Positions 1-64,000 of a stretch of DNA of 64,000 bases are shown here, one piece after another. Below the pieces are notes generated by a model. That model was given only the letters and a program-made list of their open reading frames with translations, did no database searches and was not told the DNA's origin. The stretch lies in assembly GCA_963575745.1 (NCBI GenBank), contig CAUYUJ010000001.1:620001-684000 (forward strand), given 5' to 3'. Made by a program: the position numbers and the translations under genes. The DNA comes from Prorocentrum cordatum. Lineage: Eukaryota. Numbering within the stretch: position 1 is the stretch's first letter; the number at the start of each line of letters is the position of its first letter.

Positions 1-752
1 TCAACAAACACTTGCCCACGCAAGACATGCAGCACGAAACGCGACGAACTTTGCAATAACGCGCCGTAATCACGCCTCAGAGCCGTGTACCTATTAGCGT
101 GAACCACGGGAGCGCAGACCGAGCAACACTGTTACCATCAGTGCCACCAGCGCGTCGCGACAGAAACGTTGCCACCCCTTGCCATTTGGGCGCCCGAGGG
201 ATCTACAGATAGTTTTTTTCCGGAACAAACCTCCCGTAGGGCCCCTTGGCACACGAGGCTCCTCCGGGGTCCCAAAACAGCCTCCAGGGAGGCCCCCCAG
301 AGGCTCCAAACCCGACCACAATACGTACACACGCCAGGAGCCACGTACATACAACATCAAACCACATGAAAGCAGGACGGTACCTCCCCGTCTGACTTCA
401 AACCAAAACGACGGCACACCATGATGTACATGTGCCCTCACCATAGTTTCTATAATAGATCAAAACGACTAGTTTGAACACAAGACGCATTGAAACAGGT
501 GTCGTCACCATGCACCATGGGCTGCACAACGGTCGCCACCACCACAGTTCCGAATCAACACAAGTCATTGCACGTACAATATCCAGGCAACTGTCCATAC
601 CGCAGACATGCAGACCGGAACCGCTCTGTCGAATTACAAACGAAGACGCGACCACCTCATTACATGCCTCTGCCCATACCACTCGTCTCCCTCGTCCTCA
701 TCGTCGTCCTCGTCCTCCTCCAATTCTTATTCCTCCTCCTCCTTCTCCCCGC

Positions 753-880
753 CTTGACGCCACGCGGTCCCAAGAGCGCCGTTAGAGGGAACCTCAGCCC
801 GGTTTTTACCGAAAAACCGCCCTGCAGCCCCTGTGGGGACTGATACAGAAAACCAGCGACGAAATCGCCTTCTCCAGAAA
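753..880 (+). repeat. ~125-bp diverged direct repeat, second copy at about 6661-6790, each copy adjoining (TCC)/(GTC) tracts
   Basis: gcggtcccaagagcgccgttagaggga...gcagcccctgtgggg versus gcggtcctaagagcgccgctagaggga...gcagcccctgtgggg. Confidence 0.8.
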
Positions 881-960
881 ACTCCTCCCCCTCCTCGTCC
901 TCGTCGTCGTCCTCGTCCTCCTTCGCCTCCTCCTCCTTCTCCTCCTCCTCCTCCTCCTCC

Positions 961-982
961 TCCGTAGCCATTTTGGCTCAAG
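961..982 (+). other. Full-length dinoflagellate spliced leader (DinoSL) sequence, genome-integrated
   Basis: TCCGTAGCCATTTTGGCTCAAG matches the DinoSL consensus DCCGTAGCCATTTTGGCTCAAG at 22/22 positions. It is followed by ATG, not by a GT splice donor. Confidence 0.97.
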
Positions 983-3900
983 ATGATTTCGCCCCGTGGC
1001 AGAGCACGGAGACCCTTGGTCCAGGGACAGCTAAGGACACGCTTTCATATCCTCGCCTTCCTGCTGCCCAGCGGGTTGAGCTTCATATTTGGTGCTGCAT
1101 CCGCCTGCAGACACCTTCACGCGCAATACGCAGAGGCTGGCGCGGGCCTCAGATCGCCGACGTCGCCGACATGGGTCCTCCCGGAGACTGCCTGGCCAGC
1201 GCTGCATCGACCCCTCGTGACGGAGCCACCGACCCAGTCAAGCGACAACAAGACCCATGGCATGACAGCGCATCCAAACTCGCAGTTCACGACCTTCCAG
1301 CACATGTTCGGAAGCAGCTCGAGGAGACCATGGCCGCCCAGATCAAAGACGCCACCGAAAAGTTCGAGGCCACAGCCAAGGCAGTCACAGCAAAGGCCAG
1401 CTCAGAGTTTCTTGCCTCACTCACGCAGATCACGTCCGACCTCAGCAGACGTCACGAAGCCACAGAACGAGATATCACCGCAGTCAAGCTCCGCACCAAC
1501 GTCCTGGAAGAGCAGAACTTCGAACTCAAGGCCGCCGTCGCCAAGCTGGAGTCCATCATCACAGCAGCAGAAGCACGCGCTCCCGCCCTCAACCTGGACG
1601 GCTTGGGCAGCTGGGACCGCGACCCCGACATCACCACCTTCTGGTGCAGCAGCCCGCAGGAGTTCGGTCAGCAACACCTTGAAAAAGCTCTCACCCCATG
1701 GTTCCAGGCAGCCAACATCAAGAAGGACATGGTCATCTTCAACACGGTCGGCCCTTCCAAGCGCCACTCGTTTCAGGTCAGCGGTGGCACAGTGGTGGCG
1801 GAACCTCGGGCACAACGTCTTCATAATGCTTTGCGCAATGGAAAGGATTGGCGCACATTCACTCTCGATTCTGGTAATGATAAATACGTTCCTCTATATG
1901 TCTCCGCCGACAAGAGCCCGAAGGCCGTCCGCACGGAGGTCCAGATCAAGCGCCTCGCCAAGATCATGCAGAACGTCAAGCCAGACCTCGATGCTCGCTC
2001 ACACAGAACCCTGGGCTACATATCGTGCCGCGGCGAAGCTATGGTTCGCCTTATTGTTGGCAGCAATGCTGATGTACCTACTGAGCTCCAGTGGTCACAG
2101 GCTGCCAACAGACATGGAATTTCCGAAGACGACCAGAAGCATATCGCTGCCGAGTTCATCAGCAACTTCGCATATCCCCTCTCCGCCGCACAGTGGCTTT
2201 AGCCTTCGGTGGAGCCCATGGCTCCTGAAGCCCTCTCAGGAGGGCCTGAACATCGCCTTCTGGAACGCGCAAGCGCTTCTTGGACACTCCGCCCTACGTC
2301 GCGCCGACAAACGACAGCAACTTTTACCATATTTTCGCCAACGAGCTCTTATCGCAGTGCAAGAGACTCATGGGGCCCTGGACGACCTCAAGCTGCTGGC
2401 GAACTCTACCCAGCATCGGTACAAAGCTTTTCACTCGCCCGTGATGGTTAACGGCGCGCCCGTGACTAACGCTGGCGGCATTGGCTTCCTCGTTCCCTAC
2501 GACAAGGCAGAGCTTCAACTTCCTCCAGACGAACGGCCTCAGCTCAGGTTCGAGGTCGTCATCCCTGGCCGAGCCGCCTGGCTTCGGACCACGGATGCCA
2601 GCCTCCAGCACGAAGTCACTGTCCTCAACATTCACAACTTCGGCTTGACTCCAGCAGATCGGCTTCTCTTACGTGATCAATGGCACGCTCTTCGCCAACA
2701 TGCTGACGAAGTCCCTCAGCAGCGGCTTCTAGTCATCGTCGGCGACTTCAACGTCTCCGAGTTCCCACCGCGATCGATTAACACGCCTGTCGACCCAGAC
2801 ACCACAGCATCACAGCGTTATCAGTGCCAACCTGTCTTCTGGCGCAACCTGTTCCGCGACGTCATCGAGATTGTGACTCCCTCGACGACACACAGATCGG
2901 AGGCTAACAACAACGAATCGACTATTGACCGCTGCTTCATCAACTTGCCCAGCCACCTCATGCCTTGCATGGAAACTGTCTACATCGCCGACGACGCCCC
3001 CCTCGAGAACCCCAAGGGCCCCGTCAGCGACCACAAGATCATGCACCTGCGCATCCGTCTCCGCAAGCCCAAGAAGGTCACCGAGCGCGGCATCCCCGCG
3101 TACATCTTCGACACCGACCACTACAAGCACCACGTCTCCAAAGTGCTCGCCACGGTCGACATGTCTATCCTCGCTCCCACGGCGCGCTGGAGGGCCTTGA
3201 AGGCAGCCATGAGAGTTGCCGCTGCCAGAGCCCGTGACACGCTTCTCAAGATCCCAGCCGCCGAACTATCATCACAAAATGCTACTGTCAAAAAGGAAAC
3301 CAGGGCCATGACACTACGCAGCATCGCCAGGGCCGTATGGTACCAGAACGCCCCCCTCGCCCAGACTTTGATCGACAACACCGACATCGGCAAACTGCAC
3401 TTGAAGATTGACGGCCGCACCGTCAGCATCAACGACATGCGCGACTTCTCCTCGACCACCGACGCCACGCACGCGAGCCTCAGTGACGAGCGCAAGGCCC
3501 TCTCTGCAGCACGCTCGCGAGCCGCTTTCGCCTCCAACAATGTCCAGCTCGGTCAGAAGTGGCGCCAGCGTGCCAAACGGGAAGGCCTCCGCGGCGAGCT
3601 CTGGAAGCCATTCTCCAAGCGGCTCGTCCTGACGGGCGTCAAGATCATCGCTGGCGGCGTCACCAACATCGTCTCCGACCCCGCGACGATGCATCAGGCC
3701 ATCATGCGCCACTGGGCCCCCGTCTTTGCTGCAAAGCATGTTCCCGAAGATGCCCTCTCCAACTACCTCGACTCGATCTTCCCCAGACGCGCGCTCACCC
3801 ACCTCGACCTACCTGACGCCCAAGCTCTTGAGAAGGCTGCTCGCCTGGCTGGCGACTCCGCACCAGGACCCGATACACTACCTTACAAAGCATGGCTACG

Positions 3901-6577
3901 TACTCCCGACAGCTTCGACATCCTCGCCGACTTCTGCCGTGACATCGCCACCAGACGCGCACCGCCTCACGACCTCAACTACTCCCTCATGGCCATGCTA
4001 CCGAAGGGCGACGAGCCCTGCGGCAATGCTGAGTGCACCCGTGCTCCAGAGTGCCTACGTCCGCTTTCAATGAAGAGCTCGGATGTGAAGCTGATGGCAT
4101 CCGCCGCCAACCGGCAGCTTCACGCCCTCGCAGCCGAGACGTCCCCCGAGCAGCAGGGATTCGTCAATGGCCGCCAGTTTTTGCGTAACGTCGTCGTGGT
4201 TGACGCCGCCGCTCGACGTCACAGTCTTTCACCTAATGCAGCTACTGACAAGCCCGTCTTCGTCAGCATGGACATCGCGGCCGCCTTCCCCAGCCTCGGC
4301 CACCACTGGATGTGGAATGTTCTCCAGCGGTGGGGCATCCATGGACACATGCTACGCCTGCTTCAGGCTTGCTACCACTGGCCTGTCTCCTACCTGGACC
4401 TGGGAGGTGCACGCCGCCCCCTTTTGATCGCAGCATCAGGAGTCGCTCAGGGATGTCCGTTGAGCGGTGCGATCTGGGCACTCGTCTTCGACCCCGTCAT
4501 CAGAGCCCTCACCAGCGAGCTCTCAGCCATCGAGCGCGGTCTGGTAAGCGCAGGCGCTGACGACCTCGGCATCGTCCTCGCGAGGCTCGCGGACATCAGC
4601 AAGCTCGCGCCGCGCATCATTGCGGTGGAGACTCTCGCGGGTCTGTGCCTCCAGGCCAAGAAATGCATCGTGGTCCCGACCTGGACGCTGCCCACTCAGG
4701 ACATCATTGCAGAGATACGTCAAGTACTTGCTGCCGCCCACGCTCCCTGGGCCGCCTTCAAGGTTGAGTCCAGTGCCCGATGCCTCGGCTTCTTTATTGG
4801 CCCTGGCGCCACTCTTGATGACCAATGGCGCGGCCCTGCTGTCAAGTGGTGGGGCCGCGTCGAGAAGCTTGCCGCGTCCCACGCTCCTATTCAGCAGAGC
4901 ATCGAACTGTGCAGCGTCGCTGCCGTCACGGTCCTTGGATACGTAGGCCAGCTATTCGAACCCTCGGCGGGCATCCTCCAGAAGGAGCTGCAGGCCATCC
5001 ACAAGTTGCTGCGCGTTGCCCCGTCCAGCTTCGCGAAGTCCGACATCCTCGCGATGTCCCTCTGGACCAAGGCTGAGGTCCCTATTGGCATCGAGAACTA
5101 CTTGGCGGCCACTATGTGGCGTACTGCCACCGCCACGGTGGCAGAGTGGCGCGACGCAGCCAACGCGCTCTGCGACGCCGCGTACGAGCATCTCCCCCTC
5201 GTCACAGTGCAGCGCGGCCACTGGTGCAGCGAGTGCTGGTCCATCAAGACGTCCATCGTCCAACGTTTCGAGCATATCACCAATTCTACCTTCTTCCCCG
5301 ACTGCAAGGGCTCCCACTTAAAGAGGCTGACCCGCACAGCTGGCCCTCTTCCTCGCGCCCGAGCCGCTATGATTGGCATCCACAAGCGAGCCGCGCGTGC
5401 TGGAATGCAGGCACTTCTACAGCAGCAACATGAACCGCGCCGCCGCCGAGCCACACAGATCACGCCGCAGAAGGCCTACATGACGTCCCTCAACGAGCAG
5501 CTCTACACCGACACGATGGCAGACACCATAAAGCGGCGTCTCCTGTCCTGGTTCCCGCCCCTTGACCCTGCGAAGTCGCTCGCCAGGGAGCCGCTCAGCG
5601 GGCCTCGCCGAAACGCCGAAATCGTACAAGAACGTCTGGCAGACCGCGCTCGCGCGTGGGCCGCCCACTGGCTCCCCGACATCCTGCTCAATGACCGCGC
5701 GATCGACAACCGCCCAGACTGGATGCAGTGGTGCACGGAGTACCTGTGCGAGCTTCTCGGGTCCGAGACCTTTCGCCCGCTTTACGCCACCTCCACTCGC
5801 CGTCGACAGATCGCCATCGACATGTGCCAGCAGGCATTGGACAACAGTGGCAGAATCCTCCTCGAACACCGTCTCTCAAGAACACGGACCCGCTCAGATG
5901 AACCGAGCAGCCAGATTTCGCTACACCAGCATGAAGCTGCCCAACATCGCGCCCGCCGCCGCTGGGTCGCCAACTTTCTCCCGTGCCAGCTGCCCGACAC
6001 CGACATCAGTGATGCCGACATCCCCGAGGGCGACGAAGACCCTCCTGATGACGAGGATGAGCCGCCTGATCTTCTTCGTCTCCAGCGGGTTCCCGCCGAC
6101 CTACCAGCTCGCTGGAAACGTCTGCGCACCTACCTGGATACGCAACCGCCCGCACGGATGTGGGCCACAGTGAAGGCCCTCGTGGGCGCATGGACCACCA
6201 GCTACCGCATGCATGTCATCCAGGACAAGCGCCCCTGCCACTTCGGGTGCACGCACCAGCTCGCCAAGGACAACATTCAGCACTACATGACTTGCGAGCG
6301 CATGTGGCACCAGCTGAGCCTGCCCCGCGGCCAGCTGAGCGCCAACCTTCTCACGCGCATGGCGCTCCCCGAGCTGTCGCACCCGTTCGACGGCGAGAAC
6401 GGCATCCCGAACTCCGCCACGCGCCTCGCCGTCGCGACGCGGGCGTACCACCTCACCAAGGACTACCCCCTCCCGATGTCGTACCACAACCAGAACACGG
6501 CCTTCGCCGCCGCTCGCCGCGCCCTCCAGCTTCCTGCTGACTTGAGTGGAGGTGCGGGCGCGCCGCGGCGTGGCTAA
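983..6577 (+). CDS. LINE ORF2: AP-like endonuclease, reverse transcriptase, C-terminal CCHC knuckle (true start uncertain: ATG 983 or ATG 2114)
   Basis: APE motifs FWNAQ (2261), QETH, VGDFN (2741), IDR, SDH (3026). RT motifs PGPD, RPLS, QQGF, DIAAAFPS, GVAQGCPLSG, GADD (4553), CLG (4781). C-terminal CHFGC...HYMTC (6236). No stop in 1864 codons. Confidence 0.93.
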   Translation: MISPRGRARRPLVQGQLRTRFHILAFLLPSGLSFIFGAASACRHLHAQYAEAGAGLRSPTSPTWVLPETAWPALHRPLVTEPPTQSSDNKTHGMTAHPNSQFTTFQHMFGSSSRRPWPPRSKTPPKSSRPQPRQSQQRPAQSFLPHSRRSRPTSADVTKPQNEISPQSSSAPTSWKSRTSNSRPPSPSWSPSSQQQKHALPPSTWTAWAAGTATPTSPPSGAAARRSSVSNTLKKLSPHGSRQPTSRRTWSSSTRSALPSATRFRSAVAQWWRNLGHNVFIMLCAMERIGAHSLSILVMINTFLYMSPPTRARRPSARRSRSSASPRSCRTSSQTSMLAHTEPWATYRAAAKLWFALLLAAMLMYLLSSSGHRLPTDMEFPKTTRSISLPSSSATSHIPSPPHSGFSLRWSPWLLKPSQEGLNIAFWNAQALLGHSALRRADKRQQLLPYFRQRALIAVQETHGALDDLKLLANSTQHRYKAFHSPVMVNGAPVTNAGGIGFLVPYDKAELQLPPDERPQLRFEVVIPGRAAWLRTTDASLQHEVTVLNIHNFGLTPADRLLLRDQWHALRQHADEVPQQRLLVIVGDFNVSEFPPRSINTPVDPDTTASQRYQCQPVFWRNLFRDVIEIVTPSTTHRSEANNNESTIDRCFINLPSHLMPCMETVYIADDAPLENPKGPVSDHKIMHLRIRLRKPKKVTERGIPAYIFDTDHYKHHVSKVLATVDMSILAPTARWRALKAAMRVAAARARDTLLKIPAAELSSQNATVKKETRAMTLRSIARAVWYQNAPLAQTLIDNTDIGKLHLKIDGRTVSINDMRDFSSTTDATHASLSDERKALSAARSRAAFASNNVQLGQKWRQRAKREGLRGELWKPFSKRLVLTGVKIIAGGVTNIVSDPATMHQAIMRHWAPVFAAKHVPEDALSNYLDSIFPRRALTHLDLPDAQALEKAARLAGDSAPGPDTLPYKAWLRTPDSFDILADFCRDIATRRAPPHDLNYSLMAMLPKGDEPCGNAECTRAPECLRPLSMKSSDVKLMASAANRQLHALAAETSPEQQGFVNGRQFLRNVVVVDAAARRHSLSPNAATDKPVFVSMDIAAAFPSLGHHWMWNVLQRWGIHGHMLRLLQACYHWPVSYLDLGGARRPLLIAASGVAQGCPLSGAIWALVFDPVIRALTSELSAIERGLVSAGADDLGIVLARLADISKLAPRIIAVETLAGLCLQAKKCIVVPTWTLPTQDIIAEIRQVLAAAHAPWAAFKVESSARCLGFFIGPGATLDDQWRGPAVKWWGRVEKLAASHAPIQQSIELCSVAAVTVLGYVGQLFEPSAGILQKELQAIHKLLRVAPSSFAKSDILAMSLWTKAEVPIGIENYLAATMWRTATATVAEWRDAANALCDAAYEHLPLVTVQRGHWCSECWSIKTSIVQRFEHITNSTFFPDCKGSHLKRLTRTAGPLPRARAAMIGIHKRAARAGMQALLQQQHEPRRRRATQITPQKAYMTSLNEQLYTDTMADTIKRRLLSWFPPLDPAKSLAREPLSGPRRNAEIVQERLADRARAWAAHWLPDILLNDRAIDNRPDWMQWCTEYLCELLGSETFRPLYATSTRRRQIAIDMCQQALDNSGRILLEHRLSRTRTRSDEPSSQISLHQHEAAQHRARRRWVANFLPCQLPDTDISDADIPEGDEDPPDDEDEPPDLLRLQRVPADLPARWKRLRTYLDTQPPARMWATVKALVGAWTTSYRMHVIQDKRPCHFGCTHQLAKDNIQHYMTCERMWHQLSLPRGQLSANLLTRMALPELSHPFDGENGIPNSATRLAVATRAYHLTKDYPLPMSYHNQNTAFAAARRALQLPADLSGGAGAPRRG
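1171..2202 (+). CDS. LINE ORF1 protein (coiled coil plus putative RRM-like nucleic-acid-binding region)
   Basis: First in-frame ATG at 1171 (the frame is open from 973). Heptad-like stretch LTQITSDLSRRHEATERDITAVKLRTNVLEEQNFELKAAVAKLESII. Position upstream of APE-RT is typical of ORF1. Confidence 0.8.
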   Translation: MGPPGDCLASAASTPRDGATDPVKRQQDPWHDSASKLAVHDLPAHVRKQLEETMAAQIKDATEKFEATAKAVTAKASSEFLASLTQITSDLSRRHEATERDITAVKLRTNVLEEQNFELKAAVAKLESIITAAEARAPALNLDGLGSWDRDPDITTFWCSSPQEFGQQHLEKALTPWFQAANIKKDMVIFNTVGPSKRHSFQVSGGTVVAEPRAQRLHNALRNGKDWRTFTLDSGNDKYVPLYVSADKSPKAVRTEVQIKRLAKIMQNVKPDLDARSHRTLGYISCRGEAMVRLIVGSNADVPTELQWSQAANRHGISEDDQKHIAAEFISNFAYPLSAAQWL

Positions 6578-6579
6578 GC

Positions 6580-6611
6580 GCGGACGAACCTTCCTTCAAG
6601 GTTACGTTCGC
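6580..6611 (+). other. 3'-terminal stem-loop of the LINE
   Basis: GCGGACG-AACCTT [CCTTC] AAGGTT-A-CGTTCGC: 13-bp stem with one G-U pair and one bulged A. It fills almost the whole 3' UTR. Confidence 0.75.
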
Positions 6612-7083
6612 TCCTCCTCCTCCTCCTCCTCCTCCTCCTCCTCCTCCTCCCCCTCCCGATCCTGGCGCCAGGCGGTCCTAAGAGCGCCGCTAGAGGGATC
6701 GCCAGGCCAGTTTTTACAGAAAAACTGCCCGGCAGCCCCTGTGGGGGCGGACAGAGAAAACCAACGATAAACACCACCCCCGCAGAGGAGTCGCCGTGGT
6801 CGTCGTCGTGGTCGCCCCTGCCGTCGACGTCGTAGTCGTCGTCGCACTCGTGGTCGTGGTCGTGGTCGTCGCCCATCCTCGGACGCCACCGCTGCTGGCG
6901 GGGGCCGAATGCCCTGCTGCGTCTGGCCTGGTCGACGGCAGCGCCGCAAGAGACAGAAGGAGGAGGAGGATGAGGAGGAGGAGGATAATGCGAGAAAATG
7001 GGGAGTAGACGAGGAGGAGGAAAGCTTCCTTCCAGATACAAGGGCCAAGATTAGAAGGCGAAGCGCAGCGAGCCTTACAATCT

Positions 7084-7114
<31 letters not shown>

Positions 7115-7285
7115 GTACATGTGATATACGTAGCACCCCGCAGATGCGGATAAGAGTGTGGGGGCGGTGGGGACGTCGGCAGTTTGTGAGATTCTGGAGA
7201 AGCCCGCCGCAGGCTCCAAAGTTTCACAAAGTATACAACGAGCCCGCCGCAGGCGCAGATTTTTTCGTTGAACCAATGTGGGTAG

Positions 7286-7460
7286 GTCACGGGTGGGTCG
7301 CGGGTGGGTCGCGGGTGGGTCGCGGGTGGATCGCGGGCGGGTCGCGGGCGGGTCGCGTGGTGGGTTGCGGGTTGGATCGCGGGTTGGGTCGCGGGTTAGG
7401 TCGCGGGTTGGGTCGCGGGGTGGGTCGCGGGGTGGGTCGCGGGTGGGGTCGCGGGTGGGA
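7286..7460. repeat. ~12-bp minisatellite (GGGTCGCGGGTG)n
   Basis: Direct inspection. Confidence 0.85.
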
Positions 7461-7474
7461 CGACGACAATAAAC

Positions 7475-7523
<49 letters not shown>

Positions 7524-7526
<3 letters not shown>

Positions 7527-7751
7527 CATTTTACCCGAACGCTCAGTGTTCTCACCAGTGCCAGGGTTTTCATGCGACGCGAGACAATACCCCCACTTCG
7601 TGGGGGGGCAGTTCAAGCTCTACCAAATATCCAAACGACTCTTCGCGACCACCCAAACCCAGCTTCCCGCCCTATGACGTTGGGACACTTCACTTCGTGG
7701 CGTGCGGACGACCGTGGCTACTACACTGGCGTGGGGTACACACCCACAGAA
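7524..7751 (-). mobile_element. 228-bp SINE-like element with (GTT)n tail, copy 1
   Basis: Highly similar to 8694-8921. Both copies abut (AAC)n and end at the same base. Confidence 0.55.
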
Positions 7752-7879
7752 CTTGGTCACTTATTCGGGGCGCGCGTGTGCCCAGCATCCTGCAATTGTG
7801 ACATACAATACATGACACAGACAGACAGAGAGAGAGACAGAGAGCAGACAGAGAGAGAGACAGAGAGAGCGGAGTTGGT

Positions 7880-9595
7880 CACATTTTTGGGGCAAGTTCC
7901 TGAGATCGTCGTGTTTTTTGTTGGTCTTGCGCGCGCGAATGTCCACTTTACTTTTTTTTGCAAGGGATGTTGAAATTTGATTATGTAAGAACAAGAAAAA
8001 GTAGCTCGCGCGAGCTTATGTAACATAAATGTTGAAAAACCATTGGTTTTGTGGGAGTCGGACAGCGCGCGCGGGATGAAATTTGGACATTTTTTTTTGA
8101 AAAACCATTGGGTTTTTGATGTTTTTATGTTGAAATCGTTACGAAACCTAAGGTTCTGGAAGGATTTCGTCTTGCGCGCGCGAATGTCCACTTTACCTTA
8201 TTTTTTGCAAGGGATTATTGAAATTTGATTATGTTAGAACAAGAAAAAGTAGCTCGCGCGAGCTCATGTAACATAAATGTTGAAAAACCATTGGTTTTGT
8301 GGGATTCGGACAGCGCGCGCGGAAGGACATTTTGACAATTTTTTCTTAAAAAACCATTGGGTTTTTGATGTTTTTATGTTAAAATCGCTACGAAACCTAA
8401 GGTTTTGGAAGGATTTCGTCTTGCGCGCACGAATGTCCACTTTACCTTATTTTTTGCAAGGGATTCTTGCAATTTGATCAAGTAAGAACAAGAATTTTCA
8501 TTTTATAGTGTTTTTTGCAAGGGAAAACGGAGTACAACAAAAAACCGGATCCGGTAACAATCCACTTTTCTGAAGCTTTCGCGAAAAAATGATGAAAATG
8601 TAGCTGCGGCCTAGGCGCGGCGCAGGGTCGCGCACCAGGGGTCCCAACAATAATAATTCTTTAGAAGGAATAATATTCAACAACAACAACAACAATCACT
8701 TTACCCGAACGCTCAGTGTTCTCACCAGTGCCAGGGTTTTCATGCGACGCCAGCCAATACCCCCACTTTGTGGGGGGGCAGTGCAAGCTCTACCAAATAT
8801 CCACACGACTCTTCGCCACCACCCACACCCAGCTTCCCGCCCTATGACGTTCGGACACTTCACTTCGTGGCCTGCGGACGACCGTGGCTACTACACTGGC
8901 GTGGAGTACACACCCACAGAAGTTGTTAGGACAGCGCGCGCGGGTAGAAATTTTGAAAAGTCGTGCAGGTGTTTTTCGAGGACCTACGGTGCGATTCGTG
9001 TGATTTTATGATGCGCGGTGCTAAAATTCTTAAGAAGCCCAATGGTTTTTGGAGATTTCGGCGTGCGCGCGCGAAGAAAAAACGAATGTGTCCCGCATGG
9101 TATTATTTGACAGGGATGATGGCCCTGGCAGGTGCGCAACCGTTGTCGCAGAAGTTCGAAAAAGTTGCTCGCAAAAGCCCGTTTGACAGAAATGTTTAAA
9201 AAGTGTTGGGTTTCCTACGAATCCGCAAGAGCGCGCGGGATGAGATTTTGACAGTTTTTTGTTGAAAAACCATTGGTTTTTTGATGTTTTTATGTTAAAA
9301 TCGCTGCGAACACTAAGGTTTTGGAAGGATTTCGTCTTGCACGCGCGAATGTCCACTTTACCTTATTTTTTGCAAGGGATTCTTGAAATTGGATTACATT
9401 TGAACAAGAAATTTCATTTTATAGTGTTTTTTGCAAGGGAAAACGGGGGGGAACAAAACAACCGGATCCGGTACTAATCCACTTTTCTGAAGCTTTCGCG
9501 AAAAAATGATGAAAATGTAGCTGCGGCCTAGGTTTTGGAGGGGGGTCGTGTACCAGGGGTCCCAACAATAATTATTCTTTAGAAGTAATAATGTT
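7880..9595. repeat. AT-rich repeat family in two blocks (about 7880-8676 and 8930-9595) with internal ~240-bp subunits
   Basis: Recurrent gcgcgcgaatgtccactttaccttattttttgcaaggg and aaaaaccattgg. Shared end ccaggggtcccaacaataat...agaag. Confidence 0.85.
8694..8921 (-). mobile_element. 228-bp SINE-like element with (GTT)n tail, copy 2
   Basis: Duplicate of 7524-7751, offset 1170 bp. Confidence 0.55.
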
Positions 9596-9660
9596 CAACA
9601 ACAACAACACCAACAACAACAACAACCAACAACAACAACAACAACAACAATAACACCACC

Positions 9661-9692
<32 letters not shown>

Positions 9693-9757
9693 CACCAACA
9701 CCAACAACAACAACAACAACAGCAACAATAACAACAACAACAACGACGACGACAACA
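9596..9757. repeat. (AAC)n/(ACC)n microsatellite
   Basis: Direct inspection. Confidence 0.95.
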
Positions 9758-10089
9758 ATCACATTACCCTCATGCGTGGTGTTCCTACACGAAGCATGCG
9801 ACCATCATGATCACCATCCCCATCATGGGGAATTATTGTTCTATAGCGGAGTCCGCTATTCTCATTCCCAGATATCCCGCCCAATGAGGTCTTGCAAACA
9901 CCTCCGAGGAATTTCGACATATCTCGCCTCGAAAACGCATGCCCGCGCCTTGCCCTTGCTGCGCCGATGCGAGACCGCCAGTGGAGCCCCAGCGAAGGGT
10001 AAAGCACAAGGAAATATCGAACGACAGGATTGCCTTGGTGGGGATGGAGGCTGTCGGCCGCGAGGCAAGGACTTGGCCCTGAATAGAAA

Positions 10090-10705
10090 GGGATGAAGTC
10101 TCGAGCAGGGCCGCTGTTGTTGCTGGGAGCGGCGCCAATGCTGAAGAGAGTAGGGCGCTAATCCAGCGTAGGACAAAACGAAGTCTCGAGCGGGAGCGTT
10201 TTTTTGGGGGGGACAGCGGCTGCCGGCGGCGAGGAGGAACACCGCAGTGAGTAAGAAGGGAAGAAGTCTCGAGCGGGAACCGTGGTTTTGTCGGGACGGG
10301 GGCTGTCGGCGGCGACGAACAGCACCGGCCTGAGGAAGAAGAAAGGACATCTCGAGCGGGAGCGTTGTTCTTGCTGGGAGCGGCGCCAGTTCAAAAGAGA
10401 GTAGGGCGCCTGTCCAGCGCAAAACGGGAGGAAACCTCTGGCGGGAGCGCTGGTTTCGTCGGGACGGCGGTTTTCGGCGGCGAGGAGGAGCACCGCCTTG
10501 AGTAGAGAAGGGAGGAAGTCTCGAGCGGGAACGTTGTTGTCGCTGGGGGCGGCGCTGATGAGAGAAAGAGAAGCGCGCCAGTCCAAGGTAAGACGGGGGG
10601 AAGGTCTCGAACGATAGCGTTAGTTCTGTTGGGACGGCGGCTTTCGGCGGCAAGCATGAGTACCAGCCCTGAGCAAAAGAGGCGGACGTCTCGAGCGGGA
10701 GCGTT
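10090..10705. repeat. Degenerate ~85-bp tandem repeat, about 8 units
   Basis: Recurrent gaagtctcgagcgggagcgttg core. Confidence 0.8.
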
Positions 10706-10768
10706 ATTCTTCTTCTTCTTCTTCTTATTCTTCTTCTTCTTCTTCTTCTTATTCGTATTATTATTATT

Positions 10769-10810
<42 letters not shown>

Positions 10811-10878
10811 GGTGTTGTTGTTGTTGTTGTTGTGGTGGTGGTGGTGGTGGTGGTGGTTGTTGTTGTTGTTGTTGTAAC

Positions 10879-10930
<52 letters not shown>
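10706..10930. repeat. (TTC)n-(TTA)n-(TTG)n compound microsatellite
   Basis: Direct inspection. Confidence 0.95.
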
Positions 10931-11129
10931 GAATTCTCATTTCTGGTGAATAATTATGGTTGATCCCCCCACTGGTGCATACTGTTTTTTCTCAATCAAA
11001 GTGTGCCCCTCGACGCTCGCACCCTGTTTTTTGACAGGGAAAGTCTTCCTGCTCAAACTGGTCCCGTGGCCCCTGGGTTACAACAACAACGGTTCCCGCC
11101 CGTTTCCCCCGGGTTACAACAACAACCTG

Positions 11130-14100
11130 GCGAACAGGAAGGCGTTCAGGGGCGTTGCAAGAGGCGCCGCGGCGATGGCTTCTGCGGCGGATGACAGCGG
11201 GCCAACGCCGATGGACACCGGGTCCCTGACGGCGACGTTGGCAGCAGGAGGGATGGCGCTAACCGAGGTGCCGATGGTCGTAAACGCCATCCAGAAGGGC
11301 CAGGGCAAGGGGAAGGGGAAGGGGCAGAGCAAAAGGAAAGACGGCGCCATGAAGGGATGCGGGAAGCTCTAAGACGGAAGCAGGGGCTCCCGATCTCAGC
11401 ACCAGACGCAGAAGGATGGCATGGGCAGAGTTGGAAATGATGGCCAGCGCGTCGAGACGCGGACGTGCAGGAAGTGTCATCAGAAAGGCCACCTGATGAG
11501 AGACTGCCCTGACAAGACTCGAGAGTGAACAGCGCAGCCAGCAAGACGATCGAGTTGAAGGACGTTGAACTTGATTCAGCTGCTTGCGCCTGTGACGGGC
11601 TCAGCAGCGTCGAGCGCGCCGTCCGCGGCGCCGAGCAGCGCCGCCCAGGCGCGGGCCAGCGCCGTGCAGCTGTCAACGGCGAGCTCAGTGGCCGCCCCGA
11701 GTGGCGGCGGCGCCAGCTCAAGTGGTGGCGGGGCCGCGGGAGACGCCGCGCCCGCCATCCAGTGGGCGCTGCGCTTGGCGGCCCAGGCAACGGGCCCCGT
11801 GAATCGGATCTCGATGCCGCGAGCTCCACGGGCTGACGGCCCAGGAGGCGACAGCGAGAGCTGCGAGGAGTATATCGTGGTGGACTCGGGGGCCTCCAGA
11901 GCGACGCGCCCACGCAGCCGCGCCCCGAGCGCGGTGCCGCGTGAGCCCGCCCAGCTCTACGACATCCGCGCCGCGGACGGCAGGCGCGCGAAGCACCGCG
12001 GCGAGAAGAGCGTGCAGAGCGACCAGCTGGACAGCTCAGACGTGCACGGAGTGGGCATCGGCTACCAGGTCGCCGACGTCTCGCGCCCCATCATGGGGGT
12101 AGCCGAGACATGCGACAACGGCCGCTCTGCGCTGTTCTCCATGACGGGCTCGCACATCGTGCCCGCGGCGCTCAGCCTGCCAGAGGGCGTCGCCATCCGG
12201 CTTCCAGTGCGACGCGACAACCTGTTCTGGATGCGAGGGCGCGTCGCGGGAGCCACAGCGACGACGTCCGAGGCGCTGCGGCTCACCCCAGTCGGGGCCA
12301 AGGCGCCCGTGGCAGCAGCCCCCGCGGCGGTCGAGCAGCCTCGTCGCGAGGAGGCCCCGCTGGCAGAGGCGGGGCCCGACGGGGCGCCAGCCAGGGCGAA
12401 GCGGGCGCCGCCGCTCCCCAGCCAGAAGAAGATCGCCAAGCACGAGCTCACTCACCTTCCACCGCGAGGTTGGTGCGACAAGTGCGTGCTGGCCAAGGCG
12501 GCGGACGACCCGCGCCGACAGGGCGGCGGGCCTGGCAGCGTCGACGAGGTGCAGACGGACAACCTGCAGCTCGGCGCCGCGGTCGCAGCTGAGGAGCTGG
12601 CGGCCCAGACGACAGCGCGGCGTGGTTGGCTCCGGCGGATCAGCAGATCGACCAGGCCGCCCTGATGCCGCGGCTGGTGGGCCCAGTCGCTGGCGACGGC
12701 GTGGAGGTGCTGCTCAACGTGCTGGTGGTTGCGCGCCGCCAGTCTGCCGCGGCGCGCGCGGTCCTGGGGTCTAAGGGCATGCGCCCCTTCACGTCCACTG
12801 CAGCGAGTGCGGCCATCGACGCCCGGGGAATCGCGGAGTGCATCCTGCGCGCCTGGCCGAGCAGATGGCCGATGAGCGGCAGATGAAGGGCTTCGAGTGC
12901 CAGCTTGCGGCAGCGCCTGCCAAGAGCCGCGCATCGATGGGTTTCACTGGGGCCATGAACGACCAGGTGGCCAAGCAGGTGCGCGTGATCAAGCTCCAGC
13001 TCGAGTCGGGCATGGGCGCGCGCGCCCCCGTGTCCCCCGGTGCGATGCCGTGGGTGGCCAGGCGCGCTGGGTGGCTCGTCGCGCGGTTTGCTGCCGGGCG
13101 GGCCGCTGGCAAGACGGCCTGCCACGTCAGTCGGGGCAAGCCGTGCCGCGGGGAAATGGCCGCGCTCGGAGAAGTTGCCTGGGCTCGCGTGCCAGGCGAC
13201 CGCGCGCAGAAGGCAGAGGCTCAGTGGCGCTCAAGTGTCTGGCTGGGCAAAACCGAGAAGAGCGACGAGCACCTGGTCGGCGGGTCGCGGCAGACCAGCC
13301 GCCGCCGGGCGATCGGGAGGCAGCCGAGGGAGCGGAGGTTCAACGTGGACGCGCTGAAGAGCTTCGCGGGCCTGCCTTGGAACCTCCAGTCTAAGCCTGA
13401 GCGGGCAGACACCGTTGCCGGGCAGCCCTGGGGCGGCGTTGAACCCCGCCTCGGAGACAGCGTGGCGAGGGCGCGCCAGGCGCAGGCGCAACCGCGCCAG
13501 GCCGAGGGGGCGCATCCAGCGGCAGAGGCAAGCAGCGGCGCCGCAGCAGCAGCAGCTCCAGTGGCCGTAGCGCCAGGGCGACCACCTCCAAGACCTCTGG
13601 GCGCTCCGCCAGCACCCCATGCCCGAGCCGAAGCTCGGATGAGCCACCAACGTGACGAAGAGGATGGTGCAGACCTACGGGCCCACCTTGAACTGTCCGA
13701 GGTGCTGGGGAGGCGAGGCGGCGCACTCTCGTGAGTGCAGGGTGCGCATGGAGGGGAAGCTCCTGGATGAGGTGAATCGGCAGGCAGCGGTTCGCCCGTT
13801 GCCAGGCGACGCCATCGCAGCCCCAGGGGTGGAGGTGGATGCGGCAGCGGTCGACCCCGCAGCCGCGATGGCAGCAGCAGCAGGTGGCGCAGCAACAGCG
13901 GCGAGTTCATCCCAGCCACCTCCTGCGGAGGGCGGCTCAGCGTGCGACTCCGCGGGGGCGGGCGTGGACTCGAGGAGCCGACCGGCAGCTCCCACGGACG
14001 GCGAGCCACGGTCGAAGGCGCCGAGGGTGGCCCACCTCGCGGTGCCCGTGGACGTCAGTGAACCTGCCTACTTCGGACTCGACGGCGAGGACTGCGAGCG

Positions 14101-16463
14101 GCTGCAGCTGTTCGCGGCGTCCGTGCGTGATCGGGAGACCCCGACAGAGTGGGCGTGCGACCTCGTGCCAGAGGCGGTGGTGTACGACAGCCGCTCGGGC
14201 GAGGTGCTGCCGAGGGAGCTCGCGGTGCAGGGGCGCCAGCAGGAGCTCGCCCAGATGGCCGCGTTCGGCGCGCGCGAGGACGCGTCCGACGACGCGAGCG
14301 TAGGCAGGCGCATGCGGAGCAAGTGGCGTGACGGACTCCGATGCAGGCCAGACGGGGCGCCCTTCGTACGGTCGAGACTCGCTGCCGTGGGCTTCAACTT
14401 CTGCAAGCGTGGCGACGTGGCGGCAGGTGCGCCATACCTCTTCCACTTGCGCCCTGTGGTGCCCCTGGCAGAGGCAAGCGGCTCTTCCACTTGCGCCTCG
14501 GAGCCCCTGTCGTGGCAGAGGCAAGTGGCTCTGTGCGATGCCAGCGTGGCGTTCTTCCACGCGGACATGGGCGAGTGGTTGTGCGTGATGCCACCGCCTG
14601 GGCTGCGACGACCTGGGCGGGTCTGGCAGCTCCACGAGGCGCTCTACGGTACAGGGCCTGCGTCAAGGTTGTGGCAGGCATACGTCGGCGACGTCTTCGA
14701 GAAGAGTCAGCCGCCATGGGTTCGGATCACGCCTTGCCCTTGTGCCTTCTACGACGAGACGTCGGACGTCGCGCTGGGCGCGCACGGCGGCGACTTCGCG
14801 GCCGATGGGGATCTCGGCGAAGCTCGACGTGCTCGACGCTGCTGGAGGATCAGCGAGATCAGTAAGCTGGGTCGAGTGGGCCCGGGTGCCACTGGCGGTG
14901 GCCGCGGCAGAAGCGACGCGTCGAGTGGCGGGGGGCTCCGTCTCCTAGCATGGTGTGGAGAGCAGATGACGCGCATGTGGACATCCTACCCGAGCTCTTG
15001 GACCTGCCAGCTGACGCGACGAAGCCTCAGACGAGCCCAGGCTCGAAGGCCACGGGAGGCTCCGTGCCCAAGGAGGCGGTCGTGGACGAGCGGCTGAATA
15101 GGTTGGTGTCCAAGGCAGGCGGAATGCTGACCTACCTGTCCCGGGACGTGCCGCAGGTGCAGTACGCAGCGAAGATGATCATGGCGAAGGCGTCGAAGCT
15201 TACGCCGCTTGCCGAGGTCAGGCTCAAGGGTGCTGCGCGGTACCTGGTGGGGTGCCCAGTGACGGAGTGGCACTGCCCGTTGCATGACTTACCAGTCACG
15301 GCGGACGTCGAGGGCGACAGCGACTGGGCAGGAGCGGATGACGCGAAGTCCACGCAGTGCACGGTGATGATGTTCGGCGATCACTGTCTAGAGGTGACTA
15401 CGTCGACGCAGGGCTACGTAGCGACGTCAGGCGGGTTGGCAGAGCTCCTGGCTCTCAGCAGGGCGGGTGCCTCCGCTATCCTGTTGCAGCAGATGCTCGC
15501 ACAGTGCGGGATCCACGTGCAGGGAGTTGCTGGTGCGGGCAGCTTGGCAGCGAAGGGAATGGCCCACCGAGTGGGGTCAGGCCGAGTGCGGCATCTCCGC
15601 GCCCAGGACTTGTGGATGCAGGAGCGCGTGCGGACTAAGGATCTGCAGGTGATCAAGTTGGACGCGGCGGTGAACCGAGCTGACATCGTGACGACGTACC
15701 TGGGCGGCTCGAGCATTGAGGTGTCGCTGAAGCTCATGGGGCTAGCGACAAGAGGGCGCGCGGCTGGCCATGTGAGCGACTCCGCGGCTGCCGTGCTGAA
15801 GGTATTCTCGGCAGCGGTGTATGTGCGTGGCGCAGCGGGAGTTGCCGCAGCCGCGGGAGAAGGCCAGTGTAACGGCAGCGCGATTGGCATCGTCGCGCCG
15901 CTGTTCCAGTTTGTGCTGGTGTACGTGATTGGAGCCGCGGTGGCGGAGTGCTACCTCGCCAAGAGGCGCTCGAGGGGGCGCCAGCCCGACGCTGCGGGCG
16001 GCGAGGTGATGGGGGGCGGGCGAGACGACAGCGCTCAGGGCGGACGAGAGCGGGTAGCCCCGCCTCTAGCCACAGAGGGCGCGAGCGCCCAGGGCGGGCG
16101 AGAGCGGGAAGCACCGCCTCCGGCCACAGAGGACGCGAACAAGGGGTCGGCAGCGGGAGGCTCCGTGCCGATCAAGAGTGAAGGACCTCGGCAGCGACGA
16201 CAGGTCGCGTCGAGGATCGTGGAGTGCCAGTGCGAGGAGCTCCACGGCGTTCCACTCAGTGGCGAGCAGATAACCGTCAGAGACGAGCTGATGCGCTGGC
16301 GGCGCTGGGGGCGCGGGGCCTCAGCGCGACGGGCCTAAAGGCGAACCTTGCCAACGGGCTGGCGAGGGTGGCGGCGGGGCCATCTGGGGCCAAGCAGGGC
16401 CCGAGGCTGACCGTCGGCGAGCTGGTCGGGTCGACTACGACGGTTGCGGGCGCGCCCAGCTGA
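11130..16463 (+). pseudogene. Frameshifted Copia gag-pol
   Basis: Gag GPTPMDTG, KGKGKG and CRKCHQKGHLMRDC (11466). Protease VVDSGAS (11883). Integrase HELTHLPPRGWCDKC (12441) and VWLGK. RT SRLAA, DASVAFFHA, LHEALYG, HGGDF (14783). RNase H DSDWAG (15316), AEL, RHL...LWMQE, NRADI. Split over at least 5 ORFs. Confidence 0.9.
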
Positions 16464-16640
16464 AGGCGCCCAACGACCCCTGAGAGGCCGCTCCCAGCGG
16501 GAGGCTCCGCGAGGGTGCGCCGCGCTTCGCTCCGCAAGGACGCGGCGAGGAGGCGTGCCAGAGCTATGAACATAGTTATAGGGTGTTGGGGGGCCCCTCT
16601 CGGCTCAAAAAGGATCGCGGCTCCGCGTGGGGTGCCGCGC
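11130..16640 (+). mobile_element. Degenerate Ty1/Copia LTR retrotransposon (gag tail, PR, INT, RT, RNase H); no 5' LTR recognised
   Basis: Domain order PR-INT-RT-RH. Purine-rich tract GGCGAGGAGGCG followed by TG at 16556 may be the PPT and 3' LTR start. Confidence 0.9.
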
Positions 16641-16649
16641 ATATACAGA

Positions 16650-17160
16650 TATCGTAAGTGTAGTATCGTGCATGTCAACTTGTAGTATATTATATTACAA
16701 TGTGTTATAGCATAGGATGTTATACGTTATCGTCGTGTTATATTCTTCACAGTCCGTTATTGCATTCAATAAATGTTCATATTATCCCATTTGATGTCAT
16801 TCCATCTCATTGTGCTGTATCATATAATAAGATACGGTATCATGTTACCTTATCCCATCCTATTAAATTGTATATCGTCATCCATGTTTACGCGATCAAT
16901 GTTTATTTCGAATGTTTATCATATCACACCATAATCCAGCTTTTTATGCCATATGCATTTATGTTCTATTCACGTACATGATACTTATCACATAGCAGTA
17001 TATTAAATCATGTTTAGTCTGTTGTAATAAATTTGCTGTCGTTGTATCATCGCAGTGCGCATTGTATCGACTGGTCTTTTACAGGTATGTCACACTGCAG
17101 TGTTTTATAATATGGAAGATAAGTTGCAGAATCTATCGCATCACTTCCGATTCCTATATT
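16650..17160. repeat. AT-rich low-complexity tract
   Basis: Abrupt GC drop; short TAT/CAT motifs. Confidence 0.6.
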
Positions 17161-18377
17161 GTTCCAGACGCCCTTTCGGACGTCTCAGCGGCCCCCTGGA
17201 CACTCTTGGCAAAGGTCCGCTGGCCCTTCCGGGCCTCCCAGGGCGCCTTTCCCGGCCTTGCGAGCAGACTCAAAGCGATCAGAGGGGTCATCGGAGAGGC
17301 GTAAGAGAGATTCAAGACAGTACAAGAGCGGGGAGGGATGTGTTTGCAATGGGTCTTGGTGCCTCATTGGGGCCTTCTTGGGCTGTCTGGGGGCTCAGTT
17401 GGGGCTCTCCTGGGCTGTTTCGGAGGCCCTCTGGAGCGTCTTTTGGGGCGGCTCTGGAGGTCCTCTGGGGACGTGCTGGCGCTCTCCTGGGGCCAGGTTG
17501 GACTGCCTTCGCGGCCGCCTGGGGCCGTCCTGGATCCCCCCAGAGGCCCTCAGGAGGTTTCCGGAGGACTTCAGAGAAGCGGCATTCTTACGGTGGAGAG
17601 CATTTGGCTTAGCGTGTCGCTCTGCTGGTTCCGGCCCACCACGCTTCGGCGCGACACGCTATCCACGCCCCCAGTCCCAAGCGTCAACGTCCCGAGCTGT
17701 TCCCAGCTTCCCGCCACGCGGGGTGGAGCGACACGCCATCCGCTCGCAGGGCACGTGTCGCCAGGACACCTTAGGCAAGAATTCCCGACCGCAGGGCGCG
17801 CAGATTCGAGACGGGCCCCGCCTGCACGCAGAATCGACGCACTCCGTGGCCAAGCCAGGGGGCACTGCCCTCGTGTTTCGGAGGCACCCTCCCCGACCCG
17901 TGGGTCTGGCGCCAGCGCGCCAGATCCAAGGATCCCTGATGCGTGCCAGCGTGTGCCCGGTGCTGGGCTGGGGAGCGGTGTATGCACGCCCCCCCCCCGG
18001 CTTAGCCAGGGAGGCAGTGCTGCGCACTGCTCCTGGGCCCAGGATTCGGTATAGTTTAACCGACCCCGCCCATCCCCATCCCCATCCAGACCCCCATCAT
18101 CTTACCCCCCAAGTTGGGGACATACCCCTCGAAACCCGATGGCCACGGCCTATGTATCCCCGTCTAGGAGGGTCGATCGGCCAGTTGGGGCCAAGGCCAC
18201 GCCCATGGGGACAGGAGTCGGTTGAACGATGCTCAAGGATGGGCCCGGCCAGGGGCCGGTGGACGTCTGTGCAGGTCTCACCGCTCGGCGCGGCCTCGCC
18301 TTGTGCGGGCCTGCAGGTCAGAGGTACGCCTTGTCTACTGTCGACGGCAAGCCTGGGGGGGGAAGTGAGGAGGGGCG

Positions 18378-18505
18378 GGCCTTCTCAGGGGGCTCAGAAG
18401 TCACCCGACCTTCGGAGAAGTTTCGTAAGCTTTCCCCGGAGACGCTGAAGACTTCTCAGAAGGCCGAAAGGCTTCTGAGAAGCCCCGCCGCCTCCTGAGA
18501 AGACC
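18378..18505. mobile_element. Small inverted-repeat element (MITE-like)
   Basis: ggccttctcagggggc ... gcctcctgagaagacc, with an internal hairpin at 18452-18482. No TSD seen. Confidence 0.45.
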
Positions 18506-19782
18506 TTTTCCTTCTCCCCCCCCCCCTCGTCCGCGGCCAATATTGGGTAGGGAACGGGGGGGACACGTCGCCATCGCAAGAGAATCTTGCCCGCGGCCAT
18601 GGAGAACAACTCACCAGAGCAATCGGATATTGACAGTAACCGCGCGGAACAAGGCGCCAGAGCAACATGACTTTGGCACAAGCCCCGAGATCCGACGACG
18701 TGAACAAACATGCAGCATCGTGCAGAATCACACCCAGAGCCCAGGACCCCGTCTCTCTGCAGCACTTTTCGAGCCCCATCGAGCGGTGAGGGCCCCGGGG
18801 CCCAGAATCGTGCGAACACGCCCGTTGTGAACAAAATGCCCCGCCAGGATCTCAGGCTGGCTCTGCACCCCCCGGGTGCACACGAGCCTCGCCTGCCCCA
18901 ACCTGGCGAGCTCTGGCCCGCGCTGCCCGCCAGCCGGGCAGCTTTCGGAGGGCCCCGGCTCGCCTGGCGCGCGCGGTGCTGGCATCGCGCTCGCGCCGCC
19001 CGCGGCGCGAGCTGCCGAGCCGGCTGTGACTGTGCAAGCCCGAACCAGCCTCGAATTGATCCCTACCCCTATGGGATCGGCAAGCCCAAGGCGATGACAA
19101 CCTCGGGGTTGAGCCCTCAGAGACCGAGGGGAGCCTCAAGGTCGGCATCGAGGTAAGGTGATGCCAAACATAGGGGTAGGGACATGTTTCATGCCAGGTG
19201 ATCGTTTTTTATTCATTGTTTTGCCGATCGGCTCGGGCCCCACCCCCCCCCCTCCCTCCCTCCCCAAAGGGTAGATCTTGGCTATTTTTGGCGCCTCTTT
19301 CTAGCGGGTGGAGTCTCCCCCAGAGGCAGCACTCTTGCAAACAGGCGCACTAAGCAGAGGTCCGGAGCCAGACCCCCTCCCCTTGCCGCCCAATGTCGAA
19401 ACGCCGAATCAAAAGACGCTCGCCAGGCAAACCCGTCGCCCCAGCTGCAGATGCTGGCGCGTCCGAGGGTCCGGGGCTGCCCAGGGGGTGAACCAGGCCC
19501 GCGGTCGGCTGGCTATCCGAAGGGGGTGACGGGGTGGGTCGGGGTGGTCTCGTAGGTCGTCAAGATGAGGGGGGCGGGGGCGGGACACGTGGAGAAAGAC
19601 ACATGCGGCCCGCATCCCCCCCCCCCCCGCCCGGAAGTCGGGCCTTCGGGTTGGGTTCGGGGTGGCCTGGCAGGTCGTCAAAATGACGGGCGCGCTCGCC
19701 CGGCCGCGGGCCCCGGGATCCTCGCGGACCGATCCGGGTTCGGAAAAGGGCGCAGGGAGGCGGGGCTTCGGGCTCTGGTTCT

Positions 19783-20021
19783 AGGCCTCCTAGATGGGGT
19801 CGGAGCAGATGGGGTCGGAGGGTCGCGCCGCATCGGCGATGCATCGGCGATGCATTGGCGATGCGTGGCTCGATGTGGGGCCCGATTTTCTTTCCGACGT
19901 CGCGGATGTATCGCCGACGTCGCCGGTACCATCGCCGATGCATCGGCGATGCATCACCGATGTATCGGCGATACGGCGAGATCTTCCGACCCCACTAACT
20001 CGGACCCCATCTCGGAGGCCT
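19783..20021. mobile_element. MITE with ~20-bp TIRs and CT 2-bp TSD; partial second copy at 25620-25791
   Basis: ct|AGGCCTCCTAGATGGGGTC ... GACCCCATCTCGGAGGCCT|ct, with internal CATCGGCGATG palindromic repeats. Confidence 0.75.
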
Positions 20022-21049
20022 CTACTGGTCGTGATTTTTTCGCGGTGCTGCAGTTTTTTTTTGTAACGTTCGATCTCCGTGCCAGGACCCTGCAGGCGAC
20101 TGGTTGAAGTGATCTTCCCGAGGGACAACAAATTTCCCAAACAGTGCTTGCACCTAGGTGTTCTCATTTCTGGAAGGAGAGACTGGGGGGGAGTGTTGGT
20201 CTGGCGGCGATGTTGCCGCCGTCGCCTCCCCGTCGCCTCGTCGTTGTTTGGGCGAGGTTGATGACCTGTTGGCTATGTTGCCGCCGTCGCCGCCTCGTCG
20301 CCACCTCGTCGCCGCCCGTCGTCTGGGCGGGTCGTCGGTCTGGAGGCTATGATGACGCCATCGTCGCCTTGTCGCCGTCCTGTCGCCGCCTCGTCGTCGC
20401 CACATCGGTTGTTCCACACAGATTGTACAATACATTTTGCACCACGTTCTTGCGCAACATCGATTGCACCACATAGATTGCACAACAAAGATTGCAAAAC
20501 ATAGATTGCACAACGCATACTGCGCTGTACATGAATTGCACCCCGTAGATTGCACAACATTCGTTGTACCAAACAGAATGCACCACCTATATTGTTCCAA
20601 GTCAGTTTATTTTTCGAATTAAAGATTCGGATCTCCCCCTGGGTTTTATCTCTCCCCCTTGGATAGTACAATACACATCTGGTGTTGCCACATCGTTTTT
20701 CTGATATAAAATAGAGTTGGAGTTCATACCATCCTACCCAGACCCATCATCGCCCCCCTCACCCCTGGCAAATAATATTGTGCGCGCCACCGTATGTCAC
20801 AATGCTTTCGTTTTCGGAAATCACTTGCGCACGACTAGACAAAGTCCGCGCGCGCGGCGTCGCGCGCGCATGCCGAAATCTTTCAAACACCGTTTGGTTT
20901 CTTGGGGATGTCAATACCGAGGTTCCCGACAACATGTGAACAGTATGGGCTTCTTCAAGCTCGTTTTTCAAAAGAAACAGCTGCGCACGTGCTGCTGCGA
21001 ATCCTTGGGGGATTTTTTCTTCATGTGCGTCACATGAGACCATGCAGGC

Positions 21050-24000
21050 GGCCCGCACGCGCATGCCGAAGTCATTCAAACACCCTTGCGCGTCTGCTGT
21101 GTGTGTGTGTGTGTGTGGGGGCAACGTCCCTGTCAAATAATGCAATGCGTGCCATTCGCGCGCGTCGGTCGTGCGCGTACGCCAGAATCCTTGCAGCAAT
21201 CCCTGCAACACCTCCATCCCCGATGCGTGGACCTCATCATCTTCATCTGCGTTACCTTCATCAGCGCCGTCGTTTGCGTTGCCGTCGTCGTCGTCATAAT
21301 CTTCATCACCGATGCTGCCATCATCGTGTCAGGAATTTTTGACTTTACCATGATACCGCGCCCTCCCGAGTCACCGAGTCGAACTGAAGTGCCCGCGCGT
21401 CAGCGCGGCCTGCGAGATGAGCTGGGAAGTCCCCAGCGGCCAGCGTCACCGCGGGAGCGTCGGACGCGCCAGGCTAGCTTGCCGCTGCCATTGAGCTTGC
21501 GCGCGCTAGCGCGGCCGCGCCGATGCGCCAACCAGTCATCGCATTCGCTGTCGCATGGGTTTGCAAACTGAATTGCGGGTGGGTGGGTGGGGTAATTGCG
21601 CGAGCAGTGGAGTTGACAATTCCGAGTTCTCCAAAACGAGTTGCACCATTTAGATTGCACCACGTCGCTTGCATCACTTAGGTTGCATCACTTATTTTGC
21701 GCAACATAGGTTGCACCGCACATTGCGCAGCGGAGATTTCGCAACGTTGGTTGCGCAGCACATATTGCACCACATATATTGCACCGCATAGACTGCACGA
21801 TACGGGTTTCATGGCGTGAATTGCACAGCGTAGGTTGCACCACATAGACGGCACACCATGTATGGCATAGTTTATAAGTATACATGTATATTGCAAAAAT
21901 TCTGCCTTCCCCAAAAAAAGCTTTGGATCTACCGCCCCCCCGCCCCCGGGATTCTTACCTCCTCTGGGGTCATGCATTTTGCATGTGGTTTTGCTCCATC
22001 GTTCGATCTTCGCATGCATTCACACCATCCCATCCCTACCCCTTACCCCCCCCCCGTCCCTGTCATATGATACGGTGCGCGCCCGCTCGTTTATCAACAA
22101 TCAGTGATTGTCCGAAGCCCGTGGCATAAAATGCGCAAAAATCCACGCGCGGGCGTTGTCGTCCGCGAAAGACAGAATTTTTGATTCACGTCAGGTTTCG
22201 TTTGCATTTCAAGATGGAGAGTCCGGTACATATACGCAGCGGTGGTTTTGCAACCTGATTTCATGACAACCCTCCACTTTTAAACATGATTACACCAGTA
22301 CTCACAAGCGGGCCTCTCGCGCCCGCGTGCGGGAATCATTGTAATGTCCTTGCGCGCCTGCTGGGGGGCGCGGTTCATGTCAACCGAGGCCTTGCGGGCC
22401 AGCCGCGCGCGTCGGCCACGCGAGCATGTCGAAATCTTCTCGTAGCCTTCATCGCCGACACGTGGACACCATCATCTTCATGTGAGTGATCAGTTTCGGC
22501 GCCGTCATTGGCTATGTCGCCGTCATCGACACCATTGTGGCCAGCATCGCTATTATTATCATCGTGTCTGCCGCTGCTGACATCGCCATGATACCGCGCC
22601 CGCCCGAGTCTCCGAGTCGCGCTGAATTGCCCGCGCGTCAGCGCGGCTTGCGAGACGCACTGGGAAGTCCCCAGGGGTCACTGCCACCGCGGGTGCGTCG
22701 GTCGCGCCAGACTAGCTGGCCGCTCCGCGCTCGAGCTTGCGCGCGCTCGCGCGGCCGCGTCGATGTGCCGGCCAGCGCCAAGCAGTCATCGCAGTCGCTG
22801 CCGCTTGAGTTTTGCAAAACAAGTTGCGGGTGGTTGGGTGAGATGATTGCGCGAGCAGTGAAGTTGACAACTTACTGCGTCTATTCTCTTTTTTAGAAGC
22901 GACGTATATTCTCTTTTTTAGAAGCAACGTAATTGCACTATTATCGCCCCCCTTTCATCTCTGTCATCTGATGCTATGCTTGCGTGCTTCTGATCAGATA
23001 TCATACGTGTCCAAGAAGCCTTTGCAACGCAAGTCGACGCGCGCGCGTCGGCTCGCGTGCGCGTCGGCATTTCTCTAACAATTCAAGTTCCCAACGGTCT
23101 ACACTGTTGAGGTTTCCGAAACAGATTCAACAACAAACGGTTGCTTTTGGCAGTCTGGTTGTCAGCACAGTTGCAAACCATTGGGCGCCAGAGTTCCAGA
23201 TGTTTCAAGATTTCCTTATATTTGGCGGCCCGATTTACGAAATGCGTTCGCTGTTGCGAGTGCGTGCGACCAAGCCATTGGCATTTCAAATTTTCGATCA
23301 AATCGATCAAGCGGGTTTCTCGCGCGCGCATGCCGAAGTCACTATGGCGCCCTGGCGCGCTCGACGGGGGGGCGCTGTCCCTGTCGAATAATTCCATGCG
23401 GGCCACTCGCGCGCGTCGGCCTCGCGCGCACGTCGAAGTCATCTCAGAACCTTCATCGCCGACGCGTGGGCGCCGTCATCGTCGCCAGCGCGACCAGCAT
23501 CGGCGCCGTCATTGGCTTTGCCGTCGTCATCGTCATCATCCTCGCCCTCATCGCTATTCTAATCATCTTTTCCGCTTCGGCGTCGCCGCGATGAAGCGCC
23601 CGCGCGTCAGCGCGGCCTGCGACGCGCGCTGGGCGGCCCCCAGCGGTCAGTGCCACTGCGCCCGCGTCGGTCGCGCCAGCCTAGCGGGCCGCTCTGCGCT
23701 TGAGCTTGCGAGCTTGCGCGCGTTGGCGAGGCCGCGAGGGTGCGCCAGCCACTGCAAACAGTCGTCGCAATCGCCGCCGCGTGGGATTCGCAAACTCAGC
23801 TGCGGGCGGGCGGGCGGGATGGTTGCGCGGGCAGAGAGAGGAGCTTGCAAGTTCAATTTCGGCGAGGTGAGCTGCGCCACATCAATTTTTTCTTTTGAGG
23901 GAAATTAAATTCTACCCAACCCCTCCCAGGATTGCCGCCCCCTTTGGGGTAATGCAAGTTACAATTGATTCTGCCTCCTTGTTAACTTTCCATCTGAATT

Positions 24001-24900
24001 CACGCCGCCCCAGCTAGTCCCGGCATCGTCCCCCTCAGCCCTGTCGAATAATGCCACGTGGCGCGCTTGCGTTGTTGATCTAAGATGAGGTGAATACGCG
24101 AATGCCTATGAAAACATACCATGCGGGCCACGTGCGCGCGCGCAAGACGAAATCCGCCCAACGCTTTTATGCCGGTTGCGATTTCAGCACAAAGACAGCA
24201 GACACCCAATGGTTTTGCAACAGCAAGTTTTCAATTTTCCATCCCGCGCGCTCCTGCGGATTCATAGGGCACCCAATGCATTTTCAACTTTCCTGTCCAA
24301 GGAGGCCTTCGCGCGCGCATGTCGAACTTATTCCAATGCCCTCGCGCGCTTACCAGAGGCGCGATACCTGTTGCATAATGCCATGCGGGGAACCGTCATC
24401 CGCGCGATTGCTGTCGGAAGCGCCGCGATCATGCTCATCGTCGTTTGTCGACGCCGTCGTCCGCGCTGTCCCGCCAGACGGACTATGCCCGCGCGACGTG
24501 CGCCCGCGCGCCAATGAGCGCGATGAAATTATCGGAGGCGCTCCAAGTTGTTACTGTACTTGCGACCTTATGAGTTCTGCCGGCCACCTCATCGTTGTTT
24601 GTCGACGCTGTCGTCCGCGCTGTCTCCCGCAAAATGGGCTTTGCCCGCGCCGCGAGGGTCCGCGCGCCAGTGAGCTCGGTGAAATTTGGGACGAGCTCCA
24701 CGCTGCAACTGCTGTCGCGACCTCATGAGTTTGCCGACCAAGTGCGCGGGCGGGGGCATGCGCGGGCTAGCGCGGTCGCAGAGATGCACCAGCCAGCGCC
24801 AAGCGCTCATCGCAATCGCTTCCGCATGGGTTTTGCAAACCAAACTGCGGGTGGGCGGGTGCCATGTTTGCGCGGGGAGTGGAGTGGACAACTTCAAGTT
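21050..24900. repeat. Four diverged copies of a ~550-600-bp repeat (about 21050-21620, 22300-22870, 23320-23860, 24310-24900)
   Basis: Shared blocks cgcgcgtcagcgcggc, gagcttgcgcgcg, tgcaaa...tgcgggtgg...gcgcgagcagtg. Confidence 0.7.
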
Positions 24901-25619
24901 GAGCATTAATTAGTATTCTGTTCTAAACAGGAATAGGTTCCACCACCCTCCCCTCCTGGACATATCGATTCCCCTGGACCCTAGGAAAACAAAAAAACGC
25001 ATGAGTCTGATCCAATGCCCATCCTACCTGTGAATTCATATTATCCCAGCCAGGCTGGTATCGGTACCCCTTCCTTCCTTTTGCAAGAAACACTATGCGC
25101 GCGCACTCGTTTATCAAAACTCAGAAGTTGTCAAACATTCTTTCTGTAACAGATAAGACGAAGTGCACGCGCGCGCGCGTCGTCGCGCGCGCATGCAGAT
25201 ATTTTTCCCAACCATCCTGTGGCGTTGGGTCCTCGTTTTGAAGAGACAGCGCCCCGCGTCCCACCTTCCTCCTCCTTCCTCCTCCTTCCTCCTTCCTCCT
25301 TCCTCCTCCTCCTCCTCGTCCTCCTCCTCCTCCTCCTCCTCCTCCTCCTCCTCCTCCTCCTGCTCCTCCCCCTCCTCCTCCCACTCCTCCCTCCTCCCCC
25401 TCTTTCTTGCGTTTCACCCACCCAGGGCAGCGTCTCGTAGCCCCATAGGGAGCTCCACCGAAGGCCCCAGTGGGCGTGCCCGCCTGCGGTTCCCCCACCC
25501 AGGGCAGCGTTTCGTGGCCTCATAGGGAGCTCCAGTTCTTTGGAGGAGAAGTAAGAACCCTTTAGGGGCAAACGTGGTTCTGGTAAGATGGCCATTTTCT
25601 GGATCACATGCTCGGCTGC

Positions 25620-25791
25620 AGATGGGGTCGGAGGATCGCGCCGCATCGTCGTTGCATCGGCGATGCTGCTCGGTGTGTGGCCCGATGTTCTCCACGCCGG
25701 CGTCGCCGATGCATCGGCGACGGCGCCGATGCTTCGGCGATGCGGCGCGATCCTCCGACCCCATCCTCTCGGACCCCCCTGCGGGAGGCCT
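25620..25791. mobile_element. Truncated copy of the 19783-20021 MITE
   Basis: agatggggtcggaggatcgcgccgcatcg ... cgatgcggcgcgatcctccgaccccatc...ggaggcct|ct. Confidence 0.7.
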
Positions 25792-26339
25792 CTGCTAAGC
25801 TGGTGGAGGGAAGCGCGGCCAGCACCATGGGGCTCTCGTTCGCCCAGCCCGCCTTCGAGGTTCCGCTGCGCCCCCACGGAGACGGCGCTGGCCATCGTGT
25901 GTTCACGGGTGCTGCAGCGGTCTCGACCGCACGGGCTTTGACTGTGCTGGTCAGCTTCCCGCGTGCACGCCCCAGTCCGCGTCCGCAGTTCCATGCTTTC
26001 ACAGAGGGAACAGAGGGAGAGAGGGGGAGAGGGAGAGGGAGAGAGAGTGAGAGAGAGAGGGAGAGGGGCCGTACTCCGCCGCTCCGCCGTTCCGCCGCGG
26101 CCTCTCCAGCTTGCCCACCATCGTGCACGCTTTCAAAGAAGTGCTGGTCTCCACGTCTCTTTCTCGTTCTCGTTGTCGTCGTCGTCGTCGTCGTCGTCGT
26201 CTTCCCCCCTCGTATTCCTATCGCAGTATTATTATGTTTTCTCCTCTCCCCGTTCCTGTGGGCGCCTTCCTGGAGCAGTGCTCTGCTCTCGTAGGCATCA
26301 GTTGTTTGACAAAATCTGGCGAAAGAGATAACACTCATC

Positions 26340-26920
26340 ATTATTCTCTGGGTCTCCTCCTCCCTTTCCTCCATCCTTCTTCTCCTCCTCGTCGGTATTC
26401 TCCTCTGTTCTCCTCTAGTTCCTCTGTCCTTCTCATCATCGTCGGTATGATTCCCCTTTATCCCCCTCCCGTTCCTTCATCCTTCTCCTCCTCTTCGGTA
26501 GTCTCCTCCCGTATCTCCCTCCCGCTCCTCCATCCAACTCCTCCTCGTCAGGATTCCCCAATCTCTATCCCCCTCCCGTTTATCTATCTTTCTCCTTCTC
26601 GTCGGTAGTATCCTCTCCTGTCCCCTCCCGTTCCTCCATCTTTCGTCTTCTCGGCGGTAGTCTCCTCCTCTATCTCCCTCCCGTTCTTTCATCCTTCTCC
26701 TCCTCGTCGGGATTCTCCTCCTATATCCCCTTCCCGTTCCTCGTCACTCATGCTCCTCGTCGGTAGTCTCCTCTATCCCCCTCCAGTTCCTCCATCCTTC
26801 TCCTCCTCTTCGGTAGTCTCCTCCTGCATTCCCCTCCCGCTCCTCCTTACTTATTCTCCTGCTCCTCCTCCTCCTCATCATCATCATCATCATCATCATT
26901 ATCCTTCTCCTCCTTCTTCC
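26340..26920. repeat. Degenerate pyrimidine-rich minisatellite
   Basis: Recurrent tcggtagtctcctc / tccccctcccgttcctc. Confidence 0.7.
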
Positions 26921-26999
26921 CCCAACGCGCGGTATCATTCGTACGCGGGAGCGCGCGCAGTCAGAGGTTTGGGGGAGGAAGTAAAAGGTGGAGGAGGTG

Positions 27000-28150
27000 T
27001 TATGGTGATGTTGCGGAAGCTGCTGACGATGCCGATGATGATAGTACGGCTATTGGTGATGATGGTGGTGGTGATGATGGTGGCGACGATGATGATGCCG
27101 TTGTTGATGCCGGTGGTGATTATGAGGATGATTGTGATGATGATGACGACGATGATGACGATGATGATTACGACGACGACGAGGATAATGCTGATGATGC
27201 TGATGATGATGGTGATGATGCTGCTAACGATGACGACGATGCTGATGCGGATGCTGATGACGATAACGATGACTATGATGACGGTGATGATACTGAAGGT
27301 GATGATGACGAATCCAATGATTATCCTGATGATGCTGATGATGATGCAGCTGCTGTTGACTATGATGGTAGTGATGATGCTGATCATGATGATGATGATG
27401 ATGATGATGATGGTGGTGATGGTAACGGTGATGGTAATGCTGATGATGAGGCTAATGATGACGACGATTTCGTTGCTGCTGATGATGCCCATGACGATGC
27501 TGTTCATGATGCTGACTTTGATGATGTCGATTATGTTGTTGATATGAATGATGTCGTTGATGGTGGTGATCATAATGGTGATCACGATGCTAATGACGGC
27601 TGTGACCACGATGGTGACGATGACGATGATGGTGATGCTGATAATGATGCTGATGATGATGATGATGCTGCTGTGATGATGCTGATGATGGTGCTGATGA
27701 TGATATCGTTGTTGATGCTGATGCTGATGTTAATGTTGATGATGATGCTGATGATGTTGATGATGATGATGAGTCTGACGATGATGGTGTACGTGCTGAT
27801 GTTAATGGTGTTGCAGTGGCAACCCATGCCAATATACACCCTGCTTGCCTCCAGGGTGTCTTAGGTTATAGTTTTGCCACGGGAGGCGTGCCGCTTCCGC
27901 ACTCAAAACCCAATGGACGTCCTGGGGTCTCAGGGATTGGTTTCGTGTGGAAGGTTTCTAGTGGTCCAGCTCCCACTGTAGTGATGCTGCTGATGAGTCT
28001 GATGCTGATGCTGATGCTGATGCTGATGCTGATGCTGATGCTGATGCTGATGCTGATGCTGATGATGATGCTGATGCTGATGATTATGATGATGATCATG
28101 ATGCTGATGATGATGGGGCTGATGATTATGCTGATGAAGCTGATGATTAA
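27000..28150. repeat. Degenerate (GAT)n/(GATGCT)n microsatellite
   Basis: Direct inspection. Confidence 0.95.
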
Positions 28151-28369
28151 CCCCATGCCGCAGAGAATAAACACACAGGGATAATGAAGTTCGGGAACAC
28201 GGGGGGATAATAAGAGTTGCCCACCAGAGGCCAGCATAAAGAGATTATCAAGAGGAGCGAAAGCCGAGGATATCTTGAGACATACTTGGCTTTTGTTCCT
28301 CTCTGAAACATCCTCAACAATCGTTTGTCTCGCTTGAGACATCCTCGACAAATCTCTCGTTTCGTGCTC

Positions 28370-29420
28370 GTGTAGGCAACCACAGCGACAAACAAGTTCA
28401 GGGGGGCACGGAGAGAAGGAGAACGGCTCAGAGAGAGAGAGATAAAGAAAGAGAAATAGAAAGAGAGAGAGAGAGACACACACAAAGAGAGACAGAGACA
28501 AAGAGAAAGAGAGAGAAAGAGAGAGAGAGAGGAGAGGAAGATGAGAAGGAGGAAAGAAACATCCAAAGTTCAAAACTTATTAGATTCCATGTGTAAGCGC
28601 TTAATGAAAATTGAAATTTTCATCTGCTCGTGTAGTCCCAGGATAACCAACCACAGCGATGAACAAGTTCAGGGGGGCACGGAGAGAAGGAGAAAGGCTG
28701 AGAGAGAGAAAGACAGAGAAAGAGAAAGAGAGAGAGAGACACACAACGAGAGACAGCGACAAAGAGAGAGAGAGAGAGAGGAGAGGAAGATGAAAAGGAT
28801 GAACGACAAATCCAAAGTGCAAAACCTATCAGATTTTATTTGTAAACGCTTAATGGAAATTGAAATTTTCATCTGCTCGTGTAGGGTAGCAGGATAATCA
28901 ACCACAGCGATAAACAAGTTCAGGGGGGCACGGGGAGAAAGAGAAAGGCTGAGATATATTAAGAAAGAGAAATAGAAAGAGAGAGACACACAGAGAGAGA
29001 GAGAGAGAGACAAAGAGAGACAGCGACAGAGAGAGAGAGAGAGAGAAAGGAGAGGAGGATGAAAAGGATGAACGACAAATCCAAAGTTCAAAACCTATTA
29101 GATTTCTATGTGTAAGCGCTTAATGAAAATTAAACTTTTCATCTGCTTGTGTAGGGTAGCTCATGTGCCTCGTTTTCCCAGGATGATCAACCACAGCGGT
29201 AAACAAGTTCAGGGCGCCAGGGGGAGGAGTAGAACGAGACAGAGAGAACGCAGAGGAGGAAGAGGAGGAGGAGGAGGAGGAGGGAGAGCAGGAAGAGGAG
29301 AGAAGGGAGAGGAGCAGGAGGAAGAGGAGGAGGAGGGGAAGGAGCAGGAGCAGAGGGAGGAGGCGGGGGAGGAGAAAGGAGGAGCAGGAGGAGGGGGAGC
29401 AGGACAGGATTCCTTAAGCA
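28370..29420. repeat. ~250-290-bp tandem repeat containing (GA)n, about 4 units
   Basis: Recurrent caaccacagcgat...aacaagttcaggggggcacgg and atccaaagttcaaaacctatta. Confidence 0.85.
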
Positions 29421-29599
29421 CTGCTTGTTTCGCTTGAGACGTCCTTGCAGAATTGGTTGTTTCGCTTCAGACATCCTTCAGACGTTCGGCGAACTTTTCA
29501 CAGTGATAATGAAGTTCGGCCTCCGCGCTCTCCGCCTACATTTGAAACCCTTCTAGGCCGACGGTAATCAACTCAAATGACTTAGGGGGGGGGGGGTTA

Positions 29600-29950
29600 T
29601 GTTGGTGATGCTGATGATGATGATGCTGATGATGATGATGATGGTGACGCTGATGATGATGAGGAGGAGGAGGAGGGGGGGGGGAGGATGATAGACGAGG
29701 AGGGGGAGGAAGAGGAGGATGAGAAGGGAAGAGGTGGAGGAGATGGACGAGACGGAGGATGATGAGGAGGATGAGGATAGAGAAGGAGGAGGAGGACGAG
29801 GAGGAGGAGGATGAGGAGGCGTGATGAGGAGGATCGGCCAGGAGGAGGCGTCATGATGATAATGCTGCTGCTGATGATGCTGATGATGTTGCTGATGATG
29901 ATGATGCTGCTGATGATGATGATGATAATGACGATGATGATGATGATGAC

Positions 29951-29993
<43 letters not shown>

Positions 29994-30466
29994 CTGATGA
30001 TGATGATTGTGATAATGGCAACGATGACGTTGATGACGCCAAGCATGATGATGATAGTGATGCTGATTATGATGATGATCATGGTCATTATGATAACGAT
30101 GATGATGCTGACGATGATGATGATGATGCTGATGATGATGCCGATGATGGTGATGATGATTGCGATGCTGATAATGATGATGATGCTGATGATGATGATG
30201 CCGATGTGGATGGTGATGCTGATGCTTTTGATGATGATGGTCATAATGCTAATGATGATGATGATGAGGGGGATGATGATGATGATGAGAATGATGATAA
30301 TGATGGTGAGGATGATGATGATGCTGATGATGATTGCTGATGAGCAGGATGATGAGGATGAGGCGTGGTGAGGAGGATTGACCAGGAGAAGGTGCCATGA
30401 TGAGAATGCTCCTGCTGCTGATGATGACGCTGATGATGATGATGATGATCATGATGATGATGCTGG

Positions 30467-30504
<38 letters not shown>

Positions 30505-30866
30505 CTGATGATGATGATTATGCTGGTGATGATGATGCTGCTGATGATGATGATTATGGTAATGGCGATGGTGATGCTGATGGTGATAATGATGAAGATG
30601 ATGCTGATGGTGATGATGATGATTGTGATTCTGCTGATGATGGCGATGATGATTACGATGATGATGAGGATGATGCTAATGATGGTGATTATTGTGATGA
30701 TTGTGATGATTATGATGATGATTCTGATGTTGATGATTCTGATGATGGTGATGTTGATGATGGTAATGATGATGATGATGAGGAGGAGGAGGAGGAGGAG
30801 GAGGATGCTGATGCGGATGCTGATGCTGATGCTGATGCTGATGCTGATGCTGCTGCTGATGATGAC
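29600..30866. repeat. (GAT)n/(GAG)n microsatellite block
   Basis: Direct inspection. Confidence 0.95.
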
Positions 30867-31281
30867 ATCCCCAGGCCGAAGGTTTTTCCCTCTTGGAATA
30901 CAAATATGAGAACACCGATGGATCCAACTTGATCCCGTTTCGGGTGTGCGACAGTGTCGTGGATCCTATTTCTGTCTTGCGCGGATCCAGTATCCCGTGT
31001 GTGTGGAAAACCAATGGATTCATTCATTTTCCAGGAATAATAACAGAACAACAGCTCACATCCCGGACCCAGGGGAAATGGGATCCGCGGGGCACCGCAC
31101 GTGAAGCATCATGATATCCACGGAACTGTGGATCTGATGGCCAAAGCTATGATTCTACGGGGGAAGGGGTGGTCTTCCTAGGAGGCACGAAACTGAAGAG
31201 AGCGATACATGTATCCGCTCACCTGAACGGCGCGTCGCTTCCGAGATTTGGGGCTCAAGGGGAAAATTTTCGACCTGCGTA

Positions 31282-31282
<1 letters not shown>

Positions 31283-31342
<60 letters not shown>

Positions 31343-31351
31343 CGATGATGG

Positions 31352-31410
<59 letters not shown>

Positions 31411-31670
31411 GTGATGGTGATGGTGATGGTGATGGTGATGATGATGATGCTGATGCTGATGCTGATGATGATGATGATGATGAGGAGGAGGAGGAGGAGG
31501 ACGAGGAGGAGGAGGACGAGGAGGAGGATGAGGATGGTGAGGATGAGGATGGTGAGGAAGAGGATGGTGATGATGATGAGGAGGAGAAGGGGAGGAGGAG
31601 AAGGAGTAGGAGGAGGAGGAGGAGGAGGAGGAGGAGGAGGAGGAGGAGGAGGAGGAGGGGGAGGAGGAGG
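31283..31670. repeat. (GAT)n-(GAG)n microsatellite
   Basis: Direct inspection. Confidence 0.95.
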
Positions 31671-32106
31671 GCTTCGGGGGGGTCTCGGTCCGCGTCGAGG
31701 GCGCCTCGCTGCGAGACCGGGCGCCGCGCGCACGGGCTGAGGCCTCGCGCGGGGCCGACGCAGCCGCGCTGGCAGGGGTGTCGCTCCGCGGTTGGTGTTG
31801 CGCCACGAGGCGCGGACGGGCACGGGCTGCCGCGAGGCAAGCACGACGAGCTCCAGGACCAGCCCTCAGGGGATCCCTGCTCAACTCTCTCCCCCAGAGG
31901 GGCTTCCCTGCCGGGTATAGCCAGGACCCCAGGGGGGACCCGGTCAGTAGTAGGGCCCTGGAGCTCCTGAACTGGCCAGGACCACCAGAAACCAGGCCTG
32001 CCAGAGCAGGTGTTTTTTCTTGGGCGACGGCAGTTCCGGTCCGTGGAGCGGGGCGGGGGGCGGGGGGGCGTCCCCCAGCACACATCGCTGAACCAGGTCC
32101 CACTAG

Positions 32107-32304
32107 TAGGGGAACAAAAAATGACATAAACATAAAAACTTTGAGGTCTGCGCGTATTTCTCGCATCGGCGCTGCACCCCCCTCCCTGGCGCGCGGAGCG
32201 CGCCAGGGGCGGCGCCGGAGGCGCCGCTGGGGGCCCCAGCGCCGATCCGAGAAATCCGCGCGGACCTCCGAGTTTTTATGTTTATGCTATGTTTTGCTCC
32301 CCTA
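32107..32304. mobile_element. MITE with ~68-bp imperfect TIRs and TA ends (Tc1/mariner-like TSD); degenerate inverted copy at about 37020-37204
   Basis: TA-GGGGAACAAAA...cataaacataaaaact...atttctcgcatcggcgctg and cagcgccgatccgagaaat...agtttttatgtttatg...TTTTGCTCCCC-TA. Confidence 0.8.
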
Positions 32305-33805
32305 ACTAAACCCAGTCCTGCCAACGCCCGAGCCTGAGGCCTACGAGAGGCCGGCAGCGCCTGGGGCGCCGACCTCCTCGGGCCGCCTCCGCGCCCCGCT
32401 TCGCGAGCCGCGTCAGCGGGCCAGCGGGGCGGCCTCCCGCGCCCCCGGCTGCGAAGCGGGCGTGGCGCCTGGCGCGGGCCCGAGGACGAAGGCAAGGATT
32501 CTGCTGCCCGTGGCCGCCGCAGGGCCAAGCAAGAGGCTTTACCTGCTCTGCCCATCGGATGTTGGAAGCGGGTATTTTCGGATGCCGAGAGTCCAGCCTA
32601 CTTTCGGCGGGGACCCCTCAGCAACCCAGGATTCTTCAGGAAATCCAGAGGATTCCAAAGGCCATCGGCAGGGGATCTTGAACGTTCGGGAGGAATGCCG
32701 TAGGGATTTTACAGGAATTGTCCAGGGTTGCTGCAGAACTCGCAATAGCCTCCGTAGAATTGCTGAGGGAATGTCGCTGGTGAGAAGCATTTCCGTATCC
32801 GCGGCCTCGCGGGCTGGGTTCCTGAGCCGCGGCCTCCGCGGACACGGGACGCTTTTCTGCGGATGCCCCGCGCAGAACCGCGGAACGTATCCGTGCGACC
32901 GCGTATCCGCGGGATCACGTCCCAGAATCCCGACCGCGATGGCGTGGATATGGATACGTTCGCTCGCTCGTCCGCTCGTTCGCTCATCTCGAGAGGGGCC
33001 GCGGGCATCAGGCTTGCCTCGCGCAGTCGTGGGGAGGGACAGTGTGTGGTGGCAGTGTGCGTGTCCTAACACTGTGCCGGCTGAGGCGTGATAACGCATG
33101 GTGGGGGCTGTCTTTCTTTGGGGAACACTTGTTGGGTAGAACATCCACCTCCATAATATTAACCACGACGAGCGAAACCATTTCGTCAACGCACGAGGAG
33201 GAGCAGCAGGAGGAGGAGGAGGAGGAGAAGGATGAGGAGGCGGAGGAGGAGGGGGAGGAGGGGGAGGAGGAGGGGAGGGAGGGAGGCAAGGACGGAGGGA
33301 GGAGGCGGAGGAAGGAAGTGGAGAGAAGAATGGAACTGAGGCCCTCCTCCAGGGGGTCTTGGAGAAACCCGAGGACGCTCCCGAATGATGGAACAAGTCT
33401 GAAGGCTTGGTTTTGTCCTGCTGACCTCCCATTCCTGTACCATACCATACCTCCTCCCTCTTTTTGGCGCCAGGTGTGGTTTTCGCAGGCGCCTCAGGCT
33501 GGCTTGACCCAGCGTCCATGTCAGCGTCCGCCGCTGCCGCCTGCTCCCTCCACCTCCCTCTTCCTCTTCTTCTTCTTCTTCTTCTTCTTAGTCATATTAT
33601 TAGTATTATTGTTATTTCTCTTCTTCTTCTTCGTCTTCTTCTTTCTCTTCCTCCTGCTGCTCCTCCTCCTCCTCCTCCTCCTCATCTTACTCCTCCTCCC
33701 CCTCCTCCTCCTCTTCCTCCTTCTCCTCCTCCTCCTCCTCTTCCCGCTCCTCCTTCCTCCTCCTCCTCCTCTTCCTCCTCTTCCTCGTCAGAAAAAAAGG
33801 AGTCA

Positions 33806-34696
33806 TGGAGAAGGACCAGCCATATACAAGCGTGATTGCCCCAATGCAGGTGGGACGAAGGAGGGGGATCTTCCCGTGGGGCCACGGAACGCGCGAGGGT
33901 GTGCCGAAGTGAGCGGGTGGGGGCGCATGTGTACGTACCCACAGGGGGCCTTATATGGAGATCCCTATAGGGGCCACGAAGCGCGTGATGGGTGTGCCAG
34001 AATTGGCGGGGTGCCGCATCTGGAGACACCCGCTAGGGCCTCAGGTTGAGCTTCCCATGGGGCTACGGAGCGTGTCGGGGGCGTGCCGACATGCGCGGAG
34101 GGCTGCATGCGGACGCGCCCACTGTGGTATTCGGTGGAGCTACCCATGCGGCCACGAAACGTGTGAGGCTTCAGCCGACATGGGCTGGGGGACGCTATGC
34201 ACCCTTCCCTCCCCTGGAGGCTTTGGTGGAGTTCCCTCTGGGGACACGAAGCCAGAAAGAGGTGTGCCGAAATGGGCTGGCCTCTGGGGGCTTCGGTGGA
34301 TCTACTCATGTGAGGTGTTTGCCGAAATGGGCTGAGGGACGCTATGTGCCCCCCCCCTTCCCGGGGGGCTTCGGGGGGATTCGGTGGAGCTTCCTTTGGG
34401 GCCAACAAACGTGTGAGGCGAGTGCCGAAATGGGCGGAGGGCCGCCATACGGGGCCACGAAGCGTGTGAGGGGTGTGCCGAAATAGATGGGCTGGGGGAC
34501 GCCATGTGCCCCCTCCCCTGGGGCCACGCAGCGTGTGAGGGGAGCGCCGAAGTGGACACACGGAGAGCAGAGGCAGGGTTGGGAGGAGGGAGGAGGGAGG
34601 AGGGCGAGGAGGAGGGCGAGTAGGAGAGGAGAGGAGAGGAGACGCGAGGCGCTGCTGATTCAAAACGACGACCCTAAGTCACGGGATGGGTGGGAA
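33806..34696 (-). mobile_element. Degenerate copy of the tandem-repeat-carrying element family (Helentron/HINE-like)
   Basis: Both terminal modules recognisable in degenerate form around ggggccacgaagcgtgtgagg repeats. Confidence 0.5.
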
Positions 34697-34840
34697 CAGG
34701 GCCATGAGGCCTCCTCCTCCTCCTCCTCCCCCGCCTCCTCCTCCTCCTCCTCCTCCTCCCGGATCGTCACGCCCTCCCCTCGTCGGCCCTCCTCCTGCTG
34801 GCCCGTGCTGCCGCTCCTTAACGGGCGAAGAACGGTATAA

Positions 34841-34973
34841 AATAAACTTTTTCGCCGTCGGGGACACCTGCCCCTGGGCGGCTGGAAAGTTTATACCCTT
34901 GCGGTGACACCGTAGGGGTATAAACTTTCCAGCCGCCCAGTGGCAGGTGTCCCCGACGGCGAAAAAGTTTATT
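34841..34973. repeat. 133-bp near-perfect palindrome
   Basis: 66-bp arms centred on A34907, 3 mismatches. Confidence 0.95.
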
Positions 34974-35097
34974 ACCTAACAGCGAAGACTGATAGGTCTC
35001 TAATGGGCTAAAAAGAGAGCAGCAGATGACTCCACAGGGGGGTCTGGGCGGGTGCCGGACAGGGTGCCGCAGAAGTCGTTTTAAGCCAACAGTCACA

Positions 35098-35517
35098 CAC
35101 TTCGTGCTCTTCGACCTCCCAGAACTCCATTCCCGGGCCACATTCTGAATGCCCGGAGCCAACTGTAGGCCACTTCGTGCTCTTCGACTTCCCAGAACTC
35201 CATTCCCGGGCCACATTTTGAATGCCCGGAGCCAACTGTAGGCCACTTCGTGCTCTTCGAGTTCCCAGAACTCCATTCCCGGGCCACATTTTGAATGCCC
35301 GGAGCCAACTGTAGGCCACTTCGTGCTCTTCGAGTTCCCAGAACTCCATTCCCGGGCCACATTTTGAATGCCCGGAGCCAACTGTAGGCCACTTCGTGCT
35401 CTTCGAGTTCCCAGAACTCCATTCCCGGGCCACATTTTGAATGCCCGTAGCCAACTGTAGGCAACTTCGTGCTCTTCGACTTCCCAGAACTCCCTTTCCT
35501 GGGCCACATTTTGAATG
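35098..35517. repeat. 73-bp tandem repeat, about 5.8 near-identical units
   Basis: Units start at 35098, 35171, 35244, 35317, 35390 and 35463. Confidence 0.95.
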
Positions 35518-35837
35518 CTGAGGCAGGCTGATGCTGCGGTCGAGGCAGGCTGGGGCTGAGGCAGGCTGAGGCTGAGGCCGAGGCTGAAGGCAGACTGAGG
35601 CTGAGGCTGAAGCAGACTGAGGCTGAGGCTGAGGCAGGCTGAGGCTGAGGCTGAGGCAGGCTGATGCTGAGGCAGGCTGAGGCTGAGGCTGAGGCTGATG
35701 CAGGCTGAGGCTGAGGCAGGCTGAGGCTGAGGCCGAGGCTGAAGGCAGACTGAGGCTGAGGCTGAAGCAGGCTGAGGCTGAGGCTGAGGCAGGCTGAGGC
35801 TGAGGCAGGCTGGCTGAGGCAGGCTGAGGCTGAGGCT
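35518..35837. repeat. (GCTGAG)n hexamer repeat
   Basis: Direct inspection. Confidence 0.9.
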
Positions 35838-36183
35838 GTGACTGCGACTGCCGTTGCCGCTGCGACTGTCATCGCGAATGCGACTACGACTGCGAGAACA
35901 GCAGAATTCTACAACTGGATTTTCATCTGAATCTTAAGGGGAATGCTTTCAGATATGCTTCTACACATCGCTGTTAGGTTGCTTTGCTGGGATAATTTTA
36001 TACCGTTCTTCGCCCGTTAAGCTCCTCCTCTCACAACGACGGCGGCGGTGGCGGCGACCACGACGACCCGCGCCGCGAGTCTGCCGAGAAGCGCCTGGAG
36101 GAGAAGCTGGCGAGCTGCGCCCGCGCTGGCGGCGGCCTGGGCGAGGGCGCCCAGGCTCTGCCTCCGCGGCGTCCTCGTTAGCA

Positions 36184-36244
<61 letters not shown>

Positions 36245-36393
36245 ATAGTGGTGGTCGTCGCCGTCGCAGTCGCCGTCGCCGTCGGTCGCCGTCGCAGTCG
36301 CCGTCGCCGTTGCCGTCGTCGCAGTTGTCGCCGTCGCCGTTGCCGCCGCCGCCGCCGCCGGCGTCGTCGTCGTCGTCGCCGTCGTCGTCGCCG

Positions 36394-36426
<33 letters not shown>

Positions 36427-36540
36427 TGGTTATCGTCGTCGTCAGCACCATCTTCGTCGTCGTCGTCGTCGGGTGGTGGTGGTGGTGAAGATGGTCGTCG
36501 TCGTGGCCGTTGTCGTCGTTTTCATCGTCGTGGTCGTGGC
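36184..36540. repeat. (GTC)n/(GCC)n microsatellite
   Basis: Direct inspection. Confidence 0.9.
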
Positions 36541-37202
36541 GCGCGTCTCACGTCACCGGGGCAAGGCCGCCGGGGAGGCGCCTCGTGGAGCTGATCTCTG
36601 CAATAGGGCAGGGGAGCGAGTGGGAGAGCGGGGGGATGCGGCCAGGAACGCTTGTTTCTCGCCCACCATGTCTCGGCGCGTCACGCTAACTGCGTTCCCG
36701 TTTCCACGCGTCAGCGCCCCACGCTTTTCCCGCCCCCCCCCCGCCCCGCGGACCCCCGCCCCGCGGAGCGCAGCGGCACGCCATCCGCTTGCAGGGCACA
36801 GCGTGCTGCCAGAGCCGCCGCCGCGACACGCCCAGCAAAAGTTCCTGACCGCAGGAGCGGTGGGTGGCAGCTGACGCCTGTGAGATCCACCAGCGGACCT
36901 GTAGTTCAGGCGCGGGTCCCCCCCCCACCCCACCACGGGCCGCGCCCTCGCTCGCTGGGGGGCCGCGGCCGGCCCCCGGCCCCCTCTGTCTTGTGCTCGT
37001 CTCCGGCGTATAAGGACCCGAAGGGGGAAAAGCTGCATGAGCATAGATAAGCTCTTGGAGGTCCGCGCGGATGCCTTGGATTGGCGCTGGGCCCCGCTGG
37101 CGGCGACGCCCACGGCGCCGCCCCTGGCGTGCTCAGCGCTCCAGGGAGTGGGGGTTCACCGCCGATCCGAGAAATCCGCGCGGGCCTCCGACAGTTCATG
37201 TT

Positions 37203-39367
<2,165 letters not shown>

Positions 39368-40576
39368 ATGTTTTTGGCTGGTTGGGGTTTCTGGTGTATG
39401 AGACTCGAAGAGAGGTGGAGAGGCATCGGGGACGGCCGTTGGTGGCCCGAAGGGCGGTCAAGATCAGCGCAGAAAGAACCCCGAGAGGCCCCCCAAACCG
39501 GCCCAGTAGGCTCCTGGAGAGGTGTCTGAGAGGGCTAGTGGCGCTCGGAAGCCGAGCACGTGAAAGGGAGGTCGTTTTGGGACGGAAGTGGTGGCAAGAA
39601 GGCGCCCAGGCCGCAGCCCAGGCCCCCAGACCGGCCGAATGAGCAGGCCGCGGCGAGGACCCCAGGAGGGGTTGCCAGGGCTCTGAGGAAGGGTATGGGT
39701 ACGAGAACCGCGTGGGCAAGGGACTGAGGGGAAAGAATTCGTGCAGACCATGCGGCGGGGATGACACACGCCATACCCAGTGGGGCGGCGGATCGCTTCG
39801 CGCATTCCGCCGGCCCATATTGTCGCATAAGCGGACGCTGAGGAGAAGGAGGAGGCCTGCGGATGGTTTCTTGGTGAACTCTTCAGACGAATTTTGTCGT
39901 CGACAAGCTGGGAGACGTCGTGGGGTTTCTTGGGAGACCTCTTGGGAGCCTCTGAGGGGCTTTTTGGGACAGTATTTTGGGGCTTTTGAGAGATTCTTGG
40001 GGCCCTGCTGGCGGTCTCGTGAATTATCTCGCGGGAAAGGGCCGGACATGGCAGCTCGGAGTACCGCTCTTGGGGTCTTCTGGAAAGCTCCAGAGCCGTC
40101 TTGAAGGGCCTTTGGGGCTGTCTTTCAGCGCTCGGGGTCGTCTTGGGCTCATCTTGGAGGCATGTTGGGTCGTGTTGGGGCGATTTTGAGGGCCTCCTGG
40201 GCAGTTCTGAGCGTTTTGAAACATCAAAGTCGTTAATGCGAAGAAGAATACGTGTTCTTGAGGGAATGTTGCGCTTCTTGGGGCCCTCTTGGAGGGCCTC
40301 TTGAGGCTCTTGGCGCTTCTTGGCGGCCTCTGGGGCTGTCAGGAGGCCATCTTGGGCGTCTTGGAGCGATCTTTCGGCGACGCGGGGCCTCTTAGACCGT
40401 CTGGAGGGCGTCTGGGGCGCTCTGGGGGACCCTGCGGGAACCTTGCTGGGAGTCTCCCGGGTTTCGGCTGGGGTGCTTTTCGTTCCGGGACTCCCAGGGG
40501 CCGCCACGCGCGCGCGAACTAGAAATTGCAAATAGCCGGAGATTTTAGCATGCCCCTGGCCCGTTGGGCCGGCGAA

Positions 40577-41130
40577 TTTCCAACCATCCTGTAGCGTTGG
40601 GCCCTCGTTTTATGCGTCCGCGACACCCAGTGCAGCGTTTCCTGGCCCCATAGGGAGCTCCAGCGAAGGCCCCACTGGCCGCTTTCTCATGCGTCCGCCC
40701 CACACAGTACAGCGCTTCGTCACCCCATCGGGAGCTCACCGAAAGCCCCAGAGGCCGCGTTCGCATGCGTCCGCGCCGCCCAGTGCAGCGCTTCGTGGTC
40801 CCATAGGGAGCTCTACCGAAGGCCCCACTGGCCGCTGTCGCATGCGTCTGCCCCACGCAGTACAACGCTTCGCCACCCCAGAGAAGCTCCACCGAAGGCC
40901 CCAGTGGCCTCGTTCGCATGCGTCCGCGCCGCGCAGTATAGCGCTTAGTGACCCCACAGGGAGCTCCACCGAAGGCCCCGATGGCCGCGTTCGCATGCGT
41001 CCGCGCCGCCCAGTACAGCGCTTCGTGGCTCCATACGTGGGGAACTCCACCGAAGGCCCCACAGGCCGCGTTCGCGTGCGTCCGCGCCACCCAGTACAGC
41101 GTTCGTGGCCCCAAAAAGAGCTCCACCGAA
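40577..41130 (+). repeat. Same family, ~85-bp unit variant; array resumes at 46615-46862
   Basis: Terminal module at 40577. ggccgcgttcgcatgcg...cccagtacagcgcttcgt units occur on both sides of the gap. Confidence 0.7.
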
Positions 41131-41167
41131 GCCGAAGCCATCGCCATTTTTGTCTCAAGGCTCAGGC
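41131..41167 (+). other. Degenerate nested DinoSL relics
   Basis: GCCGAAGCCAT + CGCCATTTTTGTCTCAAG + GCTCAGG, compared with DCCGTAGCCATTTTGGCTCAAG. Confidence 0.65.
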
Positions 41168-41200
41168 CGTCGTGGCCCGGGGGCCCTCCTTGCGCGCGCC

Positions 41201-41707
41201 ATGGATCCTCTCGCCGCCGCCGTGGCGGGCTCCGTGCTGGCGCCGGGGCTGGTGCCCTGCGCGCCTCGGGTCCCTGCCCTGGACCTCGCCGCGGTGGCCG
41301 CAGGCCGCGGCCGTACCAGCAAACCGGAGGCGGAACCGTGCTGCCAGGACCACCCGCCGCGCAAGGAGGTGGTGCGCTCGGCGCCTCAGCAGCGAGGCCC
41401 CGGCCTGGGGGCGCCGGCCCTCCAGCGCTTCCCGGGGCACGTCCTCAAGGGCCTGGCCGCCTGGCACCCGCAGGAGCGCTGCCCCGCGACGGAGTCGCTG
41501 CTGTTCCCGGGCCTGACCGTGGCGAGCCCGCGGCGCGCGGGCGGCGGCCGCGGCGGCGGCGGCGGGAAGGCGGCGCCCAGGGGCTCAGCGACCTCCGCCG
41601 CCATGGCCGCCGACGCGTGGGCCAGGGTGCGAGGCCTAGAGGGTCCGGGTGCCGCCGCCAATGTCGGCAGCTGGACGGCGGGTGCTGCCAGGGTGGGGGG
41701 GGCGTAG
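41201..41707 (+). CDS. Hypothetical protein or retrocopy remnant downstream of SL relic (168 aa)
   Basis: GCC-ATG-G start about 40 nt after the SL relic; GC3-rich. No recognisable domain. Confidence 0.3.
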   Translation: MDPLAAAVAGSVLAPGLVPCAPRVPALDLAAVAAGRGRTSKPEAEPCCQDHPPRKEVVRSAPQQRGPGLGAPALQRFPGHVLKGLAAWHPQERCPATESLLFPGLTVASPRRAGGGRGGGGGKAAPRGSATSAAMAADAWARVRGLEGPGAAANVGSWTAGAARVGGA

Positions 41708-44483
41708 GCTGCGCGCACCGCGACCGTCGTTGCCAGCGGTGTGGCACGTCCCCGTCCTAAGGTGCAGTGCCGTGGGCAGCAGACGGGGCGACACAGGCCA
41801 CCTCATGGGTTCCAGGCGGTGTAACTTCTGCCGCCTCGCGGGGCCGTGCCGCGGATTTTTACCGACTGCACATTTTAGTTGATGTTTTTGGTCTGTCTGC
41901 CTGTTGCTGCTGCCCCATCGGCTTCATCAACGTGCGGCGCTTCACTTTCGGCGGACTGGCGCCATTGTATTGGCTCTCTCGTCGGCTCTGGGTGTCGATT
42001 TGCCCGCTCCCGAAGACTAGCACAGCAATTACATGGCGTGCTCATGCCACGAGGCTCACGGAAACCGACCTGTAAGCGGCGGGCGAACGTGACCATTTGT
42101 CATGGCCCATGGCTCGCGGCAGCGGGCTCGCTCCTGGATTATATGTCCAAAACTTTTAGTGCGCGCCTGAAGGCGGTTCGTTTATCGTCTCTGTCGCCGC
42201 TTCTCCAAGTTCGATTGGCCACGCACATCATGGCTGCCAGCTTGGACCACGCAGTTTTTACCAGCGCAAGCGGAGCCCTCTGGCAGAGGTGGGAGTAAAA
42301 AGACAGACGAAGGGACGGTACGACAAGATAGCGCGGCGAGGGGGGGAGAGGGGGAACGCAGGGAAGGACGCGCTCCGAGCCCTCATGAGGAGAGCAGCTC
42401 GGACCCCGCACAGTGTGTACTTGCATCCTAAGAGTTGTCTCGGGAACATCTCGACTACCTCCTCCTCCTCCTTTTCCTCCTCCTCCTCCTCCTCCTCCTC
42501 CTCCTCCTCCTCTCAGAACGTCCCGAGAACGGCCCCAGAACGGGCCCCAGGAACGGCCCCGCGCAGGCCCGCATGGCCCCAGGACGGACCCAGCGAGGAC
42601 GTGCAGAGCTGGGGAGACAGCTCCCTGCATGGCGCTGCTGTGCGCCGAGTGGAACACGCCCACCGTGCCGGCACCCGTCCTCGTGGCGCCCTCGCTCTCT
42701 TCGTCCGCCCTCCGCGCTCCTGCGCTCGGCAGGGGCGCACGCTCGGCCACGGCACGTACAAGACGCCAGTGGAGGCCAGTCCACCGCCCCGCCTCGTGAG
42801 TGCGGGTGCCACGTGTGGAGTGCCTGTTTGGGATGGCGCTCGCAGTTCTGCGCCATTCCCTTCTCGGCTCCCTGGCCTCCCACAGTCACACCCTGTGAAT
42901 ACTGCTCTCCTCTCTCCCCCGAGTCCGTGGCGGAATCTGTCTTGGAGTGTTCGGCCCCCCCTCGCCTGTTGCTATTTCCACACAGGATGTCGGCGAGTTG
43001 GGTTTTCGCTCGTGTTTTTTTTCGTAATGCTGCTCTCACTGAGGCGCTGGCCTCATTTTCGGGCTTCCGCTCGTTCCGAATCGTGCTCCCGCTGCAGCGC
43101 TGGCTTCATTTCCGCGCTTCCGCTCATTCTGAATCGTACTCCCCCTGCAGCACTGGCTTCATTTCCGCGCTTCCGCCCGTTACGAATCGTGGTCCCGCTG
43201 CAGCGCTGACGTCATTATTTCCAGCGCCATGCCACGGCATGGTTTTCGGTCCTTTCAAATGGGCTTTAAAATTTAGGAAGTGCCCCCCCCCCCCCCCCCC
43301 CGAAACAACCATCGGAAGTGATTACGCATTCGGTGTCGATTCGTTGTTTTTTTGGGGGCCGCAGAAGCACCCCCCCACTTTGGGGCGTCGCCACGCCATT
43401 CTATGTCAGGCTACGCGTTGATCTTCAACACCATGCTATGCCATGTAATGCTATGCCCTCCTACGACATCCGACTGTGCGAATAGAAAGGGAATCTGAGC
43501 CATGGTAAGGGATGGGAGGGAGGGGTAGGACGTTAGATGTGACGCGAGCGCACCTAGCTTCTCGCCCCCTCCCCCCCCTCCCCCCCTCCCCCCATCCACC
43601 TTTCCGGCTTTAAAGGAAACCAGGGTTTTGTTGCTATCGCGCGCTGCTGTGTCTTTTTCGCGTTGCCTGCCGAGTGGAACACGTCCACCGCGCCCGCAGC
43701 AGCTCTCCCGCCACGCAACTTAATAGTGCATGGGCACAACTGTAGGCCTGAAAGCTGCAAGAATTAGCCTTCGTTGGCAGCTGCTGGCTGGTGATTGTAA
43801 TTTGACGAGTGTGTCACAGGTGACCGTCACTGCGACTGCTGCTGCAGTGGCTTTTGTACCTCAGAGCTTCGCAGACCCCAACGGGGGTAACCGTCCGCAG
43901 GTTTCGAAGCACACTGAGAATACCCGAACAGGGTGGTTACGCCGCATCGCCTTGCAGAGCTCACTGGCAGAATCCGTCGAGCTGTAATAGAAAACAGGTA
44001 TTAAAGCACATTTCTCCTTCGAGCAGGGACACTCACGCCGCATCACTTTTCAATCGCAGAGCATGGAGAGCTGTAACTAATCGACGGCAGGTGTTGAAGC
44101 ACACTGACCAGCTGCTGCAGAGTATCCTTTCCCCTCCTCACCCTCCTGTTGTCCTTTGCCTGGGCCTATGTTTTCCCCTTCTCGCGAGGCGTTTCTTCTT
44201 GCACCAGCGTTGCAGACAGAGGTTCTCACGTTTTGATAATGAGCGCCGCACAGCAGAGGCAGGCTGGCTGTGCTGGCTGCCTTTGTCAGTAGCCCCCCCT
44301 CGCAATTCAATGCGTCATGCAATTAAGTTTCGCCCAGCTTCGCACCCGATCACGTGTTAGCTCCTGGTGGAGAACGCGTGTAGCGTTCCCGCACCTATGG
44401 AGCTGCCCTACACTACCGTCTTGGACATTTTGGCGCTTAGACGCGGGATCTGGCCAGAGAAAGGAGAGACAACTGCAGACTGA

Positions 44484-45251
44484 TCCAGGCGAAAGACCCA
44501 ACCATATGCAGTTGTGAGTACCGCCAGTGTAAGGCACGCCATCGGTGGAGCTCCTGACGGAGCCGCGAAATGTTTGAAGAGAGTTGGGGGATGTCCCAAA
44601 GTCAGGGGGTGGCGGCATGCGGGCGCAGCCATTGGGGCCTTGGGTGGAGCTCCCTGTGGGGCCACGAAGCGTGTGAGGGGCGTGCCAAAGTGAGGGGGTG
44701 GCGGCATGCGAACACAGCCACTAGGTTCTTAGGTATAGCTCCCTGTGGGGCCACGAAACATGTGAGGGGTGTGCCACAGTGAAGGGGGTGGCGGCATGCG
44801 AGAGCAGCCACTGGTGCCTTGGGTGGAGCTCCCACGTGGGCCACGAAACGTGTGAGGGGTGTGCCAACGTGCGGGGGTGGCGGCATGCGGGCGCAACCAC
44901 TGGGGCCTTAGCAGTAGCTCCCTATGGGGCCACGAAGCGTGTGAAGGGTGTCCCAAAGTCAGGGGGTGGCGGCATGCGGGCGCAACCACTGGGGCTCAGG
45001 TGTAGCTCCCTATGGGGCCGTGAAGCGTGTGAGGAGTGCGTCAAAGTGAGGGGGTGGTGGCATGCGGGCGCAATCACTGGGGCCTTATGAGTAGCTCCTT
45101 ATGGGGCCGTGAAGCGTGTGAGGGGTGTGCCAAAGTGGTGAGGGGTGACGGGAGGAGGAGTGCGGAGGAGGAGGAAGGTGGAGAGGAGAGGAGGAGACGC
45201 GGGGCGCTGTCTCGTCGAAAGGGGGAACCAACACCACCGGATGGTTAGGAT
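44484..45251 (-). mobile_element. Same tandem-repeat element family, ~89-bp units
   Basis: Terminal modules at 44484-44525 and 45200-45250. Confidence 0.6.
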
Positions 45252-45260
45252 AACCAACAA

Positions 45261-46610
45261 TAGCCTGGCGAAAACCCAACCATATGCAGTTGCGGGTACC
45301 GCAAGTGTGAATATCTTCTTCGGTGGCGCTCCCTATGGGGCCACGGAGTGCTGTACTGGGTGGGCGAAACGCAGGGAGCAAAGGCTGTGCTGGGTGGTGG
45401 CGGACGCATGCGGGCGGTGCCACTGGGACCTTCGGTGGAGCCCCCTTATGGGGCCACGAAGCGCTGTACTGGGTGGATGAGACGCAGAGAGCAAGGGCTG
45501 TGCCTGGTGGTGGCGGACGCATGCGGGCGGTGCCACTGGGACCTTCGGTGGAGCTCCTTATGGGGCCACGGAACGCTGTACTGGGTGGGTGAATCGAAGG
45601 GAGCAATGGCTGTACTGGGTGGTGGCGGACGCATGCGGGCGGTGCCACTGGGACCTTCGGTGGAGCCCCCAATTGGGCCACGAAGCGTTGTACTGGGTGT
45701 GTGAAACGCAGGGAGCAAGGGCTGTGCTGGGTGGTGGCGGACGCATGCGGGCGGTGCCACTGGGACCTTCGGTGGAGCTCCTAATGGGGCCACGAAGCGC
45801 TGTGCTGGGTGGGTGAAGCGCAGGGAGCAAGGGCTGTGCTGGTTGGTGGCGGACGCATGCGGGCGGTGCCACTGGGACGTTCGGTGGAGCTCGTTGTGGG
45901 GCCACGAAACGCTGTACTGGGTGGGTGAAACGCAGGGAGCAAGGGCTGTGCTGGGTGGTGGCGGACGCATGCGGGCGGTGCCACTGGGACCTTCCATGGG
46001 GCCCCCTTATGGGGCCACGAAGCGCTGTGCTGGGTGGGTGAAACGCAGGGAGCAAGGGCTGTGCTGGTTGGTGGCAGACGCATGCGGGCGGTGCCACTGG
46101 AACCTTCGGTGGAGCTCCATATGGGGCCACGAAACGTTGTACTGGGTGGGTGAAGCGCAGGGAGCAAGGGCTGTGCTGGGTGGTGGCGGACGCATGCGGG
46201 CGGTGCCACTGGGACCTTCGGCGGAGCCCCCAGTGGGGCCACGAAACGTTGTGCTGGGTGGGTGAAACGCAGGGAGCAAGGGCTGTGCTGGGTGGTGGCG
46301 GACGCATGCGGGCGGTGCCAATGGGACCTTCCTTGGAGTTCCTTCTGGGGCCACGAAATGCTGTACTGGGAGGGTGAAGCGCAGGGAGCAAGGGCTGTGC
46401 TGGGTGGTGGCGGACGCATGAGGGCGGTGCCACTGGGACCTTCGGTGGAGCTCCATATGGGGCCACGAAGCGTTGTGCTGGGTGGGTGAAACGCATGGAG
46501 CAAGGGAGGAAGGAGGGGAGGAGGGGGAGGAGGGTGACGAGGAGGAGAGGAGGAACGCGGGGACCGTCTCATCAAAACGAGGACCCAACACCACAGGATG
46601 GTTGGGAAAA
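45261..46610 (-). mobile_element. Same family, ~112-bp units, about 10 copies
   Basis: CCCAACCAT at 45275-45283 and ATGGTTGGG at 46598-46606. Units at 45421, 45533, 45646 and onward. Confidence 0.65.
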
Positions 46611-46862
46611 AAAACTCCAGCGACGGCCCCAGTGGCCGCGTTCGTCCGCCCCACCAAGCATAACGTTTCGTGGTCCCATAGAGAGCTCCAGCGAATCCCC
46701 CAGTGGCCGCGTTCGCATGCGCCCGCGCTACCCAGTACAGCGCTTCGTCACCCCAGCAAGAGCTCCACCGAAGGCCCCAGTGTCCGCGTTCGCCCGCCCC
46801 GCCCACGTTTCGTGGCCCCCTAGGGGGCTACACCGACTGCCGCAGAGGCCGCGTTCGCATGT

Positions 46863-48990
46863 GTCGGGGTGCCGGGGCGTGGAGAGGGGTCAGGGCAGGG
46901 GGTCGGGGTCGGTTCTGGGCGAGGAAGTCTCGGGTGGAGGATACCAAAAACAGAGAACCCGAGCGTGGAAGTGCCGGGGCGTGGCGACGGGTCACGGTGG
47001 GGGGTCGGGGTCGGGTCCAGGGGAGGAATTGTCTGGTGAAGGGTCCCAAGAACTGAGATCCATGCAGAGGGCGGAGGTGCCGGGGCGTGGTAAGGGGTCA
47101 GTGTGAGGGGTCGGGGTCGGTTCCAGGCGAGGAAGTGTTGGGTGGAGTGTCTCAAGAACAGAAGTCCAGAGGGTGGGGGTGCCAGGGCGTTGGCAGGAGT
47201 CAGGGTGGGGGGTCGGTGATCGGTATGGGGTCAAGAGTTGTCGGGTGGAGGGTCCCAGGAACAGTGGTCCAGACGTGGTGAGGAGTGAGGGTGGGGGTCG
47301 GGGTCGGTTCCAGGCGAGGAAGTGTCGATCGGGTGGAGGGTGCCAAGAACAGAACAGCGGTCCAGAGGGTGGGGGTCCTGGGGCGTGGTGAGGGGTCAGG
47401 GTGGGTGGTTGGGGTCGGTTCCGGGCGAGGAAGTGTCGGGTGGAATGTCTCAAGAACAGGGGTCAAGAGAGTGGAGGTGCCGGGGCGTGGTGAGGGGTCA
47501 GGGTGGGGGTCGGGGTCGGTTCCGGGCGAGGAAGTGCCGGGTGAAGGGGTCTTAAGAACAGAGGTCCAGAGGGCGGAGGCGCCAGGGCGTGGTGAGGAGT
47601 CAGGTTTGTTGGTCGGGGTCAGTTCGGTGTAAAACTTGTCGGGTGGAGCGTGCCAAGAGCAAGGATCCAGACGTGGTGAGGAGTGAGGGTGGGGGGTCGG
47701 GGTCGGTTCCAGGCGAGGAAGTGTTGGGCGGAGGGTCTCAAAAACAGAGGTCCAGAGGGTGGGTGCCGGAGCGTGGTGAGGGGTCAGGGTGGAGGGTCGG
47801 GGTCGGGCCCGGGCGAGGAAGTGGAACAGCGAACCCGAGGGTGGGGGTGCCGGGGCGCGGAGAGGGGGCGAGGAAGTGTCGGACGGAGGGTCTGAAGGAC
47901 AGCGGTCCAGAGCCAGGGCGCGGTGAGGGGTCAGGGCGGGGGGGTCCGGGAGGGTTCAGGGCGATGAAGTGTCGGGTGGAGGGTCCCAGAACCCGAGGGT
48001 CGGGGTGCTGGGGTGTGGGGAGGGGTCAGGGTGGGGGGTCGGGGTCGGTTCCATGCGAGGAAGTGTCGGGCGGAGGGCCCCAAGATCAGAGAGAAGAGCA
48101 TTCGGGTGGGGGTCCCAAAAACAAAGTTCCATGGTGGGGGTGCCGGGGCGTGGTGAGGGGTCAGGGTGGTGGTCGGGCTCGGTTCCAGGCGAGGAAGTGT
48201 CGGGTGGAGGGTCCCAAGAACAGAGGTCAAGAGAGTGGGGGTGCCGGGGCGTGGTGAGGGGTCAGGGTGGGTGGTTGGGGTCGGTTCCGGGCGAGGAAGT
48301 GCCGGGTGAAGGGGTCTTAAGAACAGAGGTCCAGCGGGTGGGGGTGCCGGGGCGCGGTGAGGGGTCAGGGCGGGGGGGTCGGGGGTCGGTTCCGGGCGAG
48401 GAAGTGTCGGGTGGAGACTCCGAAGAAGACCAGGGAACCCGAGGGTCGGGGTGCCGGGGCGTGGAGTGAGGTCAGGGTGGAGGGTCGGGGTCGGTTCCGG
48501 GCGAGGAAGTGTCGGGTGAAGGGTCCCAGGAACAATGGTTCAGGGGGTGGGGTGCCGGGGCGTGGTGATGTGTCAGGTTGGGGGTCGTTGGGCGAGGAAG
48601 TGTCGGGTGGAGGGCCCCAAGAACAGAAAGGAGTTGTCTGGGGGTGGCCTCAAGAACAAAGGTCCAGAGGGGGGGGGGGCCGGGGCGTGGTGAGGGGTGA
48701 GGGTGAGGGGTCGGGGTCGTTCTGGGCGAGGAAGTGTCGCGGGTGGAACGTCACAAGAACAGGGGTCAAGTGTGGGGGGGAACTTCCAGGGGAGGAAGTG
48801 TCCAGTGAACGGACCCGAGAACAGAGGTCCGGCGGGTGCGGGTGCCGGGGCGTGGTGAGGGGTTAGGGGTGGGGGTCAGGGTCGGTTCCGGGTGAGAGTT
48901 GTCAGGTGGAGGGTTCCAAGAGCAGAGGTCAGGAGGGTGGGGGTGCCGGGGCGCGGTGAGGGGTGAGGGTGGGGGATCGGGGTCGGTTCC
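46863..48990. repeat. G-rich ~90-bp satellite, more than 20 diverged units
   Basis: Recurrent ggggtcggggtcggttccgggcgaggaagtgtcgggtggagggtcccaagaac. Confidence 0.92.
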
Positions 48991-48994
48991 GTGA

Positions 48995-51664
48995 CAGCGG
49001 TCCTCCTGCAGGACCTCCCTGTCCAGGCGCGCCCCAGACTCGAGGGATGTCACTGGCCTCCCCACCCCGCTCTTTCGCGCGCTCGTCGGCCAGATAAGCG
49101 GAGAAGAGGCTGCCAGCAAGTGCGCCTCCCGGGACAGCCCGTGCTCCTGCGGTTTCAAAGCCGCGGTCGCCCCCGCTGGGCACCACGGCTGGTGGCGCCG
49201 TCTGTTCAGTTACTCCCCCTTCGGCGCATCCTGCGTCAAACACGAATGGCCATGCCTCGGCGCAGCGGTGGTCTCTCGGGCTGCTGAAGGAGAGATCCCC
49301 CCGCGGCACGGCACGTTCACCCTTGCGCAGCGCGCGGCGCTCGCCAGCGGTACCTGGGCCAAACCCGTCGCCAAAATGCGGGACCGTGCCATGACCCTCC
49401 AGCTTGCTTCGCCGTCCCCATCTCGGTCCGCCGCCGCGTGGAACGCCCACCTTGCCTCCCTCATCCCTTACCCAGCACGCTACATGGCCCCCGACGCGCC
49501 CCAGGAGCGCACGCTGAAGTCACAGCTAAGAGTGGCCTTCGGCCTTTCGGCCAGCTCCTGGGCACCCGACTGCGTCTCTGCAGGCCTCGGCATCCCGTTC
49601 CAGGTCCCTGGGTGCCCACGCTGCCCCGCTGTCCGCGCCCGCGCCATCGCAGCTCGCGCCAGCGCTCCACACGACGTCTGGGGACCTGCCCCTGCGCGGA
49701 AAAGGGCAGCCACACGGTGGAAGAAGCTCTGCGATTGGGCCGCCCGTACCCCGCATGACGTTCCCAACCCGCGCCCAGGCTCCAAGGTGCTCGCGTGCCA
49801 CAAGACCGCTCTTTTACTGCATCGGGCGAGGAACCCTCCGGGTCGGCCCGCAGGAACATGCTTTGGAAGGGTGGTCTACGCCGCCGCCTGGGGCCAGATG
49901 TACGGGGGCGCAGTCGCTGCCTGGATGCAGGGCGCCAGCGCCCGCAGAAGATGGGCCCCTGGCACCAACGAGGAGTGGAACCTACTACGCTACTGCACCT
50001 CTTTCACCGAAGCCCACCACGTCCTACGCTTCATCGTGAACGGGATGCCCGGGTCTGCCCGCTGGAGGGCCGCTGAAGACCGTCTGCCCTATACCTGCCA
50101 CAGGTGCGGCGGGGCTGCCCTGAGGGTGTGGTACACTCAGAGCCCAACCGCTGTCGGACACGCTTGGTGCTCCCCATGCCTGGGCCCCTGGGACCAGTCC
50201 CTCGCCCTTTGGTCTGCCATGGACCCTTCCCTCCTCCTCCCAGCACTCTGCCTGGCTGCGCTGCGCGCCCGGGGGGCGCGTCCTATCCTCGACACCCCGA
50301 CCGCGGGTGGGGCCTACGGCGCGTGCCCCCGATGCGGCCTCGGAGAGGCTACCACGGAACACCTTTGGTCTTGGTGCCAAGCCGTCGCACTCGCTTGGCT
50401 CCCCGCCAAGGCCAGCGAACACCCCGCCGACATTGGCACTGCCATACTCACCGACGGCGCCCATGAAGGGCTCGCTGCCCGCATCATTCACCAAGCCTCC
50501 TACCAGTGCTGCGTGGGCCTCGACGACTCTCCCCTTGACCCCACCGACGCAGCGCGCCTCCTCATACAGGGCCTTTTCTGTTGCGGACGCCGACCTGCAC
50601 AGCGATGAGGAGGCGGAAGAGGAGACCCCCGCCCAGGAACCTCAGCGGTACCGCGAAACGGCCGTCTGGGCCCCACCAACCGCATGCTGCATGGAATGCA
50701 ACCCCACCCACCCTGCGGCTGGTGCGGTACAGGGCGCTGCCCAGTACGGACCGCCGACCGGGCCGGCGGGGGCTCAAGACGATTCCCTGTCGCCGCCAGG
50801 CGGGCCCCTGCAGGCGCCCGCCTTGCATCCCTGCAGGCGGATGACCCACGGGCAGGCTGGCTTCTCCCAGGACGTGGGTGGTTCCCCTGCCCTTGTCCCT
50901 TTCGGCAGCCCTCCGCTCAATGGATTATGAGATATTGCACCACTTGCAACGCCCACACCCTCTCACTTACCGCTGCGCACGACCTTGCGCAGGGGGACGA
51001 GATCACGCTGGACCGCGCCCTCTTCCCCTCCGCCGAAGCCGCCTGCTGGCCATATGAGATCACCTTCGATGTTGGCGCCCGGTCGATCGATGGCGACCAG
51101 AGAGTCTCTGGCGCCGGAGCCCTGTTCTGGCACCACAACCCCCGACACGCCGCCCCCCAGCTGGCGGCCATGTCAGTCTTGGCCCTGCTGCGACGACGGC
51201 CAAACGGCAGAGGCCGCCTGCTGCAGGGCAGGCCTTGCCTTGCTCCCGCACGTCCCCGGGCCGATCCGGTCCGCTCGGGTGGTCGGAGACAACCTTGCCG
51301 CCATCAGGTACGGCGCAGGCACGGGCAGGTACCGCGGGCTCCACCTGCGCCAGCAAATGGACATGGCCCTTCGCCAAGCCAGCGAAGCCTGCTGGACACT
51401 CACCTGGCAGGCCGTGCGTAGACGACTCAACCAGGCGGCTGACCGCATCGCGACACTAGGGGTCTATTGGGCCGCAGCCCTACGGAGGGAAGGGAGTACC
51501 CGCCTCACCTGCCACACAGTCTGGCTTAACCTCCCCTCTCCCTCCCCGCCCCTCTTCCCCCCTCTGGCGGTCTCTTCGATCCCGACGCAGTTGCGTTTGC
51601 CACCGAGCGGTTGGAAAATGCGCGTTCTCTCTCCCCCCCCCGCGTACGATCCGGGGCGCTCTAA
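48995..51664 (+). pseudogene. 5'-truncated LINE ORF2 remnant: end of RT/thumb, CCHC knuckle, SET-like segment, RNase H
   Basis: WPCLG (49247) then TWAKPVAKMRDRA...AWNAHLASLIPYPA, which parallels ARCLG...QWRGPAVKWWGRV...TVLGYVGQ of the first LINE. CPRCGLGEATTEHLWSWC (50324). RNase H FDVGAR...GAGA (51065), AEA, VVGDN (51279), WQAVRRRLNQAAD (51429). Frameshifted. Confidence 0.85.
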
Positions 51665-53472
51665 GGCATTTGTGCGGGCGCCCGGCTCCTCACCATGGTC
51701 AGGAACCACCAGGGGCCCGTGGCCAGCTGGCCTAGCTGCTACAGCTACGAACCCGGGCCTCCCCTGGCCCCGGGGTCCACGGACGTTCACCTCTTCCAGG
51801 CCCGCCTCTGCCCGTGGGTGCGGTGGGTCTACTTCAACGGGCGCTGGTGCTTCTACTGCGAGCCGCGCCAAAAGGAAGTGTACGACAAGGACCACTTCAC
51901 CAGCCCTACCCACCTCCACGAGCTCGTGCGCCACCGGGGCGAAGGATGGTCCCACCCCAAGACCTACACATGCGAAGGCAACCTCTGGACCCGCCTGGCT
52001 GGCGGAACCAAAGACAAGGTCTCAGGGCAGATCGCTGAGCGCTTGCACTGGCCAGGCTGGAAGCTCCCGGAAGCCACGACTGTGGATGGCACTCGGCAAC
52101 TCAGGAACACCTGCTTCCCCGGCGACTGGGCCCACATCCCTACCAGCTACCCGCTGTCCATGATGGACTGGGACTACGCGTGCCCCCCCCGGCGCCGTGG
52201 TCGACCCCGCTGCGGCCCGGATCCCCAGCTTCGCTTCCCCCTGGCGCGACGACAGCGACCCGTCTCCGTCCGAGGACGTCCGTGCCATGACCGACGGCGC
52301 CGACCGGACTCGCAAGCCGCCGGCCACCCCCTGGCAGCGACCACTCGGCGCGGTCCCTGCCCTCCAGCCGCAGGGTACTCCCGCTAACCGACCCAAGTCC
52401 CCCGCTGGGCTCGCCGCCCCCCCGCCCAGGGGTGCGGCGCGGGCGCGTAGCCGCCCTTCCTTCAGCCCCAGGCCCCAGGGCGGGGACCCGCGCTCAGTCA
52501 TCTCTCAACTCCCCCCAGCTCGCCGCCGCGCTCGAAATCCAACAGCTGTTCGAGCACCCCGCATCACATCCCGCGGCCCGGATGCTCGCCAGGGTTCCCA
52601 TCTGTCGCATCCCGGGCACTGTCAACCTGCCCCCGGAGTGGCCCTGCGCCCTGAGAGACCGAGGCGCTCGCCTACAGCGCCTCCAGTGGATTGAGAGCAG
52701 AGCCCCCCTTGAACCCCGTGACGATGGGTCTGAACGGGCACGCAGTGAACTCCGGCGAAAGCAATCCGTCGCAGTGAACGCGGCAGTCACTGAGGTGGTG
52801 CAGCGCACGCGCCTGGGCGACCTTGACAAGCTTAAGGTCCACGAGAAGCTAAGGCCCAACGACAAGAGGACATGCTACCGCCTCGACTGGCCCCAAACCT
52901 ACCGCCTCCGGCACAGGAAGACAGACGGCCCCTGTTCGGGGCGTGTTGCCATCTCCCTGCGCGGCCCATCTTCCGACCATCTCGGCGAGATGGACGTGGT
53001 CTGGCCGGGCCTTCAAGAGCTTGGGCAAACGCTCTGCTTCGCTGAGTGCACGCGACTGCACCTCAACAAGGGAACCATATACCCCTCCAACACTTGCTCC
53101 GTGCAGTACAACCTCGAGAAGTTCGGCCCTTTCCACTTGGGGCGGTCGCAGGCGCCCCCCGTGGGCAAGGCGTCCGACCCCACGTGCCAAGTCGACAAGG
53201 CCCCGTCCGAGCCACAGTATTGGAAGCTCCACCACGCCATCGCGGAAATCTACATGCGCAGCTACGAACCGCAGGACCTCCTCGGCGTCCCCATTCCTGC
53301 CCTCGCGTTCACCCCGGAGTTCAGGAGCGCTGAGGTCGCCGACGAGCAGGCCGCCAACAAGGTGCAGCTCGGCCGCGACATCGGCATGGCACTCCGCCGT
53401 CGTGCAGCCCCCACTCTCAACGCTGCCATTCTGGATCCTGACACCGCCGACACGGCCTACCCCAGCATGGAG

Positions 53473-53663
53473 GGGTACCCCAGAGTTCGTAATAAAGGGA
53501 GGGGGGTCTCATTTCGGGGGGGGGGTCTCTTCCAGGCTATCTTGGAGGGCCTGGGGGGTCCGGGGACGATGTCTTGGAGGGCTCTCCCGCGGGGGAGGTC
53601 TGAAATGCCTTGTCTGGAAGGGTCCAGACCCCCTCCCTTTTTATTGCGAAATCTGGGGTACCC
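53473..53663. mobile_element. 191-bp MITE with ~38-bp TIRs and AG 2-bp TSD, inserted in the helicase ORF
   Basis: ag|GGGTACCCCAGAGTTCGTAATAAAGGGAGGGGGGTCT ... AGACCCCCTCCCTTTTTATTGCGAAATCTGGGGTACCC|ag. Removing it gives an open frame YPSME-FDVAALHAAR. Confidence 0.88.
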
Positions 53664-53968
53664 AGTTTGACGTGGCAGCACTGCACGCAGCTCGAACGCC
53701 CCGAGGCTGCTGGCCCCGCGCCGCCCCGCGGACACGCTGCCTGGGCGACCTCGGCGGTGAGACCTGCCAACCCCCTTCGGGGCCACCAGGCACGCGCAGT
53801 CGTCCCCCCTCCACACAGATGTCGCGTTGACCGACCACTTGGACGGACGACATCGACGATGACGCCGGGCAGGCTTTCCACAGCGTACCCGGCGCGCCCC
53901 GGTTCCGCTCCCCTGCTCGACCGCGCAGCCGCCGCGCACGGCCTCGACGACCTCTCCAGGCTGGTGCC

Positions 53969-54104
53969 CTCCTCCTCCTCCTCCTCCTCCTCCTCCTCCT
54001 CCTCTTCCTCCTCCTCCTCCTCCTCCTCCTCTTTCTCCTCCCCCTCCTCCTCCTCCTCCTCCTCCTCCTCCCCCTCCTCCTCCTCTTCCTCCTCCTCCTC
54101 CTCC
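53969..54104. repeat. (TCC)n tract of about 45 units inside the helicase ORF
   Basis: Direct inspection. Confidence 0.95.
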
Positions 54105-54127
54105 TGGACTCGCGCGTCCAGGCCGTC

Positions 54128-55830
54128 TTGAGCCAGACTTCGGTTTACCGTCCACTCCACGCGTGTAACTCTCGCCACCTCGCGTTGGTACACGTGCCGC
54201 CCGGCTCTGGGAAGACGACCACCATCGTGGCCCTGGTCTCGGCGTGGGCCCCCACCTTTCGCAGCGGCCAAACCGTGGGGGTCTCCTCGGGTGTCAACGC
54301 CGCTGCCGGCCAGCCCCTTAAAGCCTTCTTCGCCGCCGAGGAGAAGGGTCTGCTCGAGGACAGCATCGGCTTCCCCCGCGCCGTTGTTCGGCTCGCCCGC
54401 CGGGAGAAAGTCGATCGGGATCTGGTCCACCTCGCCCCAGAACGAAACTACCGCCCCCATGCGGGGCGTGCCCCCCTGCGCGCGGTGACAACACCGTGTT
54501 CAACTCCTACAAGAAGCAGCTGCTTCAACGAGCAGGCGCAGTCTTCGCAGCGCACGAAGCCGCCGCCGAGCTTGGCGGCACGGCCCCCCTCTGCCTCCCA
54601 CTGGGAGTGATCGACGAAGTTGGCCAAACGAACGAGGGGGGCACAGCCATGTCCCTGGTCCGCATCATACGCAGCGGTGGCCACCTCGCGCTTGTTGGCG
54701 ACCCCCAGCAGTTCCCCCCCACCGTCATGTCCAGGAAGGCAGCGGACATGGGCCTCGCCCCGTCTATCTTCCAGCGGCTCCACGACTCGCTTTGGGGCCA
54801 GACTGGAGATCAGAGGGGTGCCTGCATTGCCCTGCGCTGACTTGCCGCATGCACCCGTTCCTCATGTTCTTCCCCATCCAAGGCGTACTACCACAAGGCC
54901 TCCCTCACCGGGCTCACCAGCTCCCTCGCTGACCGGCCCCTGGTGCCACACCTGCCCTGGCCCACGGTGAAGGACCTCATTCCTAGGCAGCTCGAGTCCC
55001 TCGCGGGCGTCCTCGAGGTTCGTGCCGGGGACTTGAGGGACGACTGCGACGGGCTCCACCCCCACGTCCAAAACACGCACATGAACGACGCCCACCGCGC
55101 CCTGCTGGTGGATAACAAATCATATGAGCTCACGTCGCTCGTAGCAGAAGTCGATGCCTTCATTTCCGAGGCCGCCTTCACGGTCGACCTCGTGCGTACC
55201 CTCCTACCAGCACTGGAAGATGGTCTCACCGTCAAGGTCATTGTTCCCTACAGGCTGCAGAAGGGGATCCGCAGGGACGGGTGGCCGTTCAGCCCCCTCG
55301 CCCTGCAAATCGCAAGGAGAGACGACAAGAACACCGACAGGCCCGGCCCCGCCCCCCGCCCCCCCTGGCCCCCCTTGCGTCGCGTCGGATCGCGTCGCCG
55401 GGCGCCCCCGCTCGTCGCCGCCGTGACAGCGCCGACGCTCCCCCTTTCGCAGCCACCCCACAACGGAGCCGCTCACCCGCGACCTCGGTTCAGGCCTCCA
55501 CGTGCGCGGAGCGGACACGGTGCCTGGCCCCATGGACCCAGACTGCGCCCCCGAGCGGCAAGGACGGGGACATGTCTCCAGCTCTCTGCCCTCAGGTGCC
55601 GACGGCCTTCCCAAGCCTCCTCCAGGTTGCCCGCGAGCATCTTGCGTCGGGGCGGCTCACCGTATCCACGGTCGACGCCAGCCAAGGCGGCGAGGCTGAC
55701 CTGGTAATCTTCCTCACTGCGCGGTCCAACTCCAACCACGCGTGGGGGTTTGTGGACAGCCCTAACAGAGTCAACGTTGGGCTGGCACGCGCCAGGCGCG
55801 GACTCAAAGGGGACGGCCGCGTGATGGCCT
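54128..55830 (+). pseudogene. Upf1/DNA2/NAM7-like superfamily 1 helicase core
   Basis: Motif I PPGSGKTT (54197), II IDEVGQ (54613), III LVGDPQQFPPTVMS...GLAPSIFQRL, IV CRMHP (54843), VIVPYRLQ (55246), V TVDASQGGEAD (55668), RSN...GFV, VI NRVNVGLARAR (55773). Confidence 0.92.
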
Positions 55831-58800
55831 CCATGACCGACTCCAAGCCACGGCTCCTCTCCAATTGCGTGCGCGTCGCAGGCGTTTGGGTGCGTTTTCG
55901 CCCTAGCCACGGCCCCGGCGACCGCCCTGAGCTACGCGCCGACCCCTCCTTCGACCCCATCCACGACCCCGCCTGGACCGGACACCCTTGCCGCCGGCGA
56001 GGCGGCCGGGGCCGGAGTCCGGTCGACAGGGCCGTGGCCAAAAGGAGGGAGGAACACGCCAAGAGGTTCAACGCGCACTTCAGGCTGGGGATGACTTCCG
56101 CTGGGGCGACCACGGCCGCGAGATGGAGGCAGCATTGGAGAACCTCCTGACCGGCCCCGCGCTGCCCGTGGCCCTCTTCCTCGTTGCGGGGCTCCACCCC
56201 CGCAAGTGCAACTCCGAGGGAGCCCCCTCCGACCACGCGCAGTTCGATAGGGCAACCTGGAGCCACGTGGGGCGCCTGTTCGACGTCGGGATCGGACTCG
56301 ACGCGGACAACCTGGTATGCAACATAGCCTGGGCCCCCCTGGACTGGGGGGTCGGCCTGGGCACCCCCTGGGACCTCCCCCGGTGCCAGATCTGCCCCAG
56401 CGAGCTTCCCCCGCGCCCGCGCGCGCAGGGAAGAGCCGCGCGGCGACCCCAGAACAGAGGCCGCTGCGCCCCCGCGGATCTCCAACGCCAGACCCCCCAA
56501 GCATGGCCCGCCGGGACCAGACACTGCCCGCGACACCTCGTCTACCCCGGCTTCGACACCTTGACCGGCCTACTGCAGGGCCGCGACGAACCAGCCCAGC
56601 ACCGAGTCGACCTGCTCGACCCCCGCGACCACATTATGACAGCCGAGAGGGCCCGCTGTGCTCTCATCATCACGCTGCTCATGAAACGCGAGCCACGTGC
56701 GCACCTGGCCCTTCCGAGATCCCTCCGGGTCCGGAGACCCTTGAGGCCATCCTCGGGGTCTGCTGCCCTTGGCAAAACGACCACTCCCACTTTCGCGTTC
56801 GGTTCGCGGCGTGAGGGGGTCTCCCGCCTGCTGACCTCCGCCGGCTGCGCAGCCGACTCGAGTCCCTGATCGCTCTCGTGGACAAGCTTGTGGTTGTCGC
56901 TCACCAGCGCCCCGCCGCCAAATAAGCACAATGCCCAACTTGGAGAAGATCGTGAGGCCTGCCAACCTTGGCACCCTATCTCGGACAGAATGCAGCATCT
57001 GCGTCCTGCGCCGCGACCTCATAGGCAGCGACAGCGGCCTAGATCCCGACGACGCCCCCTCGGAGCTGACGTCCCTTGGCGGGGGGTTCTCTTTCGCTCA
57101 GATCCCCCTTGACAGGGCGCTGCCCCCCGCTCCACTTCCCAGCGTGACCAAGACACCCTGCTACCTGGCCCCTGGCGACGCCCGTGGGGGCCTTCCCCCT
57201 GGCGACACCCTGGCACCCTGACGACGCCCTTCCGATTCAGCCCTGATCGGAAGACGGCTAGGGGTCGGTGCGACCAATGCTTCAAAGGCACCTTCAGGCA
57301 CACCGAGGGCACGTGTCTTCACGACACCGTCCGCTCGTACCTGGCGCAGAACCGCCTGCAGGCGCACGCTAGCGGGTTAGACTGCGCATGGATGTGCGGC
57401 CAATGCTGGGTGCAAGAGGTAGAAAAGCAGGGGTGCCAAGTCCCCCCTGGGCAGGCCGTCCACGGGCAGATGCAAGCTCTCACGCTGGCCAGAAAACCCA
57501 CCGGGCCCCCTCCCGTGGATGCCTTACCCCCGACCGCCTCCCAACGCGCGCACCCGGCGCTGCCCCCCACCGTGCCCCCTGGTGTCCTCGAGGAATTCTT
57601 GTTGGGGCCGGCGGGCCTCCAGGTGCTTAGGACTGCAAACACCGCCCGACCGCCTACCTGGCCGGAGGGCGACAGATTCGGTTGCACAGCATCGGAGACC
57701 GGTCGCCGCGCTGCGACGTGCGACGGCTGCCCCCCCGGAGCCCCTGTTCTCGTCTGGCAGGCCGGAACCCTAGCGTTCGGTTGGTGTTTCATGGATGTGC
57801 GTGACGCGGGCGCCGGAGGACTCCCCACATTGGGGGGTCGCGTTGTGGCCTGGCATAACCGCAGGTGGGATGCAGCGTGGATGCGCCGCCGGTGCCTCGT
57901 CCACGCATGGGGCGACCGACCCAGCATTGTCGAGGTGCTCCTCGACCGCGACGCCCACCTGATTTACCTTGGCCCTCCCAGTTCGAAGCCGCGCACCGCC
58001 CCCCTGTGCCGGGCGAGCCATCGTTGGCCCACGCACTAGCACCCAACCGCGCCTCTGCAACGAGGCCAGACGCTTTCAGCAAGAGTGGCCTTCACCTCAC
58101 CCTCTTTCCCCCCGACCAATACGGGGGGCCCCCCACAATGCGCGGTGCCGTGGAGATTCGCAACCTTCGTCCCCGCGCTGATCCCCCCAACGGCCTTGCG
58201 CTGGCACGCGTCGGCATCGACGACCTGCAGGCCGCCGCCGAAGACGGACACAACCGCCCGGATGTGAAGCCCATCGAGGCTTGGATGGTCGACTTCCTAC
58301 GCGACCTGGACCCAACCCTGGGCGACCTCTGGAAGGATTTTGTCGCAGTGCAAGGCGGGGGCGTCAAGGGCGCCGAGTGGCCAGACAACTGGGGGCCGTG
58401 CTCGCTCCGCCCTTTCCTAAAGAAAATCTACGGCGACAGAGCCGCGCCAGACTACCTCCCCACCGATTTTTTCTGGCACGGTAAGCGGCTCGCTGCCGCC
58501 CGCGTGGTCGCTCACCTCTGCGTCCACTCCGCTGGCGGCCCGCTGCGTGCCAAATGGCTCCAGCACGCCAACCAATGGCCCGTGCGCGGTCCTTCCCCGC
58601 CCCGCCGCGCGCTGGGGCGCCCATGTGGGGTTCCTGAGTCAGGTCAGCCCCGACTTGCTTGCCTCTGGGTCGTTCTGCGAGTTGGCCAAGGACTGTCCTT
58701 TCGAACACGCGCAGGAACTACGCAGGCAGCTCGAGAACACCCTCACCAGGGGGCACAGCGACAACGAGTGGTTGAAGCAAATCAGCGACGAGCGAAGGGT

Positions 58801-61659
58801 GACAACCGACCCACCCGCTGAGTTCCACACTTTTCCCGGCCACTCGTACGACCCGCCAGACTGCGGCAACCCTGCGCTCTCCCCCGTCGACGCCCGCGCG
58901 GAGTGGAACCAGCCCTCCCCGCGCTTGTTGGGCCAGCCCCCGCTCCCCTGCAGGCGGCCGCCCGCCGCTGGCGAGCTCGGCCGCCGAAGACCCCGCCGCC
59001 GGTGCAGCGCCCCCGGACACGTCTCCCCCGCGTAAACCTAGTGCAGCGGGCGTCCCTCTCCCCAGCAGGGGCGACGGCGCAGCTACCCACGGCGATGCCG
59101 TCTCCGACGCATCCGCGGCTGACTCACAGGCCGCTGACGCCCAACCCGCCCCACCCCCTCGTGTGCGAAAAGGGGCCTCGGTTGCCCTGTCCCCGGCCCA
59201 CAGCTCGGGCCCGCCCATCCTGCGAGTCGACTCCCCCCGCAGCCCTGAGGTGGCAGCCAGGCCCTGCAGCCCCGCGTCCCCGGCGGACGACCCTAGCGAG
59301 TCTCCAGAGCTCGCGGACAGGACGACAGGAGGCTGAACTGCCCCTCCGATCGAAGGGCCCCGCCATCCCCCAGCGCCCCCACCCCGGCGCAGCCCTGGAC
59401 GGACACCGCGGCACGGGACGAGCGCGGCTGGGGCGAGGGCTGGGGTGAGCGCCGTCCACGTCGACATCGCGAAACCAGCCGCAGTGGCCCCTGCAGCGGC
59501 AGCTGGCCTGGATGGTCGGGCTGGGCCAGCTGGGCGGCCAGCGACCGCTGGAGTCGGACCCCGCACGCCCACGCACCCTCCTTCCCCGACGACAACCCAG
59601 CACCCCGGGCCGCCCCGTGGCCCCCCTACGAGCACGCGCAAGCCGACCCCTCACAGGACCTGGTCGACCCCCTCACTGGCCCTTGCTTGTGACACCTCGG
59701 ATCTGGAGTGGGCCCAGCTCCCCCCGCCCCATGGCGAGGCCCTGGCCGAGACTCTGAAGCGGCTCCAGAAGGATCTAGGAGAGTACTTCAACGGGGTCTG
59801 GTGCCAGTGGACTGCCAAGCACCCCGCCAAGTCCGGCTACATCTGCGCGGAAGCAGGAGCCTGATTCATGCAGGCGCTTCCTCCGTGAGTGGCATCGCCA
59901 TAACTGGACGAGGCGCGACGCCGCGGTCCGCGGTAGGCTCACGGACAGGGCCGAGGGCAAGGGCGCCCTGGGCAAAGCCAGAGGCAAGGGGCACCGGGAG
60001 GGCACGACCCCAGCTTGACAAGGTCGGGGTGCCACCTGCTGAGCCAGGAGCTCGCGCCAGCCCTGGGTATAGTCCTAATGTCCTCTCACGGGTCCCCACC
60101 CCCCGCTTCCACTGTTTGGCATCCCATGCGACGCGCCAGGGCCAAGTGCCTTCCCGCGCTCGGCACCGGTACTTCCCATGTCGATGCGAACGACCTTCCT
60201 CTGGGGCCTGCCTCAGGCGGGGCCCCCTTGGCGCGCCCGGCCGGGGCTGTCGGCTCGTCCCTGGCAATCAGGAGATCCAAATCCTAGACCCCGCTTTGCG
60301 GCCTCTCGCCCCCTGGATGACCGCCGCCCCCCCCTGGCCCGCCCTTGGCGCAGCCTCGGGGCCTGGTCCCCGCCCAAGCGGGCCACCTGTGCTGCTCGGC
60401 CCCATCGCGACACCACTTGCGGCCCAGTGCTGCCCTGCACTTCGACGTCGTTGGCTGCGCCCCCGACGCCTCCCAGCCTCTTCTCAGCGCCGCCGGGGGG
60501 CCGCTCGTCGCCTCTCACCCCGCCTGCCCCTTTGTCACCCGCCATTGCGCGACTGTTAGTCACCGCCTGCCACCGCCTCCCCCGCTCTGTCTGGCCTCCC
60601 CACACTCTGGCGCGGCTGCCGCCGCCGCCCCGCGCCCGCCCCCCGCCCACTTCCTGGTCCGCGCCACCCACGGATGCTTTACATATTCTGCAGCTGTTAG
60701 CTGCTGCCCCCCGCCCGCCCCCCGCCCGCCCCCTTGCCCCCGCCCCCGACGCCCTTCCGCCATGTGACTCAATTTCGCGCGACTGTTAGTCGCTTTCCCG
60801 GCCCTTCTTCCCGGCCCTTCTCCCCCCCGCGCGGCCTGCGTCGCCGCTGTTGCCCGGCCGGGGGTGCCGGGGCCCACCCGCCGCCTGGCCGTGGCCTGCC
60901 GCCCCCCGCCGCTCCCCGCCTCCACTGGCGCGCCCCCCCTGGTCCGCGACGCCCCCCCTGGGGCGCCGGGGCCTTGTGCCGGTGGCCCCGCCGGACTGCG
61001 TGGACTGGTCCCCCGCGCCGTCGCCGCCCGACTTAGTGCCGGCGCCTCTGCCTGGGGCTATCGCTCGTTCTGGAGCGCGCCGTTCGCTCTGCCGGGCTGC
61101 CTCGCCGATTGGGCGCGCATTGGCTGGTGGGCGCCTCCCTCAATGCCGGTCTGCGCCCCTACTGCGCCTGGCGCGCCCCTCCCTCGCGAGAGAGGTGGCT
61201 CGTGGCACCGCGCTCTGCCGCCCGCGATGGGTCGCTGACCTGGCTGACGACCCCCGCTGCGGTTCCGCCTTGCCGTCCATTCGCTTTTCCGTGGTCGCCG
61301 AGCACTTGCGCGCCGCCTGACCTGCTCGGTCCTTTTCCTGGACCTGGTCACGTTCTGATTCATCAGCCGTTTTGGTGTGCATCGAGGTCGCCCTGGCCTT
61401 CGTCGGCTTCAGCTTGAACCACCTGTTCGCCAGCGTCGGTTTCGCCTCCTGAGTGGAAGCGTAGACCGCTCCTGTTGCTGAGGGGCTAATTTAGCCCGCT
61501 GCTCGTTAGCTGCGCGTTGACTTGACGCCGTGCGATGTGTCGCGACGGTCGCGATCAAGGAAGTGCCCCCACCATCCCATCCAGAAGCGATGCCCATGAG
61601 AGCTGACGGGGGAGAGAGGTCGAGACATATAGTCAAGCAGCGCGGGCAACAAGAGTGAA

Positions 61660-62470
61660 TGTGGGTGCCTCGGGGATCCTCTTGAGGCCTCTTGGGGGCC
61701 TTTTGGGGGGCCTTTTGGGGGCCTCTTGGAGGCCTCTTGGAACCGTCTGGGCGCCTCTTGGGGCCGTCTGGGCGCATTTGTGGGCCTTTCTTGGGGCGCT
61801 CTCGGGGGCCTTGGGGGCGGTCTTGGGGCCATCTTGGAGAAGATCGATCAAAGAAGGGGGGGTCTCCAATTAGGCTCCCCGTTCGGGAGCGCCGACAATG
61901 GCTCCTGAATGGGCCCCTTCTGGCGCGCTCTTGGAGCGCTCTTGGGCGTTCTTGGGGCCGTCTTGGGGCTCTCTTGGGCCCCGAAGGGAGAGGTCGCTGC
62001 CTCTCGAGAGCCCCCCAAGTCGCCTCTTGGAGCGCTCTTGGGGCGCTTTTGGAGCGCTTTTGGGCGCTCTTGGGGCCGTCTTGGGTCTCTCTTGCCCCTT
62101 GTAGGGGCTATCTTGGGACATTTTGGAGCTAGGTTGATGCTTCGGATGGGCATTGGAAGCGCACAGGCGAGAACGCGAAACACATTGATTTCCCTGCAGG
62201 TTTTGAAGCATTTTGGCCTGTTGGGGGCATCCTTGGGGAGCTCTTTCGGCCACTTGGAGCCGTCATGTTGCGGTCTTGGAGCGTCTTGGGGCATTTTGGG
62301 AGCTATCTCGAGGCATCTTGCGCTATCTTGAGCCATCTTGGCGGTCATATTGGGCTTTCTGAGGCCCTCTTGGAACCAACTTGGGTGAAAAACTACCCTC
62401 TGACACCTCGCGGCGCCCCCCGTCCAGGCCCAGGGGAGGGGGTAGGGGGAGGGGTCAAGTCACCCCCTCC
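61660..62470. repeat. Dispersed GGCCTCTTGG-rich repeat family; related blocks at about 17170-17580 and 39880-40500
   Basis: Recurrent tcttggggcc / ggcctcttgga motifs. Confidence 0.7.
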
Positions 62471-62596
62471 CCGCCCGCAAGCCGTCTCGCTCACTCCCAC
62501 CCACCCTCCCAACACGAACGTAGCACCCGAGTCTGGCCCGAGCATCAGCATATATTCAGCAGTCGTCTTGGGATGGGGAGCTACTGGGGGCCAATC

Positions 62597-62677
62597 CGCC
62601 GCCGCCGCCGCTGCGTCCGCTGCGTCCGCCGCCGCCGCCGCCGCCGCCGCCGCTGCCCGCCGCCGCCGCACCCGCCA

Positions 62678-62708
<31 letters not shown>

Positions 62709-62794
62709 CCCCGCTGCCAAACCGCCGCCGCAGCCGCAGCCGCTGCCGCCACCGCCCCTGCGCGCAGCCGCCGCAGCCGCCCCGCCGCGCCGCC

Positions 62795-62834
<40 letters not shown>

Positions 62835-62916
62835 AGCCGCCGCCGCAGCCGCCGCCGCCGCAGCCGCCGCAGCCGCCGCCGCCGCCGCCGCAGCCGCCGC
62901 AGCCGCCGCCGCCGCC
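62597..62916. repeat. (GCC)n microsatellite
   Basis: Direct inspection. Confidence 0.95.
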
Positions 62917-63409
62917 AAGTGTACTCTGTATTGTTTTTTGATAGGGATGGTCGGGGGGGGGGCCGCATCGGGTTGGCTGCGCATGTTCCGAATTTGGAGG
63001 CAGAGTGTGTTTTGCATTGTTTTTTGCAAGGGATGGTGGGGGGGGGGGGGGTCGGCATGGACTCGGGTTGGCCCCCAGTCGCCTGGGGGGGGGTGTTTAT
63101 TAATAGGGAGCAGTGATTAACCCCTTCCCGAAGGGGATAAACGAGGGGTGGAAAAGGAAACGCTCTAAACCACCGGCGCCCAGAGGGCTGGTGGGATTTT
63201 TGGTTCCAGGCACATCAAAGAGATTTCGAAACTGAGGACTGAGGCTCGGTGTATTGGGCACACGACTTGGGGACGCGCCCACTCCGTGCCCAGAGGCACG
63301 GTGGCGGATTATTGAACACTTGGTTACGTATTAAGACTTTCTTCTCGTACTGTGCATGTGCTGCCTTTCGGTACGACAGGGGCACGCAACTGGAGCAATG
63401 TACAACGTG

Positions 63410-63980
63410 GTCTTGGGAGCGCGAATATGGTGCAAATTACGGGTTGGCGTAACTTACGACAAATATGGCCTCGAACGCGAATCTGGTGTAATTCGCCAGG
63501 GGGCATGGTTTCGGGGGCGCGAATCTGGCGCATCTTTCCAGGGATCATTGCCCAGGGAACGCGAATCTGAAGTAGTTTGCGCGGTGTTGTGGCTTCGGGG
63601 GCACGAATCTGGCATTCCTTACGTGGGATTACTGCCTCGGGAGCAGGACCCTGGTGTAATTTATACAGGGTTCTAGGCTCGGGGGCGCGAGTTGGGCGCG
63701 TAGTGCAGAGAGGGCGTCTGGCCTCGGGAGCGCGAATCTGGCGTAGCTTATGTGGAATTCGGGCTTCGGGAACGCGAATCAGTCGTAGTTTACGCTGTGT
63801 TGTGGCCGTTGGAACGCAATTGTAGCACTCTTTAATCGGGACTCGAATCTGGGTCAAATTGCAAGGAGTTGAGTTTGGCGTCGGGGGGGCGAGCGCGGCG
63901 TACATAGGACGGGATCTGGCTTCGGGGGCGCAGATCTAGGGTATTTCAATTGGCTTCTGGCCTTGGGAACGCGAATTTTG
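63410..63980. repeat. Degenerate ~42-bp tandem repeat
   Basis: Recurrent cgggagcgcgaatctgg at ~42-bp spacing. Confidence 0.85.
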
Positions 63981-64000
63981 TGTATGTATATATTACGAGG

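What the first reader, a model, noticed from the sequence alone, without database searches (positions are those of the whole stretch)
961..6650. Full-length LINE integrated with a perfect DinoSL at its 5' end
Seen: the element begins exactly at the first base of a 22/22 DinoSL, and both ORFs are open. Established: DinoSL is trans-spliced onto dinoflagellate mRNAs, and SL relics mark retroposed cDNAs. CRE/SLACS/NeSL elements instead insert into SL RNA genes and use a different endonuclease type. Inference: the transposition intermediate was a trans-spliced RNA copied right up to the cap. The element may need no internal promoter, since read-through transcripts could be re-trans-spliced at an AG within the integrated SL. 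It is also a plausible source of the RT behind SL-retrogene formation.
Basis: partly seen in the sequence, partly recalled or inferred. Interest (0 to 1): 0.85.

Follow-up and report, generated by a model that had tools for sequence, protein, structure and literature searches.

The report
Spliced-leader-capped LINE in a dinoflagellate
A complete jumping gene (LINE) in a dinoflagellate genome starts with the 22-base spliced leader that the cell adds to its messenger RNAs, and distant relatives show the same leader, so these elements appear to copy themselves from trans-spliced messages.

Summary
Window 961-982 is a 22/22 DinoSL, the only one in 64 kb. Directly behind it lies an intact non-LTR retrotransposon:
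- a 188-nt 5'UTR;
- ORF1 (343 aa, fold like human L1 ORF1p);
- a 1864-codon open frame with APE endonuclease, reverse transcriptase (RT) and a CCHC motif;
- a 33-nt 3'UTR that is one stable hairpin;
- no poly(A).

One caveat: the first 3 SL bases (TCC) equal the flanking microsatellite unit, so the 5' edge is uncertain by 3 nt.

New here:
- The SL is not a one-off. Its in-frame translation sits upstream of ORF1 in 3 of 153 ORF1-family proteins from other assemblies (0.0135 expected). One is named Prorocentrum cordatum.
- Both flanks are (CTC)n. The 49%-identical relative also has poly-Ser before its SL. This suggests microsatellite-targeted insertion.
- The ORF2 frame is stop-free across all of ORF1 in 3 of 3 relatives, and its first ATG directly follows the SL.

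A trans-spliced mRNA as transposition intermediate is well supported. Re-trans-splicing of integrated copies and a role in retrogene formation remain untested. No RNA data or other genomic copies could be examined. I rate it a new variant of known kinds, of moderate to high interest.

The parts
880..960 (+). CTC/GTC-rich microsatellite tract abutting the SL (5' target flank). 926-960 is a 35-nt pure pyrimidine run and a possible polypyrimidine tract for a 3' splice site.
961..982 (+). DinoSL, 22/22. The first 3 nt (TCC) cannot be told from the microsatellite. AG dinucleotides at 966-967 and 981-982.
983..1170 (+). 5'UTR (188 nt). It holds only two ATGs up to ORF1: 983 (opens the long ORF2 frame, directly after the SL) and 1171 (ORF1).
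1171..2202 (+). ORF1, 343 aa, no Pfam family. Long helix 44-135 plus two alpha/beta domains. The fold is closest to the human L1 ORF1p trimer. It belongs to a conserved family (718 representatives at E<=1e-3).
983..6577 (+). Long open frame of 1864 codons (ORF2 frame, +1 relative to ORF1), stop-free across the whole of ORF1.
2261..3034 (+). APE-type endonuclease domain (Exo_endo_phos).
4055..4675 (+). Reverse transcriptase domain (RVT_1). The PDB sequence search matches the RTs of R2 (4.2e-14) and human L1 ORF2p (1e-13).
6236..6295 (+). C-terminal CCHC motif (C-x3-C-x10-H-x3-C). The second Cys is invariant in the 8-sequence ORF2 alignment.
6580..6611 (+). 3'UTR hairpin (13 bp with one bulge, 5-nt loop) that fills nearly all of the 33-nt 3'UTR. 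No A-run follows it.
6611..6657 (+). (CTC)n tract, a 47-nt pyrimidine run: element tail and/or 3' target flank.
704..859 (+). Upstream copy of a flanking repeat ((CTC)n plus a ~110-nt unit), 80% identical to 6612-6767. Part of the target locus, not of the element.
6612..6767 (+). Downstream copy of the same flanking repeat.

Best explanation
This is an intact, autonomous, L1-like non-LTR retrotransposon. It has an L1-type ORF1p, and its ORF2 carries an APE endonuclease, an RT and a CCHC motif. It belongs to a large dinoflagellate family whose transposition intermediate is an SL-trans-spliced mRNA. Full-length cDNA synthesis therefore leaves the 22-nt DinoSL as the element's first bases. This subfamily integrates in sense orientation into (CTC)n microsatellites. 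I infer that the APE nicks the (GAG)n strand. I further infer that reverse transcription starts on an RNA 3' end made of a short hairpin plus a (CUC)n read-through tail that pairs with the nicked target, so there is no poly(A). The SL's own 5' UCC may also help join the 5' end to (TCC)n. Shown: the anatomy, recurrence of the SL in relatives, microsatellite on both flanks, the hairpin, the ORF1 fold. Inferred (about 50% each): (a) integrated copies are read through from upstream and trans-spliced again, using the (UCC)n tract as polypyrimidine tract and the SL's terminal AG (981-982) as acceptor, which would regenerate exactly one SL per cycle; (b) the AUG directly after the SL opens the ORF2 frame, and ORF1 is reached by leaky scanning.
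For: SL 22/22 and unique in the window. APE and RT domains. RT matches to R2 and L1 ORF2p. The ORF1 model has pLDDT 86.9, and the top 9 Foldseek PDB hits are all human L1 ORF1p trimer chains, E 1.6e-4 to 7.7e-4. ORF1 is a real conserved family: 5 relatives at 42-65% identity, all ending in WL like the window's ORF1, and 718 representatives at E<=1e-3. SL-derived peptides lie upstream of ORF1 in relatives: P0003 '...NNPSSSSSSSSVAILAQDVHC...', P0073 'MHSVAILAQACEF...', and P0143, which starts with 'PFWLK...'. The window reads '...SSSSSSSSVAILAQDDFAPW' in the same frame. That is 3 hits in 153 proteins against 0.0135 expected, reached by 0 of 2000 shuffles. P0143 is an NCBI protein named Prorocentrum cordatum, from a 291-kb contig. 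P0003 carries sequence upstream of its SL, so it is not simply an mRNA 5' end. Perfect (CTC)n tracts of >=15 nt cover only 0.68% of the window in sense orientation, yet both flanks are such tracts, and P0003 has 8 Ser codons before its SL. The hairpin folds at -17 kcal/mol, z -3.64, matched by 0 of 200 shuffles. No A-run at the 3' end. No stacked relic follows the SL in the window, P0003 or P0073 (3 of 3 readable cases). The ORF2 frame is stop-free over ORF1 in the window, L001 and L002 (synonymous-shuffle fractions 0.0012, 0.0002, 0.0102).
Against: No second DNA copy with a 5' end could be examined. L001 and L002 are both cut by contig ends before the 5'UTR. The relatives' SLs are therefore known only as peptides, with codons unseen. 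Only 3 of 153 proteins show the SL peptide; most gene calls start at the ORF1 Met and say nothing either way. Target preference rests on two cases, the window and P0003. P0073 has 'MH', not poly-Ser, before its SL. No RNA evidence was obtained. The junctions were not verified with reads. None of the 139 other SL-bearing loci fetched from viral and prokaryote-genome collections encodes a relative. SL-capped LINEs of this family are thus not a large share of genomic SLs in that sample, which comes mostly from a different, AT-rich source.
Confidence: 0.72

Rival explanations
1. Passive tag only. The SL does come from a trans-spliced LINE mRNA, but it has no later role. Daughter copies are transcriptionally dead unless they land in a transcribed unit. 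The family is kept going by a few master copies that have an ordinary upstream acceptor AG just before the ATG at the element's first base.
For: A single unstacked SL in the window, P0003 and P0073 is what master copies without a resident SL would produce. Retrogene transcripts described in the literature usually stack a 15-nt relic behind the new SL (PMC12014239 and PMC7245778 passages), and that is not seen here.
Against: The resident SL sits behind a 35-nt pyrimidine run and ends in AG, so it is an adequate acceptor. The same SL-to-body junction ('AQD') in the window and the 49%-identical P0003 fits exact regeneration as well as it fits master copies. Nothing here separates the two.
Confidence: 0.3
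2. The integrated SL works as a core promoter rather than a splice acceptor. Its TTTT/TTTG motif would act as the dinoflagellate TATA substitute proposed for retrogenes, making each copy self-transcribing.
For: Song et al. 2017 propose that the TTTG/TTTT motif retained in DinoSL relicts serves as a promoter that lets retrogenes survive (PMC5585692 passages).
Against: Transcription starting downstream of the motif would lose the SL and the first bases of the body. Successive copies would then shorten at the 5' end. Instead the SL-to-body junction is intact here and looks conserved in P0003. No test was possible.
Confidence: 0.08
3. Template switch: at the end of cDNA synthesis the RT jumped from the LINE RNA onto an SL RNA, as in U6-L1 chimeras (recalled from memory). 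The LINE mRNA itself was then never trans-spliced.
For: None specific. LINE RTs are known to switch templates (recalled).
Against: A jump onto SL RNA should copy exon plus intron. Here the SL ends exactly at exon base 22 and the element body follows. SL RNA genes in the fetched loci continue with GTAC... (L127, L128, L134, L140). The same exon-only boundary recurs in three relatives.
Confidence: 0.04
4. Artefact: an assembly chimera or cDNA contamination joined an SL-bearing transcript to genomic DNA.
For: The junction could not be checked with reads. The best DNA run held only 0.36 of the sampled words.
Against: The window has no N. The insert lies inside one CTC-rich tract, with matching but non-identical (80%) flank repeats on both sides. 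There is no poly(A), which a cDNA would carry. The same architecture appears in independent assemblies, including upstream poly-Ser in P0003 and an NCBI genome contig for P0143.
Confidence: 0.03
5. A site-specific element of SL RNA genes, CRE/SLACS/NeSL-like. The SL would then be target sequence, not part of the element.
For: Only the adjacency of a LINE to an SL.
Against: The endonuclease is APE-type and N-terminal, not a restriction-like endonuclease behind the RT. The whole exon is on one side, with no SL intron or remaining SL on the 3' side. The sequence upstream of the SL is a microsatellite, not an SL gene upstream region. No SL RNA family or other RNA gene was found in 1-9000.
Confidence: 0.02

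Closest known systems
DinoSL-tagged retrogenes of dinoflagellates (Slamovits & Keeling 2008, recalled; Song et al. 2017, PMC5585692, passages read)
   Same: A retroposed cDNA of a trans-spliced mRNA leaves the SL in genomic DNA at the 5' end. Song et al. note the GO term 'RNA-dependent DNA replication' enriched among genes with DinoSL relicts, so RT genes with relicts have been counted before.
   Different: Here the cargo is the autonomous retrotransposon itself. The SL is complete and single, not a truncated or stacked relic. There is no poly(A). The insertion lies in a microsatellite. The trait recurs across a divergent ORF1 family. [quoted passage not shown]
Microsatellite-specific APE-type LINEs: Kibi (TC)n, Koshi (TTC)n, Waldo (ACAY)n, Mino (AC)n, Dong (TAA)n (PMC3812793, passages)
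   Same: An APE-type LINE lying within a microsatellite, with the repeat on both sides.
   Different: Those are animal elements without any SL. The target here is (CTC)n. Specificity rests on only two cases, and clade membership was not tested.
Human LINE-1
   Same: ORF1p of coiled coil plus RRM-like plus C-terminal domain (Foldseek top 9 hits). ORF2p with APE, RT and a Cys-His motif.
   Different: L1 has an internal 5'UTR promoter and a poly(A) tail and is not microsatellite-specific (recalled). Here there is an SL, a 188-nt UTR, a hairpin plus (CTC)n at the 3' end, and an ORF2 frame open across ORF1.
CRE1/SLACS/CZAR/NeSL-1, the SL-gene-specific elements (recalled)
   Same: A non-LTR element physically linked to spliced-leader sequence in a trans-splicing host.
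   Different: Those insert into SL RNA genes with a restriction-like endonuclease and split the SL exon. This element carries the SL as part of its own transcript and has an APE.
L1Tc/ingi of trypanosomatids (PMC1874656 and PMC8190864: titles and abstracts seen in the search listing)
   Same: LINEs living in a host that trans-splices all its mRNAs.
   Different: They carry the Pr77 internal promoter and make unspliced transcripts. The element here shows the opposite solution: its RNA is trans-spliced.

Membership tests
APE-type non-LTR retrotransposon (LINE), L1-like | Reverse transcriptase of the non-LTR type | tested here: met
   RVT_1 8.2e-16, above the curated cut-off. PDB sequence matches to the RTs of R2 (4.2e-14) and human L1 ORF2p (1e-13).
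APE-type non-LTR retrotransposon (LINE), L1-like | APE endonuclease N-terminal to the RT | tested here: met
   Exo_endo_phos 1.4e-8, 35.2 bits against a cut-off of 24.5, at aa 21-278 of the 2201-6577 translation.
APE-type non-LTR retrotransposon (LINE), L1-like | ORF1p with coiled coil, RRM and C-terminal domain | tested here: met
   AF2 model pLDDT 86.9. The top 9 Foldseek hits are human L1 ORF1p trimer chains, probability 0.99-1.0, but global TM is low (0.22-0.28 by query). No Pfam hit.
APE-type non-LTR retrotransposon (LINE), L1-like | Placement in the L1/Tx1 clade by RT phylogeny | not tested
   No reference set of LINE clades was at hand. One weak hit carries the source name 'Transposon TX1' (1.4e-9).
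APE-type non-LTR retrotransposon (LINE), L1-like | Target-site duplication and 3' poly(A) | tested here: not met
   No A-run at the 3' end. A duplication cannot be defined within a microsatellite.
SL-gene-specific elements (CRE/SLACS/NeSL) | Restriction-like endonuclease C-terminal to the RT | tested here: not met
   Only Exo_endo_phos and RVT_1 were found, with the APE N-terminal.
SL-gene-specific elements (CRE/SLACS/NeSL) | Insertion inside an SL RNA gene, with SL gene sequence on both sides | tested here: not met
   The full exon lies on the 5' side only. The 3' flank is (CTC)n and the upstream flank is a microsatellite.
DinoSL retrogene (processed retrocopy) | DinoSL or relict at the 5' end of an intronless copy | tested here: met
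   22/22 SL at 961-982.
DinoSL retrogene (processed retrocopy) | Cargo is a host gene mobilised in trans | tested here: not met
   The cargo encodes its own ORF1p, APE and RT.
Microsatellite-specific LINE | The same microsatellite on both flanks of the copy | tested here: met
   880-960 and 6611-6657 are CTC-rich tracts. Such tracts cover 0.68% of the window in sense orientation.
Microsatellite-specific LINE | The same target in most copies of the family | tested here: inconclusive
   One further case: P0003 has 8 Ser codons before its SL, with codons unseen. The distant P0073 does not. No other 5' or 3' junction was available.

The most novel reading that the evidence does not exclude
A promoter-less LINE lineage has made SL trans-splicing an obligatory step of its replication cycle. 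It targets pyrimidine microsatellites, which then supply the polypyrimidine tract. It reuses the terminal AG of its own integrated SL as the 3' splice site, so each cycle regenerates exactly one SL. It places an AUG directly after the SL, so that the 22-nt leader gives leaky scanning: rare initiation of an 1864-aa ORF2 protein that overprints ORF1, and frequent initiation of ORF1. Relatives with other microsatellite targets could then be the machinery behind the SL-tagged retrocopies that abut (TG)n, (CAT)n, (GA)n and (GACA)n in other dinoflagellate contigs.
Probability: 0.22. Interest if true: 0.85.

Novelty: new variant of a known kind. Interest (0 to 1): 0.62.

Why it matters
Dinoflagellate genomes are shaped by massive retroposition of SL-tagged mRNAs. 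The papers I read say the source of the reverse transcriptase is unknown, and they lean towards Ty1/copia LTR elements (PMC6050394; PMC5585692; PMC3942190). An intact LINE family whose own copies carry the SL gives direct sequence evidence that a LINE machinery in these genomes copies trans-spliced RNA to its very 5' end. It offers a concrete candidate enzyme and concrete assays: SL-primed RT-PCR, a nicking assay on (CTC)n DNA, and binding of the RT to the 3' hairpin. It also suggests how a retrotransposon can persist in a genome with few conventional promoters, by using read-through transcription plus trans-splicing in place of an internal promoter. That is the opposite of the Pr77 solution of trypanosomatid LINEs. 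In four searches of the held library I found no paper describing a LINE that begins with DinoSL. Subscription papers and supplementary tables were not searched.

Tried and rejected
- **Whole genome:** none is held for this window, so no census of copies was possible.
- **Sequencing runs:** no RNA holder was listed. The DNA holders were X1 (share 0.36) and X2-X5 (small shares). None was laid, so nothing is concluded from them.
- **Metagenome contigs with the ORF1 alignment:** 2 loci. Both are cut by the contig end before the 5'UTR, and no SL is visible in L002.
- **Viral contigs:** ORF1 alignment A1, none. ORF2 alignment A3, none.
- **Third protein search, with the broad ORF1 alignment:** returned only 6 already known proteins.
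- **SL 21-mer scans of viral contigs and genome contigs:** 139 loci. None encodes an ORF1 or ORF2 relative. tblastn gave only a weak RT hit in L089 to P0018. hmmsearch with A2 and A3 found nothing.
- **Pfam on ORFs behind microsatellite-abutting SLs (L122, L135, L137) and others:** no RT or APE.
- **Rfam on 1-9000:** nothing meaningful.
- **Earlier findings of this scan:** nothing by sequence, words or place.
- **Considered and rejected:** the upstream flank repeat as the 3' tail of an older LINE copy. The similarity starts exactly at 704<->6612, where the (CTC)n begins, and no counterpart of the 3'UTR hairpin or the end of ORF2 lies upstream.
Full report
**Observation.** Window 961-982 reads TCCGTAGCCATTTTGGCTCAAG. 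The DinoSL consensus quoted in PMC7245778 is DCCGTAGCCATTTTGGCTCAAG (passage), so the match is 22/22. With up to 3 mismatches the 21-mer occurs once in the 64-kb window, and none of 100 shuffles gave a match. The 15-nt relic form finds nothing else above chance.

Two ORFs follow the SL:
- ORF1 at 1171-2202 (343 aa, stop TAG).
- A frame open from the ATG at 983 to the TAA at 6575-6577 (1864 codons).

Pfam places an APE-type endonuclease at nt 2261-3034 and a reverse transcriptase at nt 4055-4675. A C-x3-C-x10-H-x3-C motif lies at 6236-6295. Its second Cys is invariant among 8 aligned ORF2 proteins.

Two caveats apply. The SL's first three bases (TCC) are also the unit of the (TCC)n run that abuts it, since 926-960 is pure pyrimidine.

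**Anatomy.**
- The ORF2 RT matches solved R2 and human L1 ORF2p RTs (4.2e-14 and 1e-13).
- ORF1 has no Pfam family but is a genuine conserved protein. Five relatives at 42-65% identity share 66 invariant columns and the C-terminal WL. A profile search of 1.84 billion representatives finds 718 at E<=1e-3 and 242 at E<=1e-10.
- An AlphaFold2 model built on 44 family members (pLDDT 86.9) shows a 90-residue helix followed by two alpha/beta domains.
- Its nine best Foldseek matches in the PDB are all chains of the human L1 ORF1p trimer (E 1.6e-4 to 7.7e-4, probability 0.99-1.0), although global TM-scores are low.
- The 33-nt 3'UTR is almost entirely one hairpin at 6580-6611 (-17 kcal/mol, z = -3.64, matched by 0 of 200 shuffles).
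- The hairpin runs straight into (CTC)n. There is no A-run.

The element is thus L1-like in its proteins but not in its ends.

**Flanks.** Both sides are CTC-rich microsatellite: 880-960 upstream and 6611-6657 downstream. Perfect (CTC)n tracts of >=15 nt cover only 0.68% of the window in this orientation, and 0.24% in the other.

Further out, 704-859 and 6612-6767 are 80% identical: (CTC)n plus a ~110-nt unit. I considered that the upstream copy might be the tail of an older LINE. The similarity begins exactly where the (CTC)n begins, and nothing upstream resembles the hairpin or the end of ORF2. I therefore read it as a local tandem structure of the target, with the LINE inserted in a long CTC tract between two units.

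The LINE body has no other copy in the window. Rfam finds nothing in 1-9000. The neighbourhood is repeat-rich, with only a weak copia-type RT fragment and a helicase-like AAA_12 fragment among 36 long ORFs scanned.

**Is the SL a one-off?** No whole genome is held, so I used translated sequence. Read in frame, the SL gives [S/T/A]VAILAQ in one frame. In the frame that follows its internal TAG, it gives PFWLK. In the window the SL is in frame with ORF1: '...SSSSSSSSVAILAQDDFAPW...'.

Among the ORF1-family proteins returned by the searches, three carry these peptides in their N-terminal extensions:
- **P0003** (49% identical ORF1): '...NNPSSSSSSSSVAILAQDVHC...'.
- **P0073** (distant, profile E 1.7e-19): 'MHSVAILAQACEF...'.
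- **P0143** (profile E 2.9e-15): begins 'PFWLKLKPRS...'.

That is 3 hits in 153 proteins (46,143 residues) against 0.0135 expected, and 0 of 2000 residue shuffles reached 3. Most of the other 150 start at the ORF1 Met or in a genuine N-terminal region, and so say nothing either way.

P0143 is an NCBI protein named Prorocentrum cordatum, from a 291-kb contig. P0003 and P0073 come from ENA assemblies without names. P0003 has 19 residues upstream of its SL, so its contig is not merely an mRNA 5' end. Eight of those residues are Ser, paralleling the window's (TCC)n.

The SL at the 5' end therefore recurs across a deeply divergent family. The limit is that the relatives' SLs are seen only as peptides. 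The two related DNA loci I could fetch (L001, L002) are cut by contig ends before the 5'UTR.

**Origin of the SL.**
- An SL-gene-targeting element (CRE/SLACS/NeSL type) is excluded for this copy. The endonuclease is APE, the complete exon lies on the 5' side only, and the 3' flank has no SL intron.
- A template jump onto SL RNA should bring the intron along. SL RNA genes among the fetched loci continue with GTAC after the exon (L127, L128, L134, L140). Here the body follows base 22.
- An assembly or cDNA artefact is unlikely. The insert sits inside one microsatellite tract with non-identical flank repeats, it lacks poly(A), and it has parallels in independent assemblies.

The best reading is that the LINE mRNA is trans-spliced and was reverse-transcribed to its 5' end.

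**How it may work (inferred).**

*3' end.* The hairpin followed by a microsatellite, without poly(A), resembles LINEs that recognise their own 3' end (recalled). The microsatellite on both flanks resembles the microsatellite-specific APE LINEs Kibi, Koshi, Waldo, Mino and Dong (PMC3812793, passages). A transcript that reads into the downstream (CTC)n would end in (CUC)n. That tail can pair with a nicked (GAG)n strand.

*5' end.* The (TCC)n tract gives an integrated copy a 35-nt polypyrimidine run. It is followed by only two AGs in 941-1000, at SL positions 6-7 and 21-22. Use of the first AG would stack a 15-nt relic, as described for retrogene transcripts. Use of the terminal AG would regenerate exactly one SL. 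In the three readable cases (window, P0003, P0073) no relic follows the SL. This fits use of the terminal AG, or descent from master copies with an ordinary acceptor. I cannot separate these two.

One observation keeps the idea open, though. In 4 of about 11 non-SL-gene SL occurrences in prokaryote-MAG contaminant contigs, the SL directly abuts a microsatellite: (TG)n, (CAT)n, (GA)n and (GACA)n in L122, L125, L135 and L137. The ORFs behind three of these SLs (L122, L135, L137) were scanned and have no RT or APE.

**An unexpected feature.** The ORF2 frame (+1 relative to ORF1) is free of stops across the whole of ORF1 in the window, in L001 and in L002. Synonymous-codon shuffles expect 4.35, 5.29 and 3.31 stops. 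The fractions of shuffles reaching zero are 0.0012, 0.0002 and 0.0102.

In the window this frame opens with the ATG at 983, the first base after the SL. The only other ATG before ORF1 is ORF1's own, at 1171. P0003's 'AQDV' is compatible with the same ATG if Asp is GAT (inference; DNA not seen). A start codon 22 nt from the cap could be leaky, giving little ORF2 and much ORF1. This is a hypothesis.

**What is known.**
- The DinoSL-relict literature treats host retrogenes.
- Song et al. 2017 report the GO term 'RNA-dependent DNA replication' enriched among genes with relicts, and call the RT source unknown (PMC5585692, passages).
- A 2018 review favours Ty1/copia (PMC6050394, passages).
- The Oxyrrhis EST study found only copia-type elements (PMC3942190, passages).
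- LINEs in Suessiales are described as old and divergent (PMC8045281, passages).
- Trypanosomatid LINEs solve expression with an internal promoter that yields unspliced transcripts (PMC1874656, PMC8190864; abstracts in the listing).

Searches with DinoSL+LINE+retrotransposon, spliced leader+non-LTR+trans-spliced, DinoSL+transposable element+reverse transcriptase and Prorocentrum cordatum+DinoSL found no description of a LINE that starts with DinoSL. Supplementary tables and subscription journals were not searched.

**Verdict.** This is a real, intact, SL-capped LINE, and the SL cap is a family trait. I rate it a new variant of known kinds (SL-tagged retroposition, microsatellite-targeting APE LINEs, L1-like proteins), not a new category. 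Interest is 0.62. It gives a concrete LINE candidate in the open question of which enzyme copies dinoflagellate mRNAs, and a testable model of promoter-free propagation. The functional steps, however, rest on one DNA copy and three peptide traces.

Noticed in passing
window 983-2202; L001 3-892; L002 1-1271: The ORF2 frame (+1 relative to ORF1) has no stop across the whole of ORF1 in all three family members with DNA. Synonymous-shuffle fractions are 0.0012, 0.0002 and 0.0102. In the window this frame starts with the ATG directly after the SL. This suggests an N-terminally extended ORF2 protein that overprints ORF1, or translation by leaky scanning.
   Followed up: partly
L003-L121 (viral contigs), e.g. 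L013, L014, L022, L025, L053-L059, L073, L108: The exact DinoSL occurs 128 times in AT-rich contigs labelled as giant-virus MAGs, many per contig. It is usually preceded by one of a few recurring AT-rich motifs: the same 12-mer precedes it 16, 14 and 10 times. The first base of the SL is A in 136 of the 154 distinct occurrences counted over viral and genome contigs together. In 89 of 128 cases an ORF of >=100 aa follows from the first ATG (median 47 nt downstream). Pfam on the 24 longest ORFs gave DUF4116 repeats, CCCH fingers and an ABC ATPase, and no viral hallmark. The source could be a virus or a compact AT-rich eukaryote that encodes the SL at the head of its genes. A listing for 'giant virus + spliced leader + dinoflagellate' showed no obvious description.
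   Followed up: partly
L122:1-59, L125:1-52, L135:57-137, L137:1-55: In dinoflagellate-like contigs binned into prokaryote MAGs, the genomic SL directly abuts a microsatellite on its 5' side: (TG)n, (CAT)n, (GA)n and (GACA)n. No RT, APE or ORF1 relative follows. SL-tagged retrocopies may generally land in microsatellites. Contig ends do tend to fall in repeats, but the zero-gap adjacency is notable.
   Followed up: partly
L127, L128/L129, L134, L140; L133:2728-2789 (reverse strand): In L127, L128, L134 and L140 the SL is followed by GTAC..., which looks like SL RNA genes (two per contig in L128 and L134). L133 shows an SL followed by two stacked 15-nt relics.
   Followed up: no
L001 1899-1901: The P0003-like copy L001 has one in-frame stop in ORF2, between the APE region and the next segment. 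It is probably a decayed copy.
   Followed up: no
window 13643-15097 (+) and 55128-56150 (+): A weak copia-type RT fragment (RVT_2, 7.9e-6, below the cut-off) and a helicase-like AAA_12 fragment (2.1e-13) lie in a region otherwise without Pfam hits among 36 long ORFs. The window is repeat-rich, and its high GC content gives many chance ORFs (81 of >=220 aa).
   Followed up: no
window 7270-7460 and 7470-7500: A tandem array of a ~12-nt GGGTGGGTCGCG-like unit, followed by an (AAC)n run just downstream of the insertion locus. (CTC)n or (GAG)n tracts recur at about 25300, 29260-29680, 30780-30805, 31480-31660, 33200-33770, 34710, 37340, 42460 and 53970-54105.
   Followed up: no

What the first reader, a model, noticed from the sequence alone, without database searches (positions are those of the whole stretch)
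48995..59864. Candidate giant LINE carrying a downstream ORF3 with a Upf1-like RNA helicase
Seen: a LINE ORF2 tail (RT end, CCHC, RNase H) probably stops near 51664. A caccATGG at 51695 then opens, on the same strand, an ~8-kb coding-like region with no evident introns and a similar level of decay. It contains a zinc finger CEP(R)QKEVYDKDHFTSPTH, a ~330-aa pre-helicase region where Upf1-family stalk/1B domains would lie, all diagnostic Upf1-like helicase motifs in order, and further CxxC-rich modules. Established: LINEs normally end shortly after ORF2; dinoflagellate host genes are typically intron-rich; Upf1-like helicases (MOV10, Armitage, SDE3, Upf1) act in host RNA surveillance and retroelement restriction. 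The SF1 helicases I know from insect non-LTR elements are of viral type. Inference: this is one element of more than 11 kb that captured a surveillance-type helicase as cargo, for RNP remodelling or as a counter-silencing factor.
Basis: partly seen in the sequence, partly recalled or inferred. Interest (0 to 1): 0.9.

Follow-up and report, generated by a model that had tools for sequence, protein, structure and literature searches.

The report
Dinoflagellate LINE with helicase third ORF
This is a dead, front-truncated copy of a dinoflagellate jumping gene (LINE) whose family carries, right after its reverse-transcriptase gene, a very large extra gene for a Upf1-type RNA helicase, an arrangement I did not find described.

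Summary
Window 48995-51664 (+) is the last ~830 codons of a LINE ORF2 (CCHC knuckle, RNase H). It is 44-49% identical to two intact 1791/1811-aa environmental proteins with endonuclease, RT and C-terminal RNase H. ORF2 stops at 51662-64. An ATG at 51695 opens a coding-like stretch that runs to the TGA at 59862-64. It holds a C2H2-type finger, a ~400-aa family-specific domain, and a Upf1-like SF1B helicase with motifs I-VI (Pfam AAA_11/AAA_12; best solved match human UPF1). A ~3.7-kb tail follows.

The copy is decayed: about 20 frame switches, one MITE-like insertion and a (CCT)46 array.

The ORF2-to-ORF3 junction recurs. A metagenome contig (L001) has the ORF2 tail, a stop, about 250 bp, then an ORF3 homologue starting at the same conserved Met. 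A Prorocentrum cordatum gene model joins LINE-tail and ORF3 pieces. ORF3 fragments lie on nine P. cordatum contigs.

So the one-element reading is supported. Capture from a host surveillance gene, and any function, are untested. I found no 3' end or target-site duplication, and saw no intact full-length ORF3. Six literature searches found no such LINE.

The parts
48995..51664 (+). 5'-truncated tail of LINE ORF2, equal to residues ~907-1811 of intact relatives. It begins ~30 aa after the RT YVDD box. It has one in-frame TGA at 50606-08, frameshifts near 51185 and 51575, and a TAA stop at 51662-64.
50096..50377 (+). Cys/His knuckles of the ORF2 tail: CHRC...CSPC (50096-50179) and the CCHC motif CPRCGLGEATTEHLWSWC (50324-50377). 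Both are conserved in P0026/P0027.
   Evidence: no Pfam hit
51059..51470 (+). RNase H-like domain of ORF2, split by a frameshift near 51185. The second half is 73% identical to P0026.
   Evidence: motif reading by eye, no Pfam hit
51665..51694 (+). 30-bp spacer between the ORF2 stop and the ORF3 start. It is preceded by a CT-rich tract. The spacer is ~250 bp in L001.
51695..52230 (+). ORF3 N-terminus (frame 2). The start Met is conserved with P0025 and L001. A C2H2-type finger lies at 51848-51913, with its second Cys changed to Arg in this copy.
52237..53487 (+). Family-specific pre-helicase domain of ORF3 (frame 1). It has no Pfam or PDB match. A phmmer search of 1.84 billion representatives found 24 relatives.
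53473..54105 (+). Disruption of ORF3: a 191-bp MITE-like insert with 34-nt inverted ends (53473-53663), ~170 bp of unassigned sequence, then (CCT)46 at 53968-54105. Short ORF3 remnants sit at ~53831-53965.
54113..56092 (+). Upf1-like SF1B helicase core of ORF3 with motifs I-VI in order, spread over three frames (at least 4 frameshifts).
56093..59864 (+). Coding-like C-terminal region with Cys-rich stretches (e.g. 57269-57409). Segment 58285-58840 is 62-80% identical to P0028, which bridges a window frameshift near 58620. TGA stop at 59862-64. It may be the rest of ORF3 or a further ORF.

Best explanation
Window 48995-59864 (+) is one decayed, 5'-truncated insertion of a dinoflagellate non-LTR retrotransposon family. 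The closest named relatives are in Prorocentrum cordatum.

The full-length unit holds an ORF2 of ~1800 aa: endonuclease, RT, Cys/His knuckles and a C-terminal RNase H. After a 30-250-bp spacer comes a separate, very large ORF3. ORF3 encodes an N-terminal C2H2-type zinc finger, a ~400-aa domain unique to this family, a Upf1-like (SF1B, AAA_11/AAA_12) helicase, and a long C-terminal region.

Shown here: the gene order, its recurrence in other loci, the conserved ORF3 start, all helicase motifs, and the truncation pattern.

Inferred, not shown: the element is transcribed as one RNA. ORF3 is translated by reinitiation, or after spliced-leader trans-splicing at the CT-rich tract plus AG upstream of its ATG. 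ORF3p is a 5'-3' RNA or RNA:DNA helicase that works on the element's own RNP during or before target-primed reverse transcription. It would then be an element-encoded counterpart of the host UPF1/MOV10 that bind human L1 RNPs. The window copy itself is non-functional.
For: 1. ORF2 identity. The 537-aa open frame 48995-50605 hits P0026 (E 3e-159, 53% identity, 96% coverage) and P0027 (E 3e-144, 48%). These were 2 of the 3 hits among 7999 scored candidates. They carry Exo_endo_phos_2 and RVT_1 and a YVDD box, and they end just after the RNase H-like domain.

2. Recurrent junction. Of 596 pattern matches in metagenome contigs, 1 was confirmed: L001. It holds the ORF2 tail at 1-2619 (62% identical to P0027), a stop at about 2640, then an ATG at 2891 that opens a stop-free frame to the contig end. 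That frame matches P0025 residues 1-181 at E 5e-31, and also matches P0006 and P0004. L001 against the window gives 43%/57% identity in ORF2 and 34.5% in the ORF3 N-terminus, so it is a separate lineage.

3. P0004, a P. cordatum gene model, contains a LINE-tail piece (81% identical; equivalent to window ~49900-50107) followed directly by ORF3 pieces that map to 51701-56087 at 53-85% identity.

4. ORF3 is a family. The search returned 24 relatives: 9 P. cordatum models on 9 different contigs, 11 from EukProt EP00959, 3 ENA and 1 Logan. 4 of the 24 also carry AAA_11.

5. P0025 (1038 aa, intact) starts at the same Met. It has the finger, the pre-helicase domain and the helicase.

6. Helicase. AAA_12 scores 50.7 bits and AAA_11 30.6 bits. 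The P0025 core is closest to human UPF1, E 6.8e-11.

7. Extent and geometry. Coding periodicity runs from 49005 to ~59850 and stops on both sides. The copy begins inside ORF2 directly after a satellite array.

8. The ORF2 family looks recently active elsewhere. 6 of 12 and 4 of 6 members of the two 90%-identity clusters are full length.
Against: - Only three loci show the junction. One of them (P0004) is inferred from a gene model, not from DNA I could read.
- L001 covers just 252 codons of ORF3 and does not reach the helicase.
- L001's ORF2 tail has one in-frame TAA.
- No intact full-length ORF3 was seen. P0025 stops at 1038 aa, inside the helicase. None of the 24 relatives exceeds 1656 aa.
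- The DNA of the 18-27-kb contigs that hold intact ORF2s could not be read.
- No target-site duplication, poly(A) or other 3' end was found, so the unit's ends are undefined.
- The RVT_1 and Exo_endo_phos_2 scores of P0026/27 are below Pfam's gathering cut-offs (23.9 and 28.6 against 29.6 bits; 20.4 against 27.4 bits).
- The ORF2 tail and the RNase H of the window get no Pfam hit at all.
- Linking the last 3.7 kb to ORF3 rests on periodicity and one homologue.
- Nothing here bears on expression or function.
Confidence: 0.78

Rival explanations
1. Chance neighbours. A decayed helicase pseudogene, or a retrocopy of a host gene, happens to lie just downstream of an unrelated 5'-truncated LINE fragment.
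For: The window has no second copy of either part. No element ends were found. The window is rich in unrelated repeats and TEs.
Against: The same order and orientation, with ORF3 starting 30-250 bp after the ORF2 stop, is seen in L001. It is also implied by P0004. There is no DinoSL relic at or near ORF3. ORF3 is multi-copy and decayed, like a TE: 9 P. cordatum contigs.
Confidence: 0.04
2. ORF3 is a separate mobile or multi-copy unit. It could be a non-autonomous element or a host gene family that this LINE targets, or that inserts after this LINE. It is therefore often adjacent to the LINE but not part of it.
For: No full-length element with defined ends has been seen. Most ORF3 relatives are fragments whose upstream DNA I could not read. 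The intact ORF2 proteins end without a helicase.
Against: In 3 of the 3 loci where both the ORF3 start and the upstream sequence are visible, the LINE ORF2 tail lies directly upstream in the same orientation (window, L001, P0004). The 30-bp spacer in the window leaves no room for a 3' UTR plus tail of one unit and a 5' end of another. ORF2 and ORF3 have diverged in parallel between the window and L001.
Confidence: 0.1
3. The helicase ORF is the first ORF of the next element in a head-to-tail array. The true order would then be helicase ORF followed by ORF2.
For: Some LINEs form tandem arrays. No ORF1 of this family has been identified here.
Against: After the helicase region the window turns non-coding (59989-62500). 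No endonuclease-RT ORF follows. The spacer is only 30 bp, with no tail. The copy is truncated inside ORF2 and complete from there through the helicase region, which fits ORF3 being 3' of ORF2.
Confidence: 0.04

Closest known systems
Insect TRAS/R1 and Jockey LINEs carrying a viral-type SF1 helicase domain (Lazareva et al. 2015, PMC4686597, abstract seen; Morozov et al. 2017, PMC5563155, passages; Morozov et al. 2019, PMC6338049, passages)
   Same: A non-LTR retrotransposon that carries an accessory superfamily-1 helicase downstream of the RT and zinc-knuckle region. The element is multi-copy in the genome. Proposed roles include help with reverse transcription, RNA quality control or counter-defence.
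   Different: In the insect elements the helicase is of plus-strand RNA virus (tobamo/alpha-like) origin and is fused to the C-terminus of ORF2. Here the helicase is of the cellular Upf1-like type (AAA_11/AAA_12; no viral helicase family was hit). It sits in a separate ORF of ~2500-2700 codons with its own conserved start, a zinc finger and a novel ~400-aa domain. The host is a dinoflagellate.
Upf1-like SF1B helicases (UPF1/NAM7, SEN1/senataxin, IGHMBP2/SMUBP-2, MOV10, ZNFX1)
   Same: Pfam AAA_11 plus AAA_12, with motifs I-VI in order. The best solved matches are UPF1 (E 6.8e-11), NAM7, SEN1 and SMUBP-2. An N-terminal zinc-binding module lies ahead of the helicase, as in UPF1. That UPF1 has one is stated for the family in PMC5563155; any likeness of the two modules is untested.
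   Different: It is not an orthologue of any of these. The E-values are weak and the ranking changes with the query. No CH domain, NFX1-type fingers or other family-specific accessory domain was detected. The pre-helicase domain matches no known family. The gene is encoded by a retrotransposon and is multi-copy.
Human LINE-1 RNP with host UPF1 and MOV10 (PMC5821459 and PMC9442310; titles and abstracts seen)
   Same: A LINE RNP associated with Upf1-like helicases. This is the functional analogy proposed for ORF3p.
   Different: In L1 the helicases are host proteins, partly restrictive. Here the helicase is encoded by the element itself. No interaction was tested.

Membership tests
Non-LTR (LINE) retrotransposon, APE type | Reverse transcriptase domain with a YxDD box | tested here: met
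   Met in the intact relatives only. RVT_1 E 1.4e-6 (P0027) and 3.8e-5 (P0026), both below Pfam's gathering score. PF00078 is precomputed for P0027. YVDD is visible in alignment A3. The window copy lacks the RT core because it is 5'-truncated ~30 aa after YVDD.
Non-LTR (LINE) retrotransposon, APE type | N-terminal apurinic-like endonuclease | tested here: inconclusive
   Exo_endo_phos_2 E 5e-4, 20.4 bits against a cut-off of 27.4, in P0027 only (1 of 2 relatives). Absent from the window copy because of the truncation.
Non-LTR (LINE) retrotransposon, APE type | 5' truncation of copies, multi-copy family | tested here: met
   The window copy starts at relative residue ~907 of 1811. The ORF2 clusters have 12 and 6 members on separate contigs.
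Non-LTR (LINE) retrotransposon, APE type | Defined 3' end (poly(A) or simple repeat) and target-site duplication | tested here: not met
   Between 48941-49030 and 59865-62700 there was only one 12-nt G-rich match, and no A or T runs. The upstream flank is satellite, so the test is weak. The 3' end is undefined.
Upf1-like SF1B helicase | AAA_11 plus AAA_12 domains with motifs I, II, III, IV, V, VI in order | tested here: met
   AAA_11 30.6 bits and AAA_12 50.7 bits, both above the cut-off of 27. Motif coordinates. Best PDB matches are UPF1/NAM7/SEN1/SMUBP-2.
Upf1-like SF1B helicase | Stalk and 1B accessory domain ahead of motif I | tested here: inconclusive
   No Pfam hit even at E<=1 in the 22 family members scanned. 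Only sub-threshold Atlas leads, scores 0.77-0.80, to UPF1_1B, SMUBP-2 1B, ZNFX1 and DUF6469 clusters.
UPF1 proper (NMD factor) | CH zinc-knuckle domain and orthology to UPF1 | tested here: not met
   No CH-domain family hit. Identity is limited to the RecA core. The gene is multi-copy and linked to a TE.
ZNFX1-type helicase | NFX1-type zinc fingers C-terminal to the helicase | tested here: not met
   No zinc-finger family in any C-terminal ORF at E<=5. No PDB match.
Insect helicase-bearing LINEs (viral SF1H) | Alpha-like viral helicase fused in frame to the ORF2 C-terminus | tested here: not met
   The Pfam hits are cellular AAA_11/AAA_12. ORF2 of the relatives ends before the helicase, and ORF3 has its own Met.

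The most novel reading that the evidence does not exclude
Dinoflagellates harbour a lineage of giant LINEs: at least ~14 kb from ORF2 plus ORF3 alone, and still active in some species. These LINEs encode their own Upf1-like RNA helicase as an obligatory third ORF. They would thus supply in cis the kind of helicase that mammalian L1 RNPs take from the host (UPF1/MOV10). ORF3 may be expressed through spliced-leader trans-splicing of the polycistronic element RNA. It would be the first retrotransposon known to carry a cellular-type Upf1-family helicase.
Probability: 0.45. Interest if true: 0.8.

Novelty: new variant of a known kind. Interest (0 to 1): 0.65.

Why it matters
LINEs are normally minimal: one or two ORFs, and heavy reliance on host factors. 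A family with a conserved third ORF of ~2500 codons built around a Upf1-type helicase would widen the known coding repertoire of non-LTR elements.

It would also make a question testable. Human L1 RNPs bind the host helicases UPF1 and MOV10. Do Upf1-like helicases help LINE replication or only restrain it?

It bears on genome annotation too. In the very large, TE-rich P. cordatum genome, at least nine gene models labelled 'unnamed protein' or 'DNA2/NAM7 helicase domain-containing protein' appear to be fragments of this element rather than host genes.

Tried and rejected
- Whole genome: none is held, so no genome-wide copy census was possible.
- The search for homologous proteins on the ORF2 tail with 'near' lengths: no hit. 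The 'longer' setting was needed.
- Pfam on 30 upstream + strand ORFs (38861-49284): no RT. The region just upstream, 45318-48993, is satellite.
- Pfam on 35 minus-strand ORFs across the region: 0 families.
- Rfam over 44000-64000: 0 matches. tRNA scan: 0 genes.
- Metagenome scan with the ORF3 alignment A2: 275 pattern matches, none confirmed.
- Viral contigs with A3 and A2: 94 and 50 pattern matches, none confirmed.
- Genome contigs with A3: 37 pattern matches, none confirmed.
- Sequencing runs: none was listed, and no RNA holder was listed. Read laying could therefore not be used.
- Earlier findings of this scan: nothing by place, by sequence or by words.
- Target-site duplication and 3' tail search: nothing convincing. 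Junction DNA alignment of window against L001: conservation only from the ORF3 start onward.
- C-terminal region: no Pfam, PDB or useful Atlas match.
- Pre-helicase domain: no Pfam or PDB match. The Atlas gave scores of 0.80 or less, which are leads only.
- A 21-nt match between the ORF3 N-terminus (51830) and its C-terminal end (59784) is at the level of the other chance repeats, and I dropped it.
- Literature: searches found no LINE with a cellular Upf1-like helicase or a helicase ORF3. The library is open-access only, so this is not proof of absence.

Full report
CONTEXT. The window is dinoflagellate DNA. An exact 21-nt DinoSL spliced-leader relic lies at 962-982, where 0 matches are expected by chance. 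The motif is confirmed in the text of PMC6050394. The closest named relatives of the region's proteins are Prorocentrum cordatum gene models. No whole genome is held for this window. G+C is ~68% across the region, so long open frames occur in all six frames and mean little on their own.

THE ORF2 TAIL (48995-51664, +). Directly upstream, 45318-48993 is made of tandem arrays of 112-bp and ~102-bp units. At 48995 a 537-codon open frame begins.

- Pfam sees nothing in it, and a 'near'-length protein search found nothing.
- The 'longer' search returned 3 hits among 7999 scored candidates. P0026 (1811 aa; E 3e-159; 53% identity over 96% of the query) and P0027 (1791 aa; E 3e-144; 48%) come from unnamed ENA assemblies. 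The third is the P. cordatum model P0004 (81% identity over 14% of the query).
- P0026/P0027 carry RVT_1 (E 3.8e-5 and 1.4e-6, both just under Pfam's gathering score). P0027 also carries Exo_endo_phos_2 (E 5e-4). Both have a YVDD box and a long Cys/His-rich tail, and both end shortly after an RNase H-like domain.
- tblastn maps P0026 residues 934-1661 to window 49028-51187 (49% identity, frame 2), and residues 1662-1775 to 51183-51524 (73%, frame 0).

So the window holds the last ~45% of such an ORF2, starting ~30 residues after the YVDD box. That is a classic 5' truncation. The tail has one in-frame TGA (50606-08), frameshifts near 51185 and 51575, and a TAA stop at 51662-64. I identify them by alignment to the relatives and by eye, not by a profile hit.

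ORF3 (51695 to ~59864, +). Thirty bases after the ORF2 stop, caccATGG opens a frame.

- The N-terminus holds a C2H2-type finger: C-E-P-C-Q-x(5-11)-H-F-x-[SC]-x2-H in the relatives. In this copy the second Cys is Arg (51848-51913).
- After a frameshift near 52200 comes a ~400-aa domain (52237-53487) with no Pfam or PDB match.
- A phmmer search of the frame that holds this domain, against 1.84 billion cluster representatives, found 24 proteins at E<=1e-3 (9 at <=1e-10, 4 at <=1e-30).
- By the sources' own labels, 9 of the 24 are P. cordatum models on nine different contigs, 11 are from EukProt set EP00959, 3 are ENA and 1 is Logan.
- 4 of the 24 also carry AAA_11, so this domain is continuous with the helicase in other copies.
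- The helicase core follows, broken over three frames: motif I at 54197, II at 54607, III at 54697, IV at 54843, V at 55668 and VI at 55773.
- Pfam gives AAA_11 (30.6 bits) and AAA_12 (50.7 bits, E 2e-13); 3 of the 18 ORFs scanned had any hit.
- Solved structures rank UPF1/NAM7 first for the window fragments and for the intact relative P0025 (human UPF1, E 6.8e-11). A family profile ranks SEN1 first. NCBIfam gives a sub-threshold IGHMBP2-family hit.

It is therefore a Upf1-like SF1B helicase that cannot be placed in a named subfamily.

Between the pre-helicase domain and motif I the copy is disrupted. There is a 191-bp insert with 34-nt inverted ends and a palindromic GGGTACCC at both edges (53473-53663), then ~170 bp of unassigned sequence, then (CCT)46.

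THE C-TERMINAL 3.7 KB. A codon-usage Viterbi path trained on the homology-supported segments calls 49005-59988 coding-like, with about 20 frame switches. It calls 48000-49004, 53479-53951 and 59989-62500 non-coding. GC3>GC1>GC2 holds in 15 of the 17 path segments, while both flanks are flat at 0.65-0.70 in all three phases. The two exceptions, 58980-59673, are Pro-rich low complexity. One homologue was found among 5955 candidates. P0028 (186 aa) is 80% identical over 111 residues and reads straight through a frameshift of the window near 58620. The last frame ends at TGA 59862-64. No family or structure matched this region. Whether it is in frame with the helicase in intact copies is not known.

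IS IT ONE ELEMENT? Three lines say yes.

(a) A metagenome scan with an ORF2 alignment confirmed 1 of 596 pattern matches: contig L001 (3647 bp). It shows the ORF2 tail (62% identical to P0027; one in-frame TAA), the ORF2 stop near 2640, and then an ATG at 2891. That ATG opens a stop-free frame to the contig end, which matches P0025 residues 1-181 (36.5% identity, E 5e-31), P0006 and P0004. L001 is only 43-57% (ORF2) and 34.5% (ORF3) identical to the window, so it is an independent lineage in which the two ORFs have stayed together.

(b) P0004 joins a LINE-tail piece to ORF3 pieces that map along window 51701-56087. So a second P. cordatum locus has both, in the same order.

(c) The start Met and the following N-x-G-P-x-x-x-W-P motif are shared by the window, L001 and the intact 1038-aa P0025. 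ORF3 is therefore a discrete, conserved ORF and not read-through junk.

The geometry also fits: truncation inside ORF2, then everything 3' of it present, then non-coding DNA. The rivals fare poorly. No DinoSL relic lies near ORF3. The 30-bp spacer leaves no room for two element ends. No endonuclease-RT ORF follows the helicase region.

LIMITS. I read the junction DNA in only two loci. L001 stops before the helicase. No intact full-length ORF3 was seen, and the longest clean relative ends at 1038 aa. The DNA around the intact ORF2s could not be read. No 3' end or target-site duplication was found. No sequencing run was listed, so nothing can be said about expression or copy number from reads.

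MECHANISM (INFERRED). ORF2p would carry out target-primed reverse transcription. ORF3p, by family membership, would be a 5'-3' RNA or RNA:DNA helicase/RNPase with a zinc-finger nucleic-acid-binding head. The most economical role is remodelling of the element's own RNA/RNP: unwinding the template, removing proteins, or handling the RNA:DNA hybrid together with RNase H. A counter-defence role is equally untested. Both copies have a CT-rich tract followed by AG upstream of the ORF3 ATG. In a dinoflagellate this could serve as a spliced-leader acceptor and give a separate ORF3 mRNA. This is speculation, with a clear test (step 3 of the next steps).

COMPARISON AND NOVELTY. The nearest described case is the group of insect TRAS/R1/Jockey LINEs whose ORF2 is fused to a helicase of RNA-virus origin (PMC4686597 abstract; PMC5563155 passages; PMC6338049 passages). 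Here the helicase is of cellular Upf1 type. It lies in its own giant ORF with novel domains, and the host is a dinoflagellate. Host UPF1 and MOV10 associate with human L1 RNPs (PMC5821459 and PMC9442310; titles and abstracts), which makes an element-encoded Upf1-like helicase an interesting parallel. Six full-text searches and a look through a dinoflagellate genomics review (PMC11453091, passages) found no description of such an element. The library is open-access only. I rate it a new variant of a known kind: a LINE with an accessory helicase.

VERDICT. The single-element reading is supported at about 0.78. Capture from the host and any function remain open. This particular copy is dead.

Noticed in passing
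window 961-6574 (+): A complete DinoSL relic (T+CCGTAGCCATTTTGGCTCAAG, 961-982) is followed at once by an ATG (983) and an uninterrupted 1864-codon ORF. The ORF has Exo_endo_phos (E 1.4e-8) and RVT_1 (E 1.2e-15). It looks like an intact LINE of a different family (only 25% identical to P0026 in the RT) whose 5' end carries a spliced leader. No ORF3-family match lies downstream of it.
   Followed up: partly
window 704-859 and 6612-6767: The intact LINE above is flanked on both sides by (CTC)n plus a ~100-bp unique stretch. The two flanks are 80% identical over 156 bp. This could be insertion into a repeated unit, a very long duplication, or part of a tandem arrangement.
   Followed up: partly
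window 53473-53663: A 191-bp MITE-like insertion inside ORF3. It has 34-nt terminal inverted repeats (82% complementary) and the palindrome GGGTACCC at both edges. There is no other copy in the window.
   Followed up: partly
window 44588-48993: G-rich satellite arrays (89-bp, 112-bp and ~102-bp units) with strong positive GC skew abut the truncated 5' end of the LINE.
   Followed up: no
window 13643-15094 (+): Copia-type RT fragment (RVT_2, E 7.9e-6, below the gathering score).
   Followed up: no
window 53968-54105; 62596-62916; 61678-62094: Long microsatellites: (CCT)46 inside ORF3 and (CCG)~107 downstream. There are also arrays of an 11-bp CTCTTGGGGCG-like unit.
   Followed up: no
proteins P0009, P0010, P0013-P0016, P0018, P0021-P0024, P0028: Twelve fragments of this ORF3 family (11 plus P0028) come from EukProt set EP00959, which its source labels Pyramimonas sp. 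CCMP1952, a green alga. Identities to the window run from 26% to 80%. Either that data set contains dinoflagellate-type sequence, or the family is wider than dinoflagellates. I could not tell which.
   Followed up: no
P. cordatum models P0001-P0005, P0007, P0008, P0012, P0017: Nine public gene models appear to be fragments of this retroelement's ORF3, not host genes. One is named 'DNA2/NAM7 helicase helicase domain-containing protein' in UniRef.
   Followed up: partly
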